This document shows positions 1 through 55,433 of a DNA stretch of 55,433 bases, piece by piece. The stretch lies in assembly GCA_963575745.1 (NCBI GenBank), contig CAUYUJ010000158.1, positions 62,001 through 117,433 on the forward strand, written 5' to 3'. The position numbers and the translations under genes were made by a program. The notes beneath the pieces were generated by a model. It saw only the letters and a list, made by a program, of their open reading frames with translations. It did not search any database and had not been told where the DNA came from. How positions within the stretch are numbered: the stretch's first letter is position 1; every line of letters starts with the position of its first letter. Source of the stretch: Prorocentrum cordatum (lineage: Eukaryota).

Positions 1-320
1 TTCGCGCAAATCTGCATATTCAGCTGGCGCTTATGTATCCGTGCTGTGCATTTCGCGCGTGAACTCACCGAGTGCCGACGAGCGTTTACCGAAACGCAGT
101 TCACGAAACCGTCAACTCTGAATGCCTCGAAGCCGTTACACCTCCTATTACAGAAACCTTAGCCATCAGGCCGATTGACACCTCAGACGCACAAATACGA
201 ATGTCATGTTCAATCGCGCCAGACACGCGCGATACTGGCCATGAACGACACGTGCTGTCGCACATCCAACCCGCGCAGCCACGCGCACGCAGCGTGCGCA
301 ATGCATTTGCCGATTGTCGC

Positions 321-416
321 CTTCACGGCGGCCTCGTCCTCCAGCAGGCCCTGCAGCACCTCCGTGGTGAGCACGGCGCTCAAAGGCACGGGCGGCGCCC
401 GCGGCGCGCTCTGTGC
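321..416 (-). CDS. RPN13: Rpn13 exon at the start of the C-terminal helical region (AQSAPRAPPVPLSAVLTTEVLQGLLEDEAAVK)
   Basis: Resembles the ADRM1 'L-x-x-V-L-T-x-E-x-x-x-x-x-L' segment before the DEUBAD/UCH37-binding domain. CAG acceptor at 418-417, GC donor at 320-319; 96 nt. The gene continues beyond the left edge. Confidence 0.78.
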
Positions 417-791
417 CTGGATGAGGGGGGGGAGAAGGGAAGGACTCGTGCGAAGACGACTACAGTTGGACTCGATTGGACAGGACACGCGAGAGGACAC
501 AAGACCCTTCCGAGGGCCACATTGCCACAGGAATGTCGGAAGCATTGGTCGCGAGACACAGGACACAAGGGTACCCTTGATTTGGCAGGGTCGACTTACT
601 AATCTGGGCCGACTGTAGCTTGTGGGTGCCAACCTCCCTTTGGTGGGACCATGCATTGGCTGCCCACCTGTGGCACGGTGGAACGGTAGAAAGCAGGCCC
701 CACTGTGAGCTGGGGTGGAGTCCCCGATCGTGTCCTGACGATCGGAAAAGGACGGGAGGAGGAGCGGGGAGGTAAACGCCCGGGCTGGGGC

Positions 792-920
792 CTGCAGGAA
801 CTGCTGCAAGATGGCCTGCAACTCGGGGTTGGGCTCCGCGGGAGCGCCCGGGGAGCTGGCGGTGGCTGCCGCAACGGGCGCAGAGCCGCTGCCGCTGCTG
901 CCCTTCTCTGGGATCTTGGC
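792..920 (-). CDS. RPN13: Rpn13 linker exon (AKIPEKGSSGSG...NPELQAILQQFLQ)
   Basis: AG acceptor at 922-921, GC donor at 791-790; 129 nt, keeps frame with both neighbouring exons; low-complexity linker as in ADRM1. Confidence 0.72.
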
Positions 921-1177
921 CTCGGCATCGTCGTCAAAGATGCCCTCCTCTTCCTCGTCGTCGTCCTCTTCTTTGGAAGGAGAGGCGGCGGAGGAAGGTA
1001 CTGATACTGTGCGATCTGGTCAGGGGCTCGGTGGGATGGCCAGGCTGTTCGCGCGACCGCACAATGCCCACTATGTTACCGACCTCAAGCGATTGTGCAA
1101 TCTGCGACCGCGCGGCCGTCGATCTTTCCAGTGGCCGAGATCATTGATCATGCAGCTGGGAAGTCCAAGATATTGAC

Positions 1178-1501
1178 CCCGACGGCATCGTTGAACTTCT
1201 TAATCAACGCCACGTCGCTGTTCTCATCTGGCTCCTGCATCCAGAAAATAAGTTTCTTATCGCTGGAGGTAAAGCGCAGGACGTAGACACGCCCGTCCTT
1301 GCACTTCTCGATCTTCTCAAAGTAGGCGTCGTTGATCACGATGAGATCAAGGGCCGTGTCGTTCTTCTCGCGGTTGGCCCATCGGAAATGCATCAATCCG
1401 TCCTCCTCGGTGGTGACGAGCGCAACCTTGCCTTTCGACTTTTCTGGCGTGACGAGGCGGCCGTCCCACTTGCACTGGCCCGCCCGGAACTCCACGTGCA
1501 C
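1178..1501 (-). CDS. RPN13: Rpn13/ADRM1 proteasomal ubiquitin receptor, Pru (PH-like) domain exon
   Basis: Translates VHVEFRAGQCKWDGRLVTPEKSKGKVALV...LMHFRWANRE...GRVYVLRFTSSDKKLIFWMQEPD...KKFNDAVG, the typical Pru-domain pattern. AG acceptor at 1503-1502, probable GT donor at 1177-1176; 324 nt, phase 0. Confidence 0.93.
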
Positions 1502-2729
1502 CTGCGTAGACCGAGCCCGCACCCGACTCCTCTGCGTGCGGATATGAGTTCCCGGCGTGGCCAATTGTTCGCACAGGCGAGAGAGTGGAACACGAGGGTT
1601 CGGCGGCCCTCTGGGGCGCCAGATCGGGCCGGTGCTCATGTGGAACGAGGTCCGCCCAAGTATGGACGTCCCCGTGGAAGGAACGATGTGCCACCTCCCT
1701 GCAAACAACCAACGTCTTCGTAGCTTTGTTCGAATCGACGCATCGCTGGAAATCAAACAAGGACTGGGCACCATCCCGAATCTCACCCCGCCCTAACTCT
1801 TGTGCAGTTTTCCCAATCATGGAGCACGTGCCGTTTCCCACGGCGAGAACCTCAGATGATCTTTCAACTCGGAAACTTCAAACATTCCAAACACTGCAAA
1901 GAGGCACCCCTGCGCTAATTGAGCCTCGACGCAGCCACTTCAAATAAACACAAGTTTGTGTGTGTTCAAACAACGAGTGACCGATATAGTAGAGACGAAG
2001 AGATATCACCAACAGTAAGAAGCATCGTGCACGCGCTTCATGTGCGATGCGCGCCACCCTTGCACAAGTCGCTGAGCCACTCGCACCACTTGCACGATAC
2101 GAACTTGCATGACTCGGGTCTCAGGCGGCCGTTTGGGACGACCCTGGCCTTTCCTGGAGGCTTATCAACGAGGTGCAACACATGGAAAACTTCCTGGACC
2201 CGAAAAACTCCAGGCGTCCCAGACCTCTGGCGTCGTCATTTTGCACGCCGCGGACCCCAGGAGCTTTCGACACCATCCCTAGAGACCGGCTTCTTGCCGC
2301 GGCTGGTTTATCGATGGCCCTGGGGCCCGAAAGCAGCCCTCCAAAGGGTCAAAATTCAGGAAAACGCCAGCCGTTGTTGTTTTTGTTGTTTGAAACGGAA
2401 ACGGCCCCAAACTTTTTCCTTTTTGAAAAAAGAAACAGTATTTTCTCAAGTTTGGGCGTCTCGTTTTTCAGCCGCATATCTGGTCTCCAGCGCCCGTTCG
2501 GGACGACTCGCACACCCCCGCACCACTCTCGGCGCGGCGCAGCTGCTGGAGAGAACCCGGGGGCCCTTGAACGGTCAGAAACGTTTCCAAGCACCCGAAA
2601 GCGTGCTATCACTTCTGATTGGCCCTCCTCTTCTTCCTCCTCCTCCTCCTCCTCCTCTAGTGTATTAATCTGTGTTTCTGCATTGATATGTTTGCCAACG
2701 AGGACCTCAAACAATGTATTTCTAGCATA

Positions 2730-2960
2730 CGGGTGGTGCAGTCGATGTGGCGCAGTACATGTTGTGCGATAGGTGTGGTGCAACATATGTCGTGCGCTTT
2801 ATACTGCTCAAATATGTTGTGAAATCCATGCAGTGCCATCGATGCGGCTCAATATATGTTGTGCAAGCTTTGTGGTGCAATCTAAATGGTGCAACCGATG
2901 TCGCGCAATCTATGCAACGCAATATATGTGGTGCAATCTATGTGGTGCAGTCCACTCTGC
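2730..2960. repeat. Degenerate ~14-bp TGTGGTGCAATCTA tandem repeat (second block at 5610-5910)
   Basis: Repeated tgtggtgcaatcta variants in both blocks. Confidence 0.75.
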
Positions 2961-2969
2961 TGAACTTGA

Positions 2970-4814
2970 AGTCGTCATCTCCACTGCTCGCGCGAACATC
3001 CCACCTACCCACCCGCAACTTGGTTTACAAAACCTGTTAAGACCGACTGCGACGACACCGACGACAACGACTAGGACGGCACCGACGACGTCTCCGACGA
3101 CTTCGACGACGATCACGACGCCGACGCCGACGACGACGAAGACGACGACGCCAACGAAGGCGACGACGAGGGAGGAGGAAGAACGACGACGGCGACAACG
3201 ACGACAACGACGACAACGACGAGGGAGGAGGGAGGACGGCGACGACGCGAACGACGACGAAGGCGGAAGGACGGCGACGCCGACGACGACAACGACGAGG
3301 GAGGAGGGACGACGACGACGACAACGACGACGACGACGGCGACGAAATAGGAGGGACGACGACGAGACGCCGACGACGGACGACGACGACGACGTGGGAG
3401 GAGGAGGAAGGACGACCACAGCGACAACGACGACGGAAACGACCACGACGCCAAAGAGGACGACGACGACGAACACGAGAAAAGACAGAGGACGACGTAG
3501 GCGACGACGACGACGACGCGGTAGGAGGGAGGACGGCGACGACGACGACGACGACGACGCAAGAGCGCGCGCGCACGCTTTTGTTGAAAATCCGTGTTGC
3601 GAAAGCTTGGGTTTTTGTAGGTTTTTTGGACGCACAATTTTGAAATCCTTCCGAAACCGATGGGTTTTGAAAGTTTTCGGCGTGCGCCCGCGACGACGCG
3701 CGCGTCTGCACTTCGTCCCATTTTTGGCAGAGGATTCTCGCGACGGCACACGCGCAAGGGCGTTCGACAGATTTCGACATGCGCGCGCGCGAAGCCCGTT
3801 TGGTAGCATTTTGTGCAAATCTTGAAAAAACTATGGTTTTCTTAAGACTTCGCAAGAGTTCGCGCGGAAGCTTTTCTAGCAAATCAGTGTTGCGAAACCA
3901 TGTGCTTTTGAATGTTTTATTGGAAACTCGATTGTGAAATCCTTCCGGCACCGAAGGTTTTTGAAGGATTTCGGCATGTGCGCGCGACGACGCGCGCGTG
4001 TGCACTTCGTCTCATTTTTGCAAGGGATTCGCGAAAAAGTGTTATGTTAGAACAAAAAATGTCACCGCATTTTTTTTTTGTTGTTTTTTTTGTATTTATA
4101 AAAAAAACCTCAGGGGGGGAAACCGGTTTGGCTGGGATGGTATGATTTCATATTTAGGATGGACGAGTGTGCAGAATATATATATGTATATATATATATG
4201 AAATCATACTATCCCAGGGGGAGCCGAGAAGTCTGGGGGGGGGTAGAGTCTATTCTCTTTTTAGAAAGGAAAATTCACTGTGACTGTCTTGAAGCTGTCC
4301 TCCCCGCCGCTCGTACAAACATCCCGCCCTCCCACACGCAACTTGGTCGCAAGACTTCTTAAGACTGTGACGGGGGGTACCAAATGGCACTTGGCAACGA
4401 CAGCGACGCCGACGACGACAGCGACAACGACCACGACGACTACGCCGACGACTACGACGACACCGACGACGTCTCCGACGATTTCGACGACGACGACGAC
4501 AGCGACACCGACGACGACGACGCCGACGACGACGACGATGACGACGCCGACAACGACGACGGCGACGACGGCGCCGACGACGAGAAAGACGACGACGACG
4601 ACGTCGACGCCGACGACGACGCCGACGACGACGACGAAGACGACGATGACGTCGCCGACGCCGACGACGCCGACGACGACGAGGGAGGAGGGAGGATGAC
4701 GACGGCGACAACGACGACAATGACGAGGGAGGAGGGAGGACGGCGACGACTGGAACGACGAAGAAGGAGGGAGGACGGCGACGCCGACGACGACAACGAT
4801 GAGGGAGGAGGGAA

Positions 4815-4861
<47 letters not shown>

Positions 4862-5047
4862 CGACGAAATAGGAGGGACGACGACGAGACGCCGACGACG
4901 GACGACGACGACGACGACGAGGGAGGAGGAAGGACGACCAATGCGACAACGACGACGGAAACGACGACGACGCCAAATAGGACGACGACGACGACGAGGA
5001 AAGACAGAGGACGACGATGGCGACGACGACGACGAAGGAGGAGGGAG

Positions 5048-5079
<32 letters not shown>

Positions 5080-5590
5080 TACAAGAGCGCGCGCGCACGC
5101 TTTTGTTGAAAATCCGTTTTGCGAAACCCTTTATTTTGTATGTTATTTCGTACGATCGAACGATTTCGACATGCGCGCGCGAAGCCCCCTTTTAAGATTT
5201 CGCAAGAGCGCACGTGTAAGCTTTTTTAGAACATCAGTGTTGCGGAACCCTGTGTTTTTGTATGTTTTTTTGGAAACTCAATTTTGAATTCCTGCCGAAA
5301 CCACGAGTTTTCGAAGGAATTCGGCATGCGCGCGCGACGACGCGCGCGCGTGCACTTCGGCCCCTTTTTTGTAAGGGATTCTTGAAAACTTATGATTTTT
5401 GATAAACGAGTGTGCGCGCATAGTTTTTTTAAGAGGATGGTGTGGGGGGGGTCGATACCGGCCTGGCTGGGATAGAATGAGTTCACAGGTAGGATGAACG
5501 ATGGGGCAGAATCATATGTAAATTGCAATGTGAAATGGGGGATCGATAATTCCCGGGGGAGGTAGAGTCTATTCTTATTTTAGAAAGGAG
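2970..5590. repeat. Diverged tandem duplication of a ~1.3 kb (GAC)n-rich unit inside the putative Rpn13 intron
   Basis: Units at about 2970-4270 and 4290-5590 share a start (...aacatccc...cgcaacttggt), the internal aagagcgcgcgcgcacgcttttgttgaaaatccgt, and an end (ggtagagtctattct...tagaaagga). Confidence 0.85.
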
Positions 5591-6232
5591 AATCTATCGG
5601 GTGAGTCATATGTTGTGCACTCTATATGCTGTCGTGTAGTTTATGCAGCCCATGTGGTGCATTATATTCGGTTCAGTCAGTGTTGTGCAAGCTAGGTGGT
5701 GCAGTCGAAGTGTTGCAATCTATCTTGTTCAATCTATGTTGTGCAATACAGATGTGGTGCAATATTTGTGGTGCATGTATGTGATGCAATGTAGGCTGTT
5801 CACTTTATTCGGTGCTATCTCTGTTGCGCAAACTGTGTGGTGCAAGATCTGTGGCGCAATCTATGCGATGCAATCTCTGTGGTGTAATCTGTGCAGTGCA
5901 ATCTACGTTGCGCGACCTAAGGCGGCGACGAGGCGGCGACGGCGGCCACGCAGCCGCCAGACCGAAGACACGGCCCAGACGACGGGCGGCGACGAGGCGC
6001 CGACGGGGCGGCGACGGCGGCCACATGGCCGCCAGACCGAAGACCCGGCTCAGTTCCCTAGAGCAGAAGTGAGAGCCCCTAAGTGCAAGCACTCTTTGGG
6101 GAACAAGTCGTTTTAGATTGACCCATTGATCTATGTATATGTATATATCTGTACATACAGGTAGAGAACGACGAAGAGAGAGGGAGAGAGAAAGAGAGAG
6201 AGAAAGAACAAACAAACAACGAGAAAGAGAGA

Positions 6233-6275
<43 letters not shown>

Positions 6276-6333
6276 AGAAACAAAAAGGAGACAGAGAGGG
6301 GGGCGGCGGCGAGGAGGCCCTGGCCTCGCCCGC

Positions 6334-6357
6334 CTGCGCCTGCTGCGGCTGGAACAT
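6334..6357 (-). CDS. RPN13: Putative first coding exon of Rpn13 (MFQPQQAQ)
   Basis: ATG at 6357, ends CAG|GC. Joins in frame to VHVEFRAG across a repeat-filled intron of about 4.8 kb. A degenerate SL lies about 70 nt upstream. Inference only. Confidence 0.5.
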
Positions 6358-6425
6358 CGCCGCGGCCCCACCCCCGCCCGGGGCGGAGGTCGGCACCCGG
6401 CGCCGCCTCGGCAGCCTCGCGCCTT

Positions 6426-6444
6426 CTCCAGCCACAGCGGCTGC
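6426..6444 (-). other. Degenerate DinoSL relic
   Basis: GCAGCCGCTGTGGCTGGAG vs GTAGCCATTTTGGCTCAAG: 13/19 identity, in 5'UTR position. Confidence 0.4.
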
Positions 6445-6463
6445 CCCGAGGGGGGAGGCCGCG

Positions 6464-6497
<34 letters not shown>

Positions 6498-6932
6498 GTG
6501 TGTGTGTGTGTGGGACCGCTGAGGACATAGAAGGGGGAGAGCGAGAGGGGGGTGTCAGGTTGGGAAGGGGGGGGGCGGAAGGGGCCAGGCGTCAAGCCGA
6601 TGTTGGGCCCCGTCAGCGTCGCGGGAGGGGGTGGGTTGGTGGAGCGATGGGGGGGGAGGCTGAGGGACAGCGAGGGGTGGGGTGTGGGGAGGGTTGGGGA
6701 TTGCGGATTCACCGCGGGGGGCCGGGAAGATCGCGCCGTAACGCGGGGGAGAGCGCACAGCGTGTCGATCCACCTCCCCCATCCTTATCTGAAACTACCT
6801 TCTGAATCCACATTCCTCCCCCCCCCCGTGGCGAGGAGGGGAGGCGAGAATGAAGGGGAGGATGAAAATGGGGAGGAGGAGGACGAGGAGCAAGATGAGG
6901 AGGAGGACGAGGAGGAGGAGGAGGAGGAGGAG

Positions 6933-7622
6933 GACCAGTGTAAACCCAAGAGTCATCAACGATGTTGGAATAAACGCTCCCTCCAAACTGCCTCTTCAAT
7001 AGGCCCCTATAAAGGGTTTATTTTCATTGAGGGAACTACCTCGTTGGACGGCAATCGTTGCAAGACCCTGAAGCATGCCAAAACATTATTCTCGGGACTC
7101 CGACGCCACGGACCTGACTGTTGTGTCTTTACGATCCTGGACGTGCCAAAACGCCGTCCCTGGGACTTCAACACCGCGAATCAACGTAACGGTTGCACTC
7201 TTCTAATCCTGGATCTTTTCAACACAATTTCTGGTACGTTGACCATAAGAACCCGTGAAACTCTTGCAACTCTTAGAAGAAATGTGCACGGTGCTAAGGC
7301 GAGAGCCATATGTTGAAAAGGAACCGCCCTCAATCCGTGAACCTCTTGCAATTTTAATGAATGTGCGCGGCGCTAAAGCGAGAGCCACATTTTGAAAACC
7401 ATCCGCCCTCACTCCGTCAAGCCCTTGCAGCTGTTTAAAACGAATGTGCGCGGCGCTAAGGCGAGAGCCACATTTTGAAAACCACCAGGTTTCCATCAGT
7501 GAAGCTGTTGCCAAATTTTAAGCTCAAGGTCATCAATGAAGTCTTAGGCGAAACGCCCGGCCCGCCCCCAAAACTGGCCTCGGGGTGCGACAGGCAGAAA
7601 TTATTTATGAGGAAAAGGAATG
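6933..7622 (+). repeat. ~0.7-0.85 kb dispersed repeat flanked by (GGA)n; other copies at 37900-38472 (-), 39243-39958, 40017-40700 and 53448-54298
   Basis: Shared start gaccagtgtaaacccaag..catcaacga, internal aatgtgcgcggcgctaaagcgagagccacattttgaaaa subrepeats, and end ggggtgcgacagg..aaattattt..aaaaggaatgga. Confidence 0.85.
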
Positions 7623-7879
7623 GATGAGGAGGAAGAGGAGGAGAAGGAGGACGATGAGGAGGCACCTCGCCCGAGCCCGCCCCAGCCGCAAGGCGAACGA
7701 GCGGCGCCTAGGCGTGGCGCGAAATGGCGGACCCGGCGCCCGGACCAAAGCCTCGGGCACCTGCGGTTCTTCGCCTTTTTCGCCGTTTTCGCCTCACGAA
7801 ATGAACTCCAACTCCCGTAAGCCCAGACCTGTCCGGACAGCTTAGCCCGGTTGGGGTACGCCGCGCGCACAGGCAGGCC

Positions 7880-9010
7880 ATGCGCGACATTGCCACTTTG
7901 AAACACATCTTCGAGGAGAATGGCCATCAGCAGAAGAAGGAATACATCGTCATCCAGGTCAAGCAGAATGCCATCGTTGCCCCTTCAGTGCCACGCAGAC
8001 GCTGGACCCAACACACGCCTATCGCCCTGAATGTTGCCGCGAGTGAGCTCGTGCTGAACCAGCTTGGACTCTGGGAGGCTGACAGTGACGAGCTCGCGCC
8101 AGGTCCCGAGCCGCTGATCCTGCCGCCCTTCATCCCAACCATCGGCACAGATGTCGTACAGTCATTCGAACACGTCGTACAGTCATTCTATACGCCATGC
8201 ACACCTTCGGCACATCCCGACTGGGTTTGGGGAAGAAGCCAAACAGTGGTTCGAGGTCACCTTGAAACCGACGGCGGCGACAGCGGCTACAGCGGCACAT
8301 GTGCCAAGCCGAACTGAACTGGGCTAGCGAGCCCAAGGACGCTAGGGCTCCCAACTTCGCGCTTCGCGCTTCGCGCTTCGCGAAGCGCGAATAACTTCGC
8401 GCTCTCGCGCCGCCCTCCCAAAGGGAGAATAGGAGGACGAGGAGGAGGGGGAGAAGGAACGAGGACCGCGAAGCGCGAAGCGCGAATAACTTCGCGCCCT
8501 CGAGGGAGCCCCAGGACGCAGCCCGCGCCGCCGAGATTGCGCCTTCGGGGTCAGTACCAGCGAGCTCCTGAGGGAGCAGCGGCTGCACCCGCCGCGAGTA
8601 CGCCTACAGGGCCAGTGCCAACGAGAGCTCCCAGGGGAGCAGCGGACGGCGCTGCCGCGGGCGAGGACGTGCCGGAGGCGGAGCCCGAGAAGGCTGCGGA
8701 ACCGCTCGCCGACGCCAGCGCCGACGTCGACGCCAGTGCCAACGCCGCCGCTGACGCCGACAGCAGCCTCTGAGGCGCAACCACGATTCGCATCACGTGC
8801 AGCGGCGAGCTGGACATCTCCAGCGTCCAAGCCACCTCCATCCTCTTCGGCCCGATCATCGTCATCGGAATAGCCGACGACAGGACTGTGGTCACCGACA
8901 ACAAAGTTGAGGCTGCTCGGAATGCCGTGGACCACATGCTTTGTAACGTGTCGTGGAACACGCGATGCAGTGTGACTGTGATGGGCACTCTTTCCAGGGC
9001 GTTCAGGGTG
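7880..9010 (+). pseudogene. Degraded coding-like sequence of unknown family, interrupted by a small insertion
   Basis: Protein-like ORF pieces (7880-8317, 8537-8773, then past a stop into 8774-9010) with GC3-biased codons; no recognisable domain. Confidence 0.3.
8343..8513. mobile_element. MITE-like insertion
   Basis: Ends TAGGGCTCCC / GGGAGCCCCA (9/10 inverted), direct flank GGACGC on both sides, internal (TTCGCGC)n / (GCGCGAA)n inverted subrepeats. Confidence 0.6.
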
Positions 9011-10505
9011 TTTTCTCAGCCATTTTCCCTCTTCCGACACGCGTCTCTGCCTCCTCCCACTCGGCGCCCCCCCAACCTCAGCAGGAGCTCGCGGCCGCTG
9101 CCGCCCTCCCCCAGCCACTTGCTACAGAGGGCTACGGTGCTAAGCCCGCGAAGAACACCACAAAAAAACACCGAAACGGGTCGTCGAGGCTCGGGGTGAA
9201 CCGCCAAACCAAAGGGTTCCCGGCGCCAGCCCTGTCAGAGCTCACGACCTCCTGCCCTTTCATGTTCACATGGCCTCTTATACCTCTTCCCTTTGCACTT
9301 CGGGGTCGGAGGAGGCGGGGCAAGTGTGTGAGGTTCTCACTACATCGGTAGCGGAGGAGGCAGGGAGTGCACCAAAACCCCCGGCGAGGGCGATGTCCAG
9401 CGCCCGGCCCGCCAACACCGTGCTTTTCACCTTGCCCTACAACGCGGCCAGCATGAAGGGTAGCTTGAGCCACGATTTATGTTTCGGCCAACGACCTCCG
9501 TCCTTCCCAATACCCTCCCCTCCGCCACTCGCTGCGCCCTGCCAGCAACCACAAATCAGGCCTGGAATACCAAGGCCACCAGTCAGAAGCCTTTCGAAGA
9601 AAGCATTGTCCACCCACCGTGCCAGAGCGACCGTGCCATCACATTGCTTAAGCTGGCCCAGGGCGGCCGGAGTGCCGCAGAAGAGTCGTCCAACCCTCCT
9701 CCCGACTTGCCTTCCCTCACTCACCCTGGCCTGCCTTTTCCTGCCTCACCCGTGCCGCTGACCGATAGAGATCGGGAATCGGGGGGGGGGTAGAGGATGG
9801 GGACAAGGAGAAGTCTTCGAAGGCACAGGTTGCCAACTAGCCGCCTGCCGGCGCTTGCCCGCACCTGCCCGCCCGCCCGTCTGCCCGCGTCCCGACCAAC
9901 GGCGTCCCTCCACCGCCGCCCGTGCAACCCAATCTGACAACCACTGCCCGCCGCCACATCTGCTGTCACCTCCCTCCCCTCCCCTTCCACGCTCATAAAG
10001 ATTCCCGCCCTCCCCTCCTCATCCGCTCAAAGAACTGCACATGTGACCGCCCGTGGTACCGGGGCCCCCCAGGGCAAGCGGGACACCAGGGGGGTGGTGG
10101 TGGAGGATGGGCGAAGCTTCGAAGAGGAGGTTGGCACCCCCCCTGGTTCGGAGTGAGCCTGTGGCCTGGCCTCGCTTGTCGAGCGCAGACGGCGCCCATG
10201 GGGGCGGGGCCACTTCTTCGTGCTTCTTTGCGCTTCTCCCCCCCCCCCAGTGGCGATGTCCGCCAGGGGGGGGGGAGGCCGCGTCAGTGTGATTCAGAGG
10301 CCATCAGCAGTAACAGGAGGAGGAGGAGGAGGAGGAGGAGGAGGAGGAGGAGGAGGAGGAGGAGGAGGAGGAGAGAGGAGGAGGAGGAGGATGAGGAGGA
10401 GGAGGAGGAGGAGGAGAGGAGGAGGAGGAGGAGGAGGAGGAGCAGGAGGAGGAGGAGGAGGAGGAGGAACTCTTTGATAACGGACGCTGTCCTGGGAACG
10501 ATTTT

Positions 10506-11308
10506 TTAATTACTGGAGCTACGGTCCCCAGCCCCTTCGGGCTGGGGCTCCTGGGCCCGACCAAGCCAGGAGGGAGCCGCGGGCCTACTCCCCGCTCCCA
10601 TCTGAACCCCTGAATGCCCAGCACCCTGGCCAGGCAGGTCGGCTCCTGGGTCTTGTGATGGCGGACGTCGGAGTTCCGCCTCAGCCACAACACGCAGCTC
10701 GTTTCTGGCCCTTATGGCCTCTCGAATTGCTTTCGGGGGTCCTTCTCTCCGCGGGAACAGGCCTTTGGCCAGCCTCACCAGGTTCTCCGAACCTTTCGGG
10801 GTCCTCCCTCCACATCTGGAAACTAAATTCCTGGGGTCAACGGTCACATTTTGGCCACAGGCCGAGCCACATGCAGAAACCATTTTTCCACATACTGAAT
10901 TATGTGAGAGGGGTGAATCCGCTCGCACACCCTGAGCCCTCGTGTGGCTGGTGCGATCCTGTCGCCTGGAGCGGCCTGGGACCTCCCAACTTCAGCAGGG
11001 GGCCCTGAACACGTCGCGGCCGCAAGCTCCCGAGTTTTGTATCGGGGAAAGACCCTCTCACACACCGTGCACCACCAAGAACATGTGCCGTGACCGCAGG
11101 GCTGCAGTAGGTGGTCAGACGCTGCAGGAACTCTCTCAAGCCTGGACGGTCGCGCCTCCTTCTTCAAAGGGGCACGCTCCGCTCGGGCTTTGTCCTCAGC
11201 CTCAGCTGCACACGCCAGGGTTCGTCTGGCCCTCCGTCTGATCAGCGCGGCTGTAACATCAATTCTGTCAGTGTCAGGAACTCTCCCCACAACCCCCGCC
11301 CACGCCAA
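10506..11308 (-). pseudogene. C-terminal Cys/His-rich region of the retrotransposon ORF2
   Basis: DHLLQ..WWCTVC..ATC and SH..CGSACG..LVSRC..GSENLVRLAKGLFP in frameshifted pieces downstream of RNase H. Confidence 0.6.
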
Positions 11309-11416
11309 CTCCGCCGCCTCCCCCGCCCACGAATCAGCACAGGCGTTGCCAGAGGCATAAAAGAGTTTCTCTCGGGTGTCTAGCTCTGCGAGGGCCTCCT
11401 CCTGGTGAGAAGGGAA

Positions 11417-12021
11417 CTACTGAACATCTAAGTCCTGATTTCTACGGCCCTGGAACGCTTTGCGGGCCCGAGTCCATAAATCTTCATTCGCCCCTGTAAG
11501 GTTTGGTCTGCTAAAACGGGCCCTCCAGGTCCTGGAGATCGTCCTGTGATCCGTTGGAAACGTGAAGGGCAGGTCCGTCTCTACTTGTTCAAGTGCTAGG
11601 CAGAAGGCTAAAACTTCGGCTCGGGAGACTGCTTGAACTTCTCCAATGGGCGGAACCCCGAAGGCCTCCCCCAAGGTCCCCCCCTCCAGAATCTTCGACA
11701 AGCCCGGCGATCGCTGCGCCGCAGCGACGTCTTCTCGGGTCATCTGAAGGCTTGCCCCCGAGCCGTCTCCAAATGTGAACACTCTGCCAGCCTCCGTGCA
11801 TTCGGCGCAGCCGTGAGACTTATATTCAATCAGTGACAGAGCAATGCGAGCCTCGTCGAACTCAGGGGTGGTGAGGCTGACGGACGGGAGGCCCCGCAGC
11901 CACAACCCTGGCGACGCCTCATGCTGAGGCGCTGCCTGGGGCACCAACCTCTCTGTCTTCTCGAAGTCCTCGTGTGGCCCGTCTTCTTTTCGCATTCCCA
12001 TATTCGATGGTATAACGATTC
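11417..12021 (-). pseudogene. Zinc-finger remainder plus RNase H domain of the retrotransposon
   Basis: ESLYHRIWEC, then after a frameshift FTFGDGSG, QAVSRAEVLAF, FPTDH and ANEDLW (RNase HI D-E-D motifs). Confidence 0.85.
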
Positions 12022-12279
12022 TTTTTCCCGGAAAGGGCTTAAGCCCAGGGTTCTCTTTTAGTTTGTAAACTTAGTCCCCCGGTGCCTGCTTGAAGGAGGC
12101 CGGCGAATTTTTTCCCTGATAAATAACGAGGTCGAAGGAGGCCGGCGAATTTTTCCCTGATAAATAACGAGCCCGAGAATTAAAATTGAGGATGTCTCGA
12201 GCGAAACGCTTGTTTTTGAGGCCGGCGAATTAAAATTTGAGGATGTCTCGAGCGAAACGCTTGTTTTTGAAATCCCGAC

Positions 12280-13067
12280 CTCACCACACCCCAGCACGCA
12301 CGACCACGCCCCAGCACAACCACCCCCCAGCACGACCACCCCCCCAGCACGACCACACCCCAGCACGACCACCCCCCAGCACGACCACACCCCAGCACGA
12401 CCACTCCCTAGCACGACCACACCCCAGCACGACCCCACCCCAGCACGACCCCACCCTAGCACGACCACACCCCAGCACGACCACACCCCAGCACGACCAC
12501 ACCCCAGCACGACCCCACCCAGCACGACCCCACCCCAGCACGACCACACCCCAGCACGACCACACCCCAGCAGGACCCCACCCCAGCACGACCCCACCCC
12601 AGCACGGCCCCACCCCAGCAAGACCACACCCCAGCACGACCACACCCCAGCACGACCTCACCACAGCACGACCACTCCCCAGCACGACCCCACCCCAGCA
12701 CGACCACGCCCCAGCACGACCACACCCCAGCACGATCACACCCCAGAACGACCACACCCCAGCACGACCCCACCCAAGCACGACCCCACCCCAGCACGAT
12801 CACACCTCAGCACGACCACACCCCAGCAGGACCCCACCCCAGCACGACCCCACCCCAGCACGGCCCCACCCCAGCAAGACCACACCCCAGCACGACCACA
12901 CTCCAGCACGACCTCACCACAGCACGACCACTCCCCAGCACGATCACGCCCCAGCACGACCACGCCCCAGCACGACCACTCCCCAGCACGACCACCTCCC
13001 AGCACGACCCCCCCCCCAGCACGACCACCCCCCCAGCACGACCACCCCCCCAGCACGACCACCTCCC
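12280..13067. repeat. 16-bp satellite (CCACACCCCAGCACGA)n; further arrays at 14371-14700, 26320-27245, 28050-29010 and 29452-29806
   Basis: Direct inspection; it generates the spurious PARPHPSTTTPQHD / GVVVLGCGRA ORFs. Confidence 0.97.
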
Positions 13068-13419
13068 AAAACTCGCGCTGGCTCCCTTCCCGTGTCGTGA
13101 AAACGTGTCCACGCATGCGGTTCTATATCCTCCTCCTCCTCCTCCTCCAACTTCCGTTGTTCGAGTGGCTCTCCGCGCCCGCGGGCGGGGCCGCGCGTCG
13201 CTTGCCTCCCAGGGTCAGCCGGGGGACTCCCCCGCGGGCGCGCGCTTGCCCGCGGACGGGCCGCGTCGCGCGTGTACCCTTAGGGTCAGCCGCGCGGCCT
13301 CTGGGCCGTTTGGCGATTGCACCCCCAGGGTCATGCCGGCCGCGGCCGCGTTGGTGTGCATGGCGGAGTACGCAGAGTTCGCCATCAGTTGGCTGGCGCT
13401 CTGCGGCGCCCTGGCGCTC

Positions 13420-14370
13420 ATGGCGCCGAAGAGGCCGGGCGGCAAGGGGCAGGGCAAGGGGCCCAAGAAGGGCAAAGTGGGCGACGTCTCCGCCGCTCCC
13501 CCTGCGGACGGTCGCGCCGAGGTAGACGCCTCCGCGTCCAGCGGCGCCGAGGTAGACGCCTCCGCGTCCAGCGGGATGCCGCCTCCTCCGCTGGGGACGC
13601 CCGACTTCGATGGTGGGCGCGGCGTGGTCAGGAGGCCGTACAATTGCGACTTCTGCGACGCAAGCTTCCCCGTCTCCTCGTTCTTGGTGCCGTGTGACGG
13701 CCAGGGCAACGTGCCCCAAGGTTCGGCCCGCGTCGCCAGGGGCATGCAGACCATCGCGGACATGTGTGGCGAGAAGCAGGAGTTCAAGAATACCATCGAC
13801 ATCGACGAGGACAAGCCCGATTTGCGCCACATGTGCTTCTCGTGTCTCGGCGTGCGCACCGAGGGCGACTCCGAGTACTATGTCAAGGAGAGGGACGGCG
13901 ACAAGGTGCGCTTGCATGCTTCGTTTGGGAACGTGCGGAAGAGGTACTTCGGGCGCGACTCGAGGTCCGAGGCCGACGTGTTGCAGCACTTGGCGGCGAA
14001 GGCGTTCGACCGAATGCCGTCCGACGTGACCTGGGACGAGGTCTACCACAAGGTGTGCGTCCAGAGCGAGGTGGCCGCTGCTGGGGATTTCCACGTCGTG
14101 CTGGGCGGCGGCGTGCTGCTCATGTACAGCTGCCCCAAATGCTTCTTCCTCCCGGTGAACCCGAAATTCTGGCTCCGGTGCGTGAAGTCCCAGCATCGGC
14201 ACGAGCCGGGTAAAGACGCCGAGGGAGGACACTGGCGCTGCCCGTTCGAGGGTTGCCTGGAGAAGTGGACGTGGGGAGCTGCCGGGAAGTTGCGGGTCAT
14301 CCTCATCCCGGAGGTCGAGGGGAGCGGCCTGCAGAAGATGGTCATTGGAGCGACGTCCGAGAGCACCGAA
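13420..14370 (+). CDS. Unknown Cys-rich protein fragment with four CxxC-type pairs, 3'-truncated by satellite
   Basis: Uninterrupted, GC3-rich ORF starting MAPKRPGGKG, with CDFC, CFSC, CPKC and CPFEGC; no introns or stops over about 317 codons. Confidence 0.65.
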
Positions 14371-14947
14371 GCACGACCACACCCCAGCACGACCACACCC
14401 CAGCACGACCACACCCCAGCACGACCACACCCCAGCACGACCCCACCCCAGCACGACCCCACCCCAGCACGACCCCACCCTAGCAAGACCACACCCCAGC
14501 ACGACCACACCCCAGCACGACCTCACCACAGCACGACCACACCCCAGCACGACCACGCCCCAGCACGACCACGCCCCAGCACGACCACGCCCCAGCACAA
14601 CCACCCCCCAGCACGACCACCCCCCAGCACGACCACCCCCAGCACGACCACCCCCCAGCACGACCACACCCCAGCACGACCACTCCCCAGCACGACCACA
14701 CCGCCTTGGTTGAGTGGTTGCCTGTCGTCGTGGAATGTTTCGTGGGGTGTCTCGTGGAATGTTTCGCGGGGTGTCTCCTGGAATGTTTCGTGAGGTGTCT
14801 CGCGGAATGTTTCGTGAGGTGTCTCGTGGGATGTTTCGTGAGGTGTCTCGTGGGATGTTTCGTGAGGTGTTGCCCCGTTGGGTATCGTGAAAACGTGCCC
14901 ATGCTCCACATGTCTATATCCCTTTCCGGGTTCGTGGGTCCATCATG

Positions 14948-16955
14948 TTTTGACTAAGCATCTCGGGCAAAGCTTGGACTGGACAAAGTAACCCTCACGT
15001 TGTCTCCTCGTTCTTGTCCATTGCCCGCCCGTGGTGACGATGAGGTTGGGCGCAGCCAAATCGGAAGCTCCTTCATCGTGAAAGCGTTTCTGCTCTCTGC
15101 GGACGCGCCAAACATCTGCTGCTGGGACCAGGTCTTGTCCATCTTCGTGCTTGGGCGCCTGCTGCCAATACAATTTGCGCATATCACTGGCAACATCGCC
15201 CAGGATCGCGAGCCTCTCCCAGTCCTGCGTGTAATCTGAGTCCGTGCCGCTCGGTATGGCCCATGCCTGCAATTGGCCTTCTGGTAGCGGTCTGTCCCAC
15301 TCCGTCGACTGGATGGGGTTCCAGCCAATGTCCATGAGCGTGGCCTGAAGCGTGGCGATGGGACCTTTGACATCTGCCCATCGTCGCCGTCCTGCATGGA
15401 TCAACTTCTGCCTGATCTTGGACCAGGCCAACTTCACTCTCGCGTGCATCTGTGGGTTCTGCTGCCATAACGCAAGCCACTCTGAAGCTGCTCTCTTCCG
15501 AATCTCCAGGCCTGGCCCCTTGTCCCACATCTCTCTGGAGAGGGTCGTCGTAAGGCACTTGCCGCCTTGAGATCCTGCTGCCGTCTGACCCGCTTGGCGT
15601 CTAAGTCGTAGAAGCTCTGAGGGTGCTAGGCCAAAGGCCTGGTGGCCGTAGCTGGCCTGGGGCAAGGCGCCCGTGGACCAGAGACCTTTAGCTTCTCTTG
15701 CCAATGCCGTGCTTATCCTGAGCCTCTTGGTCTTGCCAAATCGTTTCTTTGCCGTCCTGATTCTTTTCTTCAGCGTGCGGACAACTCTCTTCCGTCCAGC
15801 TCCTGTGTCGAGGCCAAGGTCCTTACTGTGCGCCACACCTCTTGCTGGGGTGCCACACCGCCTCAGTTTCTTGGCTACCGCCTTGACCATGTCCCTGGAA
15901 CTTCCCGCGATGACCGTTCTGTCAGAGATCTTGGGCCGCTGCTGCTTTAAACCGTTGGCCAGCCCAATCGCCAGCCTAGCCACCTTATCTGGGGTGTCGT
16001 ACTCCGTGCCCTCCTCCCTGGCCACTGTGTCGTCGACGAATGCCCACAATCCCGCCGACGGTGAGGGAATGCATGCACGTTGGAGCACTGGATGAAGGAA
16101 TACCTTCGTGAGGCTGGCTCCTCTTGGCGATCCTGCTACTATGGGGCGGGCCACCCAGATCGCCTCACTGATCGCCGCCTTGTCCTTGAGGAGCCGAGGC
16201 GCCGCGAACGTGAGGACCTCCATCCCGACCACCGCCGCAGGGTAGCCCACATCTCTCGCAATCCTCATGGGCAGCACCAGGCTTGCACTGTCGCAGAACT
16301 TCTCGATGTTCTCTAGCAGCGTCAGGCTGGTGATGCCGGGCGCGTACCCTGCCTCGTCCAAGCATGCTCGAAATAGTCCTACTCGCAACGCCGAGCTTCC
16401 TTTGTGCGCCGTGTCCCAATGCGCGCTGAGCGCCTCGCTCCATTCACTGCAGGGGGGCGCTCGAGCTCGACTCCATATCCTTACTGGCAAGGGTAGCATG
16501 CCGAGAACGCGTTCTCCACTTGCTGGTTTGGGAACGACGGTCCCCATAATTGCCGTCCACTGCCTAGGCCACGTGCCTGCCCCCTCGCACATGTTGATGA
16601 GGTTCACCAGCTTCTGCCTAGCACCGAGGGGGGGCCACTTGATATCGTGCAACTTAAGCCCGTCCTCACCTTCAGCTTTGTTGGGGTTCGTCGCCGCCGC
16701 CGCCGCGTCGAACTCCTCAATCGTGATCGGGTCCAGGTCTTCAGCGCGTGCTTGTCTATGTGTGATGATGCGCTCTGCCGCAATGTCGTCTCTGCTGTCA
16801 ACCGCGTCTGTCCAGATCTTGTGCCACCTTTGCTTCTTCGTGTGCGTGGGGATGTCTGGATCCGCCGAGCTGGCGCCGTTGTGGAACTGCTCGAGGACTG
16901 GCTTGACTGGCTCCTTGACATGTCTGTGCAGGATGCCTGGCGGCTGGTTCCACAA
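14948..16955 (-). pseudogene. Non-LTR reverse transcriptase domain
   Basis: KAEGEDG, VPKPASGERVLGMLP..RIWSRAR, LLENIEKFCDS (degenerate DxxKxYD), IVAGS, AFVDDT (catalytic), KDLGLD; ends in CPRC at the insertion junction. Confidence 0.93.
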
Positions 16956-17625
16956 CTGCTAGGCCCACTTAGTGAACTGCTGCCGCTGGTTGGTGATGCC
17001 TATCGTCACTGCTTTGGCCAAGTGGTCCTTGCTTTCATGTTTGAGCGTGGCCAACTCCTCTATGGTGTGCGCTTTCACCTCCTGCGCCTTCAGCATTCTC
17101 TCGTCGGCCTCTTGTGGTCGAACTTCTTGCCAAGGATCTGGTCTAGCCACATTCGCCTTAGCTGCTGGTATGTCGTCGACCAATCTCTGGCACATTTCTG
17201 CTGCTGGGCCCTATTTGTCTCCTTGATCCTCAAGGCCTCATACCTGGTGATGAGCGTCCCCGTGATAGACGATAGTTCCGCCGCCTGGTACTTCGCGTGC
17301 GTGCGTCCTGGTGTCGCTTTAGACCTTCTCCATCGCACCGCAAGTCCGCCTCCTCTGCAACGATGAGCGTCCGCCTCGTGCGCCTCCATCCTGTCAACAC
17401 CGATGATCGCCTCCACTAACGCAGTGACCCAGACCGCATACTTGTCTGAGATCGCCTGCTCCATCAGCTTCTGATGTTCACCGCGGATGAGCAGGTGCGG
17501 CTCTAACTCGTGCGTCTGCTGCGTGAGGTTGGGGGCCACCGCCTTGGTGAGCGCCTCCTGCCACTGGTGCTGGTCGATCGCGTACTGCACCTGCTGCTGC
17601 TTGGTCTGCGTGGGCATCGGCTCCA

Positions 17626-18150
17626 TCACGTTGAGCTCCTCCTGGAGGTGCTCTGGTCGTGCCGCCCTTCGTTTCCGTCGTGCTGCCTCTTTCTTCTTGC
17701 TGCGCTTGCTGTCGGGTCTACTTCTTTCTTCGGCGGTAGCACCAAGGGGAGCGGTCGGGGCTGGTCGAGGTGCCTATGCCACCAGGCATCCGCCCTCCCT
17801 GGGAGCATGCGCAGGGGCCCCGTATGCGTCCTCCAGGGTACCTTCGCCTCCGCCTCGATGGTGATGCCATCCGCTATGTCCTCCCGTGCCATCGCGAAGT
17901 CGATGAGCCTGCCTTTCCCTTTGGCACTTGTGACCTGCACGTTCGGTGTGATGACGCGGCCTCCAAGTCTCTTCGGGAGCCCTGATTTGCTGACCGCAGC
18001 CGGTGAGAGATTCCAATTTGCCATGATATTCCATGGATCTCTAATGCTGCGAACCACCGTGGGGAGAGCCTTCATCTTCTCGAAGTTGCTGCCTTGCATA
18101 CCCTCCTTGGGAAGGAGGTAGAGGGGGAAGAGTACGATGTTGCCTTAGCG
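17626..18150 (-). pseudogene. APE-type endonuclease, C-terminal half
   Basis: PWNIMANWN (degenerate GDxN), RLIDFAM and VPWRTH (SDH-equivalent) in correct order; the N-terminal half appears deleted. Confidence 0.75.
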
Positions 18151-18820
18151 AAGGTGGAGGTGCATGGCCGCAAATCCTCTAAAAGGATCTCTCGTGCCCT
18201 GGTTGTTCATCGTCTCCCTCATCTCATCGTATGTGGTAGTCGCCAGCGCGTTGTCCTCCTGATGCTGCTGCGATATGCCATCCGCAAGCGACTGCGTGTT
18301 GTACTCCTCCAGGGCCTTCGAATGCTCCTGCTGCGCCTCGAACACCTCAGCCGCTGCCTGCTCCATCTGCTCTTGTAACTTGGCCACTGCATTCTCAACG
18401 TCCACGTGGCGCTTGGCGATCGACTCGAGCTTGGACTTGGCCGTGTTGACCTTGCCGATCTCCTGCTTGAGCAGTGCCGGCTTGGGTACTTCCTTCTGCT
18501 TCGGAGCGCACTTCTGGGAGATCACCGACTGGGGGCCCTCGAGCTGGGCCTGCATGTTCTGATCGGGGCCGAGCTTCGCCAGCGCGGCGGCCAGCTGCTT
18601 GCGCACCACTTCCGCGTTGGTGCCCTTGGTCTTGTTGGCCCATGGAGGACCTGAAGGAACGTCTGCTGTGCCATTGTTGCCATTGTCGGCCCAGGGCGTG
18701 ACGACCGAGTCACACTTCGCGCGGCGTCCTCCATTGCGTTTGATCTTCCAGTCATACGCCCAGTTGTTGCAGCTCCCGCGACGCGACCATGCCCATTTCT
18801 TTGACAGCGGCGCCACGGCA
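18145..18820 (-). pseudogene. Retroelement ORF1-like protein (Trp/Cys N-terminal motif plus coiled coil)
   Basis: APLSKKWAWSRRGSCNNWAYDWKI...AKCD followed by heptad-rich LKQEIGKVNTAKSKLESIAKRHVDVENAVAKLQEQMEQ; sits between the SL and the endonuclease. Confidence 0.65.
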
Positions 18821-18947
18821 CTCGAAGAGTGGCTGCAGCCGTGGACGGGAACGGGCTGTCGCTCCTCCAGGAGCGCACAAACAAACTCTCTTGTTGTCTG
18901 GCCGCGGTCACAACGGTATCCACGTACTCCTCTTTGGAACAACGCAT

Positions 18948-18969
18948 CTTGAGCCCAAATGGCTACGGA
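18948..18969 (-). other. DinoSL spliced-leader copy at the 5' end of the retrotransposon
   Basis: TCCGTAGCCATTTGGGCTCAAG vs the canonical DCCGTAGCCATTTTGGCTCAAG: 21/22. Confidence 0.95.
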
Positions 18970-20094
18970 GGAGGAGGAGAAGGAGGAGGAGGAGGAAGAT
19001 GAGGAGGAGCATATGAATATTGTTTCCTGTTTCCTAGTGCAGGCCGCCCTGGCAATGCCACGAGACGAGAAGCTTAGACTCAGAGGAGTTTCGTCAGGCA
19101 CGAGACGACTCGACGCCCCGCCGACCACACCCCGCACAGCCATGGTTCACCCGTTGGGGCCCCGCTGACCAGTCGCCAACAGGGGGCTGCACAACTGGGC
19201 TAGTTCACCTGTAATGTTTTTTCTGCCGTTTGCTCAAAGAGCTGCAAGGCCATTAAGGCGAACCTGCTGACGGGCACGCGCAAACGGGGTCCCACAAGAA
19301 GCACGAAGCTTTCAAGCTGGGGGTCGCCGCCCGGGAGTACACCCGAAGGTCCCATTGGGCTGACGTGCCACATAGCACCGCCGCACCGCGGAAATGCGCG
19401 ATCTGCATGCAGCTGTCGCTGCAGCAGAAGGCCATGGTTTGAGGAGGAGGAGGAAGAGGATGAGGATGAGGAGGATGAAGGGGCGGAGGGGGAGGAGGAG
19501 GAGGAAGAGGAGGAGGAGGAGGAGGAGGAGGAAGAGGGTACTAATAAGGAGGAGGATGGTAAGGAGGAGGAGGAGGAGGAAGAGGAGGAGGAGGAGGATG
19601 GTAATGAGGAGGTGGAGGAGGGTAAGGAGGATGATGGAAGGAAGTGGTAAGAGGATGCGGAGGAGCAGAGGGGGGAACACCAGGATTAGGATCATGATGA
19701 AAAGGGGAAGGATGAGGAGGGTGGGGATGAGGGAGGAGGGAGGACGAGAAGGATGAAGAGAGGGGGTCGGTGGAGGCGGAAGGGGATGAGGAGGCGGATG
19801 AAGAACGGATGGAAGGCAGGTCGATGGGGAGGAGGAGGAGGAGAACGCACATGAGGATGATAATGCTGACTGGGGCAACGAAGACGTGTGCGAGGAGGGA
19901 GAGGAAGCGGAGTCGGGGAATGATAACGGTGAGTGAAAGGTGATGTATATATAATGTATATATGTGTGTATGTGTATATATATATATCCACGCATACAGA
20001 TGTATATATGATTGGGCGAATCTGCATATACACACATCTGTTAATACAATGCACACGTACGTATACGCACATCGATACACACACCTGTATCTGT

Positions 20095-20135
<41 letters not shown>

Positions 20136-20418
20136 TCGACAGAGAGAAAGCGAGCGATACTGCACGTGGGAGAGAGCGGACTCCATACATACATATATCG
20201 GCAGTGGATACACGTATTTATCTATACACCGATGTACATATACATGCTTATATGTATCGTGCACAGGCACAGCTATGTATAAATACATGCACACAACCAA
20301 GCATGCGCATCTCCATACTATATGTGTATCATTCACATACACGTGTATACATATATACATACATCTATGTATATACATATGGATATGTATATACATACAT
20401 AGAGAGATAGAGCGATAT

Positions 20419-20491
<73 letters not shown>

Positions 20492-22872
20492 CAAACAAGG
20501 ATGAGAGAGAGACTAGGCATAGGTCGAGGGAGAGGGGGATGCGGAGGCGGAGTAGGAGGACGAGGAGGATAAGGAGGCGTTAAGACGTAGACGGCTTGGG
20601 TGATTGCGTGTAGCACTTTTCAGCACACCTTTTGGAGGATGGGGTGGACAGCGGAGCGGCCAACACCTCGTCGACGCATCACGGTGGGACAATCATGAGA
20701 CTCTGATCCAAACTCTAAAAGCATGCAGCCGAACACGTGCGGCACAAAAGAAATTGGCAAAGCCCGTCGTGCGTCCACGAAGGAGGATGGCGAGGACGGG
20801 CAACGGAATCTCCTGAATGCGCTTACCTTTGCGAATACCATGGAAGTGTGGCCTTTCTCGTAACTCGCCTGCCTGTCCCGTCAACGGTCACCGCCAGCAC
20901 AGGGGTGGTGAAGAGTAATGTGCAGCATATGCGGCGGATTGGGAGGAGGACGAGGATGGGGAAGAGGAGGCCGAGAAAGGGGGAGGAAGGCCAACGTAAA
21001 CCCTGGACGCATCAAAGATGCTTCAATACAGCCTCCCATCCCGAGCTACCGTTCCAAATATCCATACAACCGTTCCTGTCACTACGGGAAGCGCCCTCTC
21101 GAACGACGAGCGCATTGCACTAGTGGCTCGCCATGCAGGGAGGAGCCCAACTTCCTTCGATTTAGCCCCAAGTAGTGCCGAGAACAAGCCTCCTAAATCT
21201 TAAGAGCCGTCCGAACAGAGCCACTGTTTGACAGAAAGGACCGGCCTCCTCTAATGTGGCTGCTGCAAAATTTTACCTTCATGGCTGTACCCATTATAGA
21301 AGCCGTCAACGGAAATCCGATTTGAGACGGAGCCGCTCTCCATCCGTGTAGCTGTTTCGCAACATCGAATTTCAGGGGGCAGGATCTGAGCAAGTCTCAA
21401 AAGAGACATTCATCTGAAAAGGAGCCACTGTCCGTCCGCGAAACTTCCTCGGAAACGCTTGGGACGAGTGCGTGCGGCGCGCAATCGAGGGCCACACCCT
21501 GACAACGGCCCGCTCACCATCCGTGCAGCAGCTGATGAATAGTAAGATGCATGTTCGTGGCGTGCAAGCGAGACCCGCATGGTGAAACGAACGCTTCCCT
21601 CCAATCGTGTAAGCGTGAGAGATGGCGGGGAAAACTCAAACGAAACATCGGGTCCGCCCTGTCCACACGCCTGGTGGTACGACGTGGAGTGCTTGATAAG
21701 GAACGATGATGGGGGAGTTGGAGGAGGGAGTGATGGGAGAATGGCGAATAATAAATGAAGGGGGACAGGGGAGAGGTAGGGAAGTAGGCTGGGGAGGAGG
21801 ACGAGTAGGTGTAGGACGGGGAGTAGGCGCAGGAGCGGGCTGGAGGAGGTGCTGGAGGAAGAGGAGAGAGAAGGATCGACCCTACGGCCTGCGGCAAAAC
21901 ATCAAACAGGAGCAGCAGCACTGGCAGCGGCAGCACCAGCAGCATCGGCAGCGGCAGCAGGCGCTCCACCACCACCAGCGCGAGCATGGCCACCGCGGCG
22001 CCGCCCCCGCAGGCAGCCAGCGCCTCCCGGGCGGCTCTCGACCGCGGCCGCCTCGAAAGGGCTCCCCCGCGCGGGCTCGGGCCACCCTGCCGGCGCTGGC
22101 GCCCTGGAGGCGAAGCCCCTCAGCTCTTGCAGCGCGGCCTGGCGCACCGCCAGGTTCTGTGACGTGCTGCGCTCCACGGCGCGGGGTATCGACACCTGCA
22201 GAAGGGGGGCCTGCAGCCCTTCCGCAGGTAGGTCACCTTGCCTCGCCTGTCCACGCACAGGTATGTCACGCCGCGCTGCGGGATCCCCGCGCCATCCTCC
22301 TCGACGTGCCATGTAAAGCCGCACAAGGACCCCCTTCAGAGATATAAGTCACCACGCGCCAAGTGCCCCCGGGCAGCATCAACGACAGAAGCGGCGCCTG
22401 CAACGCGGCGTGCCCACGGTGAGACTCTGGGTGCCAGAGGTCCTCGTACTCGCAGTCGGGCGCGAAATGCTCCGACCACCACGTGGCGCTGTGCTTCTAG
22501 GGCCCTCCGTCTGTTATCCGCAGTTGCTGTGCAGTGTCTTGGGCGCTGGCTGGTCGCCGTGGATCGTCGCTGGCACCGTCTGCAACAGCCAGTGCATAGG
22601 CCGCGCTCTGCTGCCGCGCGAGCACGGCCGTCGGGGGGACCTCGAAGAGCAGCGGCGGCGGCGGCGCTGCGGGTGCGGTGGAGGCCGAAGCTGTAAGGCT
22701 GGAGGCTCCCTGGTGTGAGGTGGCCCCACCTGCCGCGCTCGCGGAAGGCAAACTGCCCCGTCCCCCAGGACTGCGACGCGGCGCCCCCGCCGGCCTGCCC
22801 AGCGGGCGGCGCGCACAGCTCGCTGCTGCTGCTGGCCTGGCGACCAGAGCTCAGGCTGTCGACAGGCGCCTG

Positions 22873-23061
22873 TTGGGCTGGGCGAAAGGAGGGGATAGCA
22901 CAAAGGGGGTTTGAGAATCAGCTCACGTATATAGCTGACTTTCCCGGCGCCAGGCGCCCATGTATCGAGGAATAGGCCCAGCGACAGGGCCGAAACCAGC
23001 TGCATGCAGCAGATTTCGTACCCTCCCCCTTTCCCTATCCCCCCTTTTCGTTCGGCCCGAG
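22873..23061. mobile_element. MITE-like element with imperfect TIRs
   Basis: tgggctgggcgaaaggaggggatag ... ctatccccccttttcgttcggcccga form imperfect inverted repeats. Confidence 0.45.
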
Positions 23062-23844
23062 TCTGGCGGTCGCTGAGCTCAGCCCCCAGGCTGGAGTCCC
23101 GGCCGCGGCCCGTCGGCCAGCTCGTCGATCGCCTGTCCACAACGTCGCTGCTGCTGGACCGCGCCTCGGGGGCCTGTGGCATGCAGGCGGCATGCACCTC
23201 TCGAGCCCTGGAAGCTCCCGTCGATGCTCGGGGGCCGGCAAGCATGGATTAGCGATCAATGGATTTGGCGCGCGGTCGCCAAATCCGTGGATCGGGGGAG
23301 GTGCCCTCCCCCAAAATGCGGCCGGTGCCGCCTCGTGCGGCGGCGGAGATCCGCGATTTCCCGTTGAAGCGGGACCCGTCGCTAATCCACGCCCCCTTCA
23401 TACATGTTTGCGATCGCCTGATCTTCTGCGCCAGGATCTCGACAGTCTCGGGCCCCAAGGCGCCCTCGGCGCGCGCCCGCTCCCCGACCTCTTCCGCGTG
23501 TGGCTTCGGCGGCGCTGCGCGCGAGGCGTCGAGCTGGGGTGCAGCGCCGGCCTCAGACTGGCCGGTGTCCAGGAGGTCGGGTCACTCCCCCTGGCTTGGA
23601 GGAGCGCATCCACCTGGCAAGTCCAACTGGCCGATGTGGACGTCGACAGGCTGCCCTGTGCTGCGCTGCATCGCGAAGATCGCCATCCCGTCGAGCTCTG
23701 GGACGCCAGACTTGGGCCCGCAAGGAACGTGGCCTCTCGAACATTTCGATGCCGCTGCAAGGTCCGTGAGGGTGGCGCTTGTGGCCTCTGCGGGCTCCAT
23801 GGCCCGCGCCGAGCCATCCTCTGGAGACCGAGCCAGGGCGGCGA

Positions 23845-23863
23845 CTTGAGCCACAGTGGTTCC
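23845..23863 (-). other. Degenerate DinoSL relic upstream of a possible minus-strand gene
   Basis: GGAACCACTGTGGCTCAAG vs GTAGCCATTTTGGCTCAAG: 15/19, followed by a second TGGCTC-like motif and ATGs within about 45 nt. Confidence 0.55.
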
Positions 23864-25362
23864 TTCTGGATGCTTATGCTGGTGTTGCACTTTTGCAGCG
23901 AGGCTGGCCGGTCCTTCCTGGCCCTCTCCTGATGTACATGCTTTAGCGAAGAATCAACCATGCGGCGTATCGTACGACAATCTAAAAGAAATCGAGCCCT
24001 CGCCCGGCGAACACCGCAAGGATGGCTAACTGTCCCACCCTCTTGCCCATGGCCTCAATCAGCTGAGTTTCTGCCAGAGGCCCAGACACTCGCCCAGAAT
24101 CAACATCTCTGATAGCTGGCCGTCCGCCGCTGCACTTTTCCGCGGCTGGCGGGTGTCGGGCCCCTGGCTATTCTTTTGTTATGACTTGTTTCTTCAATTT
24201 CTACTCCTTTCGAGACAACAGTTCCCACCAGCTCGACGCAGTAAACGGATCAACGACAGGGGTCCGATAAACACGACGCAGGGGTGGTATGCTCTACAGA
24301 CAGAAGGCGGGGGCCGAACGCCCTACATAGCGTTATCGTGCCAATTCTCTGCGTCCTGTCCAGGCGCAGGGAAACATACGGGACACCGAAAAAGCAGGGA
24401 CAACGCAAGATCGCCGTTCGGCCCGGACTCGGGCACAACCAGCAATAGCCCTAGTCACTCGGGTAGGAAGGGGAGGTGGATGAGCAAACGTGTGGTCAGA
24501 TCTGGCACGCTGTACTGAGCCGCGTGTCAGAAACCACCTCATAATGCTGTCGTGCCAGCGTGCGTACAGCTCCCGCACGGGTAAGCCCGCCGCTCCTATT
24601 GCAAGCACCGGGCGGCGGCGGAGGAAGAGGAGGATGAGGAGGACGAGGAAGAGACTGAGGGGACGCAAGCGGAAGCCGTGTAGGCACTGCCATACGGCCT
24701 CACGGGGGAGCAGAGCCTTGCCTGGCCTCTTGGTCTCCTCACCTCTCCTATCCCCAGTGGCACCTGCGAAGCCATGACGACCCCCGCCCGCTCGCCGCGC
24801 CGAGACCAGCACGCGTCCGTTCACCAGCTGCAGGCTCTAGGCCAGAGGCGAAGCCCCGAGGAGAGGTGTCCGATGCGGGTCCGTCGGCTCTGCCTGGGCT
24901 GCCCCGCGAATCCAGGGCCCAAGCCTCTAGGAGCGGCTGGGTCCAATGCCCGGGAACCCTCCCTCGGCAGAAGACCTGTGTGCCAAGAGATCCAACGTAT
25001 TGAATAATTCAACGCGGATTTCTTTTTTCTCCGTTTCCGGCCTATGGGGGCCTTCGCTGGGCCCCAGGACCGTCCAAAAACGACTCGGGATGAGAAAGCT
25101 GGTCCTGGGGAAAGGGTCGGGACTTCCAAGGGACCCCGCTGGAGCAAAACGTGAACCCTTCCGATCTCTGTGTGCCCACGGGCCTGAGAGCCCAGCGCCC
25201 CTTGAACTCCACCGCCCCGGACGCCCCAGCGTCCTTGGGCCCCCGCCCCGCCGATCTCGGGACGGCCCAGGATCCGCCCAGGACGGCTCCACCCTGGCAC
25301 GAGGTCGGCCCACCGGCCGTCTCCAGATCCCCGCAGGGCGGCCGCAGGACGCCCCGTGACGG

Positions 25363-25462
25363 NNNNNNNNNNNNNNNNNNNNNNNNNNNNNNNNNNNNNN
25401 NNNNNNNNNNNNNNNNNNNNNNNNNNNNNNNNNNNNNNNNNNNNNNNNNNNNNNNNNNNNNN
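25363..25462. other. Assembly gap (100 N)
   Basis: Run of N; adjacency across it is not established. Confidence 1.
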
Positions 25463-25607
25463 TGGAATGTTTCGTGAGGTGTCTCGTGGGCTGTTTCGTG
25501 AGGTGTCTCGTGGGATGTTTCGTGAGGTGTTGCCCAGTTGGGTATCATGAAAACGTGTACATGCTCCACATGTCTATATCCCTTTCCGGGTTCGTGGGTC
25601 CATCATG
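25463..25607 (+). mobile_element. 3' end of another copy of the Helentron-like element
   Basis: 24-bp gtgtctcgtggaatgtttcgtgag-type repeats, then tatatccctttccgggttcgtgggtccatcatg followed by TT. Confidence 0.8.
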
Positions 25608-25833
25608 TTGAAGGCTGCCTTGGGCCGTCTGGGAGCCTTTTCAGAAGCAATGTCAAAACTATGTAAGGACAACAGTTTTGAAGTCGATGCTGGTGTATGT
25701 TTTCACTTTTTGAGGATGTCCCTAGCGAAATCGCTATTTTCGGAAGTCCCCCAATCGTTCTGACAGCCATCTTGACGTGCTTTTTGGCATCTCATTTCGT
25801 CATCCTGAGGTACTTCGAGAACGAGTGCTTTTT

Positions 25834-28800
25834 CCCGGAAAGGGCTCAGGCCCAGGGTTCTCTTTTAGTAGGTAAACCTGTCCCCCGGTGCCAACTTGAG
25901 GGAGGCCGGCGAATTTTTTTCCCGGAAAGGGCATGGGCCCAGGGTTCTCTTTTAGTAGGTAAACCTGTCCCCCGGTGCCAACTTGAGGGAGGCCGGCGAA
26001 TTTTTTCCCTGATAAATAACGAGGTCGAAGGAGTCCGGCGAATTAAAATTTGAGGATGTCTCGAGCGAAACGCTTGTTTTTCAGAATTTCTTGAGGATGT
26101 CTCGAGCGAAACGCTGGTTTTGCAGAGTTGAGGATGTCTCGAGCGAAACGCTTGTTTTCAGAATTTGCTGAGGATGTCTCAAGCGAAACGATGGTTTTGC
26201 AGAGCCGACCGCGACGCGGAAAAGCGCCCCGCGCGAAGGAATTTCGATGATGTCTCGACTAATTCGTTTGTTTTTGTACGATTTCCTGGAATTTTGGCAG
26301 GATGTCTCGAGCGAAATGCACGACCCCACCGCACGACCACGCCCCAGCACGACCACACCCCAGCACGACCAGACCCCAGCACGACCCCACCCCAGCACGA
26401 CCCCACCCCAGCACGACCACACCCCAGCACGACCACACCCCAGCACGACCCGACCCCAGCACGACCCTACCCCAGCAAGACCACACACCAGCACGACCAC
26501 ACCCCAGCACGACCTCACCACAGCACGACCACGCCCCAGCACGACCACGCCCCAGCACGACCACGCCCCAGCACGACCACGCCCCAGCACGACCACACCC
26601 CAGCACGACCACCCCCCCAGCACGACCACCCCCCAGCACGACCACCCCCCAGCACGACCACACACCAGCACGACCACTCCCCAGCACGACCATCCCCCAG
26701 CACGGCCACACCCCAGCAGACACACCCCAGCACGACCGATCGATAAATCAACAGGGTGCGGACACCCCAGCACGAACCCACCCCCAGCACGACCCCCACC
26801 CCAGCACGACCCACCCCAGCACGACCACGCCCCAGCATGACACACCCCAGCACGACCACACCCCAGCACGACCACTCCCCAGCACGACCCCTCCCCAGCA
26901 CGACCCCACCCTAGCACGACCACACCCCAGCACGACCACACCCCAGCACGACCCCACCCCAGCACGATCACACCCCAGCACGACCCCACCCCAGCAATAC
27001 CACACCCCAGCACGACCGCACCCCAGCACGACCTTACCACAGCACGACCACACCCCAGCACGACCACGCCCCAGCACGACCACGCCCCAGCACGACCACG
27101 CCCCAGCAAGACCACGCCCCAGCACGACCACGCCCCAGCACGACCACCCCCCAGCACGACCACCCCCCCAGCACGACCACCCCCCAGCACGACCACCCCC
27201 CAGCACGACCACACCCCAGCACGACCACTCCCCAGCACGACCACACCGCCTTGGTTGAGTGGTTGCCTGTCGTCGTGGAATGTTTCGTGGGGGGTCTCGT
27301 GGAATGTTTCGCGGGGTGTCTCGTGAAATGTTTCGTGAGGTGTCTCGTGGAATGTTTCGTGAGGTGTCTCGTGGGCTGTTTAGTGAGGTGTCTCGTGGGA
27401 TGTTTCGTGAGGTGTTGCCCAGTTGGGTATCATGAAAACGTGTCCATGCTCCACATGTCTATATCCCTTTCCGGGTTCGTGGGTCCATCATGTCCCTGAT
27501 AAATAACGAGGTCGAAGGAGGCCGGCGAATTAAAATTTGAGGATGTCTCGAGCGAAACGCTTGTTCCCGGAAAGGGCATGGGCCCAGGGTTCTCTTTTTC
27601 CCGGAAAGGGCATGGGCCCAGGGTTCTCTTAGTGGTTAAACCTGTCCCCGCGTGTTGGGTGCCACAGTGTGGCCCCCGGAGGGTGGTGCTGGAATGGGGC
27701 CAATTGAAGGAAGGCAGGCGAAATGTTTTCACCGACTGGATAAATAACGAGGTCGAAGGAGGCCGGCGAATTAAAATTTGAGGATGTCTCGAGCGAAACG
27801 CGTGTTTTTGAAATCCCGATCGATAAATCACAGGGTGCGGGCCACTTTTTCGTGTGTTGAGGATGTCTCGAGCGAAACGCTTGCTCCGCAGAGTTTGCCG
27901 AGGATGTCTCGAGCGAAACGCTTGTTTTGCAGAGCCGACCGCGACGCGGAAAAGCGCCCCGCGCGAAGGAATTTCGATGATGTTTCGACTAATTTGTTTG
28001 TTTTTGCACGATTTCCTGGAATTTTGGCAGGATGTCTCGAGCGAAATGCACGACCCCACCCTAGCACGACCATACCCAGCACGACCACACCCCAGCACGA
28101 CCAGACCCCAGCACGACCCCACCCCAGCACGACCCCACCCCAGCACGACCATACCCCAGCACGACCACACCCCAGCACGACCCGACCCCAGCACGACCCT
28201 ACCCCAGCAAGACCACCCCCCAGCACGACCACACCCCAGCACGACCTCACCACAGCACGACCACACCCCAGCACGACCACGCCCCAGCACGACCACGCCC
28301 CAGCACGACCACCCCCCAGCACGGCCACCCCATCAGCACGACCACCCCCCAGCACGACAACCCCCCAGCACGACCACACCCCAGCACGACCACACCCCAG
28401 CACGACCACTCCTCAGCACGACCACACCCCAGCACGACCACACCACAGCACGACCACACCCAGCACGACCACACCCCAGCACGACCACACCCAGACGACC
28501 CGATCGATAAACACAGGGTGCGGAGCACCCAGCACGAACCCACCCAGCACGAACCCACCCAGCACGACCCCACCCCAGCACGACCACGCCCCAGCTATGA
28601 CCACACCCCAGCACGACCAACCACCAGCACGACCACTCCCCAGCACGACCACACCCAGCACGACCCCACCCTAGCACGACCACACCCAGCACGACCACAC
28701 CCCAGCACGACCCCACCCAGCACAGGCACACCCAGCACGACCCCACGCAGCACAAGGGACCCACCCCAGCACGGACCGCACCCCGCGCACCACTACCACG

Positions 28801-30042
28801 CACGACCACACCCCAGGCACGACACGCACCAGCACCACGACCACGGCCCCCAGCACGACCACGCCCCAGCACGACCACGCCCCAGCACGACCACGCCCCA
28901 GCACAACCACCCCCCACCACGACCACCCCCCCAGCACGACCACACCCCAGCACGACCACCCCCCAGCACGACCACACCCCAGCACGACCACTCCCCAGCA
29001 CGACCACACCGCCTTGGTTGAGTGGTTGCCTGTCGTCGTGGAATGTTGCGTGGGGTGTCTCGTGGAATGTTTCGCGGGGTGTCTAGGAAATGTTTAGCTG
29101 AGGTGTCTCGTGGAATGTTCGTGAGGTGTTACTCGCTTTGTGTTTCGTGAGGGTGTCTCGTGGGGATGTTCGTGAGGTGTTTGCCCCAGTGGGTATATGA
29201 AAAACGTGTTCCATGCTCCACAGTCTATATCCCTTTCCGGGTTCGTGGTCCATCATGTTTCCCGGAAAGGGCATAAGCCCAGGGTTCTCTTTTAGATGGT
29301 TTACCCCCGGATCTGCTGGGAAGAGGGCCGGCGGATTTCTTTACCTGATTAAATATCGAGGTCGAAGGAGGCCGGCGGATTAATATTTGAGGATGTCTCA
29401 GGCGAAACGCTTGTTTTTGAAATCCCGATCGATAAATCACAGGGTGCGGGCCACCCCAGCACGACCGCACCCCAGCACGACCACACCCCAGCACGACCCC
29501 ACCCCAGCACGACCCCACCCCAGCACGACCAAACCCCAGCACGACCACACCCCAGCATTACCCCACCCCAGCACGACCCCACCACAGCAAGACCATCACC
29601 CAGCACGACCACACCCCAGCACGACCTCACCACAGCACGACCACACCCCAGCACGACCACGCCCTGGCACGACCACGCCCTAGCACGACCACGCCCCAGC
29701 ACGACCACCCCGCAGCACGACTACCCCCCCAGCACGACCACCCCCCAGCACGACCACCCCCCAGCACGACCACCCCCCAGCACGACCACTCCCCAGCACG
29801 ACCACACCGCCTTGGTTGAGTGGTTGCCTGTCGTCGTGGAATGTTTCGTGAGGTGTCTCGTGGACTGTTTCGCGGAGTGTCTCGTGGAATGTTTCCAGGA
29901 AGACGTTGAAAACGGTCGCCTGTGTCTCGTGGAATGTTTCGCGGGGTGTCTCGTGGAAGTGCCCGTCGCCCAATACGGTGTCGTGAAAGCGTTTCCATGC
30001 ATGCGGTTCTATATCCCTTTCCGGGTTCGTGGGTCCATCATG
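25834..30042 (+). mobile_element. Head-to-tail array of three copies of the Helentron-like element
   Basis: Unit ends (..TCCATCATG) at 27492, 29257 and 30042; starts CCCGGAAAGGG at 25834 and 29261; junction CATCATG-TTT-CCCGGAAAGG at 29251-29270. Confidence 0.8.
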
Positions 30043-30044
30043 TT

Positions 30045-32620
<2,576 letters not shown>

Positions 32621-35294
32621 ATCCGCCTGGGTCTGACCACGGAGCGATCTCGAGCCATTCCCCCCTCTGCACTCCCCCCAGTTGATAAATATTTCCCTCC
32701 GGGTCTGCACCAACGTCCATCGCGCGACTCTTCGAGTCTAAGCGCGCTTCCCGTCATCCGCTAAGCCTCCATACCGTGCACCCCGCCACCCCCTATAATT
32801 AAGAGATCTCTCACTGATATGAGGAGGATTCAGCCAAAACGTCCAGCTCGCTTCTCGTTCCTCGAAGACGCTTCCCGTCATCCGCCAACCCCTTCTGGAT
32901 CTCCAGACGTGTGAGATTCGTCCCCTGAACGGCCCCCAACGCCCCAGAAAAGCTCAGAGAGGGCCCAGGAGAGCCTCGAGCCCGCCACAAAAAACCGAAG
33001 ACGACACAAGAAGGCCCCAGGATGGCAATAGAAGGTCCCCGACTACATCAAGGGGTCGGCGGACGTGGCGTAAGCCCATAGAAATCGTTTATTCGCGGGG
33101 GTTTTCTCCCCGCGTGCTGCTGCCGCTGTTGCTGCTGCTGCTGCTATGCCGCCTCCTCCTCCTCCTCCTCCTTCTCCTCCTCCTCCTCCTCCTCCTCCTC
33201 CTCCTCCTCCTCCTCCTCCTCCTCCTCCTCCTCCTCTTCTCCTAGAGGAAGACAACAATTGAAGCGAGGCGGAGATGAAGAGACAGAAATCCGCCTTAGC
33301 CCTCGTGGTGAACCCGTGGGTGCCCTCCGTGCGAGTGACGCTCCGGCCCTCACACACGCACCAGACGGAGACGCAGCATCCCCGTACCTCGTCCCTGCGA
33401 CTCGTGGACATCCCACCACTCCAGGGAGCCGGCGGACTCCAGGGAGCCGGCGGAAGGGCGCAGGCCACCATAAACATCTACAATGAAGGCATTGGATAAG
33501 GAACCATTGGAGGAATAATCCAGGGTCCAGACGCCTGGTGGAACATCAACCGAGGCTTGGCCACGGATCTCACCGCCGCCCTCATCAGACAAAATTCCTC
33601 CAGGGTCTGTAGCCTCCTGGGTACTTTCCTCCACGATCGCCGCCATCGTAGCACTGAAGCTGGGCGAGGGCAGAGGAGCACAAGGGCGTCGGGGGCTCCC
33701 CCACGAGATATCCTCACAGGGAACTGGACGCTGTCCCCCGACATCGCCAAGGCGGGGTCCTCAGAAGAGTCGCTCTCCCGCTCCCGCCGGTGCCGCGCGG
33801 GGGCTCGCGCCGAGGCCGAGCAGAAGCAGGTAGTGAAAAAGCAGTTTCCACGAGGGAGAGGCGCCCCCTGGAAGAAGAGGCAGCGGGATGGTCATAAACT
33901 TTCGGAACTCCGCGCAGATTTCTTGGATCTGCGCTGGGCCCCCTTTCTGGCGCGCGAAGCGCGCCAACGGCGGCGGCGCCAGGAATGTCCAGCGCAGATC
34001 CAAGAAGTCCGTCCGAGGTTCGAAACGTTTACGTTTGTGCAGTTTTTCTTCTTCCGCCCTCGTCAGCTATGTACACTCTGTACACTGCAGTACCACCTAG
34101 GACATCGACCACCAGGAACGGTGACCGAAACAAAAGGATGACGAGGAGCAGGGTGAGGACGACGATGGCGAGGATACTCATAATGAAGAGGAGGAAGAGG
34201 AGTAGGAGGAGGAAGAGGAGGAGGAGGAGGAGAAGGAGGAGGAGGAAGAGGAAGAGGAGGAGGAGGCGAGGAGGCGAGGAGGAGGAGGCGGAGGAGGAGG
34301 AGGAGGAAGAAGGAGGAGGAGGGAGGAGGAGGAGGAGAGATAGGAGGAGCATCTGCTGGCGGGGGAGAAGGGGGAGGACGACAGGGAGTGAAGGGATGAG
34401 CGGGAGCGGAGGATGACGACGAGGCTCGATGGCATCACTGCCACTGCAGATGCAGCCAATTCTTGATCTTGTTGCTCGCCTTGGCTCTCCGTCGCCTCTC
34501 TTCGGGTCCCACGCAGCTGCCCGCCTCGCGCCAATGGAGGAGGAGAGGTGGAGGACGAGGCGGGGGAGCGAGTCACAACGACAGAAAGGACGAAGGGGAG
34601 CGAGGGAGAACGAGGAGAGAGTGAGAACGAGGATATGTATATATATATATATATATAAACATATATGTATATTTATATTTCTATATATATATATAGATAT
34701 ACGCACATATAGAGCGATGGAGACAAGGTGGAGGACGAGGGGTGGAGGACGAAAGAAAAAACAATGCAATCCTGTGCAAAAAAACACTCCAGATACCGTG
34801 AACGCAAAGACCCCTTTCAATGGCCCGCGCGGTCTCGGCGTAGCCTTGGCGCGGAGAGAAGGACGAGGGGGCAGGGGAGGTGAGGGGAGGGGGCGAGGAG
34901 GGGGGGTGGGGGGGAGGATAAATTAGGTGCGCTCGTGCCTTATGTGATATCCCTTCCCGCCCATCCCTTACCATCGCTTTTTTTGTCATCTGCGGATGCA
35001 TGTCCTACCCGATCTGGAACTTCCAGCAATACCCCATCGTGTAATGCGCAATCAGAAAGGGGGAACCAAGCAGGAGGAAAAGGACGATGATGCAGGAGAA
35101 GGAAGAGGAGGACAAGGACGTACAGCAGCCGCAGCGGGAAGTGTAATTGAATGAGCGGGAGGAGCAGGAAGACCAGGGGAAGGCTGATGAGGGGAAAGGA
35201 GGGGGGCGACTGCGATGAACATTAGCCTGGCGAAAGACCCAACCATATGCAGTTGTGAATACCGCAACTGTGAGTATCTTCATCGGTGGTGCTT

Positions 35295-37092
35295 CCTATG
35301 GGGCCACGAAGCGCTGTACTTGGCGGGTGACACGCAATGAGCAAAGGCCGTGTTGGATGGTGGTGGACGCATGCGGGCGGTGCCACTGGGACCGTCCGTG
35401 GAACTCCCTATGGGGCCACGAAACGGTGTACTGGGTGGGTGAAACGCAGGGAGCAAGGGATGTGCTGGGTGGTGGTGGGCGCATGCGGGCGGTGCCACTG
35501 GGACCTTCGGTGGAGCCCCCTATGGGGCCACGGAACGCTGTACTGGGTGGGTGAAGCGCAGGGAGCATGGGCTGTGCTGGGTGGTGGCGGACGCATGCGG
35601 GCGGTGCCACTGGGACTTTCGGCGGGCCCCCTCATGGGGCCACGAAACGCTGTACTGGGTGGGTGAAGCGCAAGGGGCAACAACTATGCTGGGTGGTGGC
35701 GGACGCATGCGGGCGGTGCCACTGGAGCCTTCGGTGGAGCTCCCATATGGGGCCACGAAGCGCTGTACTGGGTGGGCGAAACGCAGGGAACAAAGGGCTG
35801 TGCTGGTTGGTGGCGGACGCATGCGGGCAGTGCCACTGGGACCTTCGGTGGAGCTCCCTATGGGGCCACGAAGCGCTGTAGTGGGTGGGTGAAACGCAGG
35901 GGGCAAACATGTGCTGGGTGGTGGCGGACGCATGCGGGCGGTGCCACTGGGGGCTTCGGTGGAACCCCCTTATGGGGCCACGCAGCGCTGTACTGGGTGG
36001 GCGAAACGCAGAGAGCAAAACCGTGTTGGGTGGAAGCGGGCGCATGCGGGCGGTGCCACTGGGACCTTCGGTGGGACCCCCTTTTATGGGGCCACGAAAC
36101 GCTGTAGTGGGTGGGTGAAGCGCCGGGGGAACAAATTGTTGGATGGTGGCGGACGCATGCGGGCGGTGCCACTGGGACCTTCCGTGGAGCTCCCTATGGG
36201 GCCACGGAACCCTGTACTGGGTGGGTGGAACGCAGGGGGCAAAGGCTGTGCTGGGTGGTGGCGGACGCATGCGGGCGGTGCCAGTGGGACCTTCGGTGGA
36301 GCCCCCATATGGGGCCACGGAACCCTGTACTGGGTGTTGGTGAAACGCAGGGCGGACGCATGGTGTGGCTGGGGGGCCTCCTATGGGGCCACGGAGCGTT
36401 GTACTGGGTGGGTGAAACGAAAGGAGAACTTGCTGTACTGGGTGGTGACGGACGCATGCGGGCGGTGCCACTGGGACCTTCGGTGGGGCTCCCTATGGGG
36501 CCACGAAACGTTGTACTGGGTGGGTGAGACGGAAGGGGCAATGGCTGTACTGGGTGGTGGCGGACGCATGCGGGCGGTGTCACTGGGACCTTCGGTGGGG
36601 CTCCCTATGGGGCCACGAAGCGCTGTACTGGGTGGGCGAAACGCAGGGAACAAAGGCTGTGCTGGTTGGTGGCGGACGCATGCGGGCGGTGCCACTGGGA
36701 CCTTCGGTGGAGCTCCCTATGGGGCCACGAAGCGCTGTACTGGGTGGGTGAAGCGCAGGGAGCAAAGGTTGTGCTGGGTGGTGGCGGACGCATGCGGGCG
36801 GTGCCACTGGGACCTTCGGTGGACTCCCCTTATGGGGCCACGAAGCGCTGTACTGGGTGGGCGAAGCGCAAGGAGCAAAGGCCGTGTTGGGTGAAGGCGG
36901 ACGCATGCGGGCGGTGCCACTGGGACACTCGGTGGAGCTCCCTATGGGGCCACGGAGCGCTGTACTGGGTGGGTGGAACGCAGGGAGCAAGGGCTGTGCT
37001 GGGTGGTGGCGGACGCATGCGGGCGGTCCCAGTGGGGGCTTGGGTGGAGCTCCCCATGGGCGACAAAACGCTGTGTTGGGTGGGTGAAACGC
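35295..37092. repeat. ~112-bp tandem minisatellite, about 16 units
   Basis: Unit ctatggggccacgaagcgctgtactgggtgggtgaaacgcaggg...gcggacgcatgcgggcggtgccactgggaccttcggtggagctcc. Confidence 0.97.
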
Positions 37093-38724
37093 ATGGAAGA
37101 AGGAGGAGGGAGGGGAGGAGGGGGAGGGGGGGGAGGAGGAGAGGAATAACGCGGGGACTGTCTCTTCAAAACGAGGACCCAACACCAAAAGATGGTTGGG
37201 AAAAACTCTCATCCAGGCACGTGGCCGCGTTGGTGCGAGAGCGCCATTCTGAACGACGAGAGCAAACTACCTTTCCGATAATGAGGCACAAGCTTCAGCG
37301 GGAACATTATTTTACAACACCGGAAACTATCGGATGGAGAAACACATTGAGAAGCAACAGCTGCTGTCAAATCTGTAGCAAAACAAATATGCACAGAGAA
37401 CGGGACACATTGAGGAAAGAGTCAAGGGAGAGAGGAGCGTAATATTCAGAATGTGTAGCTGCGGAGAGGAGGGCGGGAGGTGGACATATAGGACGAGAGG
37501 GATATTCCCACATACATTGGCTGCTTGCGCCAGGCCTTGCCAGATTTTGCAAGAAAAGCGAGAAGGATCAGAATCCCCTCCTCAATCTCACCCTCCTCCA
37601 CCTCCTTCTCCCGCCCTCCTACTTGTCCTCCGCCTCGGCCTCCTCCTCCTCCTCCTCCTCCTCTTCTGGAGCCCCTGGAGCCTCTGACAAGGCTATCCTC
37701 CTCCTCCTCGTCCTCCTCCTCCTCCTCCTCCTCCTCTTCCTCCTTCCCACCCGCCTCATGCTCCTCCTCCTGCTTCTGCTCCCGCTCCTGCTCCTCCTCC
37801 TCCTCCTCCTCCTCCTCCTCTTCCTCCTCCTCCTCCTCCTCCTCCATCTCTTTTCCATCTCGATAACTCCTCCTTGTCGCGCCTCGAAGCGTGTCGATGG
37901 GGCGGGCCGGGCGTTTCGCCTGAGACGTTCTCACTGTTTCGAGTCCTTACGCTTAACATGTGGAACAATTTCACGGATGGATGGCGGGTCGTTTTCAACA
38001 CGTGGCTCGTGCCTTAGCGCCGCGCACCTTCACTTTAAAACAACTGCAGGAGTTTCGCCGACGGAGGGCGGTACCTTTTCAAACTGTGGCTCTCGCTTTA
38101 GCCCCGCGCGCATTCGTCACACGAGCTTACAGCAATTTCAGGGATACTTATTGTCGATGTCCCAGAAACGGTGTTTTGGCACGATGTAGGACTGTCGGGG
38201 CGCAACACACGCAACAATTACCTTGATTCGCGGTGTTGAGGTCCCAGGAATGATGATCTGGTGCGCTGCAGGATCGCCATAATGCAACAATAACGTCGAT
38301 TCGTGGCGTTGAAATCCCAGTAATGGTGTTCTGGCACGGTTCAGGATTTCCATACGGTTGTCCTCCAACGGGGTACTTCCCTCAGTGCATATAAACCCTT
38401 ATAGGGGCCCATGAAGAGGGAACTTGGAGTGAGGGTTTATTCTCACAACGTTGATGCATCTTGGATTTGCACTCCTCCTCTTCCTCCTCCTCCTGCTGTT
38501 GCTGCTCCTCTTCCTCCTCCTCCCTCCTCCTCCTCACTATCATCGACACCACCACGCTCCTCTTCCTCATCATCAGCATCGACATCAAAATCTTCATCAC
38601 CACCATTCGCATCAACATTTTCAACATCAACATCATCATCATTATCATCACCATCATCATCATCATCACTCTCCTCCTCCTCCTCCTCCTCCTCCTCCTC
38701 AACTGCAGCCACTTCCGCGATCCT

Positions 38725-39010
38725 GCCTGGGGTCAAGCGGACAGGGCCCTTACGTGTGTCCCAGGGCGATGGCAACCGCGGAATGGTCAACGCTTGTGTG
38801 AACCACTGGGAGGTCAAGCGGAGTGGCGTACGACGAACATCCACATGACATCTTGTCTCTCTGGGCGCTGGCAGCCGCGCAGCTGTCGCCACTGCCGTGG
38901 GCCCCTGGGAGGTCCAGCGGGGAGGTGTCCTGCGCGAATCCAGAAGACGCCTCGCCTCTCTGGGGGGCGGGCAACCGCGCGAGCTTCGTGGTCCCTGGGA
39001 GGTCCAGGCA
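38725..39010. repeat. Diverged ~90-bp tandem repeat, 3-4 units
   Basis: ctgggaggtc(a/c)agcgg ... gggcg.tggcaaccgcg recurs at about 38726, 38806, 38905 and 38995. Confidence 0.7.
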
Positions 39011-39084
39011 AACTCGCCACATTGTGTTGCCAGACGTCTCCGGAGGTTGGGTAAATCCCTGGGCGACTTCAGAGGAAGATGGGC

Positions 39085-39171
<87 letters not shown>

Positions 39172-41031
39172 GGATGCGAAGGAAGATGATGATGATGATG
39201 ATGAGGAGGAGGAGGAGGAGGAGGAGGAGGAGGAGGAGGAGGAACAACGTAAACCCAAGGCTCATCAACGATTTTGGAATCGACCCTCCCTCCAAGCTCC
39301 CTCTCCATAGGCCCCTGCACGAATTCATCATCTCCACTGAAGGGAACGCCCCGTTGGTCGACAACCGTTCGAAGATCCCGAAGCGTGCCAAAACACCATA
39401 CGCACGACTTCAACGCCACGCACCAACCTGACCGTTGCGTCTTGACGACCCTGAATCGTGCCAGAACGCAATTCCTGGGCTTCATCACAGCGAATCAACG
39501 CAACTGTTGCGCTCTGAATCCTGACTCGTTCCAATACGCAATTTCTGGTACGTCGGTACGTTAACCGTGTGGGGCCAATGAAACTCTTGAATGGTTTGAG
39601 ACGAATGTGCGCGGTGCTGTTGCGATAACCATATTTTGAGGAGGAGCCACCCTCAATCTGTCAACCCTTTTGCAGCATTTTAATACGAAGGTGCGCGGCG
39701 AGCCAGAAGGCGAGAACCGCATTTTGAAAACGGTCCGCCCTCCGTGAAGCTCGTGCCAGTTTTCAACACGAAAGTGCGCGGCGCTAAAGCGAGAACCACA
39801 TCTTGAAAACCGCCCGCCCTCCATATGCAAACCGGTTGCCAATTCTTAGGCTTCAGGGTCGTGAGCGGTAAGGAAGTCTCAAGCGAAATGCCCAGACCGC
39901 CCTTCCGACTGGCCTTGGGGTGCGACAGGGAGGAATTATTTACAATGAAAAGGAATGGAGGGGGAGGAGGGGGAGGAGGAAAGGAGGAGGAGGAGGAGGG
40001 GGAGAAGGAGGAGGAGGACCAGTGTAAGCCCAAGGCCCACCAACGATGCTGACATAGATGCTCCTTCCAAGCCCCCTCTTCATAGGCCCATGCAAAAGTT
40101 CATATCCACGGAGGGAATGATACAACCGTTCGAAGATCCGGAAGCGTGCCAGAGCACAATTCTCGGGACTCCAATGCTACGAACGGATCTGATGAGTGCG
40201 TCTTGACTATCCTGAATCGTGCCATGACGCCGTTCCTGGGACTTCAACACCTCGAATCAAAGTATCGGCTGCGCCCTGACAGTCCTGAACCACTTCAGAA
40301 CATAATTTCTGTTACGTTGACCATGGGAGTATGTGAAACACTTGCTCATGTTCACGATGAGTGAATGCGGCGCTGATGCGATAACCACATCTCAAAAAGG
40401 AGCCGCCATCAATCCGTCAACCTCTTGCAGATATTGTAAAACGAATGTACGCGGCACGAAAAGGATAACCACATGTTCAAAACGGTCCGCCCTCAATCCG
40501 TGAAGCTCGTGCAAGTGTTTAACACGAATGTGCGTAGCGCTAATGAGGCGAGATCTACATGTTGAAAACCACCCGCCCTCCATACGTGAACCTGTCGCCC
40601 TTTTTAAGCTTCAGGATCATGAACGCTGAAGAAATCTTAGGCGAAACGCCCAGCCCACCCTTCCGACTGGCTTCGGGGTAAAACAGGGAGAAGCTATGTA
40701 TAAGGAAGTAGAAGGAGTAGGAGGAGTGGGAAGAGGAGGAAGAAGAACGAATGGGGAGCGACGCGAGGAGGTTTCGTTTTCCGGCCATAGCTCGGGTCTC
40801 TGGCGGCCGTTCGGGACGATTCGTGCACTCGCGGAACGCTCTCGACCAGGCGCAGCTGTTGGAGAGAACCCCAAGGCTCGAAAAACTGCCAACAACATAG
40901 CAAGAACACGCCGGAAAGCGTGCAACAACTCCGGGGGGGGAGATGGCGAGACCCTCCTCCTCCTCCTCCTCCTCCTCCTCCTCCTCTTTCTCCCCCTCCT
41001 CCAGTGAAGTGAGAGAGGCAGAGAGCGAGAA

Positions 41032-41066
<35 letters not shown>

Positions 41067-41370
41067 TAGTGATAGAGAGAGAGAGAGAGCGAGACAGGGA
41101 CAGATGCAGAGCCCTCGGGCGCCTGCTTGCAGTGATCGCCCTGCTGCAGCGACGGCGGAAGCGTGGACCTGGCCGCCGAGGGGGAGAAGGAGCAGGCAGA
41201 GGAGACGGAGGAGCGGAAAAGAAGGATGACGACGATGAGTAAGAAGATGACGATGAGCAGGAGGAGCGCAAAGATGATGAAACGGGAGCAGGAAGATACG
41301 GAGGAGGAGGAGGAGGAGGGGGAGGAGGGGGAGGAGGAGAGGAGGAGGAGGAGGAGAGGAGGGGGGAGGA

Positions 41371-41401
<31 letters not shown>

Positions 41402-43064
41402 AGGAGGAAGAGGAGGAAGAGGAGAGAAGGAGGAGGAGGAGGAGGAGGAGGGAAGGAGGAGGAGGAGGAGAGGACAAGGAAGAGGAGGAGAAGGAGGGGG
41501 GAGGAGGAGGAGGAGGAGGAGGGGAGGGGGAGGCGGAGGCGGAGGCGGAGGCGGAGGAGGAGGAGGAGGGGAGGAGGAGGAGGAGGAGGAGGAGGAGGAG
41601 CAGGAGGAGGACGAAGAGCAGGCTCAGGAGCACGGGGAGGAGAGGGAGGAGCAGGCCACGCATGAAGCGACGAGGAAAACGAGCAGGAAGCGAATGACCT
41701 TGGAGCCGGAGCAGGAGGAGAGGCAACCAACGACAAAGGGGGAGGAGCAGAGAAGGGCCTTGGCACGCCGCCGTTGGCCAGCCGCCAGCCCCAGCGTCGC
41801 GACAGCTGCGCCTCCTGGCCGTCCTGGTGAGTGACAGGAGGAGGAGGAGGAGGAGAAGGAGGAGGAGGAGAAGGAGGAGGAGGAGGAGGAGGAGGAGGAG
41901 GAGGAGGAGGAGGAGGAGGGGATGATGAGGAGGAGGAGGGGGAGAAGGAGGAGGAGGAGGAGGAGGAGGAGGAGCGAGTTTTTTCCCCACCGAGAGAAAT
42001 AGGGGGGGCAATAACCGAATACCTCCTGAGGTGGTCAGAGGCACGCTGCCGGGGGGGACCCATCAGCGGCGCGTGCAACACTTTCGAACCAGCACCAGGG
42101 CTCCTCGGACAACAGCACGGTGGGAACTAAGTGACGTGCTCCCACCGTCAGCGTGCCATCGACACTCTCCTCTCTCTCCCGAGTGCAGGGTGGGAGGCGG
42201 AGAGTGAAGAGGATTTCTTGGTTCGGCGCTGGCCCCCCCCCCGGCTGGGCCTCTGGCGGGGCGCACCTGGCTCGTTGCTCGCGCCGATCCGAGAAGTCCG
42301 CGCGGCCCCCCGGACACTTGCGCATCTTAATTTTCTTCGTCTTCCGGTTCTGGTAGGGCACCCCGAACGTCCGACACCGTATGTTTCTTCGTCGTGACGC
42401 GTGGGGCAAAGCCGAGGAGGGGTCACCACGAGAGCCGGGGTGGGGCTCGTCACTCCCTCGAGGGAGCGCCGCGTCCTCGAGGGCGCGGGCCCCCATGAAG
42501 ACCCCAGAGCTGCCCCCCAAAACGACCCCTGCGCGTCCAGACATCTCCTCGAGCTTCGATCCTGGCACCCCGCTCCCCAAGAAGATGAAGCGACACCAAG
42601 ACGAGGAGCACATCTGGGAAGATAACAGCGAGAATCTCTAAGATCCGGCGGCTCTGGAGGAGGTCTCGGGCGCCGCGGCCTTTCTCAGAGCGTCCCGGGA
42701 CGCCCTCAGAGCTTTCCAGAACGCCCTGGGACAGATCAATCCTCGTCTTGGCCCCGTCCGAGAAGAACTCGTGGCACCCTTCGTGGCGTCGGGGAGACGC
42801 AAGACTCGGGTTGGGGGCTCGGGCTGCCCTGACGGGGCCGTCAGGAAGATGACGAAACCCAATCTGAAATCTGGCGCGAGCTCCTGCTGCAGATCTCCCA
42901 CGAAAGCCGGACCGTCAAAATTCAGGACGGGCCCGCCAAAAAGCGTCGACAACCCGAATTCTGGCGAACTCGAGTCTTACGTTTCCCCGATGGTGACCCG
43001 CCTCGGCGCTGCCCGAACGTGGCCCACCAGAAGTCAGGACCCCTTTCCGGCCCCCTCATGTGTT

Positions 43065-43376
43065 TTTGTGGCCCCATGGGGAGCTCAACCGGAGGCCCCA
43101 GCGGCAACGTCCGAATGGCGTATCCAGACCCAACTCGGCACAGCCCTCTCACGTTTCGTGGCCCCAATAGGGAGCTCCACCGAAGGCCCCAACGGCAGCG
43201 TCCGCATGGCGCTCCCACGCCAAAGTCGGCACACCCCTTACACGCTTCGTGGCCCCGTTGGGAGCTCTACCGACGGCCCCGGCGGCAGCGTCCGCATGGC
43301 GTATCCGTACCCAGTTCGGCAACCCCCCTCACACGCTTCGTGGCCCCATTGGGAGCTCCACCGAAGGCCCCAGCGG
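43065..43376 (-). repeat. ~91-bp tandem repeat related in reverse orientation to the 112-bp minisatellite
   Basis: gcttcgtggcccca..gggagctccaccgaaggcccca.cggca..gtccgcatg matches the reverse complement of the 35.3-37.1 kb unit core. Confidence 0.85.
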
Positions 43377-44039
43377 CCGAAGGCCGCCACCTGCACGCGA
43401 TGCTCGCAGCTGCATGTGGTTGGGTGCTTCGACCGGATTTTTGTTGCAATTTTTTGTTCTGCCTCCACGCGCGACGAAGCTGTAAACCACTGGGTCCTCC
43501 GGCGCCGCGCCCGCGAGGCTTTGTTTAACGTCGCTCCGCGTGAAGACAACCCTGAGGAGAGAAGGGAGGAAGACGAGGGCGAAAGGGAAACCACTGCCGT
43601 GCATCCGCTCCCGCTGTTTTGCCCTAAGTCCCGACCCGCTCCCAAAGACTCGCTGCTCATTCCGGGCGCAACTTGCTGACTGTCCCCGGGCCCGGCGGCG
43701 GCCTCTCCAGAGGCCGAGAGGGGAAGAAGACCTCCGCCTCGATGTTTCCAGCACGCTTGATCTCTGGGCTGGGACACGCCCTTAGATCCGACGTCAAGAC
43801 ATCACGACCGGAGCCTTGGACCCCGCCCTTCTGCGGCATCTCGCGAGCCTCGGTGATCGCCCTGGGTCCTGAAGCCAGGCGAGAACGCCTAGTGTGAAAG
43901 AACTGCAGCGCCAAGGTCCCGGGGGACGGCCCCGGGACCTGGGCACCGCAGGGCAGGGCGCCCTGCGGCGTAACGCGCCGCGCCCTGACTGCCACCGGGG
44001 CCGCGACGCCGTGCCCCCCCGCCCCAGGCGCCCTCCAGC

Positions 44040-44790
44040 GGCGCCAGAAACGCCCCCGTCGAGCCGCCTGACCCAGATCCCCGAAGTCGTGATTTTTTCA
44101 CAGCGTCGGCCCCCCAGAGGTCTGGACGCCTTCCACGGGACCGGTTTTCATCCGGAGTCGTTTCTTGACGGTCCCGAGGCCCGAGAAGAGCACCCGGAGG
44201 CCGAACATAGCGAAACGCCTCCCGTGGTGATCTTTGTTCACAGCGCGAGGGGTTTCTGGGGAGGGGTGCAGCCATCGAGGCACCATCAAGGAACGCCCCC
44301 AGAGGCCGAAGACGGCCACCAGAAGCCCGCCGAAAATAGCGAAACACCTCCCGTGGTGATTTTTTTCATAGCGCGAGGGGCTTCTGGGGAGGGGTGCAGC
44401 CCTCGAGGCACCATCCAGGAACACCCCCCGAAGCCGAAAGCGGCCACCAGAAGCCCGCAGGGCACGGCGCCCAGCGGCACAGAACGCGCCGCACCCTGCC
44501 TGCTTTGGAGGCCGCGCCCCCATGGCCCGGGCATTTTTGCCCCGCGTCCTCCAGCGGCGCCAGAAACGCCCCCGTCGCAGCGGCGGCGGGCTCGGCCTGC
44601 GCGCGAGGAGAGAAGCCCAGACATGCGACGTCCTGATGAGAAGGGGCGGACATGTTTCCCGACTCTCGGCCTCTGGCGGTCCTTACCGCGCAGGACTCGG
44701 GACCGTCTAAAAACGGCTCGGGATGAAGAAACGGCCCTGGGGGAAGGGTCGGGACTTCGGGGGCTGCGTACCGAAACAAAACATCTGAAG
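44040..44790. repeat. Dispersed repeat family (AAAAACGACTCGGGATGA...GGGGAAAGGGTC...GACCTCTGGGG); relatives near 2200-2610, 24990-25350, 45500-45680, 46990-47190 and 47400-47960
   Basis: Shared motifs in both orientations; boundaries approximate. Confidence 0.7.
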
Positions 44791-45683
44791 GGGCCCTGGG
44801 ACACACAAATAAATACACACAAATCAAACTATCCCCCATATTTTTCCCATATTTCCTGGTTTTTTGTCTTCCCCCCCACTTCCCATATTTCCAATATTTT
44901 CCTGGTTGTGTCTGTGTGGTTTTTCTTCTCCTGAACATCGCATGTCTGGGAACGGGTCCTGCGCGAGAGGACGTCGCGACCTTCAGCATGTGGCATGCGC
45001 GGGCCGCCGGCGTGGCACACGGGTTGGAGAAGAGGGTGCTTACACGCCACCTCGCGCGGGAACCTTACGCGCCAACATCCGCGCAATGGCACCCCTCTTC
45101 TTACAGTCGGGGCGTTGACCTAAGGAACCCTAAATAAGGAACGAGGCCCCTTTGTCCCGTAAGTCAAACTTTGATTGGAAAACCTTAGGAACCCCCAAGG
45201 CAAACTGCAAAACAATCAAGGAACACCGAGCCCCTCCCCAACGGAAAAGGTTACTTCTTCAGCGCCCCAACTGTACGTCGCCCAGATGGGACCCGTCACC
45301 AGCCAGATAGGACCCTTCATTGGCTGGCCGTTCGGGCCTGCTTTTAATTCAAAGACGTGGCCGGTGAAACATCCAATCAGGCGGTGAACAAATCAGCCAG
45401 CGACGGGTCGCAACCAGCCCGTGGAGGGCTCCACCTGGCCAGTGAAGAGACGCCTTCGGGGGGGCAAGGACGATCAGTAGGCGGAGGAATATGGGGCAAC
45501 GATCCCAAATCCCCGACATCATGATTTTTCATAACGCCGGCCCCCAGAGGTCTCGACCCATTGCCCGGCATGGGTTTTCCATCGTGAGCCGTTTTCTGAC
45601 GGCCCCGAGGCCCAGTGAGGGCCCCCAAATGCCGAAAACAGCGAAGCACCTCCCGCCGTGTTTTTTTCCAGATCTGGAGAGGG

Positions 45684-45880
45684 CTTAGCTGCCCCGATAC
45701 GAAATGCAACACGTAGCGTATTGATACGTAGCTCAACACGTACACTGAACACGGAAGTCTGACGCGATACGGTAGCCAGAACGTGCGCCAATACGCGGAG
45801 CCAACACGCAACGTACTGATACGGACGCTTTGAGCACGGTACGTGTTGTGTTTCAAAGCGGGCGTATCGAGGCAGCTAAG
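45684..45880. mobile_element. MITE-like element
   Basis: CTTAGCTGCCCCGATACG (45684-45701) and CGTATCGAGGCAGCTAAG (45863-45880) are 17/18 inverted; interior rich in ACGT/ATACG. Confidence 0.65.
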
Positions 45881-46069
45881 CTCGGGGGTGGCCAAGAGGG
45901 GGGAGTCCAAGAGGGGTGTATGCAAATCATGGCCAGCGGCATGTGCGCGGCCAAAGGGGGGGCCACGGACGTAATGAAATAAGAAGAGGCGCCATGACAT
46001 CTAGGGAAATAACATGGCCCACGCCATGCTATCCCCCGCAGTCATCACCCCCTTCTTTGCCGCCCCGAT
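45881..46069. mobile_element. Second, adjacent MITE-like element
   Basis: ctcgggggtggccaagagggggg vs cccccttctttgccgccccgat: imperfect inverted termini. Confidence 0.45.
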
Positions 46070-47999
46070 AAGCGGGGGGGGAGGCTGGGAGGGGGCGGAC
46101 CGAGGAGGAGGCGGAGGAGGAGGCGGAGGAGGAGGAGGAGGGAGGAGGAGGAGGAGAGGAGGAGGGAGGAGGAGGAGGAGAGGAGAGGAGAAGAGAGGAG
46201 GAGGAGAGGAGGAGGAGGAGGTAGGAGTTGGAGGAGGAGGAGGAGGAGAGGAGGGAGGAGATGAGGAGGAGGAGGAGGAGGAGGAGGAGGAGGGAGGAGG
46301 AGGAGGAGGAGGTGGAGGAGGAGGAGGAGGATGAGGAGGAGGAGTGGAGGAGGGGAGGATGAGGAGGAGGTGGGGAGGAGGTGGATGAGGAGGAGGACTG
46401 CGCGGAGGAGGTGGGAGGAAGGTGGAGGGTGGAGCCCGAGTCCTGCGCGGGCTGTGCGGACTGCAAGCGTGGTGCGAGGGCTGCCGCACGCCCCCCGCGC
46501 GGCGGAGCGCGGGCTGCCCGCGCGAGCGGCCCCGTTCCGCCGCGGCTGGCGAGCAGCGGGGCAGTCCGCGGCGCGGGCGCGCCCGGCGGGGGCCCGCGGG
46601 CGGCGCGGCGGGCGGCACGGCGGGCGGCGGCGCGGGTGCGGCGGGCTCCGCGGCCGCGCTCCGCCTGGCCGGGCGGGCCCCGCGAGGGTTTTGGAGGCAC
46701 CTCCCCAGACCCCGTCTCTTCCTCCCCCTCCTCCTCCTTGCCTCCTCATCCTCCTCCTCCTCCTCCTCCTCCCCTCGTCCTCGTTCTCCTCCTCTCCTCT
46801 CCTCCTCCTCCTCCTCTCCTCCTCCGCCTTCTCCTCCTACCCCTCCTCCGCCTCCTCCTCCTCCTCCTTCTCCTCCTCCTTCTCCTCCCTGTATTGCCTT
46901 TTTTAGCAGGCGCATAGGCTGTGAACGCTTGAAGGCCGACATTCCCAACCGCGCCGGACGGCGTATGGCAAGTGCAATGCAGTGCAGCGTCCAGACCCCC
47001 TCGGGCTATGAAAAAATCACGACGGGAGGTTTTTTGTTATTTTCGGCCTCTGGGGGTCCTCACCAGGCCTCGGGGCCATAACAAAAAACGGCTCGGGATG
47101 AGAAACCAGCCCCAGGGAAGGAGTCGAGACCTCTGGGGAACGGCGTTTTGGAAAAATCATGACGTCGGGGGTCTGGGTCCTGAGAAGTCTTCGCCAGAAC
47201 GACTTGAAAACTATTCAGCCCGATGGGGGGGCCACTGAGCCGGATCAGGCCGGATTGGGTCCGGGATTCAGTTCAGCAGGATTCAGCTGGATGAAGCGGG
47301 AATGAGACAGATTAGGCTTGTATCCGACCAGGGACATACCAGAGCCTGAGATCCCAGACCCCACCCCCAACGTCATGCAAAGATCACGACGGACGGGTTT
47401 TGCTAGTAGTCGGCCTCGAGGCCCTCGCCGGGCCCTTGGACCGACACACGACGACTCAGGTTAAAAAGCCGGTCCCGGGGAAAGGGTCCAGACCTTTGGG
47501 GGTCGGCGTTATGGCTCCTCCTCCCTCTCTCCCTCTCGCCCTCCCCTCTCTCTCTCCCTCCCTCCCCCTCCCCATCCTCCTCCTGCTCCTCCTCCTCCTC
47601 CTCCTCCCAAAAAAACATGACTCCAGGGGTCTGGGATCTGGGCGCCTCCAAACAAACTCTTTCGCGCCGGGTGCCTTCAGAAAATTTCGGGCCCCGTGGC
47701 CCTCAAAGACCGATCGGGCTCGAGAGATGCCGCGGGAAGATGGGATCTACCCGGAGGTCCGACGTGCTGTTTTTTTTTCACGTCCCGACCCTTTCCCTGG
47801 GACTGGCTTTTCATCCCGAGTCGTCTTGTGACAATCCTGGGGCCCTGCGAGGGCCCCCAGAAGCCGAAAACGGCGAGAAACCTCCGTATGGAGCTTGGCA
47901 GTCCGCTGGACCTCCGGGGAGGGCTCTGGCCCTCCGAACTTTCTCGCGGTGTGCTGCGCTCTTTCTGCGGCGTCGCATCTCCGGGGCCTGGGGCCTCGG

Positions 48000-49280
48000 G
48001 CGTCCAGCGCGTCGGGCCCGCCGGGCGCGGCCTGCTGCTGCTGCCGCTGCTGCTCCGCGGCGGCCCTGGGCGCCACGGCAGGGGAGCCGGGCGTGGGCGG
48101 GGCGGCGGCCGCCGCGGGCGGCCTGCCGGGCGCGGCCTCCGGCGCGGTCGGCGCCCACGGCGCGTCGAGCCTGCCAGGGAGAGCCGTCTGCTCCCCGCCA
48201 GCGCGGGGCGCCACGCCGGGGGCAGTGGGCACAGCGTCGCCTGCGGCAGCCGCCGCAGGCGGCCGCGGCGGCAGGTAGGGCGCCGCAAGGGCTGCTGGGG
48301 CCGTGTGGGGGTCAGCTGCCCTGGCCTGCAGCAAGCCGGGCGGCGTGCGCGGTGGGCTGAACGACAGGAAGGTGCCGGCGGGTTGGCAGGGGGCGGGAGC
48401 TTGAGGGGCGAGAGGCGGGTGGCCGGGATGCGGGTGTTCGAGGGGCGTCCGCAGGAAGAGCTGCGATAGGCCGAGGGAGGTCATGCATGCTGGCGAACCT
48501 GGGGCTGGCACGGACTGCACCGTGGCCCCAGCCCGAAGCAATCCTCCTTGCCTTTGCGATGCGTCCAACGCTGGCACGGGCTGGAATGCGCCAGCAGGCT
48601 GGCTTCCAGGTGGCGCTGGCGCCAGCGGCGCCGCGAGCTGCTGCGACGGCAGCAGAGGTGGCCGGAAGGCGAGCAGCGCAGGCGCAGCGTAGACAGGTGG
48701 CGGGGGCGGTGCCCGCGGACGCCCAGGCGAGCTGGCGGAGGCGCCGCCGCTTGCGCATCCGGCGTTCGATATCGGCTCGGGCTGCCCGCCGCGCAAGGCG
48801 CGCCGGGCTTCCTGGGGCACGCGCGGCTTGCAAGAGGCCAACAACGCATCCGCCATGTTCAGAGCCTGGTCAACGGACTCTGGCGTACCCCTGACATGCA
48901 GGCGCGAGTCGCGCACATTGAACTCCTCGATGTTGGATCGAGCACGTATCCTTTCGATCTTTTTGCCGCCTTGTCCAATCACCTTACCAGCCAAATCTGC
49001 CTTGATCGCGCGGCTCATACAGACCATCACGTCTCCTGTGCCAGGCGCACTGTACTGGTAAGGGATGGGGCTGAATTCCCGTGGCACGCGGATCTTTTTC
49101 TTGCTGTCCACGGTGTCACTTCTCTCTCGGAAGAGCTCGTTCACGAAACCTGGCCCTGCGTGCTTCAACGCGCTCAACCCGCGGCGCATCTCCCAGGAGA
49201 TGACCTCCTGTCCCCAGAAGCTGGTCCCGAGCGTGCGATTCTTCTCGAACGGGTCGTCGATGCAGAGACAGACTCTGTCC
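48000..49280 (-). CDS. Exon of a non-canonical poly(A)/poly(U) polymerase-like protein: PAP-associated motif, KH domain, Pro/Ala-rich tail
   Basis: VCLCIDDPFEKNRTLG...ISWEMRRG resembles the Cid1/TUTase 'IEDPF..N.G...EF.RA' motif (about 49273-49175). AGKVIGQGGKKIERIRARSN...LHVRGTPESVDQAL is a type I KH domain with an intact GxxG loop (about 49021-48839). Exon limits are uncertain. Confidence 0.75.
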
Positions 49281-49971
49281 TCATAATGGACCGAAAGACG
49301 GCTTGGCTGCTGCGCCATTCTCTGTCTCTAGAGGCCTTCCAACTGGGGTCGGAGGATCGCGCCGCATCGCCGAAGCATCAATGACGTCGGCGATGCATCG
49401 GCGACGTCGACGTTGATAACGTCGGGCTCCACATCGAGCCGCATCGCCGATGCGGCGCAATCCTTCGACACTTTTACTCCGAACCCATTTGGGAGGCCTG
49501 GGCGATGGTGGTGGTGCTGGCGGTGGTGGTGGATACTGGTCCTGATGGTGGTGGGGGTCAGTGCCAAATCTGCCCTCGACCATCGCGGCCCGAGGAGGGA
49601 CACTTTCGAGCGTCGGGCCTCCGAATTTCTGGGGCCCCAGCTCGGCCCCTGCTGATCGTTTCTGAATGAGCTGGTGGGGATTTTTTGTCGCAGCCGCAGG
49701 CGAAGGCGCCAGCGGCGAGTCGAGCCGGCTCGGGCGTGGGGCTACCAGGCTGTAGGCCCAGGGTTTGCTGTTCCCTGCGCCAGATCAGGTTTCCAGTTTC
49801 CACTGTTACAATATTGCTTTATGCTGCTTACTGATCCTTGTTGTAAACCGCGCGAGGGGGGGGGGAGCCGAAAACCAGCAAACCTAGCGTCTCCTGGGAG
49901 GGTTCTCAGAATTTCTGGGGGGGGGGGGCGTGGGACACGTTATATATAGTATATATACTATATATATATGA

Positions 49972-50592
49972 AATTCGCGCCCCCGAGGCTATAACCACTC
50001 GTAAAGTATGCAATGCTCGCGTCTCCGAGGCCATAAACTCTCATGAATCACACAATAGTCGCGTCCCCGAAGCCATACACCCTCCCGAAATACACCATAT
50101 TCGTGCCCCCGAAGCCATAAACCTTTCTAAATTACGCAATGCTTGCGTTCCTGAGGCCACAAGCGTACGTAAATCATTTGATCTTCGCGTTCCCGAAGCC
50201 ATAGACCTTTGTAAATTACGCAGCATTTCCCGATACAGAAAACCATTGACAATTACTTAATATTCGCGTTCCCGAAGCCATACACCTTCGCATATTACAC
50301 TATATTCGCGTATCCGAAGCCATAAGCCCTCGTACATTACACGATATTCGCGTCTCCGAATCCATACGCCTGCGTAAATGACGCAATATCTGCGACCCCG
50401 AAGCCGTACACCTTCGTAAATTACACAGTAATCGCGTGCCCAAAACCATAAACCTTCGTGAATCATACAATATTCGCATCTCCGAAGCATAAGCGTGCGA
50501 CAATTACGCTATAGTTGCGACCCCGAAACCATGCACCCTCTTAAATTACGCGCTATTCGCGTATCCCGCTATGTTCGCGTCCCCGAAGTCAT
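49972..50592. repeat. ~41-bp diverged tandem repeat, about 15 units
   Basis: Unit approximately tattcgcgtccccgaagccataaaccttcgtaaattacgcaa. Confidence 0.9.
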
Positions 50593-51221
50593 AACATATC
50601 ACTTTCTCTTGCCGATGCTGCTTCACGGCGGCGCCGAGGCCTCATGATTTAGCTCTTGCGTAGCCCATTGTCCGAGAGAGGGGGCTGGCGGCAGGGGGCG
50701 AAGCCCTGACGGATATTCAGACATAGTCAACAACAATATGGGGACGATTATTTTGATTAGTTAAGCTACTTTGGTGCATTTTTTTGGTGTGAGTATTTTC
50801 CATTCTTCCCCCAAAAGCCGCCTGTGAGGGGACATGACCCCACCTGATGCCAGGCCGCCAGCGCTGCAATCTGAGCCCCCCCGTCGAGCTCTGACAACCG
50901 GAGCGCGGGCCCCCCGCCGCACGACACGGCAGAATGGCGGCAGGCTGCGCTGCCCAGGGAGAGAGGGAGAGAGAGAGAGGCCATCGACCTCTTGGCTGAT
51001 GGTGCTGCCAGCCCCGCGGCACTGGCATCCAGTATCGACAAGTTCTCTTCCGCGGGCTTTTTTCCACGGGCTTCTCGCCCTAGTCGCTGGCATCGGTCGA
51101 ACTCAGCGCGCCAGAGCCTCCCCTCTTTCTGGGCACGATGCCACCGAGGACATCGGAGGCTTCACTCACCGATAACTTTGGCGACCCCTCGTCGACCCCT
51201 CCTTGCCCAGGGAAGGAGGCG

Positions 51222-53447
51222 GACGAGGAGGAGGAGGAGGAGGAGGAGGAGGAGCGCGCACGCATGAGGATAGTGATGGACGAGCAGCCCAGGAGAGGAG
51301 GAGGAGAAAGGAGGAGGAGGAGGAGGAAGGAGGAGGAGGAAAAGAGGGAGGGGAGGATGAGGAGGATGGATGAGGGAGGAGGGTGTGGAGGAAGGGGAGG
51401 GTAAGGAGGAGAGGAGGATAGGAGGCAGGAGGAGGATGTGGAGGAGGAGGAGGAGGAGGAGGAGGAGTAGTAGGAGGAGGAGGAGGGATGAGAGGAGGAG
51501 GAAGGATGAAGAGGGTAAAGGAGAAGGAGGGTGCGGAGGATGAGGAGGGAGGAGGAGAGAGGAGGAGAAAAGGAGTAGGAGGAAGGAGGAGGAGGAGAAG
51601 GAAGGGAGGGATGAGGAGGATTGGAGAGGAGGAGGAGGGAAAAAGGAGGGGAGGAGGAGGAGGAGGAGGAGGAGGAGGAGGAGGAGGAGGACGAGGAAAG
51701 GGGAGGAGGGAAGGACGATGAGAGAAGGATGAGAGGAGTAGGAGTAGGTGGTGAGGAGGAGGGGAGGAAGAGGATGGGAATAGGAGGATATAATCAGGAG
51801 GATGAGATTGATGATAATTTGTAGTGTATGTGGAGGGAGTAGGATGTGGTCTGGATTGGATGGAGGAGTATGAGGAGGAGGATGATGTATGGAGGAGGAT
51901 GAGGTAGGAGGAGGAAGGAGGATATGATGACGAGAATGAGTTGGAGAAGTGAAGGAAGGAGGAGGAGGAGGAGAGTAAAGGAGGGAGGAGGAGGAGGGGG
52001 ATGGAGGGGAAGAGGGTTAGGAGGGTGACAAAAAAGAGGTACCGAGAGGTTAGGAGGAAGAAGAGAAGGAGGATGAGGACGAGGATGACGAGGATGATGA
52101 GGATGATGACCAGGAGGAGGAGGAGAAGGAGGAATGAGGAGGAGGAGGATATACTATGATATGCTATGCTAGGATCGGAAAAGATAGGAGAAACTGCTGA
52201 TGATGACTGGGGGAAGGAGAAGGAGGAGGAGAAGGAGGAAGAGAACAACATGAGAAGGGGGAGAAGGAGGAGGAGGAGGAGGAGGAGGAGGAGGAGGAGG
52301 AGGATGAGGAGGAGGAGGAGGGGGAGGATGAGGAGGTGGAGGAAGAGGAGGAAGATGAGGATGAGGATTAGGAGCAGGGGGAGGAGGAGGAGGAGGATAA
52401 TGAGGAGGAGGAGGAGGAGAAGGAAGCGGAGGAGGAGAAGGATGCTAATAATACTAATGAAAAGATGGAGGAGGAGGAGGAGATGAGGAGGAGAGGGGAG
52501 AAGGAAGAGGAGGAGGAGGAGCAGGAGGAGGTGGAGGACCTGGAGGAGGAGGAGGAGGAGGAGGAGGTCGAGGAGGATACGGATGAGGATGTTGATGGTG
52601 CCATGGTGATGATAATGCTTATGCTGATGATGGTGATGCCGATGATGCTGATGATGAGGAGAAGATGAAGAGGAGGACGATGATGACACAACAGGATAAT
52701 ATATGACATGCTAGTGTATAATAGGACCGGGGAGGATAGGATATGCTACGCCATGATCTGATAGGATATGTTCGGACATGCTACGTGTTGTTTTGATTTA
52801 TTATGGAATGACATGAGATGCTATGATATGATAGGTGAATATGAGGAGGAGAAAGGGGGGGAGGAGGAGGAGAAGGCGGAGGAGGAGGAGGAGAAGACGG
52901 AGGAGGATGATAATGCAGATGAGGAGGTGGACCAGAAGAAGCAAGGGGAGGAGGAGGATGAGGAAAAGAGGAGGGGAAGGATGAGGAGGAGGAGAAGATG
53001 ATGATGATAATGATGACATTGATGAGGATGATGCTGATAATGATGCCAATGAGGATGCTGATGCTGATGATGATGATGATGCGGAGGAGAAGGATGGTGA
53101 TAATAAGGAAGAGGATAGTGCTGATTAGGTGATGATGGTGAGGATGAGGAAACTATGAGGATGAGGATGAGGAGGATGACGAGGAGGAGCATATGATAAG
53201 GATGATACAACGATGATGAGGAGGCCGCGGAGGAGGAGCATGATGATGATGAGGAGGAGGAGGAGGAGGATACGTAGAAGGAGGACGAGGATAAGGAATA
53301 AGAGGATGATGAGGAGTAGGAGGAGGAGGAGAACGAGGAGGAGGAGCAGATGAGAAGGAGGAACACGAGGAGGCGGATGAGGGGGAGGAGGAGGAGGATG
53401 ATGGGGGAGGAGAAGGAGGAGAGGAGGAGGAGGAGGAGAAGGAGGAG
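51222..53447. repeat. Degenerate (GGA/GAT)n low-complexity tract; continues at 54298-55433, with similar tracts at 19441-19850, 41300-41975 and 46100-46400
   Basis: Direct inspection. Confidence 0.95.
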
Positions 53448-55433
53448 GACCAGTGTAAACCCAAGAGGCATCAACGAGGTTGTAAGCAGTCCTCCCTCCA
53501 AGCTCCCTCCTTCATAGGCCCCTGCAACGGTTCATTTCCATTGAAGGAACTGCCTCTTTGGAAGGCTACCTTTTTACGACCCTGGAGCATGCCAAACCAT
53601 GGTTCTCGGGATTCCAGCGCCACGGATCAACCTGTCTGTTGCGTCTTGACAATCCTGAAACGTCCCAGAACGCAATTCTTGGGACTTTGACACAACGGAT
53701 CAACATGCCTGTTTCACCAACATTGATCCTGAATCCCTTCAAAACGCCACTACTGGCACGTTGGTGATGCAACTCCGTGGGACACTTGTAATGTGTTGGA
53801 ACGAATGTGCGCCGCACTAAAACGAGAACTACACTTTGAACACGAACCGCCCCAAACCCGTGACAACAATTTGTTTAAAACGAAAGAACCACATTTTGAA
53901 AATAAACCGCCCTCCATCCGTGCACCTCGTGCATTTTTCAAAATAAAGAAACACCGCTCTAACGCGAGCACCACATGTTGAAACGAAACCGCCCTCAATC
54001 CTCGAACCGCTGGCATTTTTTTTGAATAGTTATGCGTAGCGCTAAAGCGAGAACCACATTTTGAAACCAACCCGCCCTCAACCCGTGAAACCCTTGCACA
54101 TGTTAAGAACGAAGGTGCGCCGCGCGAATGCGAGAGCCACATCTTGAAAACGACCCACCCTCCATATGTGAAGCTGCTGCCACATTGTAAGCTTCAGAAA
54201 CATAGATGGTGAGGAATTCCCAGGCGAGGCGATCGGACTGCCTAAAAACTGGTTTCGGGGTGCCACAGGGAGAAATTATCTATACGGAACAGGAATGGAG
54301 GATGAGGAGGGGGAGGAGGAGGAGGATGCTGATGATGATGAGGATGAGGTGGAATCGGAGGCGGAGGAGGAGGAGGAGGAGGAGGAGGAGGAGGAGGGGG
54401 GTGAGGCGGATGAGGAGGAGAAGACCGAAGACGATGAGGAGGAGACGGATACGGATAAGGATGACGAGAAGGCGGAGGATGCGGATGGTGAGGAGGAGGA
54501 GGAGGATGGGGATGAGGAAGATGACGATGCGACAGAGGCGAAGTTGGGGCGGATGGCGATGAGGAGGCGGATGAGGAGGATAAGGCCGAGGAGGATGCGG
54601 CGGATGATGATGCTGAAGACGAGAGACGAGGAGCATGGAGCTGATGAGGAGGCGGCGGGGGAGGAGGAGGATGAGGAGGAGTATGAGTAGGAGGAAGAGG
54701 AGGCGGCGGAGGAGGAAGATGAGGAGGAGGATGAGGACGATGAGAAGGAAAATGCTAAGCATGAAGAGGATGAGGAGGAGGAGAAGGAGGATGAGACGGA
54801 GGCTGAGCAACAGGAGGATGATGATGATGATGAGGAGGCGGAGGAGGAGGATGAGGATGAGACGGAGGGGGGGGGGGGATGAGGAGGATGAGGAGGATAA
54901 TGATGATGAGGAGTAGGAGGAGGACAAGAAGGAGGATGGGGAGGATGATGATGAGGAGGATGGGAATGACGAAGGAGGAGGGCGAGGAGGAGGAGGAGTT
55001 GGATCAGAAGGAATGTGATCATGTTGAGGATGAGGCGGATGAGAACGCGAGGACGAGGAGGAAGAGGAGGATAAGGCGGATGCGAAGGAGGATGATGAGG
55101 AGGGGGAAGGATGAGGACGATGATGAAGATGTGGAAGAGGATGCTGCCGAGGAGTAGGACGATGACGAGGATGAGGAGGAGGAGGAGACGACTGAAGATG
55201 ATGAGGCGGAGGAGGAGGAAGAGGATCAGGAGGAGGGGAGGGGGGGAAGGTTGGTTGTGGTGCGGAGGAGGATGAGGATGTGGAGAAGAAGGATGATGAC
55301 GATGAGGAGGATAACGATGAGTAGGATGAGGCTGAGTAGGAGGAGGAAGGGGGATGAGGAGGAGGAGGAGGCGGAGGGGGAGGCGGAGGAGGAGTAGGAG
55401 GAGTAGGAAGAGGGGGAGGAGAAGGAGGTGGGG

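What the first reader, a model, noticed from the sequence alone, without database searches (positions are those of the whole stretch)
10469..18969. Spliced-leader-capped, RNase H-bearing non-LTR retrotransposon
Seen: a 21/22 DinoSL sits exactly at the element's 5' boundary, followed by ORF1, APE, RT, zinc finger and RNase H. Established: the SL is added to RNA by trans-splicing, so a genomic copy records reverse transcription of a mature transcript. Inference: this family retrotransposes through SL-trans-spliced RNA. It would then need no internal promoter, because read-through transcription in a unidirectional gene block plus trans-splicing would define its 5' end. It is also a candidate source of the RT activity behind dinoflagellate SL-bearing retrogenes.
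Basis: partly seen in the sequence, partly recalled or inferred. Interest (0 to 1): 0.8.

Follow-up and report, generated by a model that had tools for sequence, protein, structure and literature searches.

The report
Dead LINE copy headed by spliced leader
A decayed jumping gene in a dinoflagellate genome begins with the 22-letter leader that these algae splice onto their messenger RNAs and sits inside a TCC simple repeat, which shows that it was copied back into DNA from a leader-capped RNA but not that its family depends on that leader.

Summary
On the minus strand, a 21/22 DinoSL (18969..18948; 0 of 100 shuffles give any match) is the first sequence of an 8,501-base non-LTR retrotransposon ending at 10469. 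(TCC)n abuts both ends.

Pfam sees nothing in the window's own reading frames. A search of 1.84 billion proteins finds 2,979 relatives, and long ones carry endonuclease, reverse transcriptase and RNase H.

The closest relatives are Prorocentrum cordatum gene models. They show one long ORF, not a separate ORF1: Cys-rich finger, coiled coil, APE, RT, CCHC finger, RNase H. Its start codon lies 131 bases after the leader.

This copy is dead. It has ATG>GTG, stops, frameshifts, a loss of about 222 residues in APE, and a 2.9-kb element inserted in the CCHC finger.

So this copy came from a leader-capped LINE RNA. Three claims remain untested: that the family needs trans-splicing, that it lacks a promoter, and that it makes the retrogenes. 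I could fetch no other copy's 5' end and no RNA.

This scan has noted leader-headed LINEs before on other pieces of this genome, two of them in (TCC)n (unchecked notes). I found no paper stating it.

The parts
18970..19009 (-). Upstream (TCC)n microsatellite, about 14 units, abutting the leader. Candidate target site and polypyrimidine tract.
   Evidence: Sequence. TRF finds period 3, 14.3 copies, 87% matches at 18967-19009.
18948..18969 (-). DinoSL relic TCCGTAGCCATTTGGGCTCAAG (21/22), the first bases of the element.
   Evidence: the only match at up to 3 mismatches, and 0 of 100 shuffles give a match. It is followed by ATGCG, not GT.
18817..18947 (-). 131-base 5' UTR between the leader and the family's start-codon position. 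An ATG directly after the leader opens a 146-aa frame that is not the family's frame.
   Evidence: Start position from the alignment with P0177, P0178 and P0182.
18814..18816 (-). GTG at the position of the relatives' ATG start codon (MGPPSKKW / MAPPSKKW versus VAPLSKKW here).
18706..18801 (-). Decayed Cys-rich finger. Relatives read CxxC-x17-CxxC (WAWSICKSCNNWAYDWKIKRNGGYCAKCDS). Two of the four Cys are lost here.
   Evidence: 66% identity to P0177 over residues 1-178. No Pfam family matches.
18271..18522 (-). Coiled-coil-like segment of the N-terminal domain, in frame with APE.
17656..18246 (-). APE endonuclease remnant (C-terminal two thirds). In-frame stop at 18147..18145. Just upstream, P0177 residues 179-408 (second coiled coil and the N-terminal APE motifs) are missing.
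   Evidence: tblastn. Deletion. Relatives carry Exo_endo_phos.
14958..16997 (-). Reverse transcriptase region (671-aa open frame 16958..14946, FVDD motif).
   Evidence: RVT_1 in relatives. The family profile matches human LINE-1 ORF2p at E=2.3e-5.
14949..14969 (-). First half of the CCHC finger (CPRCLVK).
12024..14947 (.). Nested insertion of about 2,924 bases that is not part of the LINE. It holds 16-base satellite arrays and a + strand ORF, and it entered at an AAAA run. The LINE frame is continuous across it.
   Evidence: Very high depth at its ends and a joint 14947>12023 in run X3.
11992..12023 (-). Second half of the CCHC finger (ESLYHRIWEC).
11303..11965 (-). RNase H domain. The core aligned by my own HMM is about 11647..11435. 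There is a stop between 11420 and 11416.
   Evidence: RNase_H in 6 of 12 relatives scanned. The family profile matches MLV RNase H at E=1e-4.
10506..10991 (-). C-terminal part of the ORF in a further shifted frame, with TAA stop at 10508..10506. It holds a perfect 9-bp hairpin at 10547..10526.
   Evidence: Weak, collinear matches to the C-termini of 8 relatives (E 0.009-0.71). Fold.
10469..10505 (-). 37-base 3' UTR with no poly(A).
10315..10468 (-). Downstream (TCC)51, the longest such run in the window. It is either the element's tail or its target.

Best explanation
This is a dead copy of a Prorocentrum-type, single-ORF, APE-class LINE. It is complete at both ends. Its domain order is Cys-rich finger, coiled coil, APE, RT, CCHC finger, RNase H.

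Shown:
- Its first 22 bases are the dinoflagellate spliced leader.
- The leader is joined directly to a 131-base 5' UTR.
- The element ends 37 bases after its stop codon, without poly(A).
- Both ends abut (TCC)n in the element's sense orientation.
- It later lost its start codon, about 222 residues of APE and its reading frame, and it received a 2.9-kb insertion.

Inferred:
- A LINE transcript was trans-spliced like a host mRNA, which gave it the capped leader.
- That RNA was reverse-transcribed to its very 5' end by target-primed reverse transcription at a (GGA)n/(TCC)n site.
- Priming was probably helped by pairing between a (UCC)n RNA tail and the nicked (GGA)n strand, which would explain the fixed orientation and the missing poly(A).
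- TCC microhomology was used at the 5' junction.

My estimates for the wider claims:
- About 0.55 that leader-capped RNA is the normal translated and copied RNA of such LINEs in dinoflagellates.
- About 0.3 that the family has no promoter of its own and relies on read-through plus trans-splicing.

The confidence given below is for the statement about this copy.
For: Leader: (21/22, unique in the window, 0 of 100 shuffles). ATGCG follows it, not GT.

Boundaries:
- (TCC)14 and (TCC)51 abut the two ends.
- Perfect runs of at least 5 units in this orientation cover only 1,311 of 55,433 bases.
- The flanks beyond the repeats are alike neither to each other nor to the element.
- None of 150 relatives matches outside the element at E<1e-3.
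- There are no LTRs.

The region after the leader belongs to the LINE. Window residues 52-233 of the leader frame are 66% identical to residues 1-178 of P0177, whose continuation is APE. P0178, P0179, P0181 and P0182 show the same.

Domains.

Length: 8,501 - 2,924 + about 666 gives about 6.2 kb, within the 5.2-6.8 kb contigs that hold most full-length relatives.

A lack of poly(A) with TSDs is reported for Symbiodinium LINEs (PMC5890265, passages).

Unchecked notes of this scan report at least 8 other leader-headed LINE copies on other pieces of this genome, two of them in (TCC)n in a fixed orientation and two with a leader plus a relict leader.
Against: - Only one copy could be examined.
- In run X3 the summed depth is 17.7 at 18308-18674 but 2.56 at 18675-19041. 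That is the level of the flanks (1.4-3.3). So close copies (80% alike or more) mostly stop short of the 5' UTR, and I cannot show that the 131-base UTR is family sequence.
- No protein on record extends into the UTR or leader translation. None of 176 relatives starts with a leader-derived peptide.
- No target-site duplication can be delimited inside a microsatellite.
- (TCC)n is common on this strand (47 runs against 12 on the other), so some of the flanking could be chance.
- No RNA data were available.
Confidence: 0.8

Rival explanations
1. One-off by-product. The family normally makes unspliced RNA from its own promoter. This copy descends from a rare read-through transcript that happened to be trans-spliced, so the leader says nothing about the family's life cycle.
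For: Only this copy could be read. Close copies thin out before the 5' end. In trypanosomatids, which also trans-splice, L1Tc/ingi LINEs use an internal promoter (Pr77) and give unspliced transcripts (abstracts of PMC1874656 and PMC8190864 in the listing).
Against: Unchecked notes of this scan list many leader-headed LINE copies in the same genome, some with a second relict leader. Song et al. 2017 found 'RNA-dependent DNA replication' enriched among genes with DinoSL relicts (PMC5585692, passages).
Confidence: 0.25
2. Chimeric retrocopy. The RT switched template from the 5' end of LINE RNA to another leader-capped host mRNA, or the RNA carried a 5' transduced host segment. The leader and part of the 131 bases would then be host mRNA sequence.
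For: The 131 bases after the leader have no match in any relative I could see. Template-switch chimeras are known for human L1 (U6/L1; recalled, not looked up).
Against: The leader frame runs open from the leader into the ORF. A switch onto the leader RNA itself would have copied its intron, which is absent because no GT follows the leader. Two other leader-headed LINEs in (TCC)n are noted in this genome (unchecked).
Confidence: 0.08
3. Chance neighbours. An older leader relic of a decayed retrogene lies next to a LINE that inserted beside it.
For: Leader relics are common in dinoflagellate genomes (PMC5585692). A possible second, decayed relic lies at 23859..23845.
Against: The same microsatellite abuts the leader on one side and the LINE's 3' end on the other. 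The family's start codon lies only 131 bases after the leader, and no other coding sequence lies between them.
Confidence: 0.03
4. It is a leader-RNA (SL donor) gene, not a relic.
For: None beyond the 21/22 match.
Against: No GT splice donor follows the leader. There is a single copy and no tandem array. No Rfam family matches the leader, and every match in 9500-20500 is a miRNA model below its gathering score.
Confidence: 0.01

Closest known systems
DinoSL-relict retrogenes ('recycled' processed cDNAs). Slamovits and Keeling 2008 is recalled; the idea is described in Song et al. 2017 (PMC5585692) and in PMC12014239, of which I read passages.
   Same: A DNA copy of the spliced leader heads an intron-free retrocopy, which marks reverse transcription of a mature trans-spliced RNA.
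   Different: Here the retrocopied RNA is the retrotransposon's own, encoding the RT and endonuclease, not a host gene. There is no poly(A) remnant. The copy sits in a (TCC)n repeat. None of the passages I read says that a LINE starts with the leader. Song et al. only report 'RNA-dependent DNA replication' enriched among relict-bearing genes.
Symbiodinium LINEs, including SymbioLINE-Dnmt (de Mendoza et al. 2018, PMC5890265, passages).
   Same: An Exo_endo_phos - RVT_1 - RNase_H protein, no poly(A) tail, and a dinoflagellate host.
   Different: No DNMT ORF1 here; this element has a Cys-rich finger plus coiled coil fused to APE instead. That paper's passages mention conserved 5' UTRs and TSDs but no spliced leader (0 occurrences of 'spliced leader' or 'DinoSL').
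Microsatellite-targeting LINEs of animals (Kibi, Koshi, Dong, Waldo, Mino; recalled, and named in part in a scan note).
   Same: Insertion inside a simple repeat in one orientation, with the repeat at both ends.
   Different: Target specificity is shown here for one copy only. The clade is not determined. Those elements carry no spliced leader.
Trypanosomatid L1Tc/ingi LINEs with the Pr77 internal promoter (PMC1874656 and PMC8190864, abstracts in the listing).
   Same: LINEs living in a host that trans-splices its mRNAs.
   Different: Those make unspliced transcripts from an internal promoter. This copy shows the opposite outcome, a leader-capped template.

Membership tests
APE-type non-LTR retrotransposon (LINE) | Reverse transcriptase of the LINE type with the xxDD active-site motif | tested here: met
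   FVDD lies in the 671-aa frame. 2,979 relatives. RVT_1 in 6 of 12 relatives scanned. The family profile matches human L1 ORF2p at E=2.3e-5. Pfam does not score the window ORF itself.
APE-type non-LTR retrotransposon (LINE) | APE endonuclease N-terminal to the RT | tested here: met
   18246..17656 aligns to the APE of relatives (E down to 5e-24). Exo_endo_phos in 5 of 12 relatives. This copy lacks the N-terminal motifs.
APE-type non-LTR retrotransposon (LINE) | No long terminal repeats | tested here: met
   Only satellite and microsatellite repeat families occur in 9800-19700. Self-BLAST shows none.
APE-type non-LTR retrotransposon (LINE) | Target-site duplication | tested here: inconclusive
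   Both ends lie in (TCC)n, so a duplication cannot be delimited. There is no other flank similarity.
RNase H-bearing LINE | RNase H domain after the RT and zinc finger | tested here: met
   My own HMM from six relatives' Pfam RNase_H segments hits only 11420-12070(-), at E=1.7e-8 among 816 ORFs. tblastn. RNase_H in 6 of 12 relatives.
DinoSL-relict retrocopy | Genomic copy of the 22-base leader at the 5' end of the copy, joined without the leader RNA's intron | tested here: met
DinoSL-relict retrocopy | Poly(A) remnant at the 3' end | tested here: not met
   The 3' UTR of 37 bases runs straight into (TCC)51.
DinoSL-relict retrocopy | Re-expression that adds a new leader in front of a truncated relict | not testable with these tools
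   No RNA run was available. There is a single leader and no second relict here.
   No genome is held. Metagenome, virus and genome collections gave no copy. Depth falls to the single-copy level before the 5' end.
   2 of 2 recognisable host genes, Rpn13 Pru at 1151-1792 and a KH protein at 47750-49327, are on the minus strand like the element. 14 other window ORFs scanned in that call gave no family.
Microsatellite-specific LINE | Repeated insertion into the same repeat in one orientation | tested here: inconclusive
   True of this one copy. Two more cases are only in unchecked scan notes.
SymbioLINE-Dnmt | DNMT-encoding ORF1 | tested here: not met
   No Pfam family in the N-terminal region of the window or of P0177 and P0178.

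The most novel reading that the evidence does not exclude
Dinoflagellate LINEs as a class use the host's spliced-leader trans-splicing to make their capped, translatable template RNA. Insertion in one orientation into (TCC)n gives each new copy a polypyrimidine tract in front of the AGs of its own leader relic, and so a ready trans-splice acceptor. Any copy that lands in a transcribed block can then fire again without a promoter. The same machinery, tail and target would produce the leader-tagged retrogenes.
Probability: 0.3. Interest if true: 0.8.

Novelty: new variant of a known kind. Interest (0 to 1): 0.55.

Why it matters
Dinoflagellate genomes are full of retro-copied genes tagged by the spliced leader, yet the papers I read say the enzyme behind them is unknown (PMC5585692, PMC12014239, PMC3942190; passages). 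A LINE that carries the same tag on its own copies shows that LINE machinery reverse-transcribes leader-capped RNA to its very 5' end in these cells.

This gives a concrete candidate and a test. If leader-tagged retrogenes share this LINE's signature, meaning (TCC)n target or tail, no poly(A) and the same orientation, then this machinery made them.

It would also be a way for a retrotransposon to live without its own promoter. That contrasts with the internal promoter of trypanosomatid LINEs.

Tried and rejected
- Pfam on the window's own ORFs: nothing usable.
- phmmer of the RT ORF against PDB: nothing relevant.
- Word-indexed protein search with the RT ORF: none.
- Whole genome: not held.
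- Self-BLAST and tblastn: no second LINE copy in the window.
- Sequencing runs: no RNA holder listed. Three DNA holders had small shares. They were laid once, and most pieces are not shown in that output.
With the RT ORF in metagenome contigs, 104 pattern matches came back and none was confirmed. P0034 in viral contigs gave none.
- A degenerate pattern for the finger peptide CNNWAYDWK gave 0 matches in metagenome, viral and genome contigs.
- Exact DinoSL in viral contigs gave 119 loci (1.13 Mb) with no LINE of this superfamily. tblastn with 150 proteins gave 0 hits at 1e-5 and 3 weak hits at 1e-3. These loci are AT-rich contigs, mostly from giant-virus bins, not dinoflagellate nuclear DNA. This blank therefore bears on nothing.
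- Leader-derived peptides (AILAQ, SHFGS, FWLK and the like) near the N-termini: none relevant in 176 proteins.
- Search restricted to the leader-plus-UTR translation: none.
- Scan notes by sequence or by relatives: none.
- Rfam: only sub-threshold miRNA models on simple repeats.
- Tandem-LINE idea, that the upstream flank is another copy's 3' end: no similarity.
- Literature searches and passages of PMC12014239, PMC5585692, PMC7245778, PMC5890265, PMC3942190, PMC10235124, PMC11453091, PMC8045281, PMC10666404, PMC3229502 and PMC9911081: none states that a LINE begins with the DinoSL. I opened no supplements, and Song et al.'s gene lists may hold such cases.

Full report
**What is there.**
The finding's coordinates are exact, but the element lies on the minus strand. 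TCCGTAGCCATTTGGGCTCAAG sits at 18969..18948. It is the only match to the 22-base dinoflagellate spliced leader in the window at up to three mismatches, and none of 100 shuffles gives a match. It has one mismatch (TTTT>TTTG). It is followed by ATGCG, not by the GT of a leader-RNA gene.

About 14 units of (TCC)n lie directly upstream on the minus strand (19009..18970). The element ends at 10469 and runs straight into 51 units of the same repeat (10468..10315). The leader's first three letters equal the repeat unit, so the 5' junction is uncertain by up to 3 bases and looks like a microhomology join.

Beyond the repeats the two flanks resemble neither each other nor the element. There are no LTRs.

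**Identity of the element.**
Pfam finds no family in any of the window's own frames. phmmer against PDB and the word-indexed protein search also fail.

A full HMMER search with the 671-residue frame 16958..14946 finds 2,979 proteins at E<=1e-3, of which 163 score E<=1e-30. I scanned 12 of these relatives with Pfam:
- 6 carry RNase_H.
- 6 carry RVT_1.
- 5 carry Exo_endo_phos.
- 2 have no hit.

tblastn maps the relatives collinearly onto the window:
- APE at 18246..17656
- RT at 16997..14958
- a CCHC finger
- RNase H at 11965..11303
- weak C-terminal matches at 10907..10749

Two further checks agree. A profile of the family matches human LINE-1 ORF2p (E=2.3e-5) and MLV RNase H (E=1e-4) in PDB. 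An HMM built from six relatives' RNase H segments hits only ORF 11420-12070(-) among 816 window ORFs, at E=1.7e-8.

**The region behind the leader belongs to the LINE.**
The closest relatives are gene models of Prorocentrum cordatum. The translation of 18945..18310 finds three of them at 66-70% identity.

P0177 and P0178 start MGPPSKKWAWSICKSCNNWAYDWKIKRNGG. They continue through a coiled coil into a complete APE, all in one frame. The window aligns to P0177 residues 1-178 (66% identity) and 409-496 (69%).

Four things follow from this:
- The family has one long ORF, not a separate ORF1.
- Its start codon corresponds to 18816..18814, where the window has GTG. That is 131 bases after the leader.
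- This copy has lost P0177 residues 179-408, which hold the second coiled coil and the N-terminal APE motifs.
- The ATG that directly follows the leader opens a different, 146-residue frame and is probably fortuitous.

**State of the copy.**
It is dead. The evidence:
- ATG>GTG at the start codon.
- An in-frame stop at 18147..18145.
- At least three frame changes between APE, linker, RT and the C-terminus.
- A stop between 11420 and 11416.
- The APE deletion described above.
- A 2,924-base insertion at 14947..12024.

The insertion lies inside the CCHC finger. The finger reads CPRCLVKK|ESLYHRIWEC across it, matching the family consensus LCPRCGxxxETxxHxxWxC.

Without the insertion and with the deletion restored, the element would be about 6.2 kb. 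This is like the 5.2-6.8 kb contigs that hold most full-length relatives. The ORF ends with TAA at 10508..10506, which leaves a 37-base 3' UTR and no poly(A).

**What the leader means.**
The leader is added to RNA by trans-splicing. This is established knowledge, restated in PMC5585692 and PMC7245778 (passages). A leader joined to the element's UTR without the leader RNA's intron therefore records reverse transcription of a trans-spliced LINE RNA to its very 5' end.

The bracket of (TCC)n around exactly 'leader ... 3' UTR' supports the leader as the first base of the inserted cDNA. Perfect runs of at least five units in this orientation cover 1,311 of 55,433 bases. The 154-base run at the 3' end is the longest.

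I infer target-primed reverse transcription at a (GGA)n/(TCC)n site, with a (UCC)n RNA tail pairing to the nicked strand. This would account for the orientation and for the lack of poly(A). de Mendoza et al. also report a lack of poly(A) for Symbiodinium LINEs (PMC5890265, passages).

**What could not be shown.**
The family-level claims need other copies and RNA, and I could get neither.
- No genome is held.
- Two metagenome scans, three virus-collection scans and one genome-collection scan returned no copy.
- The 119 DinoSL-bearing loci are AT-rich contigs, mostly from giant-virus bins, so their lack of LINEs is irrelevant.
- No RNA run was offered.

In the one laying of reads, run X3 covers the element with pieces identical to the window at depth 3-6, plus diverged pieces. 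Summed depth is 17-40 inside the element and 1.4-3.3 in the flanks. It falls to 2.56 in 18675-19041. Close copies therefore seem mostly 5'-truncated, and they say nothing about the leader.

Co-orientation with host genes rests on two genes: an Rpn13 Pru-domain gene at 1151-1792 and a KH-domain gene at 47750-49327. Both are on the minus strand.

**Earlier notes of this scan.**
16 notes on other pieces of the same genome describe LINEs that begin with the leader. Some say the leader lies inside the target-site duplication. Two describe a leader plus a relict leader. Two describe leader-headed LINEs inside (TCC)n in a fixed orientation.

I could not check these notes. This window is a further instance of the (TCC)n arrangement. 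One earlier agent's caution also fits here: such a copy shows a leader-capped template, not dependence on the leader.

**Literature.**
I ran four searches and read passages of eleven papers. None states that a LINE or other retrotransposon begins with the DinoSL.

The nearest statement is in Song et al. 2017. They found 'RNA-dependent DNA replication' enriched among genes with upstream DinoSL relicts, and they wrote that the mediator of retroposition is unknown. I opened no supplements.

**Verdict.**
- The element is a new variant of two known things: leader-tagged retrocopies and APE-type LINEs with RNase H.
- Interest is moderate. A specialist would half expect LINE mRNAs to be trans-spliced in a dinoflagellate. 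But the explicit link between LINE machinery and the leader tag, together with the (TCC)n signature, makes the source of dinoflagellate retrogenes directly testable.

Noticed in passing
window 12024-14947: A 2.9-kb element sits inside the LINE's zinc finger, entered at an AAAA run. It has 16-base satellite arrays (GCACGACCACACCCCA) on both sides of a + strand ORF with no Pfam family, and CCCGGAAAGGG / CCCTTTCCGGG near its two ends. Related sequence lies at 25464-30044. In run X3 its end regions have summed depths around 20,000, and one contig joins 14947 back to 12023, a head-to-tail or circular junction.
   Followed up: partly
IMG/VR loci L001-L119: The exact 21-base DinoSL occurs at 134 distinct sites in AT-rich contigs (median GC 0.20), mostly from giant-virus bins. 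126 of 132 sites have A just before it. The upstream sequence is AT-rich, with recurrent AAATTTTA, CTAAACCA and AATTTTTA. The first ATG lies a median of 47 bases downstream, and 98 of 119 sites open an ORF of at least 100 aa, including DUF4116 repeat proteins, CCCH fingers and an ABC ATPase. This looks like viruses that encode the host leader in DNA at the head of many genes. A search for 'giant virus' with 'spliced leader' and 'dinoflagellate' listed no title or abstract start on this, and no scan note holds it.
   Followed up: partly
L067 (5,319-base contig): Read on its minus strand, the contig starts with the DinoSL. It encodes a viral RdRP_1 protein (E=4.5e-7), like the leader-carrying dinoflagellate RNA virus genome described in PMC10235124.
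   Followed up: no
window 23845-23859 (-): CCACTGTGGCTCAAG matches the 15-base relict leader with 2 mismatches, on the same strand as the LINE and the host genes. It may be a decayed relic or chance: 1 of 100 shuffles gives two or more matches.
   Followed up: partly
whole window: (TCC)n runs of at least 5 perfect units are strongly strand-biased: 47 runs (1,311 bases) read as TCC on the minus strand against 12 runs (381 bases) on the plus strand. The minus strand is also the strand of the two recognisable host genes.
   Followed up: no
window 10526-10547 (-): A perfect 9-bp hairpin CCCCAGCCC-GAAG-GGGCTGGGG lies about 60 bases before the element's 3' end. The last 172 bases fold with z=-2.19 (7 of 200 shuffles fold at least as well). 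It is a candidate 3' recognition stem, untestable without other copies.
   Followed up: partly
proteins P0034, P0053, P0028, P0105 and their clusters: Several distant full-length relatives (1,545-1,729 aa) occur as sets of 97.9-99.9% identical proteins, on separate contigs whose length (5.3-6.5 kb) is about that of one element. This suggests young, active families or full-length transcripts in marine samples. Their DNA could not be fetched.
   Followed up: no
protein P0182: A 1,327-aa gene model of the relatives' organism fuses a pepsin-like protease exon directly to this LINE family's start (…RHHVCAMAPPSKKW…). Gene sets of this organism therefore contain LINE-host chimeric models.
   Followed up: no

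What the first reader, a model, noticed from the sequence alone, without database searches (positions are those of the whole stretch)
12022..14951. Candidate rolling-circle (Helentron/Helitron2-like) element with a reconstructable insertion site
Seen: an 11-bp inverted repeat, terminal at one end and 17 nt subterminal at the other; a GGGC-N4-GCCC hairpin next to the left terminus (a perfect palindrome at 12035-12046); an internal satellite; and T-runs at both flanks. Excising the element with 3 of the 9 flanking Ts restores the zinc finger CPRCLVKKESLYHRIWEC. Exactly 3 Ts also separate tandem units at 29258-29260, so there is little or no target-site duplication. Established: asymmetric inverted repeats, TT targets, internal satellites and tandem arrays characterise Helentron/DINE-1-type elements. 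I know of no description of this family in dinoflagellates, but cannot check.
Basis: partly seen in the sequence, partly recalled or inferred. Interest (0 to 1): 0.75.

Follow-up and report, generated by a model that had tools for sequence, protein, structure and literature searches.

The report
Helitron2-like transposon carrying satellites and a gene piece
This is a non-coding jumping element built like the known Helitron2/Helentron rolling-circle transposons, very abundant in a dinoflagellate genome, which landed in a run of Ts inside another jumping gene and carries short satellites plus a stolen piece of a host gene.

Summary
Window 12022-14951 is one inserted unit. It has an 11-bp inverted repeat, terminal on the left and 17 nt from the right end. 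A GGGC-N4-GCCC hairpin overlaps the left repeat. Inside are 16-bp and 24-bp satellites, and T-runs lie at both borders. The flanks join in frame to a LINE zinc knuckle.

Both ends recur in the window (6 left, 5 right ends, all on the + strand) and once in a metagenome contig, each beside different DNA. No fixed target duplication exists: border Ts vary from 1 to 7. At least one "tandem" unit is really a nested insertion into the element's own T-run.

The interval is composite. A 1.2-kb low-copy piece is the front of a gene whose best match is named Prorocentrum cordatum. It sits behind a broken internal 3' end.

The structure fits non-autonomous Helitron2/HINE elements, except that no 3' hairpin is seen. 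No Rep-helicase partner could be sought, because no genome is held.

A Helitron2-like element is already published for Symbiodinium. This scan has also noted similar families on other pieces of this genome. I call it a new member of a known kind. Confidence is about 0.7 and interest is modest.

The parts
12022..12026 (+). left border T-run (T5); some of these Ts probably belong to the element
   Evidence: In run X3, contigs that match the element diverge leftwards of 12022 (table 7).
12027..12037 (+). 5' asymmetric terminal inverted repeat, CCCGGAAAGGG
   Evidence: Exact in 6 of 6 left ends in the window. It is the reverse complement of 14920-14930.
12035..12046 (+). 5' hairpin GGGC-TTAA-GCCC, sharing GGG with the inverted repeat
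   Evidence: The stem is invariant in 6 of 6 left ends, while the loop varies: TTAA, TCAG, ATGG x3, ATAA. The fold gives -3.4 kcal/mol, which is not better than shuffles.
12092..12171 (+). 41-bp repeat x1.9; each unit holds 'T-run 1' (GGCGAA-T5/6-CCCTGATAAA), which is an internal insertion target
   Evidence: The nested copy at 25921-27492 sits in this T-run of another copy.
12188..12268 (+). two copies of GAGGATGTCTCGAGCGAAACGCTTG-T5 (mini-hairpin AGCG-AAA-CGCT plus 'T-run 2')
   Evidence: In X1 and X3, contigs join element ends to this T-run (table 7).
12298..13062 (+). 16-bp satellite (GCACGACCACACCCCA) x47.6
13092..13130 (+). remnant of a second-type 3' end, cut off just where the 3' inverted repeat should start (…TATATCC)
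   Evidence: 92% identical to 29978-30016; alignment.
13131..14364 (+). captured low-copy gene fragment: (TCC)n, about 200 bp of upstream DNA, and an ORF from 13333 that covers roughly the first three quarters of a 512-aa protein, truncated at ATSES
   Evidence: The best hit is 90% identical and is named Prorocentrum cordatum. The alignment shows the truncation. The piece is unique in the window. In four runs, contigs match up to 14364 and then run on into unlike sequence (table 8).
14370..14702 (+). 16-bp satellite x20.9
14723..14870 (+). 24-bp satellite (TGTCTCGTGGAATGTTTCGTGAGG) x6.1
14920..14930 (+). 3' asymmetric (subterminal) inverted repeat, CCCTTTCCGGG
14931..14947 (+). conserved 17-nt 3' tail, TTCGTGGGTCCATCATG
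   Evidence: Exact in 4 of 5 right ends in the window (the fifth lacks one G) and in metagenome locus L001.
14948..14951 (+). right border T-run (T4)
   Evidence: In X1, 21 contigs run on unlike after 14951 (table 7).
14952..16958 (-). host: ORF of an APE-type LINE (reverse transcriptase region up to the CX2C of the zinc knuckle)
   Evidence: 2979 homologues. One of them, P0009, carries Exo_endo_phos, RVT_1 and RNase_H.
11417..12021 (-). host: continuation of the LINE ORF (rest of the zinc knuckle, then the RNase H side after a frameshift)
25463..25607 (+). 3' part of another copy; its left part is lost in the N gap at 25363-25462
25834..25920 (+). outer copy, 5' part up to T-run 1; it continues at 27493-27565
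25921..27492 (+). complete copy nested in T-run 1 of the outer copy (7 Ts on its left, 1 T on its right)
27600..29257 (+). complete copy, preceded by a 34-bp duplicate of its own 5' end (27566-27599), sitting in T-run 2 of the outer copy
29261..30042 (+). short copy (782 bp) with the second-type 3' end, joined head-to-tail to the previous copy through TTT

Best explanation
Window 12022-14951 is a non-autonomous member of the Helitron2/Helentron group of rolling-circle transposons (HLE2), in a dinoflagellate genome that is probably Prorocentrum.

Shown:
- It is a discrete, very abundant repeat with fixed ends.
- It entered a T-run of a LINE ORF as one unit, without any duplication of non-T bases.
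- Other copies sit in T-runs too, including T-runs of the element itself, always with the element's T-bearing strand on the T strand of the target.
- It carries satellites and a gene fragment.

Inferred:
- A Rep/helicase encoded elsewhere nicks at the T-run beside the 5' repeat-and-hairpin.
- It peels off one strand up to the 3' signal (3' repeat plus 17-nt tail) and pastes it into a T-T site. Two or three Ts travel with the element.
- The gene piece was picked up when an internal 3' end that had lost its repeat failed to stop the process.
For: 1. Ends. The inverted repeat lies 0-2 nt from the 5' end and 17 nt (plus Ts) from the 3' end, and the 5' hairpin uses part of the repeat. This matches the Helitron2 definition read in PMC3627910.

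2. Conservation. There are 6 left ends and 5 right ends in the window plus 1 in metagenome locus L001. They have unrelated flanks and all lie on one strand.

3. Independent boundary support. In contigs of four public runs, matches to the repeat stop at 12022 and 14951. Between 380 and 82,461 contigs per run match the stretch, and summed depth on the element ends and satellites is 10^2-10^5, against 0-80 on the flanks and the insert. This is qualitative only, not a copy number.

4. Target. Every junction is a T-run. Ts on the left number 5, 5, 7, 2, 5, 3 and on the right 4, 2, 1, 3, 2. L001 has 2. No non-T base is duplicated.

5. Extra Ts. The excess over the reconstructed site is 2-3 in each of three cases:
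   - LINE site: 9 Ts against 6 reconstructed.
   - Nested copy: 8 against 5-6.
   - Array: 7 against 5 in the neighbouring monomer.
   The head-to-tail junction has 3. This is what PMC4067079 reports for Helentrons and HINEs: strings of Ts that belong to the element and vary in number.

6. Nesting. 25921-27492 is bracketed by the two halves of another copy, split at its T-run. Contigs of X1 and X3 show element ends joined to the internal T-run 2.

7. Cargo. Satellites make up over 40% of the unit, as in HINEs. The gene fragment lies behind a truncated internal 3' end.
Against: - No Rep/helicase gene with these ends was seen. No genome is held. None of the 71 ORFs of 200 aa or more scanned outside the arrays, nor the 3 scanned, hits Helitron_like_N or PIF1.
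- No hairpin lies between the 3' repeat and the 3' end. Folds of both ends are no better than shuffles, with z from -0.2 to 0.6.
- The hairpin stem never varies, so there is no covariation.
- Only two insertions have both host flanks, and only one has a reconstructable empty site, which also reads in frame with all 9 Ts kept.
- In pure T-runs, a 1-2 bp T duplication cannot be told from Ts carried by the element.
- The 25.8-30.0 kb block is not fully explained by nesting: the right-hand remainders of two outer copies are missing.
- A 39-bp direct repeat flanks that block (25787-25825 and 30045-30083).
Confidence: 0.7

Rival explanations
1. A cut-and-paste (DDE) miniature transposon that makes a short T-only target duplication (TT or TTT) on insertion into T-rich DNA.
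For: An 11-bp inverted repeat exists. The surplus of 2-3 Ts per insertion could be a 2-3 bp duplication.
Against: The right repeat is not terminal. A further 17 nt is conserved in 5 of 5 window copies and in L001 before the flanks diverge. The nested copy has only 1 T on its right, so a TTT duplication fails there. All 6 left and 5 right ends have the same orientation relative to the T-run, whereas a symmetric mechanism should give both orientations. No DDE domain was found in the window.
Confidence: 0.07
2. A retroposed SINE-like element, read on the minus strand: the left T-run is a short poly(A) tail and the element was inserted by a LINE enzyme at an A-rich nick site.
For: T-runs (A-runs on the minus strand) lie at the would-be 3' end. 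LINEs are abundant here. Insertion is strand-specific, as in target-primed reverse transcription.
Against: The 'tail' can be as short as 2. No variable-length duplication with non-T bases is present at either fully flanked site. No tRNA or any Rfam family is found in the element. The supposed 5' end is complete in every copy seen, 5 of 5 plus L001, whereas truncation is seen at the other end. An inverted repeat and a hairpin are not features of SINEs.
Confidence: 0.05
3. A mobile element that uses some other or unknown single-strand or recombinase mechanism (for example an IS200/IS605-like Y1 HUH enzyme, a tyrosine recombinase, or homology-guided copying), and that only resembles Helitron2 ends.
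For: No RepHel link has been made. The 3' hairpin expected for Helitron2 is missing. The two fully flanked host sites resemble each other and the element's own internal motif: AACG-N4-5-T5 upstream and GCATCTC within 7 nt downstream. That hints at sequence-guided targeting. The 39-bp flank repeat at the array is unexplained.
Against: All other structural features fit HLE2. RepHel elements of this type are published for another dinoflagellate. Eukaryotic Y1-type IS200/IS605 transposases are, to my recollection, not known.
Confidence: 0.15
4. Not mobile: a piece of satellite or segmental duplication that happens to adjoin the LINE.
For: Much of it is tandem repeat, and copies cluster at 25.4-30.0 kb.
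Against: The two LINE flanks join in frame into one zinc knuckle. The same ends occur beside unrelated flanks. One copy splits another at a T-run.
Confidence: 0.03

Closest known systems
Helitron2 group (Bao and Jurka 2013, PMC3627910; abstract, background and the section 'Features of Helitron2 elements' read as passages), for example Helitron-1N1_CRe of Chlamydomonas
   Same: The 5' inverted repeat lies 0-2 bp from the 5' end. The 3' repeat is subterminal. The 5' hairpin uses part of the 5' repeat. The 5' end begins with T. Insertion follows TTTT without a duplication. The element is small and non-coding.
   Different: The 3' repeat is 17-20 nt from the end rather than about 20-30. No 3' hairpin is detectable after it. 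Large satellite arrays are present. The RepHel partner is not identified.
HINE / DINE-1 non-autonomous Helentrons (Thomas et al. 2014, PMC4067079; passages read)
   Same: It prefers T-rich or TT sites. Strings of Ts at the borders belong to the element and vary in number. Tandem repeats can fill about half of the element. It has an inverted repeat plus a palindrome, and copy number is very high.
   Different: In HINEs the repeats lie 38-60 bp from the 3' end and a 3' palindrome is present. Here the distance is 17 nt and no 3' palindrome is seen. It is unknown whether the partner carries the AP endonuclease that defines Helentrons.
Helitron2-like RepHel element of Symbiodinium microadriaticum (Heringer and Kuhn 2021, PMC8788227; passages read)
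   Same: It is in a dinoflagellate host, and the element structure is described as Helitron2-like.
   Different: That element is autonomous and its ends were not compared here. No sequence relation was tested.
IS200/IS605 and IS91 bacterial HUH transposons (recalled, apart from the mention of IS91 one-ended transposition in PMC3627910)
   Same: Works alike: strand-specific insertion next to a short target, no duplication, and end signals made of hairpins.
   Different: These are prokaryotic, with different enzymes. This is not a membership claim.

Membership tests
Helitron2 / HLE2 (rolling-circle transposons) | An autonomous partner that encodes Rep (HUH) plus a Pif1-type helicase and shares the termini | not testable with these tools
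   No whole genome is held. No such domain was found in 71 of the 88 window ORFs of 200 aa or more (the 17 inside the arrays were not scanned) or in the 3 ORFs. Scans of other collections gave 1 short locus or none.
Helitron2 / HLE2 | 5' inverted repeat 0-2 bp from the 5' end | tested here: met
   CCCGGAAAGGG follows the border Ts directly in 6 of 6 left ends.
Helitron2 / HLE2 | 3' inverted repeat subterminal, about 20-30 bp from the 3' end | tested here: met
   17 nt plus 1-3 Ts in 5 of 5 right ends and in L001. This is at the low edge of the published range.
Helitron2 / HLE2 | 5' hairpin involving part or all of the 5' repeat | tested here: met
   GGGC-N4-GCCC overlaps the repeat by GGG. The stem is kept in 6 of 6 ends with 4 different loops. 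The energy is not better than shuffles and there are no compensatory changes.
Helitron2 / HLE2 | 3' hairpin between the 3' repeat and the 3' end | tested here: not met
   The fold of 14905-14951 shows no hairpin in the 17-nt tail; z is 0.58.
Helitron2 / HLE2 | Insertion between T and T (or after TTTT) with no target-site duplication | tested here: met
   All 11 window junctions and L001 are T-runs, and no non-T base is duplicated. T counts vary from 1 to 7. A 1-2 bp T duplication cannot be excluded.
HINE / DINE-1 (non-autonomous Helentrons) | Internal microsatellite or tandem repeats, and border Ts that vary between copies | tested here: met
   compared with the passages read.
Helentron (as opposed to Helitron2) | AP endonuclease domain fused to RepHel in the partner | not testable with these tools
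   No partner is available.
DDE TIR transposons (MITE) | Terminal inverted repeats at both ends and a fixed-length duplication | tested here: not met
   The right repeat lies 17 nt inside the end, and border T counts are unequal.
SINE / LINE-mobilised retroposon | Pol III-type head or LINE-derived tail, an A-tail, and variable duplications | tested here: not met
   No tRNA. No Rfam family at E<0.1. The 'tail' can be as short as 2, and there is no non-T duplication.

The most novel reading that the evidence does not exclude
The family does not simply choose any T-run. It may be guided to sites that resemble one of its own internal motifs (…AACG-N4-5-T5-6, often followed by GCATCTC). It may also work without the usual 3' hairpin, using the pairing of its two repeats as the only stop signal. 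That would be a sequence-guided target choice of the kind known from bacterial IS200/IS605 elements, operating in a eukaryotic Helitron-type element that spreads satellites and gene fragments through a dinoflagellate genome.
Probability: 0.12. Interest if true: 0.6.

Novelty: new member of a known kind. Interest (0 to 1): 0.33.

Why it matters
Dinoflagellate genomes are huge and rich in repeats, and their transposons are poorly catalogued. A curated Helitron2-type family with exact ends, a defined T-run target, self-nesting and very high abundance helps in three ways. It improves repeat annotation. It explains how short satellites are scattered. It also documents gene-fragment capture in this lineage. 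It is one more family of a kind already known, and one already seen elsewhere in this genome by this scan.

Tried and rejected
- Whole-genome search: not possible, no genome is held.
- Paralogue of the host LINE in the window, to serve as an empty site: none found by blastn or tblastx.
- Pattern scans. The metagenome scan gave one 1232-bp locus with a right end only. Genome contigs (2 scans) and viral contigs (2 scans) gave nothing.
- Earlier-findings look-ups by place (near), by sequence (twice) and by words: nothing.
- Pfam:
  - on the insert ORF and on both host ORF pieces: no family;
  - on 71 further window ORFs: only Rpn13, KH and a weak Atrophin match;
  - on the antisense ORF of L001: nothing.
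- Folding of both ends on both strands: no structure better than shuffles.
- tRNA and Rfam searches of the element: nothing meaningful.
- Laid contigs:
  - No joint skipping 12022-14951 (an empty site) is among the 15 joints shown; 128 more were not shown.
  - The host flanks have little or no cover in X1, X3 and X4, which proves nothing.
  - An X2 contig at 14922-15048 crosses the right border but has fewer than 31 letters on the element side, so I do not count it.
  - The apparent two-fold excess of 3'-end over 5'-end depth in X1 and X2 is not usable, because contig depth is not a copy number.
- piggyBac idea (CCC…GGG ends, with TTAA in the hairpin loop): rejected, because neither border is TTAA.
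Full report
**Observation**

- The 11-mer CCCGGAAAGGG (12027-12037) follows five Ts (12022-12026).
- Its reverse complement CCCTTTCCGGG lies at 14920-14930. It is followed by 17 nt (TTCGTGGGTCCATCATG) and four Ts (14948-14951).
- GGGCTTAAGCCC (12035-12046) is a perfect palindrome that shares GGG with the repeat.
- Tandem Repeats Finder gives a 16-bp satellite (x47.6 at 12298-13062, x20.9 at 14370-14702) and a 24-bp satellite (x6.1 at 14723-14870).

On the minus strand the right flank reads KLCPRCLV and the left flank reads ESLYHRIWEC, in the same phase. Any multiple of three Ts between them therefore gives an open zinc knuckle. Six Ts give CX2C-X8-H-X4-C and nine give X9.

**The host is a LINE, and six Ts is the likelier original site**

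The right-flank ORF (671 aa) has 2979 homologues at E<=0.001. Of six homologues scanned, P0009 carries Exo_endo_phos, RVT_1 and RNase_H, and three others carry RNase_H, two of them also with RVT_1. The window ORFs themselves hit no Pfam family.

Among the 150 listed homologues, 74 show the knuckle. Its spacer is 8 residues in 49, 7 in 10 and 9 in 9. The pre-insertion site therefore most likely had six Ts, and the insertion added the element plus three Ts. Nine Ts cannot be excluded.

The host copy also carries a frameshift shortly after the knuckle, where homology continues in another frame. Reading-frame arguments are therefore not strict.

**The ends are real and mobile**

- The 20-nt left end recurs at 25834, 25921, 27566, 27600 and 29261 (6 matches against 0.02 expected).
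- The 28-nt right end recurs exactly at 25580, 27465 and 30015 (4 against 0 expected), plus a copy with one base missing at 29231.
- All copies are on the + strand.
- One metagenome contig (L001) ends in the same last ~90 bp, but with unrelated DNA upstream and a different flank.

Contigs of four public runs were laid on 11500-15500.
- Between 380 and 82,461 contigs per run match the stretch.
- Summed depth is 10^2-10^5 on 12036-13107 and 14314-14983, against 0-80 on the flanks and on 13108-14313.
- Matching contigs run into unlike sequence left of 12022 (X3) and right of 14951 (X1).

**Target and border Ts**

Every junction is a T-run. Ts on the left number 5, 5, 7, 2, 5, 3 and on the right 4, 2, 1, 3, 2. 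L001 has 2. No non-T base is duplicated at either of the two sites where both host flanks are seen.

The surplus of Ts over the reconstructed or paralogous site is:
- 3 at the LINE site;
- 2-3 at the nested copy (8 Ts, against 5-6 in intact T-run 1);
- 2 at the array (7, against 5 in the neighbouring monomer).

The head-to-tail junction at 29258-29260 has exactly 3. A fixed TTT duplication fails at 27492, where only one T follows the element.

[quoted passage not shown] For Helitron2 of Chlamydomonas the report is insertion 'between TTTT and T/C' with no duplication (PMC3627910, passages). HELIANO states the T-T rule for HLE2 (PMC11417382, passages).

**Nested rather than tandem**

The block 25834-30042 is not a simple array.
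- 25834-25920 is the first 87 bp of a copy, up to its T-run 1.
- A complete copy follows at 25921-27492.
- After it the outer copy resumes exactly behind that T-run (27493-27565: CCCTGATAAATAACG…).
- The outer copy is then broken again at its T-run 2 (…CGCTTGTT|CCCGG, 27566) by the next copy. That copy starts with a 34-bp duplicate of its own first bases.

In the public contigs, a right end followed by T-run 2 and its downstream sequence, and T-run 2 followed by a left end, are both seen (table 7).

The right-hand remainders of the outer copies are missing, so later deletion or recombination must be assumed. A 39-bp direct repeat (38 of 39 identical) lies 9 bp before the block and directly after it. 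I cannot explain either point fully.

**Composite structure and gene capture**

The flagged interval has three parts.
- A first unit that ends at 13130 in a 3' end of a second type (92% identical to 29978-30016). It is cut exactly where the 3' repeat should begin.
- (TCC)n and 1.2 kb that is unique in the window.
- The satellites and the normal 3' end.

The unique part holds an ORF from 13333. It is 90% identical over its full length to a 512-aa uncharacterised protein named Prorocentrum cordatum and 53% identical to a second protein. The alignment shows that the window copy stops at ATSES, while both homologues continue for about 120 residues.

In the laid contigs:
- Four runs each have a contig that matches up to 14364 without a mismatch and then runs on for 85-456 letters into unlike sequence.
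- Contigs of X1 (8 differences in 232) and X3 (18 in 509) bridge the left junction at 13130/13131 (table 8).

So the gene exists elsewhere uninterrupted, and probably has an element remnant upstream. My inference is read-through of a disabled 3' end, the usual model for Helitron gene capture. How the right junction into the satellite arose is open.

Because the LINE flanks join cleanly, the whole composite moved, or was converted, as one unit.

**What does not fit**

No hairpin can be found in the 17-nt tail, and folds of either end on either strand are not better than shuffles. The 5' stem is invariant, so it gives no covariation; only its loops differ.

No Rep/helicase was found in the window, and the genome is not held. 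Membership therefore rests on structure alone.

**Rivals**

- A DDE miniature element is unlikely because the right repeat is not terminal, T counts are unequal, and orientation relative to the T-run is always the same.
- A SINE-like retroposon is unlikely because the 'tail' can be 2 nt, there are no duplications with non-T bases, there is no tRNA or Rfam head, and the would-be 5' end is always complete.
- An unknown mechanism that only mimics these ends keeps some weight (0.15). The reasons are the missing hairpin and the similarity of the two host sites to each other (AACG-N4-5-T5 upstream and GCATCTC within 7 nt downstream). Only 1 other of the T>=5 runs outside the element copies shares the upstream signature. 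With n=2 this is only a lead.

**Novelty**

- A search for Helitron with dinoflagellate gave 34 papers. With Prorocentrum it gave 1, not about this. With Symbiodinium and repeat it gave 14.
- Heringer and Kuhn 2021 describe a Helitron2-like RepHel element of Symbiodinium microadriaticum (PMC8788227, passages).
- A Symbiodiniaceae study lists helitrons among repeats (PMC9087856, one passage).
- The HELIANO main text does not mention dinoflagellates. Its supplements were not looked at and may list such genomes.
- This scan has already noted Helitron2-like, satellite-carrying and self-nesting families and a giant RepHel gene on other pieces of the same genome. Those are unchecked AI notes and I did not test them.

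This family is therefore a new member of a known kind.

**Verdict**

Confidence in an HLE2-type non-autonomous element is 0.7, and interest is 0.33.

Noticed in passing
window 30043-32620 (also 25608-25833): The DNA around the 25.8-30.0 kb block is built of roughly 75-bp periodic repeats. Each carries TTTT-GAGGATGTCTC-N-AGCGAAA, the same motif that occurs 2-5 times inside each element copy. There are 29 matches in the window, all on the + strand, against 0.01 expected. The motif holds a mini-hairpin (AGCG-AAA-CGCT) followed by a T-run, so it may be the end signal of another element family.
   Followed up: partly
window 12008-12026 with 14952-14964, and 25815-25833 with 30045-30052: The two insertion sites with both host flanks share AACG-N4-5-T5 on the left and GCATCTC within 7 nt on the right, like the element's own T-run 2. 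Of 112 T>=5 runs on both strands, 8 have the upstream signature: these two sites, five inside element copies, and one in the 75-bp repeats.
   Followed up: partly
window 25787-25825 and 30045-30083: A 39-bp direct repeat (one mismatch) brackets the element block. The left copy lies 9 bp before the first left end and the right copy directly after CATCATGTT. It could be a tandem host monomer or a long insertion-associated duplication.
   Followed up: no
window 26737-26765 and 28497-28525: A piece of the element's pre-satellite segment (GATCGATAAATCA-CAGGGTGCGG) sits in the middle of the 16-bp satellite in two copies. This suggests fusion or recombination between copies within the satellite.
   Followed up: no
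L001 169-966 (+ strand of the locus, antisense to the element end): The metagenome contig that shares the 3' end carries a 265-aa open frame with an acidic stretch and a conserved-looking C-terminal part. It has no Pfam hit. The contig ends in a sequencing-adapter-like string.
   Followed up: partly
window 1151-1792 (-) and 47750-49327 (-): Ordinary cellular gene pieces are present in the window: an Rpn13/ADRM1 Pru domain (E 4e-30) and a KH domain (E 5e-7).
   Followed up: no
window 25363-25462: An assembly gap of 100 N cuts off the left part of the copy that ends at 25607.
   Followed up: no
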